Shown here one piece after another: positions 1 through 64,000 of a stretch of DNA of 64,000 bases. Origin of the DNA: Octopus vulgaris (taxonomy: Eukaryota); contig OX597829.1 of assembly GCA_951406725.2 (NCBI GenBank), positions 1,612,001-1,676,000 on the forward strand, read 5' to 3'. How positions within the stretch are numbered: position 1 is the stretch's first letter; every line of letters starts with the position of its first letter. Under the pieces are notes generated by a model. It did no database searches and had not been told where the DNA came from. It saw only the letters and a list, made by a program, of their open reading frames with translations. The translations under genes and the position numbers were made by a program.

Positions 1-296
1 ATATATATATATATATACCTACATATATAACTATGACCATTTTAAACCAATGATCAACTTCTAATTGTTAATTTTATGTATGTATGTATAAATATATATG
101 TGTGCGTGTGTGTGTGTGTGTGTATGTTTATATGCGTGTGCGTGTGCGTCGAACCAACTATAATAATATTTTTATTTACGGTATTTTAATTCCAGTTACC
201 TCAACTTTCTTTTGAGACAGAGTACTTTAAAGGTGGTACTCGACAAGATCGCAGAATAATTAAACCATAACACATATATTAATCTAATATTGCTTT

Positions 297-735
297 CAAA
301 TTTTGGCACAAGGCCAGCAACTTCGGGTGAAGAGTAAGTCGATTACATCGACCCCAGTGCTCCAAATCGTACTTATTTTATCGACCTCGTAGGATGAAAG
401 GCCAAGTTGACTTCGGCTGAATTTAAGTTCAGAGCGCAAATGACGGACGAAGTGCCGCTAAGCATTTTGTACGGCCACACTAACGATTCTGCCAGCTCGC
501 TGCTTCATATTAATTTGATATCGATTTCAAATTTTGGCTCAGGGCCAGCAGTTTTGGTGGAGGGGTAAGTCGATTGTATCGACACCTGTGTCCAACTGGT
601 ACTTATTTTATCAACTCTGGAAGAATGAAAGGTAAAATCGAACACGGCAGAATTTGAACTCAGAAGGTAAAGACGGACGAAATACCGCTAAGCATTTGCC
701 CGGCATGCTAACGGTTCTGCCAGCTCGACGCCTTA
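297..735 (-). mobile_element. Two adjacent tRNA-derived SINEs (family A)
   Basis: Reverse complement of head GGCGAGCTGGCAGAA..GAGTTCAAATTC (A/B-box-like) shared with many copies in the window. Confidence 0.8.
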
Positions 736-892
736 TATTAATTTAAACCTGGTTAATGTTTCTCATTTCTTCAGTTCTAATTTCTTCAATTCTAATGTGA
801 TGTAGAAACGAAGTTACAATCCGTCTTTGAAAGAAACTGAATCATGGCTTTATATTTAGTCTTCCATTTAAACTACAAGCTTTTGAGAGAAA

Positions 893-1440
893 AATTTATT
901 CCAAGAGAGATACATTTGTAGTAATTCCTTTGCCGTGACATGTAGCTTTACTAAACTCTAACAAAACATCTAAGCACCAGGTAACCTGAATTTTGTTATG
1001 ACAAGTCAACATGTTATGAATTGCTTCAAAAACGTAAGTCTAAACTCAGTTCATTTACTAAAAACAGTTCCCATGGGAACATGGTGTGAAAAAATTAAAT
1101 TTCACCTGCGCAGTTTGTCAATGGCATTCACCTCTACCATAACTTGGGAATGTTTACGAACACACGATGTGGTTACTACGCAAATGCCCAAAGAGTGAAT
1201 TTTATTTCCCAGAGAGATACATTTTTAGTAATTGATTTGCTGTGACATGTAGCTTTGATAAACCTTAACAAAAGAACATCTAAGCACCGGATAACTTACA
1301 TTTTGTTATGACAAGTCAACATGTTAAGTATTTCTGAAAAAAAAAAGAGTCTGAACTTAGTTTATTGTTGAAGTCAATTCTAACGCAAAAAAGGGTTCAT
1401 CGGTAGAGGTTATCAAGGAAAAAGTTTGCGGAACAACGAG
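893..1440 (+). ncRNA. Structured ~300-nt repeat unit, copies U1 (~893-1195) and U2 (~1196-1440, 3' domain degenerate)
   Basis: Matches unit consensus TTTTATTTCCCAG-AGAGATACATTTTTAGTAATTGATTTGTTGTGACATGTAGCTTTGGTAAACCTTA..TAAGCACCAGGTAACCTACATTTTGTTATGACAAGTCAAC..TTCTCATGGGAA..GGTGAGAA..TTTCACC..CATGAGAAAGTTTACG. Repeat is directly visible; ncRNA function is inferred. Confidence 0.6.
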
Positions 1441-2066
1441 GTAATTTCTCGGCTTCCAGGAGATAGCAGTCAAATCTCTCCAATTAAATCTTACAATCTT
1501 GAAAAATGAGAAATTAAATGAAATAATGCTTACTGCAATTAAAATAATAATCACAACAATAATGAAGTTGATTATTATTATTATGAATGTTGGTGAACCC
1601 CATAAATGTTTAGACCGAGATTACTTGTATATTTTCCCCCCGAATGGTGTAATGTTGTTTATCTGGTTTAACAGAAGGACGAAAATGGAAGATGGAAACA
1701 GTATTTTGGAACTAATGACATGAGAAGAAAGGTAGTAATAGATATGTGGAACCAGTTTCTAACGTTGTTTAATCTCAAATCAGCTCTGATCCAACAGAAC
1801 TTTCAGCAAAGAATGTCCAGTCTTCATTCAGGCATCGAAGACGACGCAAATATGAAAAGCCCACCTTTTATTTAGAAATAGCGTTTCTTGAACTGCATTA
1901 CTTAATGCGTCCTTCCCTTTTGATTTTTTTGTTGTTGTTGGTTATTGAAAGGTCAGCCCCGACCCCAAAAACGTATGGTCAAAAGTGTTGTACCTTTTAA
2001 TTAGATATGATATATCTAGGACTAATGTTATCTGATATGCTCTTCCTTGTTTCGTTCAAGATAATT

Positions 2067-2290
2067 TTTTTATTACCCACAAGGGGCTAAACACAGAGGG
2101 GACAAACAAGGACAGACAAATGGATTAAGTCGATTACATCGACCTCACTGCGTAATTGGTACATAATTTATCGACCCCGAAAGGATGAGAGGCAAAGTCG
2201 ACCTCGGCGGAATTTGAACTCAGAACGTAACGGCAGACGAAATACCGCTAAGCATTTCGCCCGGCGTGCTAACGTTTCTGCCTGCTCGCC
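2067..2290 (-). mobile_element. SINE family A
   Basis: Near-identical to + copies at 9975 and 51878. Confidence 0.85.
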
Positions 2291-2514
2291 CCCAGCTCAA
2301 GATAATTCGTCACCTAGCAAAGCTATAAAAAGTGCATCAGCCGTAACCACCATGACGTTTCTTCAGTCAGGATGCATCTAGGACTACAATATATAAAGTG
2401 ACCTTATTCATGTTTTCTCATTATTAACAATCGCTCAGTCTTGATCCAGCAGAAATTACCAAACTTGCTCCAGCCATGATCATCCTGTCTTTTATCCAGT
2501 CAGACCATATATGA

Positions 2515-3016
2515 AGTCGTATGGCCTAGTGATAATGTGTTGCACTTATGGTGCAATCGTGGTTTCGATTACCGGACTGGGCGACGCGTTGTGTTCTTGA
2601 GTAAAACACTTCATTTCATGTTGCTTCAGTCCATTCGGCTGTAAACGAGTAACCCTTCGCTGTTCTGTTCTGGGGGAATGTTGCGAAATTGGTTCCTTAT
2701 ACACTGTTTTGTTGTTTGTTCCTTCTCGAGCCACACCTGGCTCATAAGGGCCGGTTTCCCGGTTTCCTTGGCATATAGGTTCCCCACCTGGACGGGACGC
2801 CGGTCCATCGCAGGTGAGTTACAAGATACAGGAGGAAAGACTGAGAGAAAGTAGTGTCTAAAGAGTCAGCAGAAGTTTCGCCATTACCTTCTGCCGGAGC
2901 CGCGTGGAGCTTAGGTGTTTCGCTCATAAATACACACATCGTCCGGTCTGAGATTCGAACCCGCGGTCCCTCGACCGCGAGTCCGCTGCTCTAACTACTA
3001 GGCCATGTGCCTCCAC
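2515..3016 (-). mobile_element. SINE family C (~2710-3016) next to an oppositely oriented SINE head (~2515-2660)
   Basis: Reverse complement of TGGAGGCACATGGCCTAGTAGTTAGAGCAGCGGACTCGCGG tRNA-like head; same family as 49360-49675. Confidence 0.75.
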
Positions 3017-3183
3017 ATTTATACACAGTAGAATCCAGGTGATCAGTTCGATGGATCCTAGGGCTTAAGACAGTATTTTCTTTTTACTTTTACCCTTTGT
3101 AATCTTTCTTTTTTGATGGACTTCACCAACCAGTAAGTCTTTCAAAAATGCTCCAGTCATACCAAACGAATAGCTTTAAAAGG

Positions 3184-3850
3184 GAATTTCATTCCGAGAG
3201 AATTAATTTCCTAGTAATTGATTTGTTGTGTAATGCACATTTGAGAAACCTTAACAAAAGAACATCTAAGCACTAGGTAACCTCTATTTTATGATAATTG
3301 AATATATAATGGTTTGCAGGGCGGCGAGCTGGCAGAAGCGTTAGCACGCCGGGCAAAATGCTTAGCGGTATTTCGTCTACCGCTACGTTCTGAGTTCAAA
3401 TTCCGCCGAGGTCGACTTTGCCTTTCATCTTTTCGGGATAAATTAAATAAGTACCAGTTACGCACTGGGGTCGATATAATCGACTTAATCCGTTTGTCTG
3501 TCCTTGTTTGTCCTCTCTTGTGTAAAGAAATAGTTATTTCGTCTGTCTTTACGTTCTGAGTTGAAATTCCGCCGAGGTCGACTTTGCCATTCATCCTTTC
3601 AGGGTCAACAAATTAAGTACCAGGTGTGTACTGGCGTCGATCTAATCGGCTGGCCTCTCTCCAAAAATTTGGGGCCTTGTACCTAGAATAGAAAAGAATA
3701 TTTAAGGATTTGCTAAAAAAAAAAACTTTGTCTAAATTCAGTTTATTACTAAACTCAGTTCTGATGGGAAAATTTTCAGCGAATAAAAGATATTTCAGGT
3801 CGTGAATGGCATTTCACTTTACCATAAGATAAAAAAAATTATGAACTTTC
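3184..3850 (+). ncRNA. Structured repeat unit U3, split by a SINE insertion (~3319-3700)
   Basis: 5' half GTAATTGATTTGTTGTG..TAAGCACTAGGTAACC at 3213-3283; 3' half GTCTAAATTCAGTTTATTAC..ATGGCATTTCACTTTACCATAAG resumes at ~3730. Confidence 0.5.
3319..3700 (+). mobile_element. SINE family A, nested/dimeric, inserted in unit U3
   Basis: GGCGGCGAGCTGGCAGAAGCGTTAGC head followed by a second partial copy. Confidence 0.8.
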
Positions 3851-4775
3851 GAAAGTGTCTCTCTATCTGTAGTTCTCAAACTGTTTTGACCAACCATCTC
3901 GATTATGAACATCTTGATCCTTCATCATTGCGTAGCACGAACAAGAATACAGGTAAACAAATAAATAATAATATTAGGATAAATAATAAATGCAGATAAG
4001 GCTCAGTGGTAAAATTTCCTTAGATAAATTCGTTCGTTTTCCCCAACTTGCCGCTCCATCGTCATATGTCTAGAAAACTTTCTTCAAATTTCTTTAAATT
4101 TCTTCAAATTTCTACAACGGTAAGTTGTACAGGAAGAATGTAGCAACAAAATGTAAATAAATAAATAAATAAATAAAAACCCAAAGAAACACTATGATAA
4201 TATTTTATAGTGTAGATTCAAATAACATTGGAAAGGATTAAAATAAATGAATACATATATGTCCGTATTCGTTTATTTTAATCCTTTAAACCTATTTTAA
4301 TATTTTAATCCGATACACACATGTATATGTATATATAACAAAAAAATGATTCTACATGATAACCTATATAGCCAAATCATTGAAATCAATAATGGGCGAG
4401 TTGCGTATGATGTATGCACATTGGCAAAGACTATAATATTTTTTAATTAAACAATATTGCGATTTAGTCCGAGGTTGCCTCGTCCTTCCAGACCCCATCT
4501 GTTTCATTTGTAAAACTTCATTTTCTCCGTTAAAACCCACTTCAATCATGAATGAATATGAGACGTAGTAAAAGTGACTCAGCTACTACTTTTATTGATA
4601 TTTCTTCAAATGCTATTAATGTTTTACTTTTCCTCCACGCATTTATCAATGAATTGATATCGAGTGTCAGACTCAATGTTCGTTGTTTCTTTTTCTAAAT
4701 TTAATTGCGTAAAAATCTAGTGATTTTTCAGAACTCAGCGAAATGTAACGCAAAGTCCTACCTGAAATGTTCGAT

Positions 4776-4845
<70 letters not shown>

Positions 4846-5984
4846 AATCCAAAAACTGGAACAAGAACGTAACGGACGACAATGAAAACATACGGACGAT
4901 ACAAGGACGGACAGAAAAAACCAGGACGGAACATTCGTGGATTTCTACTCATCAGTCAATCTTCCAATTATCAGTTCAGTTTCGGCCTGTTACAATTGAG
5001 GCTGTTTAAAATTGGTAGGCCCCGAAAATATAAGCTAAGGGCATTCAATTTTGGGAAGAAAGTCGGCGAATATGTATGACAACACAGACAAAAAACAAAC
5101 AAACAAGAAAGCGGATAAAATGCTACACGATTACAAACACAAACAACAAGAATAACAACAGGTGTCTTTCGACTAAAAGGACAAGTTAAGTTAAGCTGGC
5201 GTGTGAAGTGGAAGCCTTACGGCAACAAACATAGATGAAAGTCAAGAGACAAGAAAATAAGGTGTTGTGCGTGCGGCTATTTTTTCTATATAAACAATAA
5301 GATATTTGTTAAGATATTTCGTATTTTACAAGATTATTTACGTATATTTATTAATTTATCTAATTAATTATTTTATTGTTTTTATCTTTAACATGAAGAG
5401 TGGCTATATTTATATTGAAGTGATTATACTATAATCATTTCTTAAATATAGCCATGAAACACGTACGTTATTCTACCAAATATATACGTTTTATTTATTA
5501 TTTTGCTCATTACTTAATCATTGTTATATGTTTTATCTTATATTTGATCTTTCTATAAGATGTAATTTTTCTAGTTTTTACAGTTTTGGAGTGGCATGGA
5601 TCACAGTGAGGGTCATAGGATTATAATTAATTTCTAATTCTTTATCTACCTTCTTATCATCAACAAAAGATCTAAGGCTAAAATACTATGTTTATTGAGA
5701 ATAAAGAACATTGTGAGTTGACAGCTCATATGCAAATATAAATGAATAAAAGAAAAACAACACATTTGAAACTGGTTTAAGTTAGTGTTGAAAATTAGGT
5801 ATATTTCCATTAGTATTTTCTCATACTGAATGTGTTGTAAATATCACGTTTTGCTCGAAGATCGAACCCAGAATCTTTATTTTACTTAGTTCGATATCCT
5901 GACCACAAGCCTAAAAGTTCTGTATATCAATAGAAAGGTTATGTCATTTAAAAAATGTGCAAAAATAAACTAATAAATTAAAAT

Positions 5985-6250
5985 GGGGATTTTATTCTCA
6001 GAGCGATTCCTTTTTTTTTAGTTATTGATTTGTTGTGACACGTAAGTTTGGTAAACCTTATCAAAAAAACATATAAGCACCAGGTAACCTGCATTTCGTT
6101 ATGACAAGTCAACATGTTATGAACTACTTCACAAAACCTTAGTTCTCGTGGGAAAATTACGAAAAATTGCAGTGAGAAAATTTTTTTACCTGTACAAGCT
6201 GAGAATGGTATTCACTTCTACCATAAGATGAAAAAGTTTACAATCACACG
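5985..6250 (+). ncRNA. Structured repeat unit U4
   Basis: Full-length match to the unit consensus including the hairpin and TTCTCGTGGGAA. Confidence 0.6.
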
Positions 6251-6684
6251 AGGATGCCTCAGTATATTTCCGTTAGATGCTAGAAAGAATAGTCTGCTAA
6301 TTCTGCTAATATATCACTAAGATAAAATCTCCAAGATTAACTCGGAGAATATGAAAATTGTGGCTGGCTGCAACTGCACGCCATTGAAAACGCCCTAAAA
6401 GGAAAGAAAGGGAGCCTCTCTCGACAACAAGACAAACAAAAATTACGATGACTGCCTACTTGATAAACAAAACGATAATGAATGTTTTTTAAAAAAACCG
6501 TTAGAAGAATTGACGTCAAAGATAGATAGTAGGAAGAGAAGGGATAAAGGAATAATAGGTAGGGAACAAGTGGAGAGGGAAGGGTACCTTGATTGAAAGA
6601 ATGTTCGAAGGCTTAGGAAAGAATTTCGCTATTGAAGTGGAGTGCACGTTAAGCTAATTGTTCAAACCACAGTGACTATCGTTA

Positions 6685-7185
6685 TCATTTATATGAGTAG
6701 AAAGTGTGTTTCTGCCAGTGTTTACATTTGTATGATTTTTCTATGAGTGTGTTTACTAGGGGAACCTTAGAGAAGAGAATATGGAAGAGTTCAGAGTTGC
6801 AAATGTTACAAAATCTCCTGCCCTTATCAAAAGGAACGGATACAGACAGTATGAACCAATCTAACTTGAAATTTATATTGTTGTCTTTAAGACACCAAAC
6901 TAATTTACTTAGCCCTGTACTATGTCGTTTTTTACTATCCCTGAATGTTGAATAATGGTTTGAAATTCTCTTGGTTAACTGGGAAGTGGACGCTCCTATA
7001 TAGAAGAAGACATCGGTACCGGAAGAAATTCTACACTGGTAAATAGAATTCTTAATCTTAGAATCTTCTTTCCTGATGAGAAGATTGCATAATGCACCCC
7101 CTATTCCTTTGGAATGAAAACATGCTGTCTTCGAAACATATTTCGAGAGTAAAGGAATTTTGTTAACATCTTCGTTCGACTCCAT
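6685..7185 (-). mobile_element. Penelope-like element fragment, GIY-YIG endonuclease domain
   Basis: ORF contains CNL..IYQCRI..FFYIGAST..KRISNH..F and C-terminal CNIC..E, the PLE GIY-YIG pattern; 5' truncated at an (AT)n tract. Confidence 0.8.
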
Positions 7186-7196
7186 TCTTTCATTTA

Positions 7197-7241
<45 letters not shown>

Positions 7242-8545
7242 GGTAAAGGAGAGAAAGAGAGAGATAAACAGATGGAGATATATATTAGATTAACATACAT
7301 ATACATATATACACGTAAGAGACGGGCAGTCACGCAACCCAAACTAAGACACAGAGGTGACAACGAGAAAGATAAAGGAAATTAGAGCATCATGGACATA
7401 TACATACATACATATATACATATACACACACACATACATATATACATTTATGCATACATACATACATATTCACACGCTCTTTCTCTCTCAGACACATGCA
7501 CACACACACACAGACACACTCCGACACACATACACACACACATACGCACGCACACACACACACACATACATACACACACACACACGCACACACACACACA
7601 CATACATACACGCACACACACACACACACACACATACATACACACACACATACACACACACACACACATAGCCAATACTATAGTTTGACCTAGGCCAACT
7701 TCAAGAATGTTCCACTCTCACCTCTACTCTTCTCTGCTATGACTTGTCGACCAATCAATCATATTTTTAACAATTTACAGATTCTTTGATCCGACTCACA
7801 AGAGTCATAGTATCTTTTCTTTTCAAAAGAATACCATTCTTTTGTTTCGCAAGCTATTCAACGAATCTTGCTTCCCTATCCATCATTTTTCACCCTCCCT
7901 CCCCCCGTTACCATTATTGTCTGCGGGAATACACATGACAAAATTCTCCAGGAACATAAGTTCTCCTTTCCTCTGCTTTGCTTTCATCTACGACATCAGA
8001 CCAATTTTTCGCATTTTACATAAAGATAAACATTTTTCCCTTTCCACTCTTCTCTCATTCAATGCGACATTTTTATTTTTCGTTTGACAATTTCAAATGT
8101 TTGCTTCCGTATATACATATTTTTCACACAGATATTTCCTACCAGAATATATATATTCGTTTCTTTTGAAGACTTGTGGCCATAAATTTATACCAAACGT
8201 GAAACAGCACACTTCAAATGGCAAAGAAGATTCTAGCTAACTAACGGTGCATCCGAGATTTCGTTATGCGTTCTATTACGTATAGCGGCCAGATCTCTCG
8301 CAATACGTACAATGGCTTTCAAAAGGATATAGATGCTAAATCTTTCCCTCAAAATATGTCTTTAAAATAGAAACTACCTATTCGCCCATGTATTTCTAGA
8401 CTCAACTTTATTTTTATATGATTGTATGTGTGCGTGTGTGTACGTGTGTAATTGTATATGTGTATATATATATGTAGATGTTTCCTACTATAGCCTCAGA
8501 ACAACCAATACCTTGAAAGTGGATATAGCAGACAGAAACTGTGGT

Positions 8546-8607
<62 letters not shown>

Positions 8608-8745
8608 ACTTATAAACAAGGGCAAAAGAAAATAAATTTCTAATGCCAAATATGCTGAAAGCAGACACATCGTCAATAACCATATAATTCATCACTATAA
8701 GCACGCGGCTCGAAGAAAGCCGACAGAAATTACAGAAGTTATACA

Positions 8746-8779
<34 letters not shown>

Positions 8780-8892
8780 ACCACAGTTTCAGTCTGCTAT
8801 ATCCACTTTCAAGATACTGGTCGTTTTGAGGATAAACGTTCAGGCGAGTATACTGGCATTGATGTGGCAACATTTGAAATATTGTCTAGGTA

Positions 8893-8965
8893 AATGCAGC
8901 TGATGAAGACTGATCAAATTTACGTTGTCAAATGTATTTGAAGAGTCAGGAACCAGTCCTGCATT
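8893..8965 (+). ncRNA. Degenerate type I hammerhead ribozyme in Penelope terminal repeat
   Basis: Stem I AATGCAG/CTGCATT, core CTGATGA, stem II GACT/AGTC, GTC site; GAAA is mutated to GGAA. Confidence 0.5.
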
Positions 8966-9974
8966 ATCCGATTCTGGATTGTCCATTTATCTTCGCCAGT
9001 ATATACGCAGTGAAGCTTTACAATAGCGTCGTATTTGTATAGATTGCTATTTTCCAGTAAATATTAGTACCTTTTTGTATTACTCATCTGTTTATATATA
9101 TACCGTGAAATACTCTCAAATATTGACCACCGCATCATGAAGACATTAAATTAAATGGTCTTAAAACATTATAACTCCCTCACTCCTAATGGAAGAAGCT
9201 ATATTACAACTTTTGAGTCGAATTGCAGCAACTTCTATGGCTTGCCTAAGATACACAAGTCAAAAGAAATATAAAATGCTATAAAGGAATAGTGAATACA
9301 TAAAAACTACTACAGCAAAATACCTTAAACTAAGACCCATTGTAGCTGGTCCAGCCTGTCCTACATATTGTCTGAGCAACCTCCTTGACATTATTCTAAA
9401 ACCTGTATGTAGTCACACACCCAGTTTCATTTGAGATGACATCGATTTCTTGTCACATCTGCCCAAAACAACAGAATTCCGTTCATTGTTAGTTTTGATG
9501 TAACAAACTTATATACAAACATTCCACATGATTTGAGACTTACTGCCAGAAAATATTTGGCCGAGAAACATAGTGAAGCGACCACCAGTAGATTTGCTGT
9601 AACATTCATACTAGATGCAGTCAGCCACGTCCTCAAAAAAAAAAAACATTCCTTTTCAATGGAAAAAACTACCTCCAAATTCGATGCACAACTATGAGCA
9701 TTTGCTCCAGTTTTCGTGAACTCAGCATTGGGATACTTGGAAAAAGCCTATATGAGAAAACCGACGAGAACTGCGGCATTACTTTTAAAAGACATATAGA
9801 GGACACATGAAAAAGATACTTCGATGATTAATTCTTAATTTGGACCAAATCCCTAGAAAATCTGAAAGATTTCAGCACCCTCCTCAGCACTTTATTCTCT
9901 AGTCTCAAATTCACAAGAAAAATGAGCAACACACAATTACTCTTTCTTGGCACAATGGTACTTAAAAACAGCAA

Positions 9975-10206
9975 GGCGGCGAGCTCGCAGAAACGTTAGC
10001 GCGCCGGGCGAAATGCTTAGCGGTATTTCGTCTGCCGCTACGTTCTGAGTTCAAATTCCGCCGAGGTCGACTTTGCCTTTCATCCTTTCGGTGTCGATAA
10101 ATTAAGTACCAGTTACACACTGGGGACGATATAATCGACTTAATCCGTTTGTCTGTCCTTGTTTGTCCTCTCTGTGTTTATCCCCTTGTGGGGAGTAAAG
10201 AAATAG
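9975..10206 (+). mobile_element. SINE family A inserted in the Penelope RT
   Basis: Full copy flanked by target-site duplication GGTACTTAAAAACAGCA. Confidence 0.9.
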
Positions 10207-11280
10207 GTACTTAAAAACAGCACATTTATTACAAAAGCACCGATGCCCAGCAGTACCTAAATTTCAAATCATGCCACCCTACACACACAAAATGCAACAT
10301 CCCGTACTGTCTAACCAGGAAAATTTGTACTATAGTAGATGATCGAAATACTAGGAACACGCGACTTATAGAAATCAAAGGATTTCTGCTCAAGCAAAAT
10401 TATCCTCTCCTACTTATAGAAAATAGCATACAACGAGCAAACGAGAAACCTATAGAATAGCTTAGGGCAACACGAAGAAGACGAACCCATCATCGAAACA
10501 CAATACCATTTCTAGTAACACACAATCCGCATCACCAAAACATATTTAACATCATCAAAACAAATTTACCAGTCATAAAACAAAGTGAAAAATTAAAATA
10601 CATAATAACTAATCAAACACTTATCTTAAGCAAAAGGCAACCACATAATCTAAAGAAACTATTAACAAAGGCAAAATGCAACAGGAATGAAAACAGGATA
10701 ACACATTCACAGCATCCAAGTGTAATGATAACAAATGTGGAACGTGTCAATACATGCATTCTGGGAGATCCATTAGAATAGAAAATGGACAGATTTTGGC
10801 AAATGCAGATATGAACTGCAAAAGTAGAAATTTGATCTACTGCAGTAAAATCCCCGAATTGCGATACAGGGAATGCATTATCGGAACGCTCACGAGTCCA
10901 CAGAAAACAAATCCGGAACATCAATATTCGCCAAATTCCATTGAGCGAACATATAGAGACGTGGTCAGAAAATGTTTCTAATTTTTCCTTTCCGCAAACT
11001 ACTTGACACAAGTGAGGTTGGATGAAGGATAAAAGAAAAATGGTTTATTAAAATGTTCAAACCTGTTCGGAATGGATATAACAGCAATAATATAACAGCC
11101 AGTTAATGATGTGGATTAATAGACATAAACAAGTTACAGAATATCGGTACGCCTGACAAACCATGATGTTTAAGAGCATGAGGATTGATCAAAAAGGTAT
11201 TCTAAAAATTCAGCTGATTGGAGCGTTCTAAGAGGTACTAAAAGTTGTCAAGAATTCAACTGTCAGTTAAACACATTTTC

Positions 11281-11316
11281 AATCTGATGAGTACATTATG
11301 TATGAAAGCGCTAATT
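11281..11316 (+). ncRNA. Minimal type I hammerhead ribozyme at Penelope 3' end
   Basis: AAT-CTGATGA-GTACA(TTA)TGTAT-GAAA-GCGC-TA-ATT: intact core, palindromic stem III AGCGCT, CUA cleavage triplet; stem I is short. Confidence 0.7.
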
Positions 11317-11407
11317 TTGTTAAAATATAATAATTAAAAAAAACTTTATTTAACTGATATTGTTATTCTATACACATTCACACAAATTCGAAACACTAAA
11401 TAAATTA

Positions 11408-11483
<76 letters not shown>

Positions 11484-11526
11484 GAGTGAGAGAGGGAGAG
11501 AGGAAGAGAGTGCTAGATAGATAGAC

Positions 11527-11574
<48 letters not shown>

Positions 11575-11636
11575 TAATAGATAGACAGATAGACAGACAG
11601 ACAGATAAATAGATAGATATATAGATAGATATAGAC

Positions 11637-11693
<57 letters not shown>

Positions 11694-11825
11694 TAATGTT
11701 ACCTGAGGAAGGTTTGCGAAATGGACGCATTTCCTCTTACATATCACGCATGCCAGAAAGGTATGTATTAAATGGTTTCAAAAATCACTGTTTGGCTTGA
11801 CTTCATTATTACAATATATATACAA

Positions 11826-11888
<63 letters not shown>

Positions 11889-12598
11889 GTGAGTGAGCGC
11901 TTCCCTTTGGAAATTCGAGCTACCAGATATGGAGAATCAAACTTACAACCTAAGCCCTAAATAACGGTTTTAATAAAGTAGAACTTATGAAACGACGTAG
12001 TCTCAGGTGTAGAGGAAGAAGGAGAAAAGTTGTACTGGTTACAGTCTGGAAGACCTTTCATCGTGGGGTTACTGGTTCAGAAATGACCTTGCTACAAACA
12101 CTCGGTCCACGCTTTTGGTCTGATAAACGATAGCACCAACACATATTGTTACTCTGACTTTCCACACAGATTCTAGGATATCGCTCCACTCCCATCTCTT
12201 TCCCATACCAGTCACGGAATTCCTTTCCTACTGTGGATAAACCATACAAAAAGCGAAAAAAAAACCCCAAATAATAAATAGATAAAGATAAAAACAGTAG
12301 GGTGTCTTTATGGGTACCAAACTCAGAAGTTATTTTACCGTTTTATTACCTGTTTGTATATGGTATTTTGGATCGAAATCTGACATCTTTACAGCATCGC
12401 AGTTCCACTGGAATGGGAATATAAAATTTGATATCTCAAGACCTCGCTGTTACAAACACAACCCCGTCTGTTTATTTTGTTTTTATGATAAATTTATGTT
12501 GGCAAAATAGAGGCAAGTTACCTAACATGATACTTCAATACAGATATTTATATACTTACAAATACACACCTACACACACGCGCGCGCACACGCACACG

Positions 12599-12636
<38 letters not shown>

Positions 12637-12726
12637 CATAGCATTAAACTCACGCCGTCACCATATAGATGTATGTGTGTATGTGTATGTGTAAATAATG
12701 AATGTGTGCGTGTCTGTGCGTATGTG

Positions 12727-12770
<44 letters not shown>

Positions 12771-13083
12771 GTAGATGGCTTATTAACAATTTTAAAACCT
12801 AATACATACATATATGTACATGTATGTATGTATGTGTATGCATATATAGATATATATGTGTTTGTGTGTGTGTGTGTGTGTTTGTGTGCGTGCGTGTGTG
12901 TATGTGTATATGTATGTATATCTACAAGTTTTTTCATTCTCTCTCTGTTTATTTTCTTTTATTCCTTTGTTTTGAAGAGCATAGGCTCGAAACGTAAAAG
13001 ACTTTTTCATTTTCCCGAGCGTTAAACTAATACGCCTGCCTGTTCATACAGCTCTCTTTTGTTTTTTACTCTTCTATAAATTT

Positions 13084-13153
<70 letters not shown>

Positions 13154-13257
13154 CGGTAAGCTTTATGAAAATAGACAAAAGACGAAGGCAGGTTTACGGA
13201 AATAAACAAAAGACGAAGGCAGGTGAAAAACAAACAAACAATTGTATTAGTATGATA

Positions 13258-13595
13258 CTCTTTACTCTTTTTACTCTTTTACTTGTTTCAGGCATTTGAT
13301 TTCGGCCATGCTGGAGCACCGCCTTTAGTCGAGCAACTCGACCCCGAGACTTATTCTTTGTAAGCCTAGTACTTATTCTATCGGTCTCTTTTGCCAAACC
13401 GCTAAGCTACAGGGACGTAAACACACCAGCATCGGTTGTCAAGCGATGCTGGGGGGTGGAGACAAACACACACACACACACACATATATATTTATATACA
13501 TATACATACATAGGACGGGCTTCTAAATCCACTCACAAGGCTTTGGTCGGTCCGAGGCTAAGCAAGCTACTTACCACACAGCCACTCCTGCGCCT
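13258..13595 (-). mobile_element. SINE family B (internally deleted)
   Basis: Reverse complement of GGCGCAGGAGTGGCTGTGTGGTAAG head and GACTAAAGGCGGTGCTCCAGCATGGCC tail. Confidence 0.8.
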
Positions 13596-13879
13596 ATATA
13601 TATATATATATATATATATATACTATGAAGGAAAATATAATATGATATAAATTTGGGTGAATGCCTCTTTCAATACGCTTTGAAAATAGAGCCCAACTTT
13701 ATCCTGTACATTATCCAGTTCATATCACGGCAGTCCTTAGATATTGTTACTCATTTCTAATGACAAGTACAATTTGTAAATCCGATTCACAAATTATTTT
13801 GGGTGCATTAATCACGGAGGATATTGGAAAGTAAAAAACATAAATAATGAAATGCAATTTCAACGGTTTATTTAATTTA

Positions 13880-14300
13880 CAGTCGAACCAATTCTACTAC
13901 ATGGCTCAGAAACCTGGACGTTATCAAAGAAGCTTGAGAGGCGGTTGGATGGAACCTACACTCGCCTCCTTATGAGAGCTCAAAATCTCTCGTGGAAGCG
14001 TCATCCAACTAAAATGCAAATATATGGGAAATTACCACCTGTATCATCTCTTGTGAAAGGTAGAAGAGTCCAGTTTGCTGGATATTGTTGTAGAGCTGAA
14101 AACGAGGTAATTTCTACTCTTCTCCTCTGGAGGCCATCTACTCGCAATACCAGAGGGCGCACACTCTCCTACCCTGATGTAATCTCCAGGGATACAGGCA
14201 TCCAGCAACAGGACCTCCGTAATGCTATGAAGGACCGTGAAGTCTGGCGTAACATAGTAAATTCCATTGTCTCGACCACGGTCGAACAACGATGATGATA
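13880..14300 (+). mobile_element. RTE-like LINE 3' fragment
   Basis: LLHGSETWTL..LDGTYTRLLMRAQNLSW..VQFAGY..LRNAMKDREVWRNIV followed by a short (GAT)n tail; second copy at 45563-45815. Confidence 0.8.
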
Positions 14301-14539
14301 ATAGTTTACACGTGTTGCAAATAGCACAGCACAATGCAAGCGTTGCATTCATTAAAATATGGATATTTAACTGATTCTTCAATTCATCGATAAATTCGAC
14401 AGAAACACGTAGTCTCTAACTACAAAGCTATTTCTTTCAAAATGTTTCTACGCGCGCGTGCGCATACACGCACACACATACACATATATACACACGCAAA
14501 CACACGCACATACACAAACACAGACAAAATTTACATAGG

Positions 14540-14925
14540 GGCGCAGGCGTAGCTGTATGGTAAAAAATCTTGCTACCCATGTATATGGTTCACGATTCAG
14601 TCCCACTGCATGGCCTCTTGAGCAAGTGTCTTCTATTATAGCCTCGGGCCAACTAAAACCTTGTGAGAGGATTTGGTAGACGGAAACTGAAAGAAGCCTG
14701 TCGTATATATACTATATGTGTATATTTAAATGTTTGCGTGTGTTTGTGTCTGTTTGTCCTCCACCACTGTTGTTGGTGTGTTTACTCCCCGCAACTTAAC
14801 AGTTCGGCAAAGGAGAATAACAGAATAAGTACTAGGCTTTAAAAAATATGTTCTGGGATTCGATCCGTTTGATCGTTTGACTAAAATCTTCCATGGCCGC
14901 AATCAAATGGCTGAAACAAATAAAA
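14540..14925 (+). mobile_element. SINE family B (diverged)
   Basis: Contains family core CCTTGTGAG.GGATTTGGTAGACGGAAACTGAAAGAAGCC. Confidence 0.8.
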
Positions 14926-15149
14926 GATAAAAAAAAGTGTGTGTGTGTGTGTGTGTGTGTGTGAGTGAGTGTGTTTGTATGTGTGTGTCTTTATACACAC
15001 TTATATATGCTAACATACACACACACACGCACACATAAACACATGCAAACAAACACACACATACACACATACACGCACATACACATCTGTACGTATGTGC
15101 ATAAGAATATATGTATATGTCATACGTCGGTTTATATAGAAAATATTCC

Positions 15150-16110
15150 GAAAGAATATTAAATAGAATAGATGGAATATTAGAAACAAAGAAGAGATCA
15201 TTAGAAAAGGCATTGTAACAAACGTGTTCGCGGTGAGAATCCCTCTCAACCAATTCTTCAACGCGAAGCACGAAGTTTGAATTTTCAGAGCTATGGTGCG
15301 TGCTCGTGCTCTAAGACACGAATGAATGAAAGACACTCGGCTGGTGATGGTTCAACATGGTCCCTAAAGAACCAAAATTCACTCTTTGGTGGACAAAAAT
15401 GGTCGTATGCCACTCTAGTTCAGCCAGATGAGTTTGACATTTCATCAGGACTTCGCTCGACAGTTTGAAAAAAATGACGGACCGAAACAAAGGGTAACAA
15501 ATAAACTTTTGCCCATATCTCTTCTACTAAAGGCAAATTTCAAAATTTTGTCCTAAGTAATAGTGAAGGTTGTAGTGTTTTTCGTCGAGAGACTGATTGG
15601 TGATGCACAAAACATGAGCCATCCCAAGAAGATCTATTCGCAACAACCTCCACCTCATGCGATACATCATAGAAAAGGTGGGTAAAGAATGGATGGGGCG
15701 CTTATCAATTTGGATCGATCAAAATCCTTCGATTGGGTCGACCACCAGTATTTTGAAGCCGTTTACACAATGGTCGGATTAGGTTCCCTCTTCTGCTACA
15801 GAATTACCGCAATGTACAGTGACATCTGCTCGGTAGGTTGGGTGAATGGTTACCTATGGGAACCATTCACTATTACCCGTTCCCCTCTCTTCTATATGTA
15901 CTAACTCTAAAACATCTACTGTGAAAACTGAAGTCGTTGAGGTGCATCCCACGCGAACACTAGGATGCGAAAGAACCGTACAGACATATGCAGTCGATGC
16001 CATCGTCATTGTGTCAACCACCAAGCGCATAGACGCTTCTCTAAAACAATACGAGGCGATGACAGAAACAAAAACTCGGCACTTAGAGAGACAAGTCCAA
16101 GCTATTCAAT
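15150..16110 (+). mobile_element. Decayed non-LTR retrotransposon RT fragment (L1/Tx1-like)
   Basis: GALINLDRSKSFDWVDHQY resembles the RT motif LD..KAFDRV.H; downstream VNGYL.EPF.I and YA.DA remnants. Confidence 0.65.
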
Positions 16111-16261
16111 AACGCTGTGCGAAGCTGAACCGGCAATGCGGTTAATTTAAAGAAACTTTTGGTGAAAGCGAGGATAATTTTTCAGCTTCAACTTGTACAT
16201 TTTACTATGAAATCTGTTTCAGAAATTTTTTTCAGGAGTAAACAACAGGCCGCAGTAATGA

Positions 16262-16535
16262 GTAATTTTATTCCCATAGAAATACATTTCAGTAATTGAT
16301 TTGTTGTGACATGTAGCTTTGGTAAAACTTATCAAAAGCCGATATAAGCACAAAGTAACCTACACTTTTTGTTATGACAAGTCAACTTGTTGTGATTTAT
16401 TTCATAAACCTTTGTCTAAACTCAGTTTATCACTGAAGTTCTCATGGGAAATATTACGGTGAGAAAAGATGTTTCACCTGCGTAAGTCGTCATTGGCATT
16501 CACCTTTACTACAACATGAAAAAGTTTATGAACCA
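16262..16535 (+). ncRNA. Structured repeat unit U5
   Basis: Full-length match; 3' arm variant CACAAAG pairs perfectly with 5' arm CTTTG. Confidence 0.6.
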
Positions 16536-16960
16536 TGAAGGAACGCTTGGGGTTAACATGCGAATACGTTTATAGCCATGCTCTTAGAAATAGAAGTGAA
16601 ATTTCTCTCAAATAGAAGCTAAGTTCTTTAAAATATATAACATAATACAAATGCAAATTTAGATATCATGTCAACAAAATAATGATGATGCTGATGATTA
16701 CAACGATGAGGAAGATTATTCTTATGACTGTTGGTGAACCCCATACAAGATTTCACTGGGAACACTCCTATATTTCCTTTTCCAAGTGCGTTATATTGTT
16801 TATATGATATAACAAGAAGACGAAAGTGAAAGAAACACATTGCATCGCATAAATCATAACCAAGATGAGTGGATATTGATAGATGTGTAGACTGTGGTCA
16901 TTTTGATTTTTTTTTTTTGCTGCTGCTTATATTAAACTTCATGAATACCACTTCATCATA

Positions 16961-17147
16961 GGCGCAGAAGTGGCTGTGAGGTTAGAAGCTTGCTTACCAA
17001 CCACATGGTTACGGGTTCAGTCCCACTGCGTAGCACCTTGGGAAAGTGTCTTCTGCTATAGCCTCGAGCCGACCAAAGCCTTGTGAGTGGATTTGGTAGA
17101 CGGAAACTGAAAGAAGGCCGTCGCATATATGTATATATATATATATG

Positions 17148-17188
<41 letters not shown>

Positions 17189-17385
17189 TTGTGTGTGTGG
17201 TGTGTGTGTATGTTTGTGTGTGTTTGTCCCCCGAACATTGCGGTTCGACAAAAGAGACAGTTAGAATAAGTACTAGGCTTACAAAGAATAAGTCCCGGGG
17301 TCGATTTGCTCGACTAAAGGCGGTGCTCCAGCATGGCCGCAGTCAAATGACTGAAACAAGTAAAAGAATAGAAGAATAAAAGAAT
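16961..17385 (+). mobile_element. SINE family B
   Basis: tRNA-like head, conserved core, internal (TA)/(TG) microsatellite, AAAAGA tail. Confidence 0.85.
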
Positions 17386-17514
17386 ACGATCAGCCACGTG
17401 ATCTTGGATGAGATTTTGCTGAGCATGGCTTTCAAGTCATTTAATCTGCCAGAAATATATCTTCAACTACATACAGAACTTGTATTTCGCTACAGTTTAT
17501 ATAGATTAATCACA

Positions 17515-17689
17515 GGCGCAGGAGTGGCTGTGTGGTAAGTAGCTTGCTTACCAGCCACATGGTTCCAGGTTCAGTCCCACTGTGTGGCACCTTGGGTAAG
17601 TGTCTTCTGCTATAGCCCCGGGCCGACCAATGCGTTGAGAGTGGATTTGGTAGACGGAAACTGAAAGAAGCCTGTCGTATATATGTATG

Positions 17690-17722
<33 letters not shown>

Positions 17723-17922
17723 TTGTCCCCCTAGCATTGCTTCACAACCAATGCTGGCGTGTTTACGTCCCCGTTACTTAGCGGTTCGGCAAAACAGACC
17801 AATAGAATAAGTACTGGGCTTACAAAGAATAAGTCCCGGGGTCGATTTGCTCGAGTAAAGGCAGTGCTCCACCATGGCCGCAGTCAAATGACTGAAACAA
17901 GTAAAAGATAAAGAGTAAAGAG
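17515..17922 (+). mobile_element. SINE family B
   Basis: Same family as 16961. Confidence 0.85.
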
Positions 17923-18897
17923 AGGTCAGTAGTGAATAAAAGTCATATGGTATTTAAGTCTCTGGTCCTCCCTATTTTGGTCTATAGTTGTGATTCTTGA
18001 ACACTGTCTAAGTGCTGCTTGAACTACCTTGGTTCTACAGGTTACCATTGGTTGGATTTTATTTGTATGATTCGGAAGCGTCGGCTCAGACCGTTTGGTT
18101 CTGTTGATCTATTTTCTAATTAGATCCTACGTATCATGTTCTCTAATCTGAGAATTCGGCTGGGATGACGGCTCATGTTGATCGGCCAATTGCCTCATGG
18201 TAACGATGGATGAGGAAGTATTTTATAGAGGTGGGAACTGGGACACTTATCGAGGGGTTGTTCGAGAAGACTCGAGCAAATACTAAGAAATAGTTGATGT
18301 AGTGACGTGCTGCAATGGCGCATGACCCCCCCCCATACTTAACCTTACCAGCTCTGACTGCACCTTCATTTGTTTTCACACAAGCTTTCTAGTACTACCG
18401 TTTCCAGTGATTATTCTTTGTGGTCATTTAGCCGTAGTTCATCCCTGATCTAACACACATATGATCTAAGTACCATGATCAGTCTGTTTTTTTTTCTGAA
18501 TAGTTCCAAATGTGGCCATCTCTTTTATTCAAATATACATTACCTACATTTTTCTAATGGGACTACATTATCCAATGTGTCCTTCCTTCTTGTCGATTAG
18601 CACCTTATTAGTCCTGATCCCGCAGATCTATGATCAAAGTTGACCCAGCTGTAATTACCTTCATCGTTTCTTTTAAACGATCAATCAGACTTATGGCGAA
18701 AATCATCTCCTGTTGTGACAATGTTATCTTTTATTCAAACCTGGTGTACTCAGACATTAGTTCTTGTTTAGCAGAATTATGATCATAGATACTAGCGCTG
18801 TGACCGTCCTGAATTTTAATCAGAAAGAATGCATCTCAGTGCACAGATTCTAACATGCCTTTTCTTGTCGATGACGTCCGACCCTAGGTCCATTGTC

Positions 18898-19203
18898 ACG
18901 TGACGTCACGTGACCGACCAGGCTATCTAATTTTGGTATAAATCGCTGGTCACAATGCGATTCGCATTGTTTTAGCCTTCAAATGACGCCACCCCGCTGG
19001 CTAAGTGAGCAGGCCAACAGAAGGAAGAGTGAGAGAAAGTTGTGGGGAAAGAGTACAGCAGGGATCGCCGCCCCCTGCCGGAGTTCGTGGAGCTTTAGGT
19101 GCTTTCGCTCAATAAACACTCACAACGCCCGGTTTGGGAATCGAAACCGCGATCCCACGACCGTGAGTCCGCTGCCCTAACCATTGGGCCATTTCGCCTC
19201 CAC
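18898..19203 (-). mobile_element. SINE family C
   Basis: Reverse complement of copies at 22792 and 38470. Confidence 0.85.
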
Positions 19204-19326
19204 AGGTCCATTGTATTATCACTATTATAGATCTAGTGGGTTGCCAACGTCCAACAAATTTCCGCCCGTGACCCTCATGCACAACAGAGAATAATCTGTT
19301 TCTTTTTTTACTTTTTTATTGAGACA

Positions 19327-19545
19327 TACGAGTAGGTGCAGAAAAGTTCCTGGTTTTGGGTAAAAGAAAACAAAGGTAGATCGGTTAATTGCAATTTTAT
19401 CCAACATATTCCCCTCTCAGATTCACAGACTTATTGCAGCGATTCTTCAGTTTTTCTAATCCCTGTAAAAGACTTCGGAAGGCTGGGCCTCCAGCCAAGC
19501 CTTTTGCGATTCCTTTGAAGCCAGAAACTTTTCAGTATCCCCTAT
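19327..19545. mobile_element. Tc1/mariner-type MITE
   Basis: Imperfect TIRs TACGAGTAGGTGCAGAAAAGTTCCTGGTTT / AAGCCAGAAACTTTTCAGTATCCCCTATA with TA ends. Confidence 0.6.
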
Positions 19546-19874
19546 AATGTATGACCGAATGCAATATTAAAAATAACCCTCACAGTGCTGTTTATTTTGC
19601 TTTTGTTTTTGTTTCGACACCAGATCATCCCTCTCTAAGCAGCTTCACAATCAAATATCTTCTAGAAATGACCATTTAAATCATCGAAGCTAGGTTTTCT
19701 GTCTTCGTACATGTTGAACGTGAATAATTGAAGAGGTCGATCAGATGTAAATACATTTATTTCTCTGTGATTTTTTAGAAACCAAGAAGAGAAACCTCAG
19801 TTATCAGTTTTCCATGGCCTGCAAATGATTGAGATCCTAACATTGCCCTGAACGGGATGCGAGGCCGTTGCAGG

Positions 19875-20569
19875 GTGTGTATGTGTGTATGTGTGTATCT
19901 ATGTGTGTATGTATGTATGTATGTATGTATGTATGTATGTATGTATGTATGTATGTATGTATGTATGTATGTATGTATGTATGTATGTATGAATGTATGT
20001 GTGTATGTATGTATGTTTGTATGTATGTATGTATGTTTGTATGTATGTATGTATGTATGTATGTATGTATATATGTATGTTTGTATGTATGTATGTATGT
20101 TTGTATGTATGTATGTATGTGTGTATGTATGTATGTTTGTATGTATGTATGTATGTTTGTATGTATGTATGTGTGTATGTATGCATGTATGTATGTATGT
20201 ATGTATGTATGTGTGTATGTGTGTATGTATGTATGTATGTCTGTATGTCTGTATGTATGCATGTATGTATGTATGTATGTGTGTATGTATGTATGAATGT
20301 ATGTGTGTATGTATGTATGTTTGTATGTATGTATGTATGTTTGTATGTATGTATGTATGTATGTATGTATGTATGTATGTGTGTATGTGTGTATGTATGT
20401 ATGTATGTCTGTATGTCTGTATGTATGCATGTATGTATGCCTGCATCTGTCTGTCAGCTATCTAGCGCTTTATATGTGTTTGTGTTTGTGAATGTGAATA
20501 TATATAAAAATATGTGTGTGTGTGTGTGTGTGTGTGTATGTATATATGTATGCATGTATGTATGCATGC

Positions 20570-20650
<81 letters not shown>
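19875..20650. repeat. (ATGT)n microsatellite followed by (TG)n/(TA)n
   Basis: Directly visible. Confidence 0.95.
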
Positions 20651-20652
<2 letters not shown>

Positions 20653-20899
20653 ACAATTAAGGATAACTTCTTAATAAGGAATCTTAACAAGAAATTATCA
20701 GGTAGATAGCGTGAAAAACCTCATAAGACAAAAATTTCGAAAATAATTCTTTCTTATTGAACATATTAATTTATATATAGAGGGCATTATTACACATAAA
20801 TGCCTCACGCTAAGAGGGACATCAGTCATTTCTACCAAAAAATTTTACTAATCATGCCCAATGCAATTTTTCAAAGCAAGACATTTAAAAAATGAAATT

Positions 20900-20967
20900 A
20901 GTCTTATATCATCTGTGATTTCGCACTTACCGCAGAAGAATTTGCGACCATGCTCATCAGTAAGACT
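20900..20967 (-). ncRNA. Type I hammerhead ribozyme
   Basis: Minus strand: AGTCTTA-CTGATGA-GCAT..GTGC-GAAA-TCA(CAGA)TGA-TA-TAAGACT; 7-bp stem I, AUA triplet. Confidence 0.8.
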
Positions 20968-21198
20968 GATTCTGAACATATAAATAAACGACCAGTACCG
21001 TCAAAGTCGAACAGCCAATTGCTCTATTCCAACGAAGCACATGGAGAAGTTTACAAATCATATATCCGGTAAATATTCGAAGAAGCCCGCCATTTACCGG
21101 ATATATGATTTGTAAACTTCTCCATGTGCTTCGTTGGAATAGAGCAATTGGCTGTTCGACTTTGACGGTACTGGTCGTTTATTTATATGTTCAGAACC

Positions 21199-21266
21199 AG
21201 TCTTACTGATGAGCATGGTCGCAAATTCTTCTGCGGTAAGTGCGAAATCACAGGTGATTTAAGACT
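21199..21266 (+). ncRNA. Type I hammerhead ribozyme
   Basis: AGTCTTA-CTGATGA-GCAT..GTGC-GAAA-TCACAGGTGA-TT-TAAGACT; AUU triplet. Confidence 0.75.
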
Positions 21267-21386
21267 AAATTCATTTTTTAAATGTCTTGCTTTGAAAAAT
21301 TGCATTGGGTATGATTAGTAAAATTTTTTGGTAGAAATGACTGATGTCCCTCTTAGCGTGAGGCATTTATGTGTAATAATGCCCTC

Positions 21387-21446
<60 letters not shown>

Positions 21447-21561
21447 AAAAGCAATAAAGATTCAAGTTAATTTAAATGAATTTACTTGAATATGGTACCT
21501 AACTTAGATGCACCAAAAAACTATATGGTTTTAACAATACAGTAATGTGGCGTGATTATAA

Positions 21562-22694
21562 GCGAGAAAGAAGCAACAAGAATGGATAGGTTTTTAGTAC
21601 AATCGTTTCATACAAGGACAGGCTTTATTAAAAGTTGCAAAAATTGCAGCATATAAACGTGTCCCGTACACATCAGCTAAAATACATGTGAGTTCTCTAG
21701 ACATCCTAGTGGTTGAGGCTATACTCATGAAGTAATGTAGATAATTAAGTAACATAAACAGATTTCCAAAGTTCATTAAAGTTCTTTAAAGATGATGTAC
21801 AGTCTTATCACAGAATTTTAAAAAAGTTTTAATAGCATCACAGAGAAGGTGACTTAATCCATAGTGTACATATGAATTTCCAGAGATATGAGGAGGGATT
21901 ACATACTCACAGACGACAAATTTATCCATTGCTAATCACAACGAGGTGGGTCTCAATTCCTGCTTATTAGCATTACAGAGAGGGTGAATTAATCCTTTGT
22001 ATAGATGCACAATTTCCAAAGGTGTAGATGTAAATTTCCAGAGAAATGAAGAGGAATTTCATATTCACAGACGATAAATTTATCAATGGTTGAACACAAT
22101 GAGGTAGGTATCAATTCTTGCTATATGATTATATAGCAAGAATTGATACCTACCTCATTGTGTTCAACCATTGATAAATTTATCGTCTGTGAATATGAAA
22201 TTCCTCTTCATTTCTCTGAAATTTACATCTACACCTTTGGAAATTGTGCATCTATACAAAGGATTAATTCACCCTCTCTGTAATGCTAATAAGCAGGAAT
22301 TGAGACCCACCTCGTTGTGATTAGCAATGGATAAATTTGTGGTCTGTGAGTATGTAATCCCTCCTCATATCTCTGGAAATTCATATGTACACTATGGATT
22401 AAGTCACCTTCTCTGTGATGCTATTAAAACTTTTTTAAAATTCTGTGATAAGACTGTACATCATCTTTAAAGAACTTTAATGAACTTTGGAAATCTGTTT
22501 ATGTTACTTAATTATCTACATTACTTCATGAGTATAGCCTCAACCACTAGGATGTCTAGAGAACTCACATGTATTTTAGCTGATGAGTACGGGACACGTT
22601 TATATGCTGCAATTTTTGCAACTTTTAATAAAGCCTGTCCTTGTATGAAACGATTGTACTAAAAACCTATCCATTCTTGTTGCTTCTTTCTCGC
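21562..22694. mobile_element. Long palindrome (~565-bp arms, 4-nt spacer GATT) of a second Penelope-type terminal repeat
   Basis: Centre CTATAT-GATT-ATATAG at 22121-22136; mirror ORFs 21594..21776(-) and 22480..22662(+) differ by one residue. Confidence 0.8.
22574..22664 (+). ncRNA. Type I hammerhead ribozyme with long stem II
   Basis: TTTTAG-CTGATGA-GTACGGGACA..TGTCCTTGTAT-GAAA-CGATTG-TA-CTAAAA; GUA triplet. Mirror copy (21592-21682, minus) has core mutated to CTGATGT. Confidence 0.8.
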
Positions 22695-22715
22695 GTATAT
22701 ATATATATATATATA

Positions 22716-22785
<70 letters not shown>

Positions 22786-22791
22786 TGTGTG

Positions 22792-23095
22792 TGGAGGCGC
22801 AATGGCCTAGTGGTTAGGGCAGCGGACTCGCGGTTGTAGGATTGCGGTTTCGATTCCGAGACCGAGCGTTGTGAGTGTTTATTGAGCGAAAACACCTAAA
22901 GCTCCACGAGGCTCCAGCAGGGAGGAAGGAGCGATCCCTGCTGTACTCTTTCGCCACAACTTTCTCTCACTCTTTCTTCTGTTGGCCTGCTCGCTTAGCC
23001 AGCGGGGGTGGCGTCATTTAAAGGCTAAAACAATTCGAAGTACATTGTGACCAGCGATGTGTAACAACATATGATAGCCTGGTCGGTCACGGTGA
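22792..23095 (+). mobile_element. SINE family C
   Basis: TGGAGGCGCAATGGCCTAGTGGTTAGGGCAGCGGACTCGCGG tRNA-like head plus body ending GGTCACGGTGATA. Confidence 0.85.
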
Positions 23096-23117
23096 TATAT
23101 ATATATATATATATATG

Positions 23118-23198
<81 letters not shown>

Positions 23199-23486
23199 GT
23201 CGGTGTGTGTGTGGTGTGTGCGCGTGCGAGTGTGTGTGTATGTAAAACTATGTAGGTTAAGGCAGTACCTCAGAGGATCGAAAGCTAACCAAAACAGTAA
23301 TACATTAACTTCGAAGGTAATAATTAAATATTAAAAATTAGTTCTATTTTTCGTAGAATTTCCTTATTATATTGATAAAAGCATTTTTTTTTTTGCGTGG
23401 AAGCTTCATTTTACTTTATCTGGAGTTCACACTATAAGCATTTGACGGGGAAATATGTATCACAATGAAATTTAACAAAATTGATG

Positions 23487-24085
23487 GTGAATTTTCCTTC
23501 CCAGAAAGATACATTCTTAGTATTTGATTTGTTTTGACATGTAGCTTTGGTAAAGCTTAAATAAAGAGCATATCAGCACCAGGTAACCTATATTTTGTCA
23601 TAACAAGTCAACATGCTAAGTATTGCTTAAAAAAACTTTAGTCTAAACTCAGTTTATTACTAAATTTCTCATGGGAAATTTACGACGAGAAAAAAATAAT
23701 TTCGTCAGTACATGTTGTCGATGGCATTCGCGTCTATTATAAGAGGAGAAAGTTTACGAACACACGATGTGGCTACGCGAATGTAAAAGGATGAATTTTA
23801 TTTCCCAGAAAGATACTTTTTGATATTGATTGATTTGCTGTGACATGTGACTTCGGTAAACCTTATCAAAAGAATATCTAAGCAACAGGTAACCTACATT
23901 CTATTACGACAAGGCAAAATGTTATGAGTTACTTGAAAAAAACCTTAGACTAAACTAAGTTTATTACTGAAAAGAGTTCTTATGGGAAATACTGAGGTTG
24001 GAGGAGATGCAGTTTCGGTTACGCTGGTGTCAATATCGTTTACCTATGTCATAATACGAGAAAGTCTACGGATACAAAATGTGGT
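23487..24085 (+). ncRNA. Structured repeat units U6 and U7 (tandem pair)
   Basis: Two consecutive ~300-nt copies; both show compensatory changes in domain-2 stem P2 (GACGA/TCGTC; ACTGAG/TTCGGT). Confidence 0.6.
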
Positions 24086-24184
24086 TATTCGACTTCCTTG
24101 AAACAGCCTTTACATCTCACTCAAATAACAAAAAGTATACTCTATTAGAGGATACAAATCCTTTGTATTTTTAATGTTTTATGC

Positions 24185-25020
24185 ATTTCAGCTCAAAGGC
24201 AGTGGCCATGCTAGGGCACCGCCAGTACTAACACCTTTTCTATGGCCATTCATTTATGGTTGTCTTTTGATGAAGGAGGGGGTTCGGTATTGCTGCTCTC
24301 TTTTGAGTTTCTTGCCATGGTGTAGATTCAAGTAGGACCTTGGACAGCAGAAGATCGAGTTGTTTTTTGAAAACATCAACTCCTACACTATGTAGGTCAC
24401 TCAGAGCTTTTGGCAAGCTATTAAATAGTTCTCGCGCTAGCTATCATGCCAAGCTATGGACCTCAATTTAGACGGGAGGGGTAGAACCTTTGGAACATGG
24501 CAATGACATCTGCTTCGGGGTCTGTTATAAATCTCGATGCCAAAGTTTGGTACCAACTTTTTTAGGATCTTCCATATGTATATCACTACATGTCTCTCCC
24601 GTCTTCGCTCCAAGGAGTAGAGTCATAGCTCTTTCAGTCTCTCCCAGTAGCTCAGCTGTTCCATCGCTGCAATCAGTTCGAAATAACATATGATGGTATG
24701 TGTTTTTCAGCAGCTGCAACGCCAGAGATCAGGTGTATTGCTTGATTATATGTAACTAAGTCTCTCAGGAATTGGGTTTTGCGTTGATGGGATTTTACAA
24801 GGCTGTTGACATTCAGCAGATATATTGGTGTGACATACAGAGTTTCTTGTATCAAGATTCTTCAGGGTTTCCGCAATCAGATTGTTTGGCAGTGATCGTT
24901 CTGCAAAGTTCCATGCTAGGCACATCGTTTTGATTTCCTCAAATTGTCAGTTTCTTTGTAATTTAAAGGTGGTGCTGTCTTTGCTGTAGTTGGTTTTGAT
25001 GAGCTCCATGTTCTTGAGAT
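24185..25020 (-). mobile_element. Decayed CR1/L2-like LINE remnant
   Basis: Minus-strand remnants LLNVNSL (endonuclease start-like) and LFNSLPKAL.DL (typical CR1/L2 ORF2 C-terminus). Confidence 0.5.
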
Positions 25021-26242
25021 AGGGAGGCAGAGAGGGCAAGAAAAAGTAGAGACAGATAAGCAGATAAAAGGGTAGAGAGAGGTCGGTAGTAAAGAAAGTC
25101 AAGAAAAGTAGAGAGAGCAGTAGAGATAGAGAAACGTAAGTTGAGATGAAGAAACAAAGAGAGAAAAACGAAGATAAGAGAGATAGGGGGAGAGAGAGAG
25201 AGAGAGAGCTGAGTGAAAATATGTGAGAAAGAGAGATCGATGTAAATAGAAATGCGGAGACAGAGAGTGAAAGAATGTGGAGATGAGGGAGAGAGAAGGA
25301 TAAATCAATATAAATAGAAGAGATAGTGGAAATGGATGTCAAAGAGAGGTCAATGTAGATATAAACGAAGAGGAGTAACAAAGAGATAGAAAGGGAAGAA
25401 AGAGTGAGAGGTATAGAGAAAATAGATCAATTTAAGTGTAACTAGAGATAAAGACACAACTCAGAGGTGGTGATAAAAATTCTGTCTGACATTAGACATG
25501 TGATAATGAAAATATATAAAAATTATCAGTATGTATCGAGGAAGGCAGAAAAAAAGAGATAATAATAAACTTTTGTTTCTGTTACCTTCAGATTGGTCCG
25601 ATTAAAACGAAATAAATTTCTTCTCACTTTGTGTACTTACCCAACTTCAATGATCTAACCTACGTGATTTACTATCGAAAAATGTAAACAAACCTCAGAT
25701 TCCAGAAATTCTTGTATTTGATACTCTTTTGCAATCTACAAAATTGCATACAAACGTTTGGGTCATACAAGTTGGAATCTTCCGATCGTATTTTTCAAAG
25801 TACAGTCATACGTAGATATGAAGATATATTTACTCAACGATTAGGCGAGTTGGCCTTAATCTTTTAACGTCGAAAAATTCCTTAAAAACTGCATTACGGT
25901 TGATGGAATTAAAATATTGTTTTTTTAAATTATGGTATAATGGCAGTAATATATTTCAACCAGAGACCAATTAGATTTCAGTTCAATTCGATCTAATTGG
26001 AATTTGTCGATTCTTCCAGTATCTTAGCTTGACAGCTTTAACAAGCCGGAGTCATCTTATAAAATAAAAATTCTGAAAACAAATAATATCGATGATCTTA
26101 ATGTTGCGAAATATTATTGATACAGTCAACATTTATGATAGTCTTTCGGTGACAATATTGAGTTCAGCCAAAACCGAAACTTATTTTACTAGATTAATCT
26201 GATATTCTAGATATAAAGCTCAAAGTGCTGGAAAAAAATTAT

Positions 26243-26380
26243 GCTTACGAACCACATGGCTCCGGGTTCAATCCCACTGCGTGGCAACTTGGGCAAGTGT
26301 CTTCTACTATAACCTCGGACCGACCAATACCTTGTGAGTGGATTTGGTAGACGGAAACTGAAAGAAGCCCGTCGTATATG

Positions 26381-26471
<91 letters not shown>

Positions 26472-26690
26472 GTGTGTGTGTGTATGTTTGTATGTCTGTG
26501 TTTGTCCCCCCAACATCGCTTGACAACCGATGCTGGTGTGTTTACGTTCCCGTAACTTAGCCGTTCGGCAAAAGAGACCGATAGAATACGTACTAGGCTT
26601 ACAAAGAATAAGTCCTGGGGTCGATTTGCTCGACTAAAAGACGGTATTCCATCATGGCCGCAGTCAAAATGACTGAAACAAGTAAAATAC
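26243..26690 (+). mobile_element. SINE family B (5' truncated)
   Basis: Family core and tail present. Confidence 0.85.
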
Positions 26691-26941
26691 TAAATATAGA
26701 CAATGATGATAATATCAGGATGATAGCGATGATAAGGATTATTGTTATCAATATCTATAAATTCGATAAATGATCGCAGTGAGATTATTTTCACACTTCC
26801 TTCGATAAATATAAAAATTCTTATCTTGTTTAATAAGAAGACGGATGTGAAAGAAACAGTATTGTGGGATTGCTAACTGATGAAGTAGAACAATGATAGC
26901 TCTACAAAAAATGAAGTTAACACCTTGTTACTTCTGATATC

Positions 26942-27422
26942 TGGAGGTGCAATGGCCCAGGTGTAAGGGCAGCGGACTCGCGGTCCTAGGATCGAGGTTT
27001 CGATGCCCAGACCAGGCATTGTGAGTGTCTATTGAGCGAAAACACCTAAAGTAGTGGTCATCCCTGCTGTACTCTTTCACCACAACTTTCTCTCACTCTT
27101 TCTTCCTGTTTCTGTTGTACCTGTATTTCAAAGGGCCAGCCTTGTCACACTCTGTGTCACGCTGAATCTTCCCGAGAACTACGTTAGGGGTACACGTGTC
27201 TGTGGAGTGCTCAGCCACTTGCACTTAATAAATGAGCTGCGACGTCAATGGTGCCAAGCTGTATCGGCCTTTGCCTTACCCTTGGATAACATCGGTGGCG
27301 TGGAGAGGGGAGGCCGGTATGCGTGGGCAACTGCTGGTCTTCCATAAACAACCTTGCCCTGACTTTTGCCTCGAAGGGTAACTTTCTAGGTGCAATCCCA
27401 TGGCCATTCATGACCGAAGGGC
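26942..27422 (+). mobile_element. SINE family C variant with longer body
   Basis: Family C head; body segments shared with minus-strand copies at 40110-40345 and 46630-46930. Confidence 0.75.
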
Positions 27423-28100
27423 GTCACAATCACACACACACACACACTTCTGATATCTCATACCTATAGAGAAATAGGATTTTCTATTCTTTTATTCAAA
27501 TAATAATATATCATGGGCAACATATAATAATGTGTACTTCTTTGTCGTTGTAGATATTATTTGAACCTGCGCACATTTAGTCATCATTGTTGCTTGTCTT
27601 CTATTAATGCATGGTGTACCTAGTATTACGTTATCGAATGTGTCCCTCCTTGTTATTATTCCTAATTTAAAAGATCTTGCTTATATTAAGAAGTGGTGTA
27701 TCTAGGACTACATTACCTGGTGTATATTTTATTTATATTAGCATTATTTTTGGTCTCTTTCAGAAGACCTTCATCATCTGACCATCCGGTTGTGCTAAGA
27801 GAAACCTGTCTTTCAGCCAGTCATAGTGTATCAAGGACTACAACATTATCTAATATCTTCTTCCTTGTTGCTGCTCGGTCAAAGTAGATCCATCAGATTT
27901 ATAACCAAAATGTGTTTCAGGAGTGATTGTTTTGTCTTTCATTCCAAACGAAGGTTCCTCTCTTTGGACATTATATGCTTTATTTTTAAGAAGTTTCGAT
28001 ACGATCCTATTATGGTTTCGTTATTTTAAGCCAAGTCTAGGTGCCGTAGAATGTCCATTTATTGATAACTCACCGTTATCAGATTCAAGATTGAACATTG

Positions 28101-28310
28101 CGGCGAGCTTGCAGAATCGTTAACACGCCGGGGAACACGTCTAACGGCATTTCATCCGTCTTTACATTCTGAAATCTAATTCCGCGGAGGTCGATTTTGC
28201 TTTTCATCATTTCGGGGTCGATAAAATAAGTACCAGCTAAGCATTGGGGTCGATATAATTGATTTACCCTTCTCCTAAACTTTCTGGCCTTGTGCCAAAA
28301 TTTGAAATCA
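28101..28310 (+). mobile_element. SINE family A (diverged)
   Basis: GCGGCGAGCTTGCAGAATCGTTAAC head, tail GGCCTTGTGCCAAAATTTGAAA. Confidence 0.8.
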
Positions 28311-28416
28311 ATGTTTAACTAAGTCTAGTGTTCAGAGAGCTTATACTTTTGAAGAAAAGATTCTTAATACTATGAAATTAACAGAAAAGTTATTCAGAAG
28401 AAAACAAGCTGCAAAA

Positions 28417-28725
28417 TGGCGAATTTCATTTCGAAGCGAAATGATACATTTTTAGTAATTGATTTGTTGTGACATGTAGTTTTGATAAAACTTAACACAC
28501 ACAAAAAAAAAAAAGCCGAAGAAGAAACATATAAGCACCAGGTAACTTATATTTCGTTATGACAAGTCAACATGTTATGAATTACTTCAGAAAAACATAG
28601 TCTAAACTCAGTTTATTGCTTAAGTTCTCATGGGAAAAATCACGGTGAGAAAAAGCGTAAGTTTTACCTGCGCGGGGCTTCAATGACATTCAACTCTACC
28701 ACAAGAGGAGAAAGTTTACAAACCA
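28417..28725 (+). ncRNA. Structured repeat unit U8
   Basis: Full-length match; an A-rich insertion is confined to the apical loop of the hairpin (~28496-28530). Confidence 0.6.
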
Positions 28726-29039
28726 CAAGAAAGTCAGTCTAATTTCTGGAAATAGCAGTCGAATTTACCAGAAATCAGACATTTATAGGAACATATTAGA
28801 TAATACAAACATATGTACATTGTGCATGAAATAAAGATCTTTATAATAATGATGACGATGATGTTTTAATATTGACAAAGTTTGTTATTGTCAGTAACAG
28901 GGGGACCATACAAACAACTACACTGAAATGGTTTTCACATTTGCTTCACCAATGAATGTCAATCTTATTTAAATGGAGTATGGAAGTGAAAGATACATAC
29001 TCTATTTTGGAATTGACAACAAAGGAGACTGGACAACAA

Positions 29040-29378
29040 TCTCTCTCTCTCTATCCGCTCAGTTGAAGTCGACTCTCGGTTACTCAATGGATCAGTGTTC
29101 TCTAGCCGGTTCTATCCTGGGCCGCTTCTTTCAGATTGGCTATGTCCATTCCCGTATCACTCTTGATGGTGTCAAGCCAGCGGCTTCTTGGTCGGCTTCT
29201 TCCTCTCTTGCCACTGACCATTCCGAGCTTGATGTCCTTCTCCAGGGATTTTCTCCGCATAATATGACCAAAATATGTCAATCTATGCTTGGTGATCCTA
29301 GCTTCTAGTGACAGTTTTGGCTTGATCTGGTTAAGAACTTCTCCATTGGTGAGCCTCGCTGTCCATGGAATCCGTAAA
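29040..29378 (-). mobile_element. RTE/BovB-like LINE 3' fragment
   Basis: Minus strand encodes RIPWTARLTNGEVL..YFGHIMRR.SLEKDI.LGMVSGKRGRGRP..RWLDTI; ends in a (GA)n tail. Confidence 0.75.
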
Positions 29379-30779
29379 ACTGGACAATAATAGATGCGTG
29401 AAATATTATGTTATTGCGGTTAACTCCAGGTCAGACCTTATTCACCAAATATTTCGATCAAACTTAGCGTAAACGTAAATCTCCAGTGCTTTTTCTTTTC
29501 TTTTCTTTTTAATTCACGTAGTAATGTACCAAGAAGTACAAATGTGACTAATTTTTGTTAGATGAAGAATGGCTCAAATCCTATCACTAAATTTGTTCTG
29601 GGTGTTAAGTCTATGTTTTAACTGTATATTTATCCATTGTTTTACTGCGGTTACATTTTGTCAGGCATCTCTTTATATTCTTATTGTTGCTTCATTGAGC
29701 TTTGTACAAGATAATTCTTGCAGATCAATGATTAAGGGCGCTCCTTCCATGACCAGCCCTTAATTTAAATACGGAGATGTACTTTGATTACAGCATATAA
29801 ATGTCTCTCGTTGTTGTTATTTAGTCACATGTCATCGATCAACCATCAGTGACCAAGTTATTCTACTTTACCATTATATATTTTGGCCGAATTCTGCTTT
29901 AAACACGCCATATAACTACTAATGACTTTCTATTTTTTGGGAATTTTCAGAAAACTTTTGTGAATTTGTATTCTACCACTCCTTGTTTCATAACCCGTGT
30001 CTTTCTATCCTGGCTGCTATTTCCTGTAGTAGGCAAAACCTGTACATACACACACATACACAAATATATGCATATATATATATATATATAAAAGAAAGAA
30101 AATGCACATACTTTACATAGTTTTAATATACGTTAAAATTTATTTTATAAGTGAAAGTGTATTGCGTTTGTCGACCGGTTTCGCTTTCGCTAATAATGAC
30201 ATTTAGATTATTGTAATTTCGTATTTTCTTACGAAAATTTTAGTCCGTGTTCGTTTGGTAGTTTGTGAATGAAATGAATCAACAGGTAGAAAAATCTCAG
30301 GGAATGTAAGTGATGATGGTTATTATTCGGAACAGGGGAAGTAATTGCTCATTTTGGGGGAGGGGATATACTAAAACTCAAATGCTAAATTATTGAGATT
30401 AAATATTTACAGTGATGTGTATGTATACCACACCCACACACACACATTTAGACGTGTATGTACATATGTGCATATGTGTGTGCGCTTGTGCGTGTCTGCG
30501 TGTATGTGTAAAATTATAAGGTGTTGAAAATGCACTAAATTTGTGTGGTTGTGTCTGTGTATTTGCATAAAAAAAGTTATATTTTTTTTAACCTAGAATG
30601 CATGTTTCATGTTTCCCAGAGGGAAGACCCTCTTCTCCCGGATCTTGTAGGTTTTGAATTATCATCGTTACCCTTGTAACTTTGCTTTTTCCTGGCAGAA
30701 AAAGCAATCCAATTTTTACCTCTTGAAAATGTGGTCTACATTAGTCTGGCCTCTGTTCTTTGACTTATCCAGCACAAGA

Positions 30780-31112
30780 GGCCCTATGGGGTCCTTGCGT
30801 TCTACAGGCTTAGATTGAGGTACACAAGCTACAAAAGCCATACACTCGTACATACTTAATAAACGAAATGGACAGTGAAGCCCTCTGAGCTCCAGGATGT
30901 GACCGAAAATTTAGATTATGTCAAATTTCTGAGGGAGACATCACACATGTAAACAGCACTTTCCCCGAAAATGTCATCTGGGTTCCATCTCCCAATGCGA
31001 CATGACATCTACCTCAAATTAAACTGTTCTAGGATAAATTTAGAGAATTCCCTCCTGTTACAGAATACGTAGATAAGTATCAACCCAAAAAACATTGGTG
31101 GAACATTCCCAT

Positions 31113-31114
<2 letters not shown>
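30780..31114 (+). mobile_element. Decayed RLE-class (Dong/NeSL-like) non-LTR fragment
   Basis: Frameshifted RK.RLCQ.SE.DITHV..PKMSS..LPMRHD and KHWWNIPI resemble the zinc-knuckle region before the RLE domain. Confidence 0.45.
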
Positions 31115-31181
<67 letters not shown>

Positions 31182-31781
31182 TGTGCATGGATAAATGCAA
31201 ACATTTATGTATGCATATGTATATGCATGCATACATGATGTCTGTCCACTAAAAACACTGTGTATTCCGACAGAATTATACTTTATCCATCACTGGAGAC
31301 TGATAAGCCCAGCTCTTGATTGACATGCATGTCTGCAGATACTGCCCACGAAACGTTTCCCATTCACTGCACTGGCAGTGTGTTTTTGAGTCCCTCACTT
31401 CAGATAATGCACAATGTGCATTTCTTCAAAAACATCCTCTCTTTCCTTTACTAATTGCGCCATTGGTAGCGGTGATAATTTGTTTCTTCCCCAATTGATC
31501 TCCCATATTTCGCATATCTTCAACGAGGACTTTATACCATACTTAAACCGTAATCTTGGTTTCCGCTTTTTGCGCCATATAGCATTTGTGTAATGATCCT
31601 TTGATCATTCATCCGAACAAGCGCGTAATCCGTGCTTGTGCATCTTCGACTCAATGCTCAGGATGTCGGACCCCCTCCTGACCTCTGTGTCTGAGGTCCT
31701 CAAGGTCTAGCCATGGTAAATACTTATACACACACCATACGTTCACACAGGTATACATACATACAAGCACATACATACGTA

Positions 31782-31855
<74 letters not shown>

Positions 31856-32005
31856 GTGAAATAGAAAGATGAATAATCTTGTAGTAGATTAATCAAAAGT
31901 TTAACCGATACCTTAGTAGCAAAAATCACAGCAGTAAAACAGCACGGTTGGAGGTACAACCATATGGTGTTGCAACCGTGCGTTGGTGCGGATAATTGAA
32001 ATTAG

Positions 32006-32463
32006 AACATTATTGGTGAATTGAAGAAATGGAGCTGAACGCAGATTGAACAGAAATCGTTTTATTTCATTCTACACGTGTTTCGAAAGGCACAAATTAC
32101 CAAAATCCGATGGAATAATGGAACCATATTGTGTCTTTCTCTTCAGGAAGAAAATAGGAAATCCGTTGGAAAAACAAAAACAGAACAGAGGCGGAGCAAA
32201 AACAAATCGAACTATGCTCCTAAGAGCCCATGGCGCGCCATGGGCTCTTAGGAGCATAGTTCGATTTGTTTTTGCTCCGCCTCTGTTCTGTTTTTGTTTT
32301 TCCAACGGATTTCCTATTTTCTTCCTGAAGAGAAAGACACAATATGGTTCCATTATTCCATCGGATTTTGGTAATTTGTGCCTTTCGAAACACGTGTAGA
32401 ATGAAATAAAACGATTTCTGTTCAATCTGCGTTCAGCTCCATTTCTTCAATTCACCAATAATG

Positions 32464-32465
<2 letters not shown>
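32006..32465. mobile_element. Perfect 460-bp spacerless palindrome of a third Penelope-type terminal repeat
   Basis: Centre CATGGCG|CGCCATG at 32235/32236; identical ORFs predicted on both strands. Confidence 0.8.
32315..32408 (+). ncRNA. Type I hammerhead ribozyme (mirror copy at 32063-32156, minus)
   Basis: TATTTTCTTC-CTGAAGA-GAAAGACACAA..TTGTGCCTTTC-GAAA-CACGTG-TA-GAATGAAATA; palindromic stem III ACACGTGT, GUA triplet. Confidence 0.8.
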
Positions 32466-32513
<48 letters not shown>

Positions 32514-32578
32514 AGAGAGAGAGAGATGTACTTGCATAGCGAGTGACTTGATCTGAGATCGTGTGCTGGAACGAAAGC

Positions 32579-32817
<239 letters not shown>

Positions 32818-33139
32818 ATAGATATAGATATAGATATAGATATAGATATATAGATATAGATATGCACACAAACACACACACGTACATATACGCATGCATA
32901 CATACACATGTAATTAATTTGATTTGTTATTAAAAAGTGTAAATATTTTGTATTATTTTGTCAGTTGAATATTGTGTTCAGGCGATTTACCTCAGTCAGG
33001 TAAAAGTTTGACCGTTGCATCTAAATTTTACAACTCTAATTTGAGGTTCAAACCACATGCTTACACTAAAGAAGGAAAAGCACACGTGATTGATATTAAT
33101 CTCAGTAAAACAATATACTAAAGTAAATTTCTCATAAAA

Positions 33140-33735
33140 ATGGCAAATTTATTGCAGAAATGTAACAGCTTTACTAACTGATTTGCTGTGACATAGTAGC
33201 TTTGGTAAACCTTATCAAAAGAATATCTAAGCACGAGGTGACCTACATTTTGTTATGGCAAGTCGACATGTTATGAATTGCTTCAAAAATTGTTAGTCTA
33301 AACTCAAGTTTATAACTGGAAACAGTTATCATGGGAAAAATTACTGTGAGAAAAAATAAAGTTTCACCTGTGCATGTTGTCAATGGCATTCACCTTTGCC
33401 ATAACATGAGAAAGTTTAGGAACACACGATGTGGTTACACGACTGCACATGGTAAATTTTATTTCTCAGAGCGATACACTTTTAGTAACTGATTTGCTTT
33501 GACATGTAGCTTTGATAAACCTCAACAAAAAAACATATGTGCACCAAGAAACCTAAACTTTGTTGTGACAAATCAGCAGGTTAATGAATTACTTAAAAAA
33601 AGCCTTACACCAAATTCAATTTATTACTGAAGTAAATTCTCATGAGAAAAATTTCGGTGGGAAAAAATTAAGTTTCATCTGTGTAGGTTGTCGATGGTAT
33701 TCACCTCTGTCATAAGAAGAGAAAGTTTACGAATC
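33140..33735 (+). ncRNA. Structured repeat units U9 and U10 (tandem pair)
   Basis: Two consecutive copies; compensatory pairs TTGCTG/TGGCAA (U9) and CTGATTTG/CAAATCAG (U10). Confidence 0.6.
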
Positions 33736-33879
33736 CTTTAGGAATTATATATATGGAAACAGTACTGCTGGAAATGATATTCAAATCTCCCTCAAATTCA
33801 TCCCACCATATGAAAGAAGAATGTATTAGATAATTCATATCTAGATGACATTTCTTATGAAACAAAAGTTATGATTTTG

Positions 33880-34476
<597 letters not shown>

Positions 34477-34995
34477 GGCTCTCGTGGCTTCTGATCTTAA
34501 CTGATTGGAAGTGTTATCATGTACATTGTTTTGTTTTGGTATAAAAGATGGACTAACATCAAATATTCTGCTCAATACCACAGATTTGCTTGTCAGTTGT
34601 TTGACCTTAACCAGTTGACCATGTCCCTTAGAGGCTGACGATATGTGCATCTCTGATCACGAGCAGAAGTAGTGGGGGAGCATCATAGCCATGTGTTGAG
34701 AGGGATTATTTGGGATTAGAATAATTCACCTTTGGAAACATGGGTGTTTCGTTCAACATCCTTAAACAACCCTTATTCAGGGACCTTTTGTGTGGGATGG
34801 GCTACTTGATCAGAAGGCAATTCTAACTGGGCCCCACCTGCAAGGTCATACGCTGTTAATCTTGATATGAGATCACCATGTCACGCACATATGGTTGTGA
34901 TGCATGTGCCTGGTGTACCCTTATTAGACGGGTATACTGGGCTTCGTATATTTTACCCCAGTGTCACTTTGATAGCATGCACTGCTCTCTCACTT
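34477..34995 (+). mobile_element. ~520-bp non-coding element embedded in (AAT)n
   Basis: GGCTCTCGTGGCTTCTGATCTTAACTG..CTGCTCTCTCACT(AAT)n; near-identical copies at 57723 and 58960. Confidence 0.75.
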
Positions 34996-35744
34996 AATAA
35001 TAATAATAACAACAACAATCACAACGATATTAACCATGAGAAAGTTTATGGACCTGCGAAATATGCTTAAGGGTCTACTTTAGAAGTGCAGATCAACCTC
35101 AGTTCACACCTTATTATTTTCTAAAGGAGATAGAAGATAATGTAAGACTGAGTTTATTGATTATTAAATATAGATTAGGGTAATGAAAACAACGACAACA
35201 AAAATAATAAAGATTATGTTTATTGCTTCCTGCGAACTCAATATATTTTATAATACTGAGACCTTTTTCTTCAGCTCCTTATCTTCTGATGTGGTAATTT
35301 TTGTTTGATTTAATTGGAGGAAAGAAGTGATGTAAGCAAACAAGATTGTGGGAGTGTGGGATTGATAGCTAATTAAGATTGTACTAGGTACACGGATCAA
35401 GAAGTTATTGTTATTTTTCTCAAGGTGTGTCCTCAACCATCAGCACAACAACCATTCAAGTTATTCAATCTGTGGATCTCCAGGTAATATTTATTGCGTC
35501 TACGTTTACAAAACAAACGTAACTTTACATTTTACTAATGTGCAACGCAACAAGGCCAGTCTTTATTCTGCAGATTTTATCTATTTTAACTGGGTGCAGA
35601 AGTGAAAGAAACATGTTATATTGTGGGATTTTTTAATTTTTCTCTTGAACCACGATTAATGCTTGTTCCCTATTCTCGGTAGAACTTCTTTCAGCTTTGG
35701 TCTTTTGATTTGAGACAGCGTCTTCTTACAGTCGTAATATTCTT

Positions 35745-36075
35745 ATTTCTTTACTGCCCACAAGGGGCTAAACACAGAGAGGACAAAACAAGGACAGACA
35801 TAGGTATTAAGTCGATTACATCGACCCCAGTGCGTAACTGGTACTTAATTTATCGACCCCGAAAGGATGAAAGGCAAAGTCGACCTCGGCGGAATTTGAA
35901 CTCAAAACGTAACGGCAGACGAAATATCTATTTCTTTACTACCCACAAGGGGCTAAACACTGAAGAGACAAACAAGTACAGACAGACGATTATATCGACC
36001 CCAGAACGTAGCGGCAGACGAAATACCACTAGGCATTTCGCCCGGCGTGCTAACCTTTCTGCCAGCTCGCCACCT
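35745..36075 (-). mobile_element. SINE family A (rearranged dimer)
   Basis: Two partial minus-strand copies. Confidence 0.8.
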
Positions 36076-36915
36076 TTTATACTGTCGCAATATTCTATTC
36101 ACCCTGTTATTTTATATGATTTTGTATGTATCCCTCACACTAGATCTTATTTTTAGTTCCATGTTAATCAGGACGGTAGTGGAGCTAAAGACAGGATTAA
36201 GGAATATGAAGTCTGTGATCAAGTAACTTTCCTCTCTGCTATTCAATCTTAGCTTATTTACTTATTTCAATAAATAGTACTGTGGCCATGCTGGGGCACT
36301 GCCTTGAAGGGCTAAGTCAAACAAATCGACCCTAGGACTTATCTTTAAGTCAGATACTTATTCTACCAATTGTGAAGAAGTATTTGGGAACAAGTACTAA
36401 TCAAAAGACACACACACATGCGCATGTATGTATGTATGCATGTATGTATCTGTGTATGTATGTATGTAAGTATGCATGTATGCATGCATGTATGTGTTTG
36501 TGCAGCAAGTTTCTCAAAAAAGAACGCTCATACCTAGTTTTACATCATCTAATGTGTTAGTACCTTCTTGTTGATTACTACCAAATCATTCTTGTTCCAA
36601 GGGACCAATGATCAGATGTGATCCGCCAATCTTTTTGTTCAAATACTTTTTACAACAAACTACATTGTGTTATTTTTTTGCTGTATGTCATATACCCAGT
36701 CTGTTGAGGTCAAGCTTATCAAAGCTGTACCAATTGTGTTAATACCGTCTTCTACTGAAATATAATTAATAAAGTATCACATCCTTCAAGTTATTCAACC
36801 TGTGGATCTCCAGGTAATATTTATTGCGTCTAGGCTTGAATCTAGCAGTGCGAAAGGAATTTGATGGGCAAAAACTACGAAAGCTCTTCGATACATACAT
36901 ACACACATACATACA

Positions 36916-36948
<33 letters not shown>

Positions 36949-37271
36949 GCATACATACCTATATACCTATATACATAAATGAGCATCCATATACATACGT
37001 TGATGTATTTATTCGAACGTAATATTAAAGCATCAAAAATGCTAATTTATAGTACCATTCTGCCACGTTTCAGTGCGTCCAAAAGACGACGTCTTCGGGT
37101 AATAATCCTCACCAAGGACCAAGGGTTAACCTAGTATCTTTATTTTCCTAACCTCGCCTTATGGTCTAACCGTAAGCCTGAAAGTAAAAAAAAACAACAA
37201 TATATCATCATGCAATAATATACCCACAAAATCTACAGAAATAAACATGATGTAACTATGATGAAATTTAT

Positions 37272-37694
37272 GGATCTTTTCGGTTTGAAAGGCAGTTTTG
37301 TCTAGCGGTGTCCTATGAAATTGTCACCCATAATTATGTCCCTAGTATCGATCTATTGCATTTCAATCTGTTTTAGGGTTAGGGTTAGAGTTAGGGGTGG
37401 GGCGAAGGATATCTTTTTTTCTTCACAAATGTAAATTAACCCAATCTGTTTCTTAAACGAAGGACATATTCATACAGCACAGAATGTTTTCGCCTCAATA
37501 GACGTCATTGATTGGCTGAAATTGCAGAAATTGAAGAGAAAAAACAACAAATATCTTACAAACTATAGAATTTTCTGAATAAAGCCAAGAGAAAAAGATG
37601 TTTTATAAGCACATTCTACCAGTATATGAAGTTTAAAAGTGTTTAGCTGCGTGGAAATTATTTTAAAAAACTGCCGTTCAAACCGAAAAGATCC
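37272..37694. mobile_element. MITE with 28-bp TIRs and 8-bp TSD
   Basis: TIR GGATCTTTTCGGTTTGAAAGGCAGTTTT / AAAACTGCCGTTCAAACCGAAAAGATCC; TSD AAATTTAT on both sides; internal TTAGGG repeats. Confidence 0.9.
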
Positions 37695-38250
37695 AAATTT
37701 ATTCCTAGTGCGAATTTTTGAAGTGATTTATTTCATGTGACATGTAGTTTTGGTAAGCTTTAACAAAAGCCATATTTAGCACCAGGTAACCAACCTATAT
37801 CGCGTCATGAGAAGGCAACATCTTATGAATTACTTAAAAATAAATAGTCTAAACTCAGCTTATTAATTTCCTTGAGAAAAATTACGGAGAGAAACAAGTA
37901 TGGCTTCACCTGCCTGGTCTGTCAATGGCATTCACTTCTACCATAACATGAGAAAGCTTACGAACGTGTTCTCGACTGTAAAATGGTGAATTTATATCCC
38001 AAAGAGATACATTTTTAGTAATTGATTTGTTTTGACAAGTAGCATTGGTAAAACTTAAGACAAGAACAACTAAATACTAGGTAACCTATACTTTGTTATG
38101 ACAAATCAACATGAATTACTTCATAAAACGTTCTAAGCTAACTTTGTTACCGAGGTTCTCATGGAAAAATTTACGGAGAGAAAAAATATGGTTTCATGTT
38201 TACAGGTTGTCATTAGCTTTCATCGCTACCATAACACGAGAAAGTTGTAG
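37695..38250 (+). ncRNA. Structured repeat units U11 and U12 (tandem pair)
   Basis: Two consecutive copies beginning right after a MITE insertion. Confidence 0.6.
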
Positions 38251-38335
38251 AGCCGAAATCTGAAGGAAAGCCTCTCGATACATACGTGTCTACACACATA
38301 TCCACACCCACACGCACACATTAATACATACATGC

Positions 38336-38366
<31 letters not shown>

Positions 38367-38373
38367 CATACAT

Positions 38374-38467
<94 letters not shown>

Positions 38468-38469
38468 GT

Positions 38470-38783
38470 GTGGAGGCGCAATGGCTCAGTGGTTAGGGCA
38501 GCGGACTCGCGGTCGTAGGATCGCAGTTTCGATTCCCAGACCGGGCGTTGTGAGTGTTTATTGAGCGAAAACACCTAAAGCTCCATGAGGCTCCGGCAGG
38601 GGTTGGTGGCGATCCCTGCTGTACTCTTTCACCACAACTTTCCCTCACTCTTTCTTCTGTCGGCTTGCTCGCTTAGCCAGCGGGGTTGCGTAATTTGAAG
38701 GCTAAAACAATGCGAAGCGCATTGTGACCAGCGATGTGTAGCAACATCTGATAGCCTGGTCGGTTACGGTGATCACGGTGATA
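38470..38783 (+). mobile_element. SINE family C
   Basis: Full-length copy. Confidence 0.85.
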
Positions 38784-39179
38784 TATACACGTACACACAC
38801 TTACACGCACACACATGTATTTTAAAGAAAAATTTTATTAAAAGTTATTATGTGCTTAAAAAGATTTTTTGAAAAATGGAGGGAACCCTGTGGAATGAAA
38901 TTTTCGTAGTGTATGTGTGAGTTTTGTGTTGAATCCGAGTAGAGGAAATTGACTATTTCCAGTCTAATATCGGATTTAGAATGCTTATAAAATATTCTTC
39001 TTTCTTAGTGAATTATTTCCTTTTATTTTATTTTGAAAAAAAGGGGTAATATTTTGCATTTTTTATTTGCTCAAATGATATGTTCACAATGTAAAATGCT
39101 TCTAAGAGAGCAGTCTTAGATTTATAATATGCACTTTCACATACATACACTCTCTCTTTTTCTCTCTCTTTCCCCTCGT

Positions 39180-40107
39180 TCCAAAAGGATTTATGCTTGA
39201 AGGCAAAACAACTACTTTGATAACCAATATTACCAAGAAATACGAGGTACGGGAATGAGACCGAAAGTCATATCAACGTTTGCGACACTAGTAATGAGAT
39301 TCTTGGAAGAAAAATCTATACGTTGTCTGAAATTACTTTTCTTTATGAAAATTGCCAATCTTGTTTAAGAGGAAACTGGAAAAGATCCATGGATGACTGC
39401 TTCGTATTTTAGAACAAAGCTAAATGGGATAAAAAGAGCTTTACAAGATTTCTTAAATTAATGTATAGCATTCAAGGATCGATACAGTTCATTGTGGAAA
39501 TAAACGAAAGGGAGCTCTCCCCATTTTCGGACATTCTGATAATTAAAGAAACAGTTACAACCGATACTTAGTTCAAGGACATAGACACACACCAATATCT
39601 ATATTTTAGATCTTACCATTCATACCATTCAGTATAGAAGGACGTATATTCTCAATAGTGACAGACATCACCAGATGAGAGAAATAACTTATAGAACAAA
39701 ATATATTTCTTCAGAAAGAAAAATACCCACAAAACCTAGTAAATCATGCCATAACAACAACAACAAAATCCCAATCTCTGCTTACAATAATGGTGAAAAC
39801 AAACCCACAAATAAAAATATTTCATTTGTATTTACCCATAAAAAAACACAGAATCTTGCAATCGGCCAAAGGATACCTTTCAGTTCTGCATCATAATTAA
39901 AGAATCACAAATCATCAAAGCCGAGGACATCCACCACATTTCAAAAAACTCTCAAGAAGAGCTAAATCCGCATCAGTGAAAGAAGCAATACAGGTACCAA
40001 ATGTAGAGACCTTCGTTGTGGGACGGGTGGAGTAATCGAAAAACGGAACAACCAAAAGATTCAAGAATGGAAAGAAACTGAAAGTGAATGCAAATATGAA
40101 TTGCAAG
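39180..40107 (+). mobile_element. Decayed Penelope-like RT fragment
   Basis: Remnants MDDCF, PF.DILIIK, THQYL.F.S.H, TKCRDLRCGT, NGKKLKVNANMNC, collinear with the element at 9100-11080. Confidence 0.7.
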
Positions 40108-40345
40108 TGACTGAGCACCCCACAGACACGCATACCCTTAATGTAGTTCTCGAGGAGATTCAGCATGACACAGAGTGTGACAAGACTGGCCCTTTGAAAT
40201 ACAGGTATTACTCATTTTTGCCAGCTGAGTGGACTGGAGCAACGTGAAATAAAGTGTCTTGCACAAGGACACAACGCGTCGCCGGGAATCGAACTCACGA
40301 CCTTACGATCGTGGGCCGACTGCCCTACCCACTAAGTCACGCCTA
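40108..40345 (-). mobile_element. SINE (family C-related)
   Basis: Shares body with 27120-27220; tRNA-like head on the minus strand. Confidence 0.7.
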
Positions 40346-40975
40346 CATACATCTATACATAAAAACATACAAAGATTCATGCATACATACATACAAACAT
40401 ACATTCTTACATACATACATGCATGCATGCAAATATTCATACATACATACATACATACACACATACACACATACATTCAAACATACATACATACATACAT
40501 ACATACTTACATGCATGCATACATACATACATACATACATACATACAAACATACATGCATACATACATACATATACATACATACATACATACATACATAC
40601 ATACATACATACGTACGTACGTACATACATACACACACATACATACATACATACATACATACATACATACATACATACATACATACATACATACATACAT
40701 ACATACATACATACATACATACATACATACATACATACATACATACACACACATACATACATACAAACATACATGCATACATACATACATATACATACAT
40801 ACATACATACAAACATACATGCATACATACATACATATACATACATACACACACATACATACATACATACATACATATATACATACATACATACATACAT
40901 ACATACATACATACATACATACATACATACATACATACATACTTACATAAATATATCACATACTACATACATATA
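40345..40975. repeat. (ACAT)n microsatellite
   Basis: Directly visible. Confidence 0.95.
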
Positions 40976-41346
40976 TCAAACACAGTAACCATATGACATT
41001 CGAAAATTCTAAATTTTACTTATTATTTCCTGATAATGGATGGATTGGTACTATAATTAGTATTTTTCGATTACTCCACCCGTCCCACAACGAAGGTCTC
41101 TACATTTGGTACTTGTATTGCTTCTTTCACTGATGCGGATTTAGCTCTTCTTGAGAGTTTTTTGAAATGTGGTGGATGTCCTGTACTTTGTACTGTCGTA
41201 TTCAGCTCAAACAGAATCCTTAATCTAGATTTTAATAACTTTTTCTATCGTTTAACCATAAATCTGTACTTTTCAATGAAAATACATATTACTATTAAAT
41301 GTGTCTCAAAAATATTTATACAGCAACAAATTAGTTCCAGAAATAA

Positions 41347-41922
41347 GGAATTTTATTCCCAGCGAATTTAGTTTTTCAGCAACTGATTTGTTGTGATGTG
41401 TAGCTTCGGTAAACTTTATCAAAAGAACGCCTAAGTACTAGGTAACCTATACTTTGTTATGACATATTAACATGTTAGGAATTACTTCAAAAAATCTTAG
41501 TCTAAACTCAATTTATTACTGAAGTTTGTTCTCATGAGAAAAATTGCGGTGAAAACAAAAAATATAGTTTCACCTGTGCAGGTTATCCATGACATTCACT
41601 TCTAACAGGAGAATGTTTACGAACACACGTTGTGGTTACTTGCATGCAAAATGGCGTATTTTATTCCCCAGATAGATACATTATTATCATTTAATTTGTT
41701 ATGACATGTAGTCTTATCAAAAGAACATATAAGCACCAGGAAACCTACACTTTGTTATGACAAGTTAAGTTCTGAATTGTTTCAAAAACCTTTGTCTAAA
41801 TTCAGTTTATTACTCAAGTTAGTTCGTATGGGAAAAATTACGATGAGAATATAATGTAATGTTCTGCCATTACAGGTTGTCAATGCCATTCACCTCTACC
41901 ATAATAACATGAGAATATTTAC
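41347..41922 (+). ncRNA. Structured repeat units U13 and U14 (tandem pair; U14 has a deletion in the hairpin 5' arm)
   Basis: Two consecutive copies matching the consensus. Confidence 0.55.
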
Positions 41923-42619
41923 GGCCAGGAGGCAGCCACTTGAACTCTACCAAAAAGCTCTTAAATCTCCCTCACATCATACCTTATTGTGTTAAAACAG
42001 AATACTTCAAAATGCAAGCCTATATAAAATGTCTATGAAGTGCAGACTATAATGCTACTGTTAGATTTAAGAATAAGACCAGCAGTGTTTAGATAAATTT
42101 CGCTTCGGTAGGAATTGATTTGGTATCATTTATTCAAACATAATTCTTTCAATAGTTCATTATCTGTTTTCTCCATCTTTGTTTTAAGTGCGTTAGAGAA
42201 AGGTCATTCCAACAGATGTATGTTCAAATGCTTTCACTCCGAGGCTCTCCTTAATATTATTCCGAAATTGTGTATGTACCAATAAACGATCTAAATTGTC
42301 CTTGCATATTTGTGCTCACCCATCAGAACTATGATCAAGTTGTTCCAGAGTTGAGCATCGTATATTTTATTAAAAAATTATATATCTTGCTATATTCTAC
42401 TTCAGGACATATTAACCGACACTACATGTCATACTGTATGTAAACTTTACATCCGTATATACATTATATCTTCGAACAAAGTTTGTATATTAATGCGAAA
42501 CACACATGCTGTCTACAAATTCCTAGATATATTTTAATGTGAATTACATCAATAAAACTAAAAAAAACTGTTAACACAGTTATAATTAAATATTTCAAAC
42601 GTTAATGAAATGTTAAATA

Positions 42620-42782
42620 GGCGCAGGAGTGGCTGTGTGGTAAGTAGCTTGCTTACCAACCACATGGTTCCGGGTTCAATCCCACTGCGTGGCACCTTGG
42701 GCAAGTGTCTTCTACAATAGCCTCGGGCCGACCAAAACCTTGTGAGTGGATTTGGTAGACGGAAACTGAAAGAAGCCCGTCG

Positions 42783-42836
<54 letters not shown>

Positions 42837-42945
42837 TGTGTCTGTGTTTGTCCCCCTAGCATCGCTTGACAACCGATGCTGGTGTGTTTACGTCCCCGTA
42901 ACTTAGCGGTTCGGCAAAAGAGGCCGATAGAATAACTACTGGGAT
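42620..42945 (+). mobile_element. SINE family B (3' truncated)
   Basis: Head and core present. Confidence 0.85.
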
Positions 42946-43194
42946 TACTGTTGAAAAATGTTAATTCATTGAATTAAGTCCTGATTGTTTTTCTGTCCAA
43001 ACATTTCGACAGACCTGATAGAGGAACATTTTCAAGTCTAACTTTACGTCCATGTCGATGTTTGAACCTGGAATTTGTACCTTACTAACTTGGTCTGATT
43101 TCCAAAAGATGATGTTATAATCTTGAAGTAAAAATGCGTATTTTTATAATATGAGTAAAAATGTATGAAAATCAACAAACTGCTTTAATAAACT

Positions 43195-43770
43195 GTTTAT
43201 ATTCCCAGAGAGATAAGGTTTTTTATTAATTGATTTGTTTTGACATGTAGCTATAGTAAACTTTAATTAGAGAACATACAAGTACCAGGTAACCTACATT
43301 TTGTTATGACAAGTTAATATATTATGAATTAGTTAGAAAAACCGTAGCTTAAGCTTAGTTTGTTACTAAACTCAGTTCTCATGGGAAAAATTACGGTGAG
43401 AAAAGTAAAGTTTCACCTGTACGGCTTTCACCTCAACCATAGCATGAAAACGTTTATGGTTACACGATTGCAAAATGGTAAATTTTATTTCCCAGAGAGA
43501 TACATTTTTAATAATTGATTTGCTGTGACATGTGGCTTTGATAAACTTTAGCAAAAAAACATCTAAGTACCAAGTAAACTACACTTTCTATAAGAGGTCA
43601 TGTTATGAATTACTTCAAAAATCTCAATTTTGTTAGTTCTTTTGGGAAAAATTACGGTGATAAAAAAATGAAAGTTTCACCAGTACAAGTTGTGAATGGC
43701 ATTCATATATACATTTTTATATATAGATGCTCATATAATTTCACCTCTACCGTCCACGAAAAAGTTTACT
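43195..43770 (+). ncRNA. Structured repeat units U15 and U16 (tandem pair, each with an indel)
   Basis: U15 lacks most of stem P3; U16 has a damaged 3' arm and an AT-rich insertion in P3. Confidence 0.55.
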
Positions 43771-43854
43771 GACCAAAGAAGAACTCTTAAGACCGTCCAT
43801 GGGTCTGCAGGTCTGCTGGAATCAGCAGGAAAATCACTATAATATCTCACCATA

Positions 43855-44228
43855 ACACATGGTTCCGGGTTCATTCCCACTGCGTGGCACCTTGGGCAAG
43901 TGTCTTCTACATTAGCCTCGGGCCGACCAAAGCCTTGTGAGTGGATTTCGTAGACGGAAACTGAAAGAAGCCCGTCATATGTATGTATATATATATATGC
44001 GTGTGTGTGTTTGTGTGTCTGTGTTTGTCCCCCTAACATTGCTTGACAACCGATGCTGGTGTGTTTATGTCCCCGTTACTTAGCGGTTCGGCAAAAGAGA
44101 CCGATAGAATAAGTACTGGACTTACAAAAGAATAAGTCCCAGGGTCGAGTTGCTCGATTAAAGGCGCTGCTCCAGCATGGTTGCAGTCAAATGACTGAAA
44201 CAAGTAAATGAGTAAAAGAGAGTAAGGA
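43855..44228 (+). mobile_element. SINE family B (5' truncated)
   Basis: Core and tail present. Confidence 0.85.
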
Positions 44229-44257
44229 GTATAGGAATATACTAATGACGTAAACGG

Positions 44258-44530
44258 GATATTTTATTCTCAGGGAGAAGTTCTTTATTTATTAATTGAT
44301 TTGTTGTGACATGTAGCTTTGGTAAACTTTAACTAAAATACATCTAAGCACCAAATAACCTACACTTTGTTGTGGCAAGTCAACATGTTATCAATTACTC
44401 CAGAAGAATCCGTTTCAAAAAGTCTGTTCCCATGGGAAAAAATATATTGAGAAAAAAACATAGTTTCAAATGTACAGGTTGTTAGCGGCATTCACCTCTA
44501 CCATAACATGAGAAAGATTAAGAATACACA
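44258..44530 (+). ncRNA. Structured repeat unit U17
   Basis: Full-length match to the unit consensus. Confidence 0.6.
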
Positions 44531-44716
44531 AGAGACGCTTGAAGTTATATCCTGGAACTGGAACTAACAGTCAAATTGCCCTAAAAAATACCTTAGTATA
44601 TTAAATAATAGGTTACATAATGCAAATCTTTATATACCTAAGAAATACTAAATTAATTATTATTATAATGTAAATAACGATGATCATAATTATATTGGTT
44701 TCAAATATAATTATGA

Positions 44717-45160
44717 GCGGCGAGCTGGCAGAATTGTTAGCACGCCGGGCGAAATGCTAAGCGGTATTTCGTCTGCTGTTACATTCTGAGTTCAAATTCC
44801 GCCTTGGTCGACTTTGCCTTTTATCCTTTCGGAGTCGATTAAATAAGTACCAGTTACGTACTTGGGTCGATATAATAAGCTTAATCCGTTTGTTTGTCCT
44901 TGTTTGTCCTCTCTGTGTTTAGCCCCTTGTGGGTAGTAAAGAAATATATATTGGTTTCAAATTATAGTACAAGGCTGGCAAGTTCGTGAGGGTGTAAATC
45001 TATTACACTGACCCCAGTTTTCAACTGGTACTTATTTCATTGACCCCGAAATTTAAGGTAAAGTCGACTTCGGCGGAATTTGAACTTAGAACCTAAAGAT
45101 GGACGAAATGCCGCTAAGCATTTTTCCCGGCGTGCTAACCATTCTGACAGCTTACTGCCT
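44717..45160. mobile_element. Two family A SINEs tail-to-tail (+ 44717-44945, - 44950-45160)
   Basis: Family A head on each strand. Confidence 0.8.
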
Positions 45161-45562
45161 TAATTATCATAATTATATCGGCAATTATTAAACACGAATA
45201 TCGGTAAAGGCTCACAAAGAACCACACAGAGATTTCTTTCACATTAGTTTCCACACAATGATGTAACATAGTCGATGTTTTACTAAGACATAGTTTATCT
45301 CCAATCTCAACATTGTACATGTTGTTCTTTTTTGATTCTGTGTTTAGTCCCTGCATTAGTCCTGATCCTACAGATCTACTATGATACGAGCTTCTTCTTG
45401 AACTGCCGTTTCTGTTTCTTTCTTTCTTTCTTTCTTTTTCTTTTCTCTTTTTTTTTTCGTTGTATAGATCGTATAAAACACATTATTTAACGTGTCGTAA
45501 TTTCTTCCACATGTTTGTTTGTTGGACGTCGTAGATCAAAGTATTCCAGCCGTGACCACACC

Positions 45563-45815
45563 CTCATCATCATCATCATCACTGTTCGACCGCGGTCGAG
45601 ACAATGGAATTTACTATGTTACGCCAGACTTCACGGTCCATCATGGCATTACGGAGGTCCTGTGGCTGGATGTCTGTATCCCTGGAGATTACATCAGGGT
45701 TGGAGAGTGTGCACCCTCTGGTATTGCGAGTAGATGGCCTCAAGAGAAGAGTAGAAATTGCCTCGTTTTCAGCTCTACAACAATGTCCAGCAAACTGGAC
45801 TCTTCTACCTTTCAC
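45563..45815 (-). mobile_element. RTE-like LINE 3' fragment
   Basis: VKGRRVQFAGHCCRAENE..LRNAMMDREVWRNIV, same family as 13880-14300. Confidence 0.8.
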
Positions 45816-46405
45816 CACACCCTCAATTCTAGTTTATATTGAACTGCATTATATGATATGTCTTCCATCTACCGCTTTTTATTGTTTTTGTTATTCATTT
45901 AACCCCGAGTCAACGTAAGTATATTCCAGGATGTGTTTTCTGTCTTTATACACGTTTTCTGCACAGAGGTGACTTGAAGGAGATTTGGCTATAACCTTTC
46001 ACAATATAGAGATACGATATAAAATTCTACACTGAACAGAATGTCAATTATTTGCTCATTCAAATTCATAATAATTTGTGATTGTTATATTTTCCAAAAG
46101 AATTTTTAAATGCGGTAGTCAGTAATAAATAATTTATTCGTTAATTTTTTATCAATGCTTTGACTGAATCAAAAACAACACTTGCAGTCGCCGAGTGTAT
46201 TCCAGCAGTCCATCCATTCATCCATCCATCCACCTATCCATCGATCGATCCATCCGTCCACATATACATGCATTACATGCATTAAAGACCAATTCGGATG
46301 TGTGATATACATATAGTTATACATATATATATATGTATGTATGTATGTATGTATATATACATATACATACACACACGCATATATATGTATATATATATAT
46401 GTATG

Positions 46406-46437
<32 letters not shown>

Positions 46438-46578
46438 TGCAATGGCCTAGTGGTTAGGGCAGCGGACTTGCGGTCGGAGGATATCCCAGACCGGGCGTTG
46501 TGTGTGTTTATTGAGCGAAAACATCTAAAATATATGGTGGTATACTCTTTATAAATATATATGACTGAAACAATACAA

Positions 46579-46612
<34 letters not shown>

Positions 46613-46629
46613 TGCATATTTATATTGAG

Positions 46630-46930
46630 ACACCCTTCAGTCATGAATGACCGTGGGCTTGCACCTAGAAAGTTACCCTCCCAGGCACAAATCCGGGCAA
46701 GGTTGTTTATGGAAGATCAGCAGTCGCCCATGCATACCGGCCTCTCCGCTTCACGCCACCAGTGTTACCCAAGGGAAAGGCAAAGGGGCCGATACAGCTT
46801 GGCACCTGTGACGTCGCAACTCATTTCTACAGCTGAGTGAACTGGTGCAACGTGAAATAAAGTGTCTTGCTCAAGATCACAACACGCATCCCGGTCCGGG
46901 TATTCGAGACTCACAACCTTCACGATCATG
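46630..46930 (-). mobile_element. SINE (family C-related)
   Basis: Reverse complement of body at 27240-27420. Confidence 0.7.
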
Positions 46931-47799
46931 AATCTAACCGTGGGCTTGCACCTTCACACTCGCGCGCGCACACACATATAGCAGTAAAAATCGGGATTTA
47001 AAAATTCAAGCAGTTATCAATAAAGCACTCAGTTTTAAAAGAATTTGGTTAACTATATACAGCAATCAGCAGCAGCACATGTAAGTGGAATACCCATCCA
47101 AGGTAATTCCTCGTATATAACAAGTAGATCCAAATATCATTTAGGAGAATTTTGAGAAATTCAGAGTATTAGACAACAAAAATACAGATAGAGGAAATGA
47201 CATCTTTAATTTTAGAGCTCACCTCGCAAAGCCGACTATTGTTTCTGTTAAACGTGTTTAGATATAGAAAATATCATTGAAATTAATATTTCCGAAAATA
47301 CGTGTTAACACAACGTTTTCAAGGGGATCCAAAATTAATTAAATTTAAAGTGAACTAAGGAAATATTTCCTGTACAGAAAAGCATGCAAAAAGAACGCTA
47401 AGAACAAATGTAATCTAAGAAAAGCTATTTTTCTATTCAACAATTAGTGACGTCAGTGGATAACGAAAGAATAAAAAATAAACATACGAATTCTACTCAC
47501 AACTAGAAACAGATTTTATGTCAAGATAATTAGTTATCTGTTTATTGAATATTGTAAACATTTTAGGAAAATCATGCTTATTATATAACATATGAAAAGC
47601 AATTATATTTAAGAACTGAAATATTTGAATGCCTTCCGAAATTTGTGGCAACATTTCATTGTAAAACTACCATTAAAATTTGATAAAATTAATTTAGAAG
47701 TAATTATATAATACATTTCTTCAAGGCAAAGATCACATGTAGAATTGCCAATATCGTACGATGGTGCGTAACTAACATTGGACCGCTTTAAATCATACT

Positions 47800-48225
47800 A
47801 AATATTATCTTTTAAATCCCAAATGCATTTACTAAGACTTGCAGAATTACCTTTTCTATACTTAAATGAGAAAAATTATGAAATCTATATTTCAAGTTTG
47901 TAGCAGATGAACCTATGTAATAATACTTATGATCCCTAATTCTGAGAGGAGAACTAGTAACAATTCTTTTAACCATGAGTACCATATACAAATGAAAAAC
48001 TGCCTGTGTAATTGTAAAGACAAAATTGTCAGCCCGTTAGAAAATCAGTGTTCAAGGGAGAATATAGTTCATCAGTGTAAGATAACAAGGGATCATAAAT
48101 ATTATTACATAGGTCCATCTGCTATAATTTGGAAATCTTGATTTCATAATCATTCTCATTCATTTAAATATGAGTAATTCTACAAATCTTAACAAATGCA
48201 TTTGGGATTTAAAAGATAAGGACAT
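47800..48225 (+). mobile_element. Decayed Penelope GIY-YIG fragment with a short inverted duplication
   Basis: CNCKDK..PLENQC.RENIVHQCKI..YYYIG; 47805-47850 is the reverse complement of 48174-48219. Confidence 0.65.
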
Positions 48226-48749
48226 TCCTATTATGAGACATGTAAAAGGTAAAAATTAAAAGACTAGAAAATCTCAGAAAAAAAATATAAATAAGCAAAC
48301 TGCAAAAATGGTGAATGTTCTTCCTACAAATGATTAGGATAACTGGGATTATGAAAAACTGCCAGATTTTCTTACAATTTAAAGGATGATGGGCACAACA
48401 AGATGTTCTCCTTCACACTCTTGCTACAAAGCCGTTCAATATTGGCTTTAAATTAAATAGACCAAACAAAATATTTCGAGAAAATAGATGCATGCATCCA
48501 TCCATCCATCCAGCCATACGTACACTCGTTCATGCATTTTGTCATTATTTAATATTCTTGTTTTTGGTCTTCCAACATTTCGATTGGCCTATTAGAGTAA
48601 CATCTTCAAACCTAACTTTTCAGCTGTGTCACAGTTTGAACATGGGATCTATATTTTACTAACGTGGTCTGATGTTCCAACCAAGAGTAAAAATACATTT
48701 CGCTGTCACATGAGTAAAAATGTACGGAGATCAACAAGCTGCTTAAGGT

Positions 48750-49306
48750 GGGAATTATATTCCTAGAGACATACATTTTTGTAATTGATTTGTTGTGGCA
48801 CGTAGCTTTGGTAAACAAAAGAACTTATAAGCACCAGATAGCCGACATCTCGCGATGACAAGTCGGCTTGTTATGAAATGGTCGAAAATCCTTAGGTTAA
48901 AATCAGTTTATTACATAAGTTCTCGTGAGAAAAAAAGAATTTTACCTATACGGGCTGTCTATGGCGTTAACCTCTAGCATAACATGAGAAAGTTTACGAA
49001 TACACACTGTGTTATTTCTCAGAGAGATACTTTTTTGGTTGTTGATTTTTTGCGACATGTAGCTTTGGTAAACCTTGACAGAATATCTAAGCACCAGGTA
49101 AACTACGTTTTGTTATGACAAGTCAACATGTTATGAATTCCTTTAAAAAAATGTCTTTGTCTAATGTCAGTTTATTGTTGAAGTCAGTTCTCATGAGAAA
49201 AGTCGGGGAAAGACGTTCTCATGAGAAAAATCGAGGAAAGACGTTCTCATGAGAAAAAAATAACGTTTCACCTGTAGAGGTTGTCAATGGAATTCACCTC
49301 TACCAT
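48750..49306 (+). ncRNA. Structured repeat units U18 and U19 (tandem pair)
   Basis: Two consecutive copies; U19 carries three copies of GTTCTCATGAGAAAA (49187-49256). Confidence 0.6.
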
Positions 49307-49359
49307 GATGTATTCAATGTAGCTATTATAATTGTTGAAAATAGTAAGTAACTCTATCC

Positions 49360-49675
49360 CACATTTTGTTTTTTGTTTGTTCCTTCTCGAGCCGTGCCTG
49401 GCTCATAAGGGCCTGTTTCCCGGTTTCTTGGTGTATAGGTTTCCCACCTGAACGGGAAGCCAGTCCGTTGCAGGTGAGCTGCAAGATGCAGGTGGAAAGC
49501 GTGAGAGAAAGTTGTGCCGAAAGAGTCAGCAGAAGTTCGCCATTACCTTCTGCCGGAGCCGCATGGAGCTTAGGTGTTTCGCTCATAAACACACACATCA
49601 CTCGGTCTGAGATTCGAACCTGCGATCCCTCGACCGCGAGTCCGCTGCTCTAACAACTAGGCCATGTGCCTCCAC
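49360..49675 (-). mobile_element. SINE family C
   Basis: Close to 2710-3016. Confidence 0.85.
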
Positions 49676-50949
49676 CTAACCCACATTACTCCTTATCATC
49701 ATTCTTTTCTGAAATTAATCTGCCTGAGAGCACTCCTAGTTCTACGATACAAACTTCTTGTTCCAAGCAGAATCTAAGTTAAAAACCTTCCAACATTTCA
49801 TTTCAATTTCTGTTACAATTACAAGCTTTATTATAATGACAAAAGTTATTTTACCAAATTCTTCATTATTTTCAAAATTGATTAAAACAAGGATGAATGG
49901 CAAAATGGTATTTTTATTTTATCGACTCCGAAAAGGATGAAAGGCAAAGTCGAACTCGACGGAATTCGAATTCAGAACGTAAAAACGGATGAATGCCGCT
50001 AAACATTTTGCCTGGCGCTTTAATGATTCTGCCAGAGCGGGGCCTTAGTCATCTACATTATTGATGTCTAATATAGTCACAGGGCTACAAATCTAGGGTG
50101 ACTGGATGGGGCTTATAGCCGACGATATGAACCATTTGAATGGCCCTTTATTTTACCAATCTCTGAAAGGTGAAAGATAAAAGCAGTCCAAAGATGTATT
50201 TAAAAGCAGTCCAAAGATGTATTTAAACTCGGAACGTTAAAAAAAAATAACGAAACTAAATACCACAAGAAATTTAGTGCGAAGCTTTACCGATTCGACC
50301 TCTGCTCAAAACAATGAAAAGACACGGGGTGGAATTCATCAATAACCACCCTGTGCTTTTACTTTGTTTTGTTTTTGGTATTTTTTTTGTGTTCCAGACA
50401 GCTTTGATTAAATTTGTTCCAGCTGTGACACTTCTGCTTTTATTTAGAAACAGAATGACCTGGTATTTATTGATTCTTTGTAGTTGATCGACATATGGCC
50501 CAAGGTCAACCCTTATCGAGTAGAATTATCGATCTGGATTATGATCGGAGGTGCTCCAGCTTGACCATCCGGGCTTTTACTTAGACATTGTGTACCTAAG
50601 ACTACATTAAAGTATTCTTAACGTTACATTGCTGTTGTGGTCGTTTCGCCATTTCAGCACTAACCTAGCGGGCAAGTTACCAAAGATGTTCCACCTATAA
50701 AATCCTTTCTTTAGATTCAGACATGATGTATTTAGGTCTGCATTTGCTAATGTGTCCTTCCTCGTTGTTGTTGTTGTTGTCGTTGCAGTGGCTGCTGCTG
50801 CTGCTTCTGCTGCTGCTGCTATTGTTGTTGTCACTGTTATCGTTTAGCTCACGATTGATCAGTTCATTTTAGACTTTACCGTTTAATCTGTCGTTCTGTG
50901 TGTTGTTGTTGTTGTTGCTGCTGTTGCTGTTGCTGTTGTTGTTGAGCGA

Positions 50950-51282
50950 AGCGGTCTTCGTCCCAGAGCTCGCAAGATCGCGCCTCTGTAGTGGGAGAAG
51001 TCCGAAACGTGGTCCTTTGCTATTCGTAAGACCCGCAGAAGAGAAAGCACCGACACCGACAGCGGTTGCGTAGGAAGTCGGGGACAAGAAACAGGAAGAA
51101 AGAGTGAGAGAAAGTTGGAGCAAAAGAGTACAACAGGGGTTGCCACTACCCCCTGCTGGAGCCTCGTGGAGCTTTAGGTGTTTTCACTCAATAAAGATAC
51201 ACAACGCCCGGTCTGGGAATCGAAACCGCGATCCTCCGACCGCGAGTCCGCTGCCCTAACCATTGGGCCATTGCGTTTCCAC
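50950..51282 (-). mobile_element. SINE family C variant
   Basis: Family C head on the minus strand with a different 3' body. Confidence 0.75.
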
Positions 51283-51517
51283 CTGCTGCTGTCTTTAGCC
51301 TCTAGTGAGCTCTAATCTATTAAACTTAAACAATCAACTATAATCCAGATATGACCATCCCATTTTATATTCAGATATTGTGTATGTAACATTACATTAT
51401 CTACTATTACTTTCCTTCATATTCTTTCTAATACAAACTCCATCCAGAAGACGATAATAAAAAAGAAATATTATAAGTATTACCGTCTCATCTATTTTCA
51501 GACAATATTGTCTCACA

Positions 51518-51751
51518 CAGTGGTTCCCCAACCGGGGTCCTTAAAGATTTTGTTGTTAAAATTTATGTGCACTAATTTGTTTACACTTCTACAAGGTACA
51601 AAATATTTTAACGATTTTTAAATACAATTCCTAATAATATTTTAATATGAAAATCATGATGGGATTTCTAAAACATCGAATGGTCCTGAAGATCGACTTG
51701 AGTAAAATAAAAATCAAAGGGGTCCAGACAAAAATTGGTTGAAAACCACTG
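51518..51751. mobile_element. hAT-type MITE
   Basis: TIR CAGTGGTTCCCCAACC / GGTTGAAAACCACTG; imperfect 8-bp TSD GTCTCACA/GTCTAATA; related fragments at ~62987-63140. Confidence 0.7.
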
Positions 51752-51876
51752 GTCTAATATGTTATTGTTGTTGTTGTCGTTGTAGGTATTAGAATGTCTG
51801 TCCTAAGCAAGCAGAATTATCACCAAGGACGTTCCTGTCGTTACCATCCCTTGCTGAGATTATAAATGCCTGACGA

Positions 51877-52108
51877 AGGCGGCGAGCTGGCAGAAACGTT
51901 AGCTCGCCGGGCGAAATGTTTTGCGGTATTTCGTCCACCGCTGCGTTCGGAGTTCAAATTCCGCCGAGGTCGACTTTGCCTTTCATCCTTTCGGGGTCGA
52001 TAAATTAAGTGCCAGTTACGCACTGGGGTCGATGTAATCGACTTAATCCGTTTGTCTGTCCTTGTTTGTCCTCTCTGTGTTTAGCCCCTTGTGGGTAGTA
52101 AAGAAATA
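51877..52108 (+). mobile_element. SINE family A
   Basis: Full copy with TSD GATTATAAATGCCTGAC. Confidence 0.9.
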
Positions 52109-52515
52109 GATTATAAATGCCTGACATCTGTCAAAGGTCTGTTTCTTTTAAAATGCGACCTATTGTTTATTGAACTCAGATCTGCCATTACCAAATATAC
52201 GTATCCAGGAACCGACTTCCGATTATTGACATGCTCAAGAATTACATTCTGCTATTCTGAGATATTAGATTTTTAGTGATCTCTGTGTGGAAACGGTAAT
52301 TGCTAGCAATTCGTGGGTTCGAGTTCATTAAGCCTAACACAATTTATCACTTTACTGACGAAAAATATTTAAGTTTTCAATATTCGAATTATTCAACTTT
52401 CTCAGACGCTTTTGTACATACGGGCTATCCTCTCACAGCAAACTCAACCATGTGCTGCCATCTGTTGGCACGTTACAGAACTAATCAGGAAACTTTTTGA
52501 TATCACCTCGTGTGC

Positions 52516-52586
<71 letters not shown>

Positions 52587-52714
52587 TGTGTGTGTATGTG
52601 TGCATGTGTGCCTGTGTGTGCGAGCGTGAGTGTGTGTGTGCGTGCTAAGTGAGATCTGACTACTATTTTCGAGAGATGAAGTGACCATCTTGAGGTTTTC
52701 TTTTATGTCAGTAA

Positions 52715-52985
52715 AGTTTCTCATGTTATTGTAGAGGTGAATGCATTTGACAACCTTCACAGGTGAAGCTTCATTTTGTTTTCTCTCACCGTAATTTTCC
52801 CATGAGAACTGACTTCACTAATAAACTAAGGATATTTTTAACTAATCTATAACATGTTGACTTGTCATAACAAAGTTAAAGTTACCTGGTGCTTAGATGT
52901 TCTTTTGATAAGGTTTACCGAAGTTACATGTCGCAACAGATCAATTAGCAAAACAAAAGTACCTCTCTGGGAATATAATTCGCAA
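52715..52985 (-). ncRNA. Structured repeat unit U20 (only inverted copy)
   Basis: Reverse complement reads TTCCCAGAGAGG..TTGATCTGTTGCGACATGTAACTTCGGTAAACCTTATCAAAAGAACATCTAAGCACCAGGTAAC..TTGTTATGACAAGTCAAC..TTCTCATGGGAAAATTACGGTGAGAG. Confidence 0.6.
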
Positions 52986-53689
52986 TTTAACTTGTAATAA
53001 GAACCGTCGCTCTAGAAATAATATTCATCATTTACGAAATTACTTTAAGCCTGCATTTTTAAAGATTTTTTCCGAGATATCATTTTGATATACATTTTTC
53101 CTCCAGATGTATAGTTCAAATGTTACAACATTCGGCTGTGTTAATATTATATACATTTAAAGTTTGACCTCCGATCACGAGTAACAGTGAAGTAAGTTGA
53201 GAAGACGCCATTAATGTTGAGCTTATAACTGTAACGGGCCGAAAGAATTTTCGATAGAGATTATGTTAAAGGATGGAAGAAATGAACGTGGTGATTAGTG
53301 TAGTGGCTAAAAAAATGAGTCAGGCGAGCGTGACTGGGTGGTTTGGGAGTATTCAGCTCGCGAAATGCACGCAATAACTGCGGAAATAAAGATGCAATGC
53401 AATTTTCTTAAAAGGCAGGTGAATGTTGCGCGAATGTTCCAACTGAACGGGACTTATACCTTTCTTGCTAAGTGTCTTCTCAACACCTAGGGCAAAGAAG
53501 CTCATTGTATACATTTGTACGTCATGAAAATTAAACACACCAGATTGTTCATTTACAAAGTCATGTGATGGAAAATTAGAAGAAAGAGAGAAAAAGGAAA
53601 CAAGAAAAGGAGGGAAAAGGAAGAAAGGATAAAGAATATGAAGGAGAAAAAGGAAAGAAAATTCGCAGCGACGATGCTCTTCTCGGTAT

Positions 53690-55550
53690 GTATGACGTAC
53701 CAGTTAAGACAATATTTTGCACTTCCTGCATGGATGGTAAGCCAGGGATCTTTCTTTAAAATTTTTCAATTCCATTTTTGATTATTCCAAGTGCTCCTAC
53801 AATTACTGGTATTGTAACCGTTTTGAGATATCACTTTTTTTCGATTTCAGTCAACAAATCTTTAAGTTCTGAGCTTATCAAATTTTTTTGCCGAGGTATT
53901 ATGATCACAAGGTATGCTGATGTCAATCAATATACAGACCTTATCGTTTTGGTTTTTCACAGCAATATCTAGTTTATTAGCTTGGAAGGTCTGGTCAGTA
54001 TGCGCTGGAACGAGGGAACTAATTTGGGATTTATCTTTACCATAAAGTTTGAGATTATCCATGAATAACAAGTGGTTGACTTTTTGTTGGCGGCTTTTGA
54101 ATACATACCTAGCCTTTACCTTCCACAGAATCAGTGTTAGTGGTATCATGCACAGTACAAAGATCATTAGGGAGTAGGCAGTCCCATTGGAAGATGCTTC
54201 TCCTGATTTATATTGTCCCTATGCTGTCAGTTCCGTCTTCCACTTCACCAAACTTTTTCCAAGCACTCTCTCAACATTCGATGCAATACCAAATAGGTTC
54301 ATACATTCCATAATCCAAGAATGTGGGATCATAACGTACGCCTTATGATAATCGCTCCACGACTTGGCTAAGTTAGCATTCCTCCTCTTGCAGTCTCTAA
54401 GTACGGTTTTATCTAACAGGAGTTGATCCTCGGTACCTCTGCACTAACGCTTGCAACCCCTCTTCTCATGTAGCAGGATTCTATTTTTTAATGTTCCAGA
54501 CATCCGTACATTGACTCTGCTAATATTCCAGTCAATAATTTCCACATAAGTGTCAAGTACGTTATCGGCGTGTAATTGTCTACTATATTGTGTTTTTCAA
54601 TGTTTTTGGAGCACAGCGCAGTCCTAATAATTGTCAACCACTCTGGTGTTACTTGGCCGATATTTAACAGGCGCAGGAGTGGCTGTGTGGTAAGTAGCTT
54701 GCTTACCAGTCACATGGTTCCGGGTTCAGTCCCACTGCATGGCACTTTGGGCGAGTGTCTTATACTATAGCCTCGGGCCGACCAAAACCTTGTGAGTGGA
54801 TTTGGTAGACGGAAACTGAAAGAAGCCCGTAGTATATATGTATATGTATATGTGTGTGTGTGTGTGTGTGCTTGTGTGTCTCTGTTTGTCCCCACCCCCA
54901 ACATCACTTGACAACCGATGCTAGTGTGTTTACGTCCCCGTAACTTAGCTGTTCGGCAAAAGAGACCGATAGAATAAGTACTAGGCTTACAAAGAATAAG
55001 TCCTTGGGTCGATTTGCTCAACTAAAGGCGGTGCTCCAACATGGCCGGAGTCACGTCACTGAAACAAGTAAAGAAAAAGAGTAAGGTGTTGAGTTGAGCA
55101 GCTATTCGTGCATAGCATTCACCAAATCTTTTGATCCAGTAGCCCTTAACTCCATCTGGTCCCGGTGCCTTCCAGTTGCCCATTTTTGTTTATTGCTGAT
55201 TTCCTTCACTTACCTCGCTGAAATGATTAGTTCCGCCTGTTTTGGACAGACTACTGTTTGTTTGAGTTCTTGCAACAAATTCAGCATCCTTCTGGTGCTC
55301 CTTATCTTTGCTCCAGATTTCACTCCAAAATCTTTGGCTTTCATTATTATCTGGTATTAATTTTTCATCCGTATACTCTCCATTTATTTCTTTATAGAAT
55401 CTCTTCTGATCTACTCTGAATAACCTGTTCTACTTGTATCACTTCATTCTTTGTCGTATCTTACCATCTTTGCTTTCTTTGCAACGAGGCACTGTTTCGG
55501 TTCCTCAATTACCATTTTCAGGTTTCAGGCCCTTTCTTTCAATATTCTAC
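53690..55550 (-). mobile_element. Decayed Dong/R4-like (RLE) non-LTR retrotransposon, interrupted by a SINE
   Basis: RT motifs IFVLCMIPLTLIL..VNHLLFMDNLKLYGK (FMDD region) fused by deletion to RLE remnant ANKLDIAV..CILIDISIPCD.N. Confidence 0.75.
54669..55082 (+). mobile_element. SINE family B
   Basis: Full-length copy. Confidence 0.85.
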
Positions 55551-56059
55551 TTCTGCTTGTGATCAGAGATGCACATATCGTCAACCACTAAGGGACATGC
55601 TCAACTGGCTATGGTCAAACAACTGATGAGCATATCTTTGGTATTGAACAGAATATTTTCTGTAACCCATCTTTTATACCAAGACAAAACAATGTACATA
55701 ATAACACTTCCAATCAATTAAGACCAGCAGTCAAGGGAGCCACTGCCTGGTACTGCATCAGGGCATTCATTATTATTACATCTGTGATATAAAAATGTAT
55801 TACAAAAGGAGAAAGGGGCTCTCTACCCACCTTTTGACCAGGCTCCCGTGTCTTTTATGGGTTTTCCCACGAGTAACCTTTCGAAGCGCCTCCCCCTATT
55901 GGGAATTTTAATTGTTAAATATTTTCGTTGTTATCTCTGGATTGTTTACACGGATTTTTGAAAACGGACATAACCCTTTGTAACTTTCGTCCTGTGTTTT
56001 ATCCCTAAATGTTATAATTGATTTTTGTCAGCCCTTGTGGCCAATAAACGAATTAATTC

Positions 56060-56117
<58 letters not shown>

Positions 56118-56118
<1 letters not shown>

Positions 56119-56734
56119 TATGTTTGAGTTTTGCTTTATATTTGTACAAGTTGGCTCCAAGTCTCACCCAGAGACCTCAAGAGACAACAGGTTGGAAGTT
56201 CATATTGTCGTTATGCCTAGTGTGCCATATATTGGGGGGTGTTGTACTAATGAATGTCTAAAAAAAAACCGAAAATTATGTTTGTTTTAAACCTTGAGAT
56301 TACATAGAAAGTATTTTGCGTAGGATATGAGCAGTTCCCATGAGCACTATCTTTTGAATTTCTGCCATTTTGGGGTTTCCTGGTATCTGAGTTAGGTAGC
56401 TATCAGCCCCTTTTGCTATCATTCCCAGGGCACCTATGACAACAGGTATTGTTTTAGTCTTCAGGTTCCACATTTTGCTGATTTCTATTTCAAGATCTTT
56501 ATATTTGCTCAGTTTTTGGTAGGTCTTGACAGATACGTTTATATCGATTGGGACAGTCATATCAATGAGGAGGCATGTTCTTTGTTTGAAGTCTTTCAAT
56601 ATGATGTCTGGCTTATTTGCATCTATCTTCCTGTCAGTTTGAATGGTGAAATTCCAGAGGAGTGAGATGTGGTCATTTTCAAGCACTGAGGGTGGTTTGT
56701 GTTCCCACCAGTTTTTTTCATGGGGCAAATCCAG

Positions 56735-56735
<1 letters not shown>
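56118..56735 (-). mobile_element. 5'-truncated Dong/R4-like retrotransposon (RLE domain + 3' UTR) inserted in (TAA)n
   Basis: ORF 56300..56728: LLWNFTIQTDRKIDANKPDII..LLIDMTVP..KLSKYKDL..IPVVIGALG, an open PD-(D/E)xK RLE domain; (TAA)n on both sides. Confidence 0.9.
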
Positions 56736-56804
<69 letters not shown>

Positions 56805-56833
56805 CATTATTATCATTATTATTACTATCATCA

Positions 56834-56915
<82 letters not shown>

Positions 56916-57591
56916 CATTATGAGCTGTCAGAATCGTTAGCATGTCAAACACAATACTAAGTGGCATTTCTCCTAGTTTCGGCTTTTGAGTTCAAAGTTA
57001 CCGAGGTCGAATTTTCCTTTCGACGTTTCGGGTCGATAAAAATAATAATTGTTGAGCATCGGGCTCGGTAATAGACTATACACTCGTTCCACAAAATATA
57101 TTACATTTCTGTCAACAGTATTACCAGCTATTGTTCACAGTAAAGCAACACTTGTATTTTCAAAAAGGAGTCTTCGGCAACAGTATTTTTTTTATTACGA
57201 ATTACATGACCGGAAAATGATATCTGTTCTATTTTGGTATCGCATAATCTTACTGATTATTGATGTTCAGTTGCTCTCTGCAGCTGTGCCAATGATATTG
57301 CATCGATGTTGCACCACTGACTGCAATAACGATTTCTTAACATTATTACAAGGTCACAATTTTTGTAGAGTTGATGAAACATACATGACAGCAACAACGC
57401 AAAAAGTCGGTGCTTCACTCTCTTGTTAGTGCTGAAGGTTTTTGCTGTTTTTGTTTTTTCTGTTTTTTCTCAACAGTTTGATTTCGCGAAATGGGCTTTT
57501 AACATTCGTTTTGTGCAAATGGAAATCTATTTCTACTATATTATTAATGATGATGATGATGATGATGATGATCATGATCATCATCATCATC

Positions 57592-57644
<53 letters not shown>

Positions 57645-57722
57645 TGTTTTGTCTTGGTATAAATTGTTTTGTCTTGGTATAATTGTTTTGTCTTGGTATA
57701 AATTGTTTTGTCTTGGTATAAA

Positions 57723-58203
57723 TTGTTTTGCCTTGGTATAAAAGATGGGCTACATCAAATATTCTGCTCAATACCACAGATTTGCTTGTCAGTTGTTTGA
57801 CCTTAACCAGTTGAGCATGTCCCTTAGTGGCTGACGATATGTGCATCTCTGATCACGAGCAGAAGTAGTGGGGGAGCATCATAGCCATGTGTTGAGAGGG
57901 ATTCTTTAGGGTTTGAATAATTCACCTCTGGAAACATGGGTGGTTCTTTCAACATCCTTAAAAACCCTTATTCAGGGACCGTTTGAGCGGGATGGGCTAC
58001 TCAACCTGAAGAAAATTCTAACTGGGCCCCACCTGCAAGGTCATGTGCTGTTTATCTTGAAATGAGATCACCATGTCGCGCACATATGGTTGTGATGCAT
58101 GTGCCTGGTGTACCCTTATCAGACGGGTAGTCATGATGGGTATATTGGGCTTCGTATATTTTACCCCAGTGTCACTGTGATGGCATGCACTGCTCTCTCA
58201 CTC
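57723..58203 (+). mobile_element. ~520-bp (AAT)n-embedded element, 5' truncated, preceded by a 20-bp tandem repeat (57642-57740)
   Basis: Near-identical to 34530-34995 and 59015-59500. Confidence 0.75.
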
Positions 58204-58267
<64 letters not shown>

Positions 58268-58269
<2 letters not shown>

Positions 58270-58617
58270 CTAAAACAATACCTGTTGTCATAGGTGCCCA
58301 AGGAATGATAGCAAAAGGAGCTGATTGCTACTTAACTCAGATACCAGGAAACCCCAAAATGGCAGAAATTCAAAAGATAGTGCTCATGGGAACTGCCCAT
58401 ATCCTACGCAAAATACTTTCTTTGTAATCTCAAGTTTTTAAACTAACATAATTTTCGTATGTTTTTTTTGGCATTCACTAGTACAACACTAAGTACAAAA
58501 CCAAATATATGGCACCCTAGGCATAACACCAACATAAACTTCCAACTTGTTGTCTCTTGAGGTCTCTGGGTGAGACTAGAACCAGCTTGTGCAAATGTAA
58601 AGCAAAAGTGAAACATA

Positions 58618-58618
<1 letters not shown>
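58268..58618 (+). mobile_element. Dong/R4-like 3' end in (AAT)n
   Basis: TKTIPVVIGAQGMIAKGAD.YLTQIPGNPKMAEIQKIVLMGTAHILRKILS, same family as 56118-56735. Confidence 0.85.
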
Positions 58619-58693
<75 letters not shown>

Positions 58694-58697
58694 TATG

Positions 58698-59539
<842 letters not shown>

Positions 59540-59816
59540 TAACTGGTACATCACACGTATTAACTGGTACATCACACGTATTTAACTGGTACATCACACG
59601 TATTTAACTGGTACATCACACGTATTGAGAAGAGCATTGTCGATGTGAGAACTGTTGCTGCTCATGTATTTTAATTTAACTTTAAAAAAAAAAAAATGAA
59701 CGAACTACTGAGTTTGGTTTAATGGCCTACCAATATACACTATGAGTTTCTTTGCCCTAGGAGTCGGGAAGACACTCGGCAAGAAATGGAAGAAAATTTG
59801 AAAGAAGAAAAAAAAA

Positions 59817-59855
<39 letters not shown>

Positions 59856-59894
59856 GTGATGATAATGATGATGATGATGATGATGATGATGATC

Positions 59895-60106
59895 CTTTCT
59901 CTTATACGCACAAGGCCTGAAATTTTTGGGTAGGAGACTAGTCGATTAAATCGACCCCAATGTTTCACTGGTACGTAATTTATCGACTCCGAAAAGATGA
60001 AAGGTGAAGTCTACCTCGGCGGAATTTGAACTCAGAACGTGCAGATGGGCGTAATGCTGCTAAGTATTTTGCTCGGCGTGCTAAAGATTCTACCAGCTCG
60101 CCGCCT
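59895..60106 (-). mobile_element. SINE family A
   Basis: Family A head on the minus strand. Confidence 0.8.
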
Positions 60107-60109
60107 TTA

Positions 60110-61000
60110 TAGTAATTGTTCTCGAATGATATTTCTGTGTTAAACCGAAAAGAGAAGGGGAAGCTTAAAAGCGAACAAAAATACAGGGCAGTGAACAGGA
60201 AGTATGATATTGAAAGAAGGGGCCTGAAAGTAGTAATGGAGGACCCGAAACAGTACCTCGTTGCAAAGAAAGCGGCCACATACTGCGAGGATGATATTCC
60301 AAACACTGGATTGAAGATTGCAAAGATAAAGTACTGTACAAACACTTGAGAATGAATGAAACTGTGGACAAAATGGTGAAACCGTATGGCATATTACCAG
60401 TCAATGTACATTACTAGCCCAGAAAGAATATAAGAGAGGCCATGACAATATAGCAAGGATTGTCCATTGGACACTTTGCAAGAAGTATGGACTTGACAGA
60501 ACAAAAAAGTGGTACGAATATGAACCCGAATGCATCATCGAAAATGATAATGTGAAAATCCTATGCGATTTTATGATTCAGTGCAACCATAAGATAGAGA
60601 ATAGGAAACCAGACATAGTGTTAATAGAGAAAAAAGTAAACTATGCTGGATCATAGATATAGCATGCTCAGCTGACAACAAGGTAAGCGATAAGGAAGAA
60701 AGAAAATTCGATAGATATAACAGGTTAGCTTGGGAAGTTAAGCGGTTGTGGTCGCTGAAAAGTGGGGTAGTAGTACCAATAATTATCGGTGTCCTGGGAA
60801 CAGTGAGTACGAATCTTGAGAAATACACGGAATAAATAGTGGCTGCAATAATGGTGGAGCACTTGCAGAAAACAGCACTGCTTGGAACCGCTCGAATACT
60901 CCGGATGGCGCTCGAAAAATAAGGGGTGTTACCTTATTTCACTGGTAGTGATCAGCTGGGACCCTAGTACATCTCCAGCGATAGAAGCTGTACAAAGACA
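60110..61000 (+). mobile_element. Decayed Dong/R4-like retrotransposon fragment
   Basis: Frameshifted YKR.HDNIARIVHWTLCKKYGL..WYEYEP..IIENDNVKIL..RKPDIVLI..CWIIDIAC..VVPIIIGVLGTV; ends in (TAG)n. Confidence 0.8.
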
Positions 61001-61001
61001 A

Positions 61002-61064
<63 letters not shown>

Positions 61065-61239
61065 CAGCAGCAGCAGCTGCAGCAGTAGTAATAATGGTGA
61101 AAATAATAATGCCCTGATGCAGTACCAGGCAGTGGCTCTCATCAGACCGCTTGCTATGAAGGGTATCTAGCACTCAATACAGGGGGTCCCACCTCCCTGC
61201 AATCAGGCATGAAGAGGCTCCCTTTCAATATTGCGTATA

Positions 61240-62510
61240 TTGGGTCATCCCATAAATAACGCAATTTTTTCAATTGCATTAACTAAAAGTCGGAGGAAGA
61301 AGGGATAAACTACCTGCATCAACTTGCTATAAAAAAGGTAGTAATTTTACTTCGTCCTTATTCTTAGTGCAAGTTTTAAAGAGTGCAGTTCGATTTTAAC
61401 AATTAGTTTTTCAAAGCTATAATGGAAGTGACAAAGGAGCATATTCGGCATATTTTGCTTTATGAGTTCAATAAAGGCAACAACGCAACTGTAAGTGCGA
61501 TGAATATTAATGCAGTATATGGAGATCGGACAGTAAGCATAAGCCAGTGTCAACGGCAGTTCCAGAATTTCCGATCCGGAAACTACAGCTTAGAAGACAA
61601 GCTTCGTCCTGGAAGATCTGTAGAACTCGACGAGGACGTCCTACCAAACCTGGTGGAACAAAATCCCATCGTATCTGTTGAGGAACGAGCAGAGGAGCTT
61701 GGATTTGGTCGTTCAACCATTCATCGACACGTGCATGCCATCGGCAAAGTCAGCAAATTGGGTCAGCGGGTTCCTCACAAACTTCCCGAGTCTAATCGCA
61801 CGCAGAGAGTGAATATGCGATCTTCATTGCTGTTACGTCTCAAGAGTGAACCATTTTTTGATCGAATAGTGACTGGTGACGAGAAATGGGCTCCCTATAA
61901 AAATGTCAAACGCCGGAGACAGTGGTTAGGGAAAGGAGAAACACCGGCATCCCAGGCTAAAGAAGGTCTTCAATCACATAAGATTTTATCTGTTTGGTGG
62001 GATATGAAAGGTTTAGTCCACTTTGAACTTTTAAACCCAAAACAAGCGATAACAAAGGAGATCTACTGCAAGAAGCTTGAGTGGCTTAAGTCAGCACCAG
62101 AAGAAAAACAGCCATCTTTGATTTCAAGACGAAAGGTGTTCTTTCATCAGGATATTACTCGGCCACATACTGCGAGGATGATATACCAAACGCTGGAGCA
62201 GTTTGAATGGGAATTGAGACTCCACCAACCATATTCACCGGACATTGCCCCATCTGAATATCATTTATTCCGCAGTCTTCAAAATCATCTGGACGGGAAA
62301 ATTATGAAGTCTATAGACGACGTCAGAACTGTACTGGAGGTGTATTTTTCGTCACGGACAAGCGCATTTTGGAAGAGGGGGCTTGGAAAATAAATGGAAG
62401 GACATTGTAGAAAATGAAGAAGAGTAACTTTTAGATTAAAAATGAATTTGTTTATCTTAATTTTGAAAAATAAAAGAATAAAAAACCGAATTATTTACGG
62501 GATAATCCAA
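61240..62510 (+). mobile_element. Full-length mariner DNA transposon
   Basis: TIRs TTGGGTCATCCCATAAATAACGCAATTTT / AAAACCGAATTATTTACGGGATAATCCAA with TA flanks, ~1.27 kb, enclosing a transposase ORF. Confidence 0.9.
61422..62393 (+). CDS. Mariner (Mos1-like) transposase, 323 aa, probably inactive
   Basis: HTH start HIRHILLYEF, RVPHKL (WVPHEL), IVTGDEKW, FHQDITRPH, YSPDIAPSEYHLF; C-terminus shortened by an early stop. Confidence 0.85.
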   Translation: MEVTKEHIRHILLYEFNKGNNATVSAMNINAVYGDRTVSISQCQRQFQNFRSGNYSLEDKLRPGRSVELDEDVLPNLVEQNPIVSVEERAEELGFGRSTIHRHVHAIGKVSKLGQRVPHKLPESNRTQRVNMRSSLLLRLKSEPFFDRIVTGDEKWAPYKNVKRRRQWLGKGETPASQAKEGLQSHKILSVWWDMKGLVHFELLNPKQAITKEIYCKKLEWLKSAPEEKQPSLISRRKVFFHQDITRPHTARMIYQTLEQFEWELRLHQPYSPDIAPSEYHLFRSLQNHLDGKIMKSIDDVRTVLEVYFSSRTSAFWKRGLGK

Positions 62511-62607
62511 ATATATTCAAACGTTTCATTAAATCGAACATGTTCCTACTTTTTCGTATGTTTTTCTTCTGTCTAACACTTGGAATTACTATATGGAAGT
62601 GGAAAAT

Positions 62608-62835
62608 GCGGCGAGCTGGCAGAATCGTTAGCACACCGGGCGAAATGCGTTGCCGTATTTCGTCTGCCGTTACGTTCCGAGTTCAAATTCCGCCGAGGTC
62701 AATTTGTCTTTCATCCTTTCGGGGTCGATAAATTGAGTACCAGTTACACACTGGAGTCGATGTAATCGACTTAATCCCTTTGTCTGTCCTTGTTTGTCCC
62801 CTCTGTGTTTATCCCCTTGTGGGTAGTAAAGAAAT
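62608..62835 (+). mobile_element. SINE family A
   Basis: Full copy with flanking duplication TATATGGAAGTGG. Confidence 0.85.
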
Positions 62836-63469
62836 ATATATGGAAGTGGGACAAAATTAGTAACTGGGTCAAAATAAATAATTTTTATTTTCTCTCATTT
62901 TGTACCATTGCATCATCTTTGGGAGTAAAATTTTGTCAGTAAAGGTTACATAGCTAGGAGAAAAAATTGCTCAGTATAGTTTACATCAGGGGTTCTCAAC
63001 CGGGGACCATACAAAATTTCTGAAGGTCCACATATGAAATGCAGCAAATTGGCGGTCCACAATAATTTTTCAGGGACCATGAAAAATTGTGCTTTAAACC
63101 AGTAGTTTCCAATGGGGACCCTGTATAATGGTGCTCTGAGACTAAGGAACTTGCTTAAAAACTACCCTGAAATATGTTGCTGGGAATCCTGTCTTTACTA
63201 ATTTCTTTACTACTTTACTTTTCCAAACGAGAATTAAAAAAAAAAATAATATATAAAAAAAACAACATATATCTAAGAAGTTGATTATAAAATTCCCCTG
63301 GGAAATCCCAAGAAAGATGAAAGAAATAATACTGAGAAAAAGCAACAACAACAACAACAACAGTAACAAAATTATAAGAATACATACGCGCTTACACACA
63401 CACATACTTGGCTTTGGTATCAAAGAAAAGGGTAAGCATAGCTGGTCAGTGGTACCCAAAGTAATCACA

Positions 63470-64000
63470 GTATATGTGTGCATATATGAATGTATGTATG
63501 TATGTATGTATGTATGTATGTATGTATGTATGTATGTATGTTTGTATGTGTGTGTATGTGTGTGTATGTATGTATGTATGTATGTATGTATGTATGCATG
63601 TATTATGTATGTGTGTGTGTATGTATGTGTGTATGTATGTATGTATGTATGTATGTATGAATGTATGTATGTATGTCTGTATGTATGTATGTTTGTATGT
63701 ATGTATTATGTATGTGTGTGTGTATGTATGTGTGTATGTATGTATGTATGTATGTATGTATGTATGTATGCATGCATGTATGCATGCATGCATGCATGCA
63801 TGCATGTATGTATGTATGTATGTATGTATGTATGTATGTATGTATGTATGTATGTATGTATGCATGTATGTATGTATGTATGTATGTATGTATGTATGTA
63901 TGTATGTGTATGTATGTATGTATGTATGTATGTATGTATGTATGTATGTATGTATGTATGTATGTATGTATGTATGAATGTGTGTGTGTATGTATGTATG
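63470..64000. repeat. (ATGT)n microsatellite
   Basis: Directly visible; runs to the window end. Confidence 0.95.

What the first reader, a model, noticed from the sequence alone, without database searches (positions are those of the whole stretch)
23665..23760. Domain 2 is a ~100-nt three-way junction with clear covariation that a miRNA does not explain
Seen (coordinates are for U6): P1 TTCTCATG/CATGAGAA encloses P2 GGTGAG..TTCACC (A-rich variable loop) and P3 AGGT-TGTC-AAT-GGCA-TTC-ACCT. Compensatory changes: P2 becomes GACGA/TCGTC in U6 and ACTGAG/TTCGGT in U7; P1 becomes TTCCCA/TGGGAA in U1; the P3 base becomes ATGT/GCGT in U6 and AAG/CTT in U4. It lacks hammerhead core nucleotides and I do not recognise the family. 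Inference: a separately selected RNA element always linked ~50 nt downstream of the hairpin, such as a processing enhancer, protein-binding module, stability element or new ribozyme.
Basis: partly seen in the sequence, partly recalled or inferred. Interest (0 to 1): 0.8.

Follow-up and report, generated by a model that had tools for sequence, protein, structure and literature searches.

The report
Decaying fold in octopus-like repeat cluster
This 100-base stretch is the tail of a roughly 270-base non-coding unit copied about 21 times at one spot in the genome; its likely ancestral form is predicted to fold as a three-way RNA junction, but today's copies keep that fold no better than random decay would, so it is probably a relic rather than a new, separately selected RNA device.

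Summary
The segment is real. It is the 3' third of a ~270-nt non-coding core present in about 21 copies within 53 kb; own-genome searches found no other copies. The commonest letter per column gives all 23 proposed pairs, and that yardstick sequence is predicted to fold as the P1-P2-P3 junction. The claimed 'clear covariation' is not supported. Compensatory double changes match neutral expectation (6 vs 5.3), no pair is significant in a G-test (low power), and RNAalifold keeps only P2. U6 lacks the stated P1 3' strand (GAGGAGAA). Only 1 of 18 copies is predicted to form all three helices (neutral decay: 1.2). At least five copies have lost or broken Domain 2, several with the upstream hairpin intact. 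In favour of function, the whole core, linker included, has diverged about half as much as its co-duplicated flanks. Pair-breaking changes are mildly depleted in Domain 2 (p 0.003-0.12, best in P2) and clearly depleted in the hairpin. No Rfam, ribozyme-core, coding or dispersed-transposon match was found. Best reading: the mostly relic 3' module of an ancestral structured RNA in a local tandem gene cluster. Expression is unknown.

The parts
23492..23761 (+). U6 core unit (~270 nt): leader, Domain 1 hairpin, linker, Domain 2; first half of a head-to-tail dimer with U7
23519..23627 (+). Domain 1 long bulged hairpin; pair-breaking changes depleted across copies (79 vs 107-128 expected)
23628..23665 (+). 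Linker; indel-prone, but substitution distance similar to Domain 2
23666..23673 (+). Proposed P1 5' strand TTCTCATG; half of an imperfect palindrome; can instead pair with the unit's 5' leader
23672..23678 (+). TG(G/A)GAAA motif; 5 of its 7 columns are invariant in the 18 copies tested; best-conserved sequence in Domain 2
23684..23706 (+). P2 hairpin (GACGAG / A-rich loop / TTTCGTC in U6); the only helix RNAalifold keeps and the only one predicted in U6; borderline variation support
23712..23733 (+). Proposed P3 (8 of 8 pairs possible in U6, with G-U wobbles); not predicted to form in U6; no significant variation support
23743..23750 (+). Proposed P1 3' strand; GAGGAGAA in U6 (2 mismatches); part of an internal direct repeat of the CATGRGAAA..TTACG motif
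23796..24073 (+). U7, second unit of the dimer; most diverged Domain 2 among full-length copies (0.31 from majority)
893..53023 (+). Whole cluster: about 21 copies (7 dimers plus singles; 20 on +, one inverted at 52707-53023; one split by a SINE at 3186-3846) inside larger co-duplicated cassettes with at least 130 nt upstream and at least 350 nt downstream homology
44427..44514 (+). Domain 2 of u44234, the only copy whose predicted MFE is the three-way junction (z = +0.17)

Best explanation
Domain 2 is the 3' third of a ~270-nt non-coding core that was copied about 21 times at this one locus, and it is likely the relic 3' module of an ancestral structured RNA whose predicted fold was this junction or just its P2/P3 hairpins. 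Shown: local amplification inside larger cassettes, a core about half as diverged as its flanks, a star-like copy tree and no coding frame. Inferred: the cluster is or was transcribed on the + strand by Pol II as a host transcript; the Domain 1 hairpin is the processed or protein-bound part (pri-miRNA-like); Domain 2 acted in cis as a helper scaffold presenting the UU..UGRGAAA..GA-AA sequence to a protein. Also inferred: the core was held by selection or gene conversion for a period and then largely released, so most present copies of Domain 2 are decaying, with at most weak residual selection on P2 and the motif.
For: Majority letters give 23 of 23 pairs and fold as the junction; 6.4% of shuffles are as stable and 1.6% as stable and as well defined. 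Core vs flank p-distance: D1 0.19-0.21, linker 0.25-0.31, D2 0.24-0.27, flanks at least 0.39-0.41. In the one pair with close flanks (u43168/u48727) flank 0.27 is about equal to core 0.23-0.34, as expected after release. Star tree with internal branches 5.6% of length and gamma alpha 5.9. Helix retention in copies equals neutral decay from the majority: P1/P2/P3 in 4/6/3 of 18 vs 5.2/6.8/4.5, all three in 1 vs 1.2. Domain 2 is deleted or broken in copies with an intact Domain 1 (u1180, u43168). A 29-nt deletion of P3/P1 3' strands appears in one contig of run X3 (depth 5.1). The D1 pairing signal is robust (p <= 0.001). T4 runs on both strands in 19 of 19 copies argue against Pol III for the whole unit.
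Against: Column rates are overdispersed (chi2/df 1.54; 15 invariant D2 columns vs 7.4 expected), and pair-breaking changes in D2 are somewhat depleted (63 vs 73-85; p 0.003-0.12 depending on the null). Pure neutral decay is therefore not the whole story, and some copies may still be under selection. The majority fold is only marginal (z -1.84) and could be chance. No expression evidence exists either way. The role proposed for Domain 2 is inferred from position and motif only.
Confidence: 0.5

Rival explanations
1. Domain 2 never had a selected RNA fold. It is sequence-constrained DNA or exon sequence built from a short motif repeated in both orientations (TGRGAA, TTCACCT), for example a cluster of transcription-factor sites. 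The helices are a by-product of that repetition.
For: Five TGRGAA motifs lie in the majority unit vs 0.27 in shuffles (post hoc). P1 is exactly an inverted pair of that motif, and TTCACCT occurs twice, giving a competing P2 register that wins in u43168 and u52681. P1 shows G-U:A-C of 8:8 and a kept fraction of 0.30, no better than arbitrary complementary helices. The invariant columns are sequence motifs without covariation.
Against: Two of the motif copies are poorly kept (G to A in 7 of 21 at one site). Changes that keep pairing are in slight excess in D2 (0.39 vs 0.29, p 0.014-0.035). Neighbouring Domain 1 shows a pairing signal, which implies an RNA.
Confidence: 0.25
2. One reading: a separately selected, currently functional three-way-junction RNA (processing enhancer, protein-binding module or new ribozyme) in most copies.
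For: The majority folds as the junction. D2 is conserved above the flanks. The covariation score was reached by 15 of 500 and 12 of 500 shuffles (the tool states these are not probabilities). U6 has two adjacent compensatory pairs.
Against: Compensatory changes are at the neutral level overall. 63 broken pair cells were counted in 18 copies. Only 1 of 18 copies is predicted to form all three helices. P1 probability is 0.00 in the whole-unit majority fold. The linker is equally conserved. The domain is lost in several copies. No CUGANGA core was found on + in 19 copies.
Confidence: 0.13
3. The unit is a fragment of an old non-autonomous transposable element or satellite, amplified locally and homogenised by gene conversion, with no host function.
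For: Star phylogeny, near-uniform rates and head-to-tail dimers. Conversion among cores could lower core divergence without selection.
Against: All 19 of 19 genome matches lie in this window, and two patterns hit only here. Flanks were co-duplicated, unlike transposition. Large deletions fall mainly in the linker and loops and spare the Domain 1 stem. Pair-breaking changes in D1 are depleted.
Confidence: 0.12

Closest known systems
C19MC-type clusters of tandemly repeated small-RNA genes (PMC2691840, passages read)
   Same: Lineage-specific, single-locus, same-strand array of hairpins embedded in longer repeated units among SINEs, with no protein-coding frame.
   Different: C19MC has 46 validated pre-miRNAs in introns between repeated exons. 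Here neither transcription nor processing is shown, the hairpin is long and bulged and overlaps the putative splice signals, and a second conserved downstream module is present.
SRP Alu domain three-way junction (features recalled)
   Same: Two hairpins separated by a UGU(A/G)C stretch and closed by a third helix, in the majority sequence.
   Different: No Rfam SRP match at E <= 10. The junction strands are 9-12 nt long, the two loops are not complementary, and there is no S domain.
Hammerhead ribozyme / retrozyme tandem repeats (features recalled)
   Same: ~300-nt tandem units containing a three-helix junction.
   Different: No CUGANGA core on + in any of 19 copies and no Rfam hit. The units are not dispersed.

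Membership tests
   23 of 23 pairs; predicted fold when isolated
   No significant pair (best E 1.0), but only 4.9 substitutions per pair; compensatory count equals neutral. R-scape itself was not available.
   1 of 18 vs 1.2 expected; 0 of 18 vs 0.12 in strict register
Hammerhead ribozyme | CUGANGA and GAAA core in the junction | tested here: not met
   0 of 19 copies on +, 1 of 19 on -; Rfam none
SRP Alu domain | Rfam match, loop-loop pairing, S domain | tested here: not met
   No SRP family at E <= 10; loops are A-rich and AAU
C19MC-like miRNA cluster | Single-locus, same-strand tandem array of hairpin-bearing units | tested here: met
   D1 pairing signal
C19MC-like miRNA cluster | Mature/star reads with 2-nt overhangs; host transcript | not testable with these tools
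   No RNA holder listed; contigs cannot show small RNAs; miRNA sequences were not among the supplements that could be read
Pol III ncRNAs (7SK, Y, vault, SRP) | No internal run of 4 or more T in the full unit | tested here: not met
   T4 runs on both strands in 19 of 19 copies
Box C/D snoRNA, Sm snRNA, telomerase RNA | C box, Sm site or telomeric template | tested here: not met
   C box 0 of 19, template 0 of 19, Sm pattern 1 of 19 on +; Rfam hits only at E >= 0.77, far below gathering
Dispersed transposable element | Copies at many genomic loci | tested here: not met
   19 of 19 matches in the window; single-copy depth over the units in three runs. BLAST-level sensitivity only; no repeat library on hand.
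Protein-coding exon array | Conserved open frame and codon periodicity | tested here: not met
   Stops in all six frames; no 3-nt periodicity; Pfam none for the three + frames of u33120

The most novel reading that the evidence does not exclude
A cephalopod-specific cluster of ~20 genes for an undescribed ~270-nt structured RNA. In it the UGRGAAA strand switches between pairing with the 5' leader and closing the 3' three-way junction, so Domain 2 acts as a conformational switch or protein dock that licenses processing of the upstream hairpin. A few copies (such as u44234 and u52681) would still be active.
Probability: 0.12. Interest if true: 0.72.

Novelty: new member of a known kind. Interest (0 to 1): 0.3.

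Why it matters
If the best reading holds, this is an undescribed local cluster of once-constrained non-coding RNA genes in decay. It is a modest example of birth and death in an octopus-like genome, and a caution that a fold seen in a majority sequence plus a few hand-picked double changes is not covariation. If the novel case holds, it would be a new two-module ncRNA with a cis-acting processing element in a lineage known for RNA-level innovation, testable with existing small-RNA data.

Tried and rejected
Rfam at gathering threshold on the whole window: none; at E <= 10 on two dimers: only chance-level hits. ARAGORN: no tRNA. Pfam on the three + frames of u33120: none. Pfam on 140 of 198 ORFs of 75 aa or more in 60 kb either side: five reverse-transcriptase-type hits and two weak sub-threshold hits, no clear host gene. 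Sequencing runs: no RNA holder listed; the one guessed-RNA run laid had no cover on the units; neither is evidence on expression. SNPs in runs X1-X3 fall both inside and outside units and are too few to test selection. Metagenome and viral pattern scans: 0. Covariance models were built but could only be run on held sequence: 19 hits, all in the window, none in 120 kb of neighbours. The first D1 simulation used a wrong register for one D1 helix; it was corrected. A SECIS-like spacing pattern (8 of 19 copies on +) was rejected because, read on the majority letters, its two strands are a direct repeat and not complementary; the hits were not located copy by copy. D1 thermodynamic persistence is only slightly above its null (8 of 19 vs 7.0 +/- 1.9), so that test is weak for both domains. 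The bacterial promoter/terminator scan was uninformative. Earlier findings of the scan: nothing for this place or sequence; the two word hits are unrelated bacterial cases.

Full report
CONTEXT. The window lies at G000:C16:1612001-1676000 of a 2.8-Gb assembly. I take it to be octopus-like from the genome size and the microsatellite- and SINE-rich sequence; no call establishes the organism. The window's ORF list shows only repeat- and transposon-like frames by eye, and 140 of 198 long ORFs from 60 kb either side gave only reverse-transcriptase-type and two weak hits. The finding sits in one of about 21 copies of a ~270-nt core (mean pairwise identity 66% including ragged ends). Twenty copies are on + and one is inverted; seven pairs are head-to-tail dimers. 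Two DNA searches of the own genome returned 19 of 19 matches inside this window, and two patterns hit only here. A profile and a covariance model found nothing in 120 kb of neighbours. In three runs, depth over five units equals single-copy flank depth. These are BLAST-level searches, so very distant relatives could be missed.

THE OBSERVATION. Using each column's commonest letter as a yardstick, all 23 proposed pairs are possible. The yardstick folds as the P1-P2-P3 junction when folded alone (0.96/0.95/0.94; -22.0 kcal/mol, z -1.84). Of 500 shuffles, 6.4% are as stable and 1.6% are as stable and as well defined. In the whole unit P1 drops to 0.00, because its 5' strand pairs with the unit's leader instead. 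In U6 itself the P1 3' strand is GAGGAGAA, 6 of 8 pairs, and only P2 appears in the MFE (z -0.56). By helix, 2 of the copies have a perfect P1, 5 a perfect P2, 3 a perfect P3 and none all three. RNAalifold on 15 of the 21 copies keeps only P2 (-0.78 kcal/mol).

COVARIATION. The copy tree is a star (internal branches 5.6% of length; gamma alpha 5.9), so copies are nearly independent draws. Compensatory double changes number 6 against 5.3 +/- 2.2 in a neutral simulation. The pair counter gives 4 pairs vs 3.4 shuffled on 15 copies and 6 vs 4.3 on 19 model-fitted copies; its covariation score was reached by 15 and 12 of 500 shuffles, which the tool says are not probabilities. A G-test with APC and a simulated null finds no significant pair (best E 1.0) at 4.9 substitutions per pair. 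By the logic of Rivas et al. (10.1101/789404, passages read) such an alignment is probably low-power, so this test alone is inconclusive; I did not see their fitted curve. The U7 example needs a 5-nt register shift. Granting it, P2 alone has 5 compensatory cells vs 1.5 (p 0.014) and the whole domain 8 vs 5.1 (p 0.145). The same paper warns that sliding sequence under a proposed stem creates spurious covariation.

MORE SENSITIVE TESTS. For the Domain 2 tests I left out u3159 (no Domain 2), u3540 and u1180 (largely deleted), which favours the structure. Against unpaired columns of the same units, pair-breaking cells in Domain 2 are 63 vs 84.9 (p 0.003). With a column bootstrap they are 63 vs 77.3 or 72.6 (p 0.053, 0.123), and the fraction of changed cells still paired is 0.39 vs 0.29 (p 0.035, 0.018). 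P2 carries most of this; P1 carries none (0.30; G-U:A-C 8:8). Several unrelated complementary helices in the yardstick score 0.43-0.55. Domain 1 gives a clear signal by the same tests (79 vs 107-128; p <= 0.001). Thermodynamically, present copies keep the helices as neutral decay from the yardstick predicts: 4/6/3 of 18 vs 5.2/6.8/4.5, and all three in 1 (u44234) vs 1.2 (strict register). Mean MFE of the copies is slightly lower than the null (-17.5 vs -15.9, 5% of simulations as low), without favouring this fold. The same folding test is only weakly positive for Domain 1, so it is not strong evidence alone.

IS DOMAIN 2 SEPARATELY SELECTED? The cores sit in larger cassettes with at least 130 nt of upstream and at least 350 nt of downstream homology. 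Flank p-distance is at least 0.39-0.41, near the shuffled level of 0.42-0.48, against D1 0.19-0.21, linker 0.25-0.31 and D2 0.24-0.27. The whole core was therefore protected, by selection or conversion, and Domain 2 no more than the linker. In the one pair with close flanks (u43168/u48727) core and flank are equally diverged. Domain 2 has 15 invariant columns vs 7.4 expected, concentrated in UU..UGRGAAA and the G..AA of the closing strand, which is sequence conservation without covariation. It is deleted, truncated or interrupted in u1180, u3540, u43168, u48727, u49007 and u43460, and Domain 1 is nearly intact in u1180 and u43168. One contig of run X3 lacks 29 nt from 41892, removing the P3 and P1 3' strands of u41638 (depth 5.1, weak). 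The apparent linkage is explained by co-duplication.

MECHANISM. Shown: local amplification, a protected core, no coding frame, and T4 runs that argue against Pol III for the full unit. Inferred: a + strand Pol II host transcript (the G-U pairs of Domain 1 favour +); Domain 1 as the working hairpin; Domain 2 as a cis helper presenting a protein-binding motif on a P2/P3 scaffold; and release from constraint in most copies (confidence 0.5).

COMPARISON AND NOVELTY. There is no Rfam match and no hammerhead core, C box or telomeric template. It is arranged like C19MC, a tandem non-coding cluster with hairpins in longer repeated units (PMC2691840, passages), but membership needs small-RNA evidence I could not obtain. 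For the octopus miRNA paper (PMC9699675) I read passages, the supplement list and part 1 of the tables zip. A search of its supplements for unit motifs found nothing, but the PDF was not searched and the data archive was cut, so an existing miRNA annotation of Domain 1 is not excluded. MirGeneDB 3.0 passages (PMC11701709) do not mention such a cluster. Four literature searches (listings and abstract starts only) showed no paper on this element. SRP, hammerhead, SECIS and CSL-site features are recalled, not from a call.

VERDICT. Observation partly confirmed; interpretation partly supported. The junction is a plausible ancestral fold with borderline support for P2, not a clearly covarying, separately selected domain. 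Interest 0.3.

Noticed in passing
window 20763-21403, 21557-22699, 32003-32468: Three long near-perfect palindromes (95%, 99% by BLAST, and over 99% self-complementary), two just upstream of U6. Foldback elements or assembly artefacts.
   Followed up: partly
about 70-150 nt upstream of first units, e.g. window 5850-5900, 43060-43110, 48635-48680 (minus strand): Decayed tRNA-like A/B-box remnants pointing away from the unit in several cassettes; weak (best nhmmer E 0.63 to a SINE head).
   Followed up: partly
window 23497-23503 with 23672-23678 (U6) and homologous sites: The unit leader can pair with the TGGGAAA motif and displaces P1 in the whole-unit fold of the majority sequence; a possible alternative conformation.
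   Followed up: partly
window 23492-23504, 23582-23589, 23684-23690 (U6) and homologous sites: Splice-like signals: a pyrimidine tract plus YAG at the unit start (16 of 20 copies by my count on the alignment, about 13 expected), and GT donors in the hairpin and at P2. Not significantly conserved.
   Followed up: partly
all units; in U6 at 23666-23678 and nearby: Five TGRGAA motifs in both orientations in the majority unit (0.27 expected); they resemble CSL/Su(H) sites (recalled), without the paired-site spacing.
   Followed up: partly
window 49187-49258: A 28-nt tandem repeat (2.6 copies) of the P1 5' strand region inside copy u49007.
   Followed up: no
window 3186-3846: One copy is split by SINE insertions exactly between Domain 1 and Domain 2.
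   Followed up: partly
window 42985-43621 vs 48558-49149: The most recent cassette duplication; flank and core are equally diverged.
   Followed up: yes
window 61407-62393: A 328-aa frame resembling a mariner transposase (recalled resemblance). Several LINE-like fragments lie elsewhere in the window.
   Followed up: no
L028:4450-4767 (minus): Weak 7tm chemosensory receptor Pfam hit (E 6.8e-5, below the curated cut-off), about 25 kb past the window end.
   Followed up: no

What the first reader, a model, noticed from the sequence alone, without database searches (positions are those of the whole stretch)
33178..33267. Domain 1 is a pri-miRNA-like hairpin with Microprocessor motifs
Seen (consensus; coordinates are for U9): lower stem TTGATTTGTTGTGAC pairs with GTTATGACAAGTCAA. 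Above it, arms of equal length ATGTAGCTTTGGTAAACCTTA and TAAGCACCAGGTAACCTACAT flank a ~13-nt loop. A UG lies at -14/-13 from the predicted 5' cut. A CNNC lies ~15 nt after the 3' cut and varies only in its middle positions in several copies: CAAC (most), CGAC (U9), CAGC (U10), CGGC (U18); it is lost in about six copies. Compensatory pairs occur in U9 (TTGCTG/TGGCAA), U10 (CTGATTTG/CAAATCAG), U5 (CTTTG/CAAAG) and U6 (GTCATAAC). Established: basal UG and CNNC are Drosha-processing determinants. Inference: mature products ~UAAGCACCAGGUAACCUACAUU (3p) and ~AUGUAGCUUUGGUAAACCUUAUC (5p). Caveat: the duplex has only ~16 pairs and two asymmetric loops.
Basis: partly seen in the sequence, partly recalled or inferred. 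Interest (0 to 1): 0.85.

Follow-up and report, generated by a model that had tools for sequence, protein, structure and literature searches.

The report
Twenty-copy octopus hairpin array, weak microRNA
A 52-kb stretch of a mollusc (likely octopus) chromosome holds 20 old, diverged copies of a hairpin whose two arms changed much less than its loop and surroundings, so it is likely a decaying cluster of microRNA-like RNA genes, but the part that would become the microRNA is predicted to pair far more weakly than known microRNAs of the same genome and no RNA from it has been shown.

Summary
The repeat and its hairpin are real; the 'Microprocessor motifs' are not evidence. Twenty ~290-bp units (19 on one strand) lie in window 870-53000 and were found nowhere else in a 2.8-Gb mollusc genome. 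They arose in one old burst (star tree, 11-23% from consensus). The 31-pair hairpin shows constraint: arm substitutions are 0.64 of expectation against 1.09 in the loop, transversions at paired sites number 33 against 83 expected, indels are 4-5 times rarer, and 7 of 7 double changes keep the pair. Against a canonical miRNA: the proposed precursor folds at only -0.6 to -8.4 kcal/mol (seven mir-2 precursors of this genome: -15.5 to -24.9). The G of 'UG' pairs with the first C of 'CNNC', which lies inside the stem at +14/15. The proposed 3p seed differs in 10 of 19 copies and the proposed 3p sequence occurs exactly in none. A·C is tolerated as often as G·U. Best reading (0.4): a lineage-restricted, C19MC-like cluster of weak pri-miRNA-shaped hairpins, now partly decayed. 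Rivals are a non-miRNA structured RNA or a DNA-level element. Small-RNA reads are needed.

The parts
870..53000 (.). Array of 20 ~290-bp units (7 head-to-tail pairs at ~300-bp spacing and 6 singles) separated by SINEs and microsatellites
   Evidence: no copy in 100 kb either side; genome searches find only this locus
33178..33266 (+). U9 domain-1 hairpin (consensus 41-128)
   Evidence: z -3.0 for the hairpin alone, z -1.65 with flanks
33178..33193 (+). U9 lower stem, 5' side (16 nt); the best-conserved segment of the unit
33179..33180 (+). 'Basal UG'; its G pairs with C33264
33189..33214 (+). Best-conserved 22-nt windows (starts at consensus 50-55); candidate 5p guide, start predicted at 33189-33191 rather than 33193
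   Evidence: O/E 0.52-0.57; stem geometry, inferred
33215..33227 (+). 13-nt apical loop; unconstrained; no UGU/GUG
   Evidence: O/E 1.09
33228..33249 (+).
33251..33266 (+). U9 lower stem, 3' side
33264..33267 (+). 'CNNC' (CGAC); first three bases are paired in the lower stem
33326..33412 (+). Domain 2 of U9: weaker constraint, no strand preference in folding
912..1025 (+). U1 hairpin region
1219..1335 (+). U2 hairpin region (5 arm changes)
3205..3318 (+). U3 hairpin region; the unit is split by a SINE
6012..6128 (+). U4 hairpin region (5 arm changes)
16283..16401 (+). U5 hairpin region; fewest arm changes (3 of 75)
23511..23627 (+). U6 hairpin region
23817..23933 (+). U7 hairpin region
28446..28586 (+). 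U8 hairpin region; 24-nt insertion in the loop
33476..33593 (+). U10 hairpin region (14 arm changes, decayed)
37714..37834 (+). U11 hairpin region (decayed)
38009..38120 (+). U12 hairpin region
41370..41486 (+). U13 hairpin region
41678..41781 (+). U14 hairpin region; 10-nt deletion in the upper 5' arm
43217..43333 (+). U15 hairpin region
43502..43614 (+). U16 hairpin region; lower stem broken (7 of 16 pairs)
44283..44399 (+). U17 hairpin region; keeps all 31 consensus pairs
48772..48882 (+). U18 hairpin region
49029..49142 (+). U19 hairpin region (5 arm changes)
52841..52957 (-). U20 hairpin region; the only inverted copy, at the end of the array

Best explanation
This is a single-locus array of 20 old duplicates of one hairpin whose arms changed far less than its loop and flanks, and it is likely a lineage-restricted, now partly decayed cluster of weak pri-miRNA-like RNA genes that would be read from the + strand. 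Shown: a segment carrying the hairpin plus at least a few hundred bases of flank was copied in one burst, and transposons later filled the spacers; base pairing and arm length were preserved beyond chance; some copies (U10, U11, U13, U16) have since drifted at close to the flank rate. Inferred: a long Pol II transcript crosses the array; Microprocessor measures 13 nt up from the base of the 36-nt stem and crops near consensus 52-54, not 56; the better-kept 5' arm is the likelier guide; because the duplex is weak, yield would be low, limited to the best copies (U5, U6, U17, U19) or helped by neighbouring hairpins, probably in a tissue or stage that is poorly sampled.
For: 20 copies, 19 in one orientation, confined to one locus. 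Saddle-shaped conservation: arms O/E 0.64 (157/244) against loop 1.09, Fisher p 8e-5; tree-based arms 0.76 against rest 1.07, lowest of 275 positions of the mask. For the same copy pairs, JC distance is 0.16 in the hairpin, 0.34 in domain 2 and 0.50 in the downstream flank (7 of 77 pairs with an alignable flank), and 0.24 against 0.50 upstream (8 of 78 pairs). Transversions at paired sites: 33 against 83 expected; ts/tv 2.7 against 1.47 in local SINEs, p 0.004. Indel events: 0.004 per nt per copy in the arms against 0.016-0.023 elsewhere. 7 of 7 double changes are compensatory, P 0.002-0.005; 7/500 and 14/500 shuffles reach it. + strand folds better than -. Stem 36/39 nt and loop 13 nt fall in the optimal ranges of PMC5340965. 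Unpaired arm bases are as conserved as paired ones (0.12 against 0.11), as expected if the arm sequence is the product. The architecture parallels C19MC (PMC2691840).
Against: The precursor folds at -6.1 kcal/mol for the consensus (z +0.3) and -0.6 to -8.4 in the copies; other registers reach at best -11.7. Seven mir-2 precursors of this genome give -15.5 to -24.9 (GC 0.38-0.46 against 0.35). Expected duplex pairs average 5.9 (maximum 12.4) against 12.2-18.8; the top helix reaches probability 0.5 in 0 of 19 copies, also at 18 C. The consensus has 16 pairs against 19 +/- 1.6 in MirGeneDB, with bulges in both bulge-depleted zones. No register puts UG, CNNC and CmR in place together. No seed is invariant. 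Single changes give G·U no more often than A·C (34/50 against 31/40 expected). Default RNAalifold finds no consensus; only RIBOSUM scoring does. The octopus set of PMC9699675 has 94 novel genes in 90 families, so no 20-member novel family. No Rfam match.
Confidence: 0.4

Rival explanations
1. A structured RNA element that is not cut into miRNAs: the strong 16+5-bp basal helix and the conserved A-rich internal loops form a docking site for a double-stranded-RNA-binding protein (ADAR or Staufen type), repeated 20 times along a non-coding or intronic transcript.
For: The stable and best-conserved part is the lower stem (probability >= 0.5 in 9 of 19 copies), which diverges freely among the mir-2 controls. 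Unpaired UAAA at 68-71 has 1 change in 19 copies. A·C is tolerated. The duplex is too weak for an ordinary precursor.
Against: No transcript is shown; no known family matches; the stem and loop lengths match pri-miRNA optima, which this reading does not require.
Confidence: 0.27
2. A DNA-level element: an inverted repeat built from quasi-palindromic motifs (TGTYRTGACA twice, GGT(A)AACC twice) that works as a duplicated cis-regulatory module or cruciform, or that is kept similar by conversion between arms and between copies.
For: G·U and A·C outcomes are symmetric, as expected if both strands count. The best-conserved 7-mers are motif-like islands (GACATGT, TGATTTG, ATGACAA, TGGGAAA). Conservation falls off gradually into the flanks.
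Against: The compensatory changes restore pairing between the arms while breaking symmetry within a motif (U9, U11, U18), and neighbouring G·U pairs stay uncorrected, which tract conversion would erase. The consensus has 6 G·U pairs and folds only on +. 19 of 20 copies share one orientation.
Confidence: 0.2
3. Neutral decay of a locally amplified segment that happened to hold an inverted repeat; nothing was selected after duplication.
For: Star tree with near-uniform site rates (gamma alpha 6.5); many copies no longer fold; the hairpin was singled out after the fact; slid registers also show small all-compensatory counts (3/3, 2/2, 3/4).
Against: Depletion of transversions and indels and the arm-versus-loop contrast are each significant; the flanks are 2-3 times more diverged.
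Confidence: 0.08
4. A long-loop miRNA in the other register: the lower stem is the duplex (5p = consensus 41-62, seed UGAUUUG) with a 43-nt loop.
For: 21 pairs; seed kept in 14 of 19 copies; U at positions 1 and 9; wobbles at 10-11.
Against: A 90-nt precursor, whereas molluscan precursors are under 80 nt (PMC11701709); the basal stem beneath it is only +0.5 to -7.7 kcal/mol; no UG or CNNC in place.
Confidence: 0.05

Closest known systems
C19MC, the primate chromosome-19 miRNA cluster (PMC2691840; passages read)
   Same: Tens of related hairpins in one locus of 50-100 kb, each inside a longer repeated unit (400-700 nt there; ~290-bp core plus weaker flanks here) interleaved with SINEs; lineage-restricted.
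   Different: C19MC hairpins are shown Microprocessor substrates in introns of a spliced Pol II host transcript. Here no transcript, conserved splice signal or small RNA is shown, the duplex is weak, and SINE orientation in the array is not biased overall (16:9, p 0.23).
Canonical bilaterian pri-miRNA as defined in MirGeneDB 3.0 (PMC11701709, section 9 read) and PMC5340965 (passages)
   Same: Stem of 36/39 nt, 13-nt loop, equal-length upper arms, arms conserved and loop free.
   Different: 16 duplex pairs against 19 +/- 1.6; CNNC paired instead of single-stranded; no UGUG, CmR or invariant seed; precursor energy about a third of the in-genome controls.
mir-2 cluster of the same genome (G000:C1:107.57 Mb)
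   Same: Same-strand cluster of paralogous hairpins made by local duplication.
   Different: mir-2 copies lie within 1.7 kb, keep seed and mature sequence while the lower stems diverge, and fold at -15.5 to -24.9 kcal/mol. The array here spans 52 kb, keeps the lower stem best and varies in the seeds.
Cluster-assisted suboptimal hairpins such as miR-15a (10.1101/858647; abstract only)
   Same: Poor substrates can be processed when a good hairpin lies on the same transcript.
   Different: Shown in mammals only; no strong helper hairpin was found in this window or in 14 flanking loci.

Membership tests
Canonical animal microRNA gene | Expressed 20-27-nt reads from both arms with homogeneous 5' ends and 2-nt overhangs | not testable with these tools
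   Only assembled contigs were offered; these cannot show ~22-nt products
Canonical animal microRNA gene | Stem of 33-39 nt with an 8-16-nt apical loop | tested here: met
   Consensus 36/39-nt arms, 13-nt loop (ranges)
Canonical animal microRNA gene | Well-paired mature/star duplex (19 +/- 1.6 pairs) | tested here: not met
   16 pairs at best in the consensus; ensemble mean 5.9, maximum 12.4; -0.6 to -11.7 kcal/mol against controls 12.2-18.8 pairs and -15.5 to -24.9
Canonical animal microRNA gene | Basal UG at the single-/double-strand junction, -14/-13 | tested here: inconclusive
   Present in 16 of 19 only if the cut is placed at 56; stem geometry points to 54; 0 of 7 mir-2 controls have it
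Canonical animal microRNA gene | CNNC in the single-stranded 3' flank, about +17/18 | tested here: not met
   At +14/15 and inside the lower stem; none at +14 to +21 for cuts at 115 or 117; controls +17/18 in 5 of 7; single-stranded location
Canonical animal microRNA gene | Apical UGU/GUG and CmR (mGHG) motifs | tested here: not met
   No UGU/GUG; position -5 is T, T or G for cuts at 54-56. These motifs are optional in real miRNAs
Canonical animal microRNA gene | Seed conserved among paralogues | tested here: not met
   3p seed kept in 9 of 19, 5p seed (start 56) in 10 of 19; best window 53-59 has 6 changes in 133 cells, chosen after the fact
Canonical animal microRNA gene | Arms conserved, loop variable, pairing maintained | tested here: met
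Any Rfam family (miRNA, snoRNA, snRNA, tRNA) | Match to a covariance model | tested here: not met
   0 at gathering score in the window; 8 chance matches with E >= 1.2 in 41200-44700, only one (E 2.9/5.6, minus strand) touching a unit's 3' edge; ARAGORN 0
Dispersed transposable element (SINE/MITE) | Copies dispersed through the genome | tested here: not met
   12 of 13 matches to the 5' pattern and 11 of 15 to the 3' pattern lie in the array, the rest at control level; single-copy depth in three DNA runs
Repeated protein-coding exon | Open frame and codon-position rate pattern | tested here: not met
   4-10 stops in each of six frames; identity 0.836/0.847/0.835 by phase
H/ACA snoRNA | Two hairpins with a guide pocket, conserved H box and ACA | tested here: not met
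   No pocket 14-16 nt from the ACA after domain 1; terminal ACA columns change 5-6 times; rule recalled

The most novel reading that the evidence does not exclude
An editing-gated small-RNA cluster: the hairpins are poor Microprocessor/Dicer substrates as encoded and become usable only after A-to-I editing closes A·C mismatches. This would explain why A·C is tolerated like G·U and why A69, invariant in 19 copies and facing C94, is the single A whose reading as G most stabilises the precursor (-6.6 to -10.0 kcal/mol, best of 24). It would be the largest cephalopod miRNA cluster and would tie miRNA biogenesis to cephalopod RNA editing.
Probability: 0.06. Interest if true: 0.88.

Novelty: new variant of a known kind. 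Interest (0 to 1): 0.5.

Why it matters
Octopus miRNA expansion has been described as many single-gene families (94 genes in 90 novel families, PMC9699675). A 20-copy same-strand hairpin array would be a different mode, closer to mammalian placental clusters. It could have been missed because that study required presence in two species and sampled no ovary and no embryo before stage XI (Table S1). If it is not a miRNA cluster, it is an unclassified structured element with measurable constraint. Either way it is directly testable by mapping existing octopus small-RNA libraries to 20 known coordinates. It also shows how UG and CNNC 'motifs' can arise from a single stem base pair.

Tried and rejected
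Expression: no RNA holder listed. One RNA-labelled contig set had no cover over U13-U17; neither result is evidence. Cross-species constraint: three DNA runs differ from the window by about 0.4%; among the 40 listed rows (18 not shown) one change falls in the arms of U13-U17 (43298 A>G, keeps a G·U pair), about what chance gives, so there is no power. Host gene: 150 of 279 unmasked ORFs of 62 aa or more in the window and 200 kb of flank were scanned against Pfam; only transposon domains and one sub-threshold LRAT hit were found; short exons are not excluded. Conserved splice sites, SECIS, hammerhead, spliced-leader, C/D box and Pol III A/B boxes were considered by eye against recalled consensus rules and rejected because the key bases vary. 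Domain 2: doubles 9/13 to 12/17 compensatory (P 0.03-0.3), no strand preference; weak. Folding at 18 C does not rescue the upper duplex. SINE strand bias: none overall. Literature: the arm sequences were searched in full text (15 of 19 hits listed, all unrelated by title) and in supplements of PMC9699675, PMC11701709, PMC8125070 and PMC12479628 with no match to this hairpin among the places shown. PMC9699675's data archive could not be read and MirGeneDB's own sequence lists were not available, so one or two copies could be annotated there. Topic searches found no paper on such an array. Searches (bacterial promoter scan; laminin G) had no bearing.

Full report
Setting. The window lies at G000:C16:1612001-1676000 in a 2.8-Gb, 227-contig genome. 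It encodes molluscan haemocyanin. With the genome size and the microsatellite load this points to an octopus; that step is inferred. No host gene was found: 150 of 279 unmasked ORFs from the window and 200 kb of flank gave only transposon domains in Pfam. Rfam has no match in the window and ARAGORN none.

The repeat family. There is none in 100 kb on either side. Two DNA searches of the whole genome return only this locus. Pattern searches with two mismatches put 12 of 13 and 11 of 15 matches in the array, the rest at control level. Three public DNA contig sets cover U13-U17 at single-copy depth while nearby SINEs reach millions. So this is a local amplification, not a transposon. The tree of 19 copies (U3 left out because a SINE splits it) is a star: internal branches are 4% of its length and tips 0.11-0.23. 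Local SINEs are only 5-8% from their consensus, so the array is older than they are. Weak homology runs some hundreds of bases beyond the 290-bp core. The unit is not coding.

The hairpin. Seven of 20 copies reach z <= -2 on + and one on -. Default RNAalifold gives no consensus on either alignment. With RIBOSUM scoring it returns exactly this structure, -17.7 on + against -11.2 on -.

Evidence of constraint. Arm substitutions are 157 against 244 expected from linker and domain-2 rates (0.64) while the loop is at 1.09 (p 8e-5). Parsimony on the tree gives 0.76 against 1.07. For copy pairs whose flanks still align (7 of 77 downstream, 8 of 78 upstream; a selection that favours similar flanks, and the pairs are not independent) the JC distances are 0.16 in the hairpin, 0.34 in domain 2 and 0.50 in the flank, and 0.24 against 0.50 upstream. 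At paired sites transversions are 33 against 83 expected and transitions 90 against 111; ts/tv is 2.7 against 1.47 in local SINEs (p 0.004). Indel events are 4-5 times rarer in the arms. All 7 double changes at paired columns are compensatory, with P 0.002-0.005 under independence and 69 of 183 in control column pairs; 7/500 and 14/500 shuffles reach the count. That signal is moderate: about 3 of the 7 are expected by chance, and slid registers show small all-compensatory counts too. Constraint is uneven, from 3 to 14 arm changes of 75 per copy (heterogeneity p 0.04, but p 0.02 in the rest of the unit too). Against an RNA-specific reading, single changes give A·C as readily as G·U (31/40 against 34/50 expected).

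The motifs. G43 of the 'basal UG' pairs with C126, the first base of the 'CNNC'; U14 changes both and keeps the pair. The middle bases change almost only A>G, which keeps pairing with U41 and U42, and the two Cs vary as often as the middle. The CNNC starts at +14 or +15 and three of its bases are in the stem, whereas MirGeneDB places it on the single-stranded 3' end (PMC11701709) and 5 of 7 mir-2 controls have one at +17/18. The cut site was chosen to fit UG; measuring 13 nt from the stem base gives 54, where -14/-13 is AT and no CNNC lies at +14 to +21. There is no apical UGU/GUG or CmR. Of the four cited compensatory cases, two are real (U9, U10).

The duplex. The proposed precursor (56-112) folds at -6.1 kcal/mol in the consensus (z +0.3) and -0.6 to -8.4 in 19 copies; registers 54-117 and 52-119 reach at best -10.9 and -11.7. 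As an in-genome control I took the mir-2 cluster. Seven of its 8 fetched hairpins could be scored (one lacked the seed string used) and gave -15.5 to -24.9 kcal/mol and 12.2-18.8 expected duplex pairs, against a mean of 5.9 and a maximum of 12.4 here (19 copies, U8 left out). The controls are somewhat richer in GC (0.38-0.46 against 0.35) and were folded with slightly longer flanks. The lower stem is probable in 9 of 19 copies, the 6-pair helix in 3 and the top helix in none, at 37 or 18 C. MirGeneDB gives 19 +/- 1.6 pairs. The stem length and loop are optimal by PMC5340965, but the bulges fall in its two bulge-depleted zones. The proposed 3p seed is kept in 9 of 19 copies and the 3p 20-mer occurs exactly in none. 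The best-conserved 22-nt windows start at 50-55 on the 5' arm.

How it most likely works. Shown: local amplification, constraint on arm sequence, pairing and length, and decay of several copies. Inferred: a + strand transcript carries the hairpins, and the best ones are cropped inefficiently by Microprocessor near 52-54 to give a 5p guide, in the manner of a young C19MC-like cluster that is turning over (0.4). I weigh it that way because same-strand hairpin clusters with conserved arms and free loops in animal genomes are usually miRNA clusters (own knowledge), while a reconstructed ancestor this weakly paired is rare among them. The rivals are a protein-binding structured RNA (0.27), a DNA-level or conversion-maintained inverted repeat (0.2), neutral decay (0.08) and a long-loop miRNA made from the lower stem (0.05). 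It should not be filed as a miRNA family: duplex pairing, CNNC position and seed conservation were tested and not met, and expression is untested.

What is known. PMC9699675 (section 6, passages, Tables S1, S3 and part of S4 seen; PDF supplement searched; data archive unreadable) reports 94 genes in 90 novel families, which leaves no room for a 20-member novel family, though one or two copies could be among them. PMC11701709: section 9 read whole, supplement searched. PMC5340965, PMC2691840 and PMC12479628: passages (the last also supplement search). PMC8125070: supplement search only, first places shown. 10.1101/858647: abstract. No paper describing this array came up. Earlier scan notes hold nothing on this genome or sequence; word look-up gave similar arrays in an annelid, which are unchecked and not support.

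Verdict. A real, apparently unannotated 20-copy hairpin array with good evidence of past or partial selection on pairing. It resembles a tandem miRNA cluster in layout, fails several membership tests, and lacks expression data. Interest 0.5.

Noticed in passing
window 20803-21363, 21583-22673, 32003-32468, 39916-41190, 47805-48219: Long self-inverted repeats (95%, 99%, near-perfect, 81% and 71% identity), foldback- or MITE-like; much stronger hairpin formers than the units.
   Followed up: no
window 61407-62393 +: 328-aa open frame of a mariner/Mos1-type transposase (HTH_48 and Transposase_1).
   Followed up: partly
window 6685-7197 -: 170-aa frame that looks like the GIY-YIG endonuclease end of a Penelope-type element (recalled resemblance; this frame was not scanned).
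   Followed up: no
window U2, U7, U10, U16 (1219, 23817, 33476, 43502): Second-of-pair units share diagnostic changes (C at consensus 49 in all four; A at 67 in U2, U10, U16), hinting that a two-unit module was itself duplicated.
   Followed up: partly
window 49187-49258: 28-bp tandem triplication inside domain 2 of U19.
   Followed up: no
consensus 192-199, e.g. window 33331-33338: CATGGGAA/CATGAGAA is among the best-conserved 7-mers outside the hairpin; U4 and U18 read CGTG(G/A)GAA, a recalled Su(H)/CSL-type site.
   Followed up: no
window 800-53100: One tRNA-headed SINE family is oriented 6:0 on + inside the array (p 0.03, uncorrected, one of nine tests); the other two are unbiased.
   Followed up: partly
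G000:C1:107570240-107571891 (L021-L028): Compact mir-2 cluster of 8 hairpins over the Rfam cut-off, used as the positive control.
   Followed up: yes
L005 1489-2015: Degenerate large-subunit rRNA fragment about 49 kb upstream of the window (136 bits).
   Followed up: no
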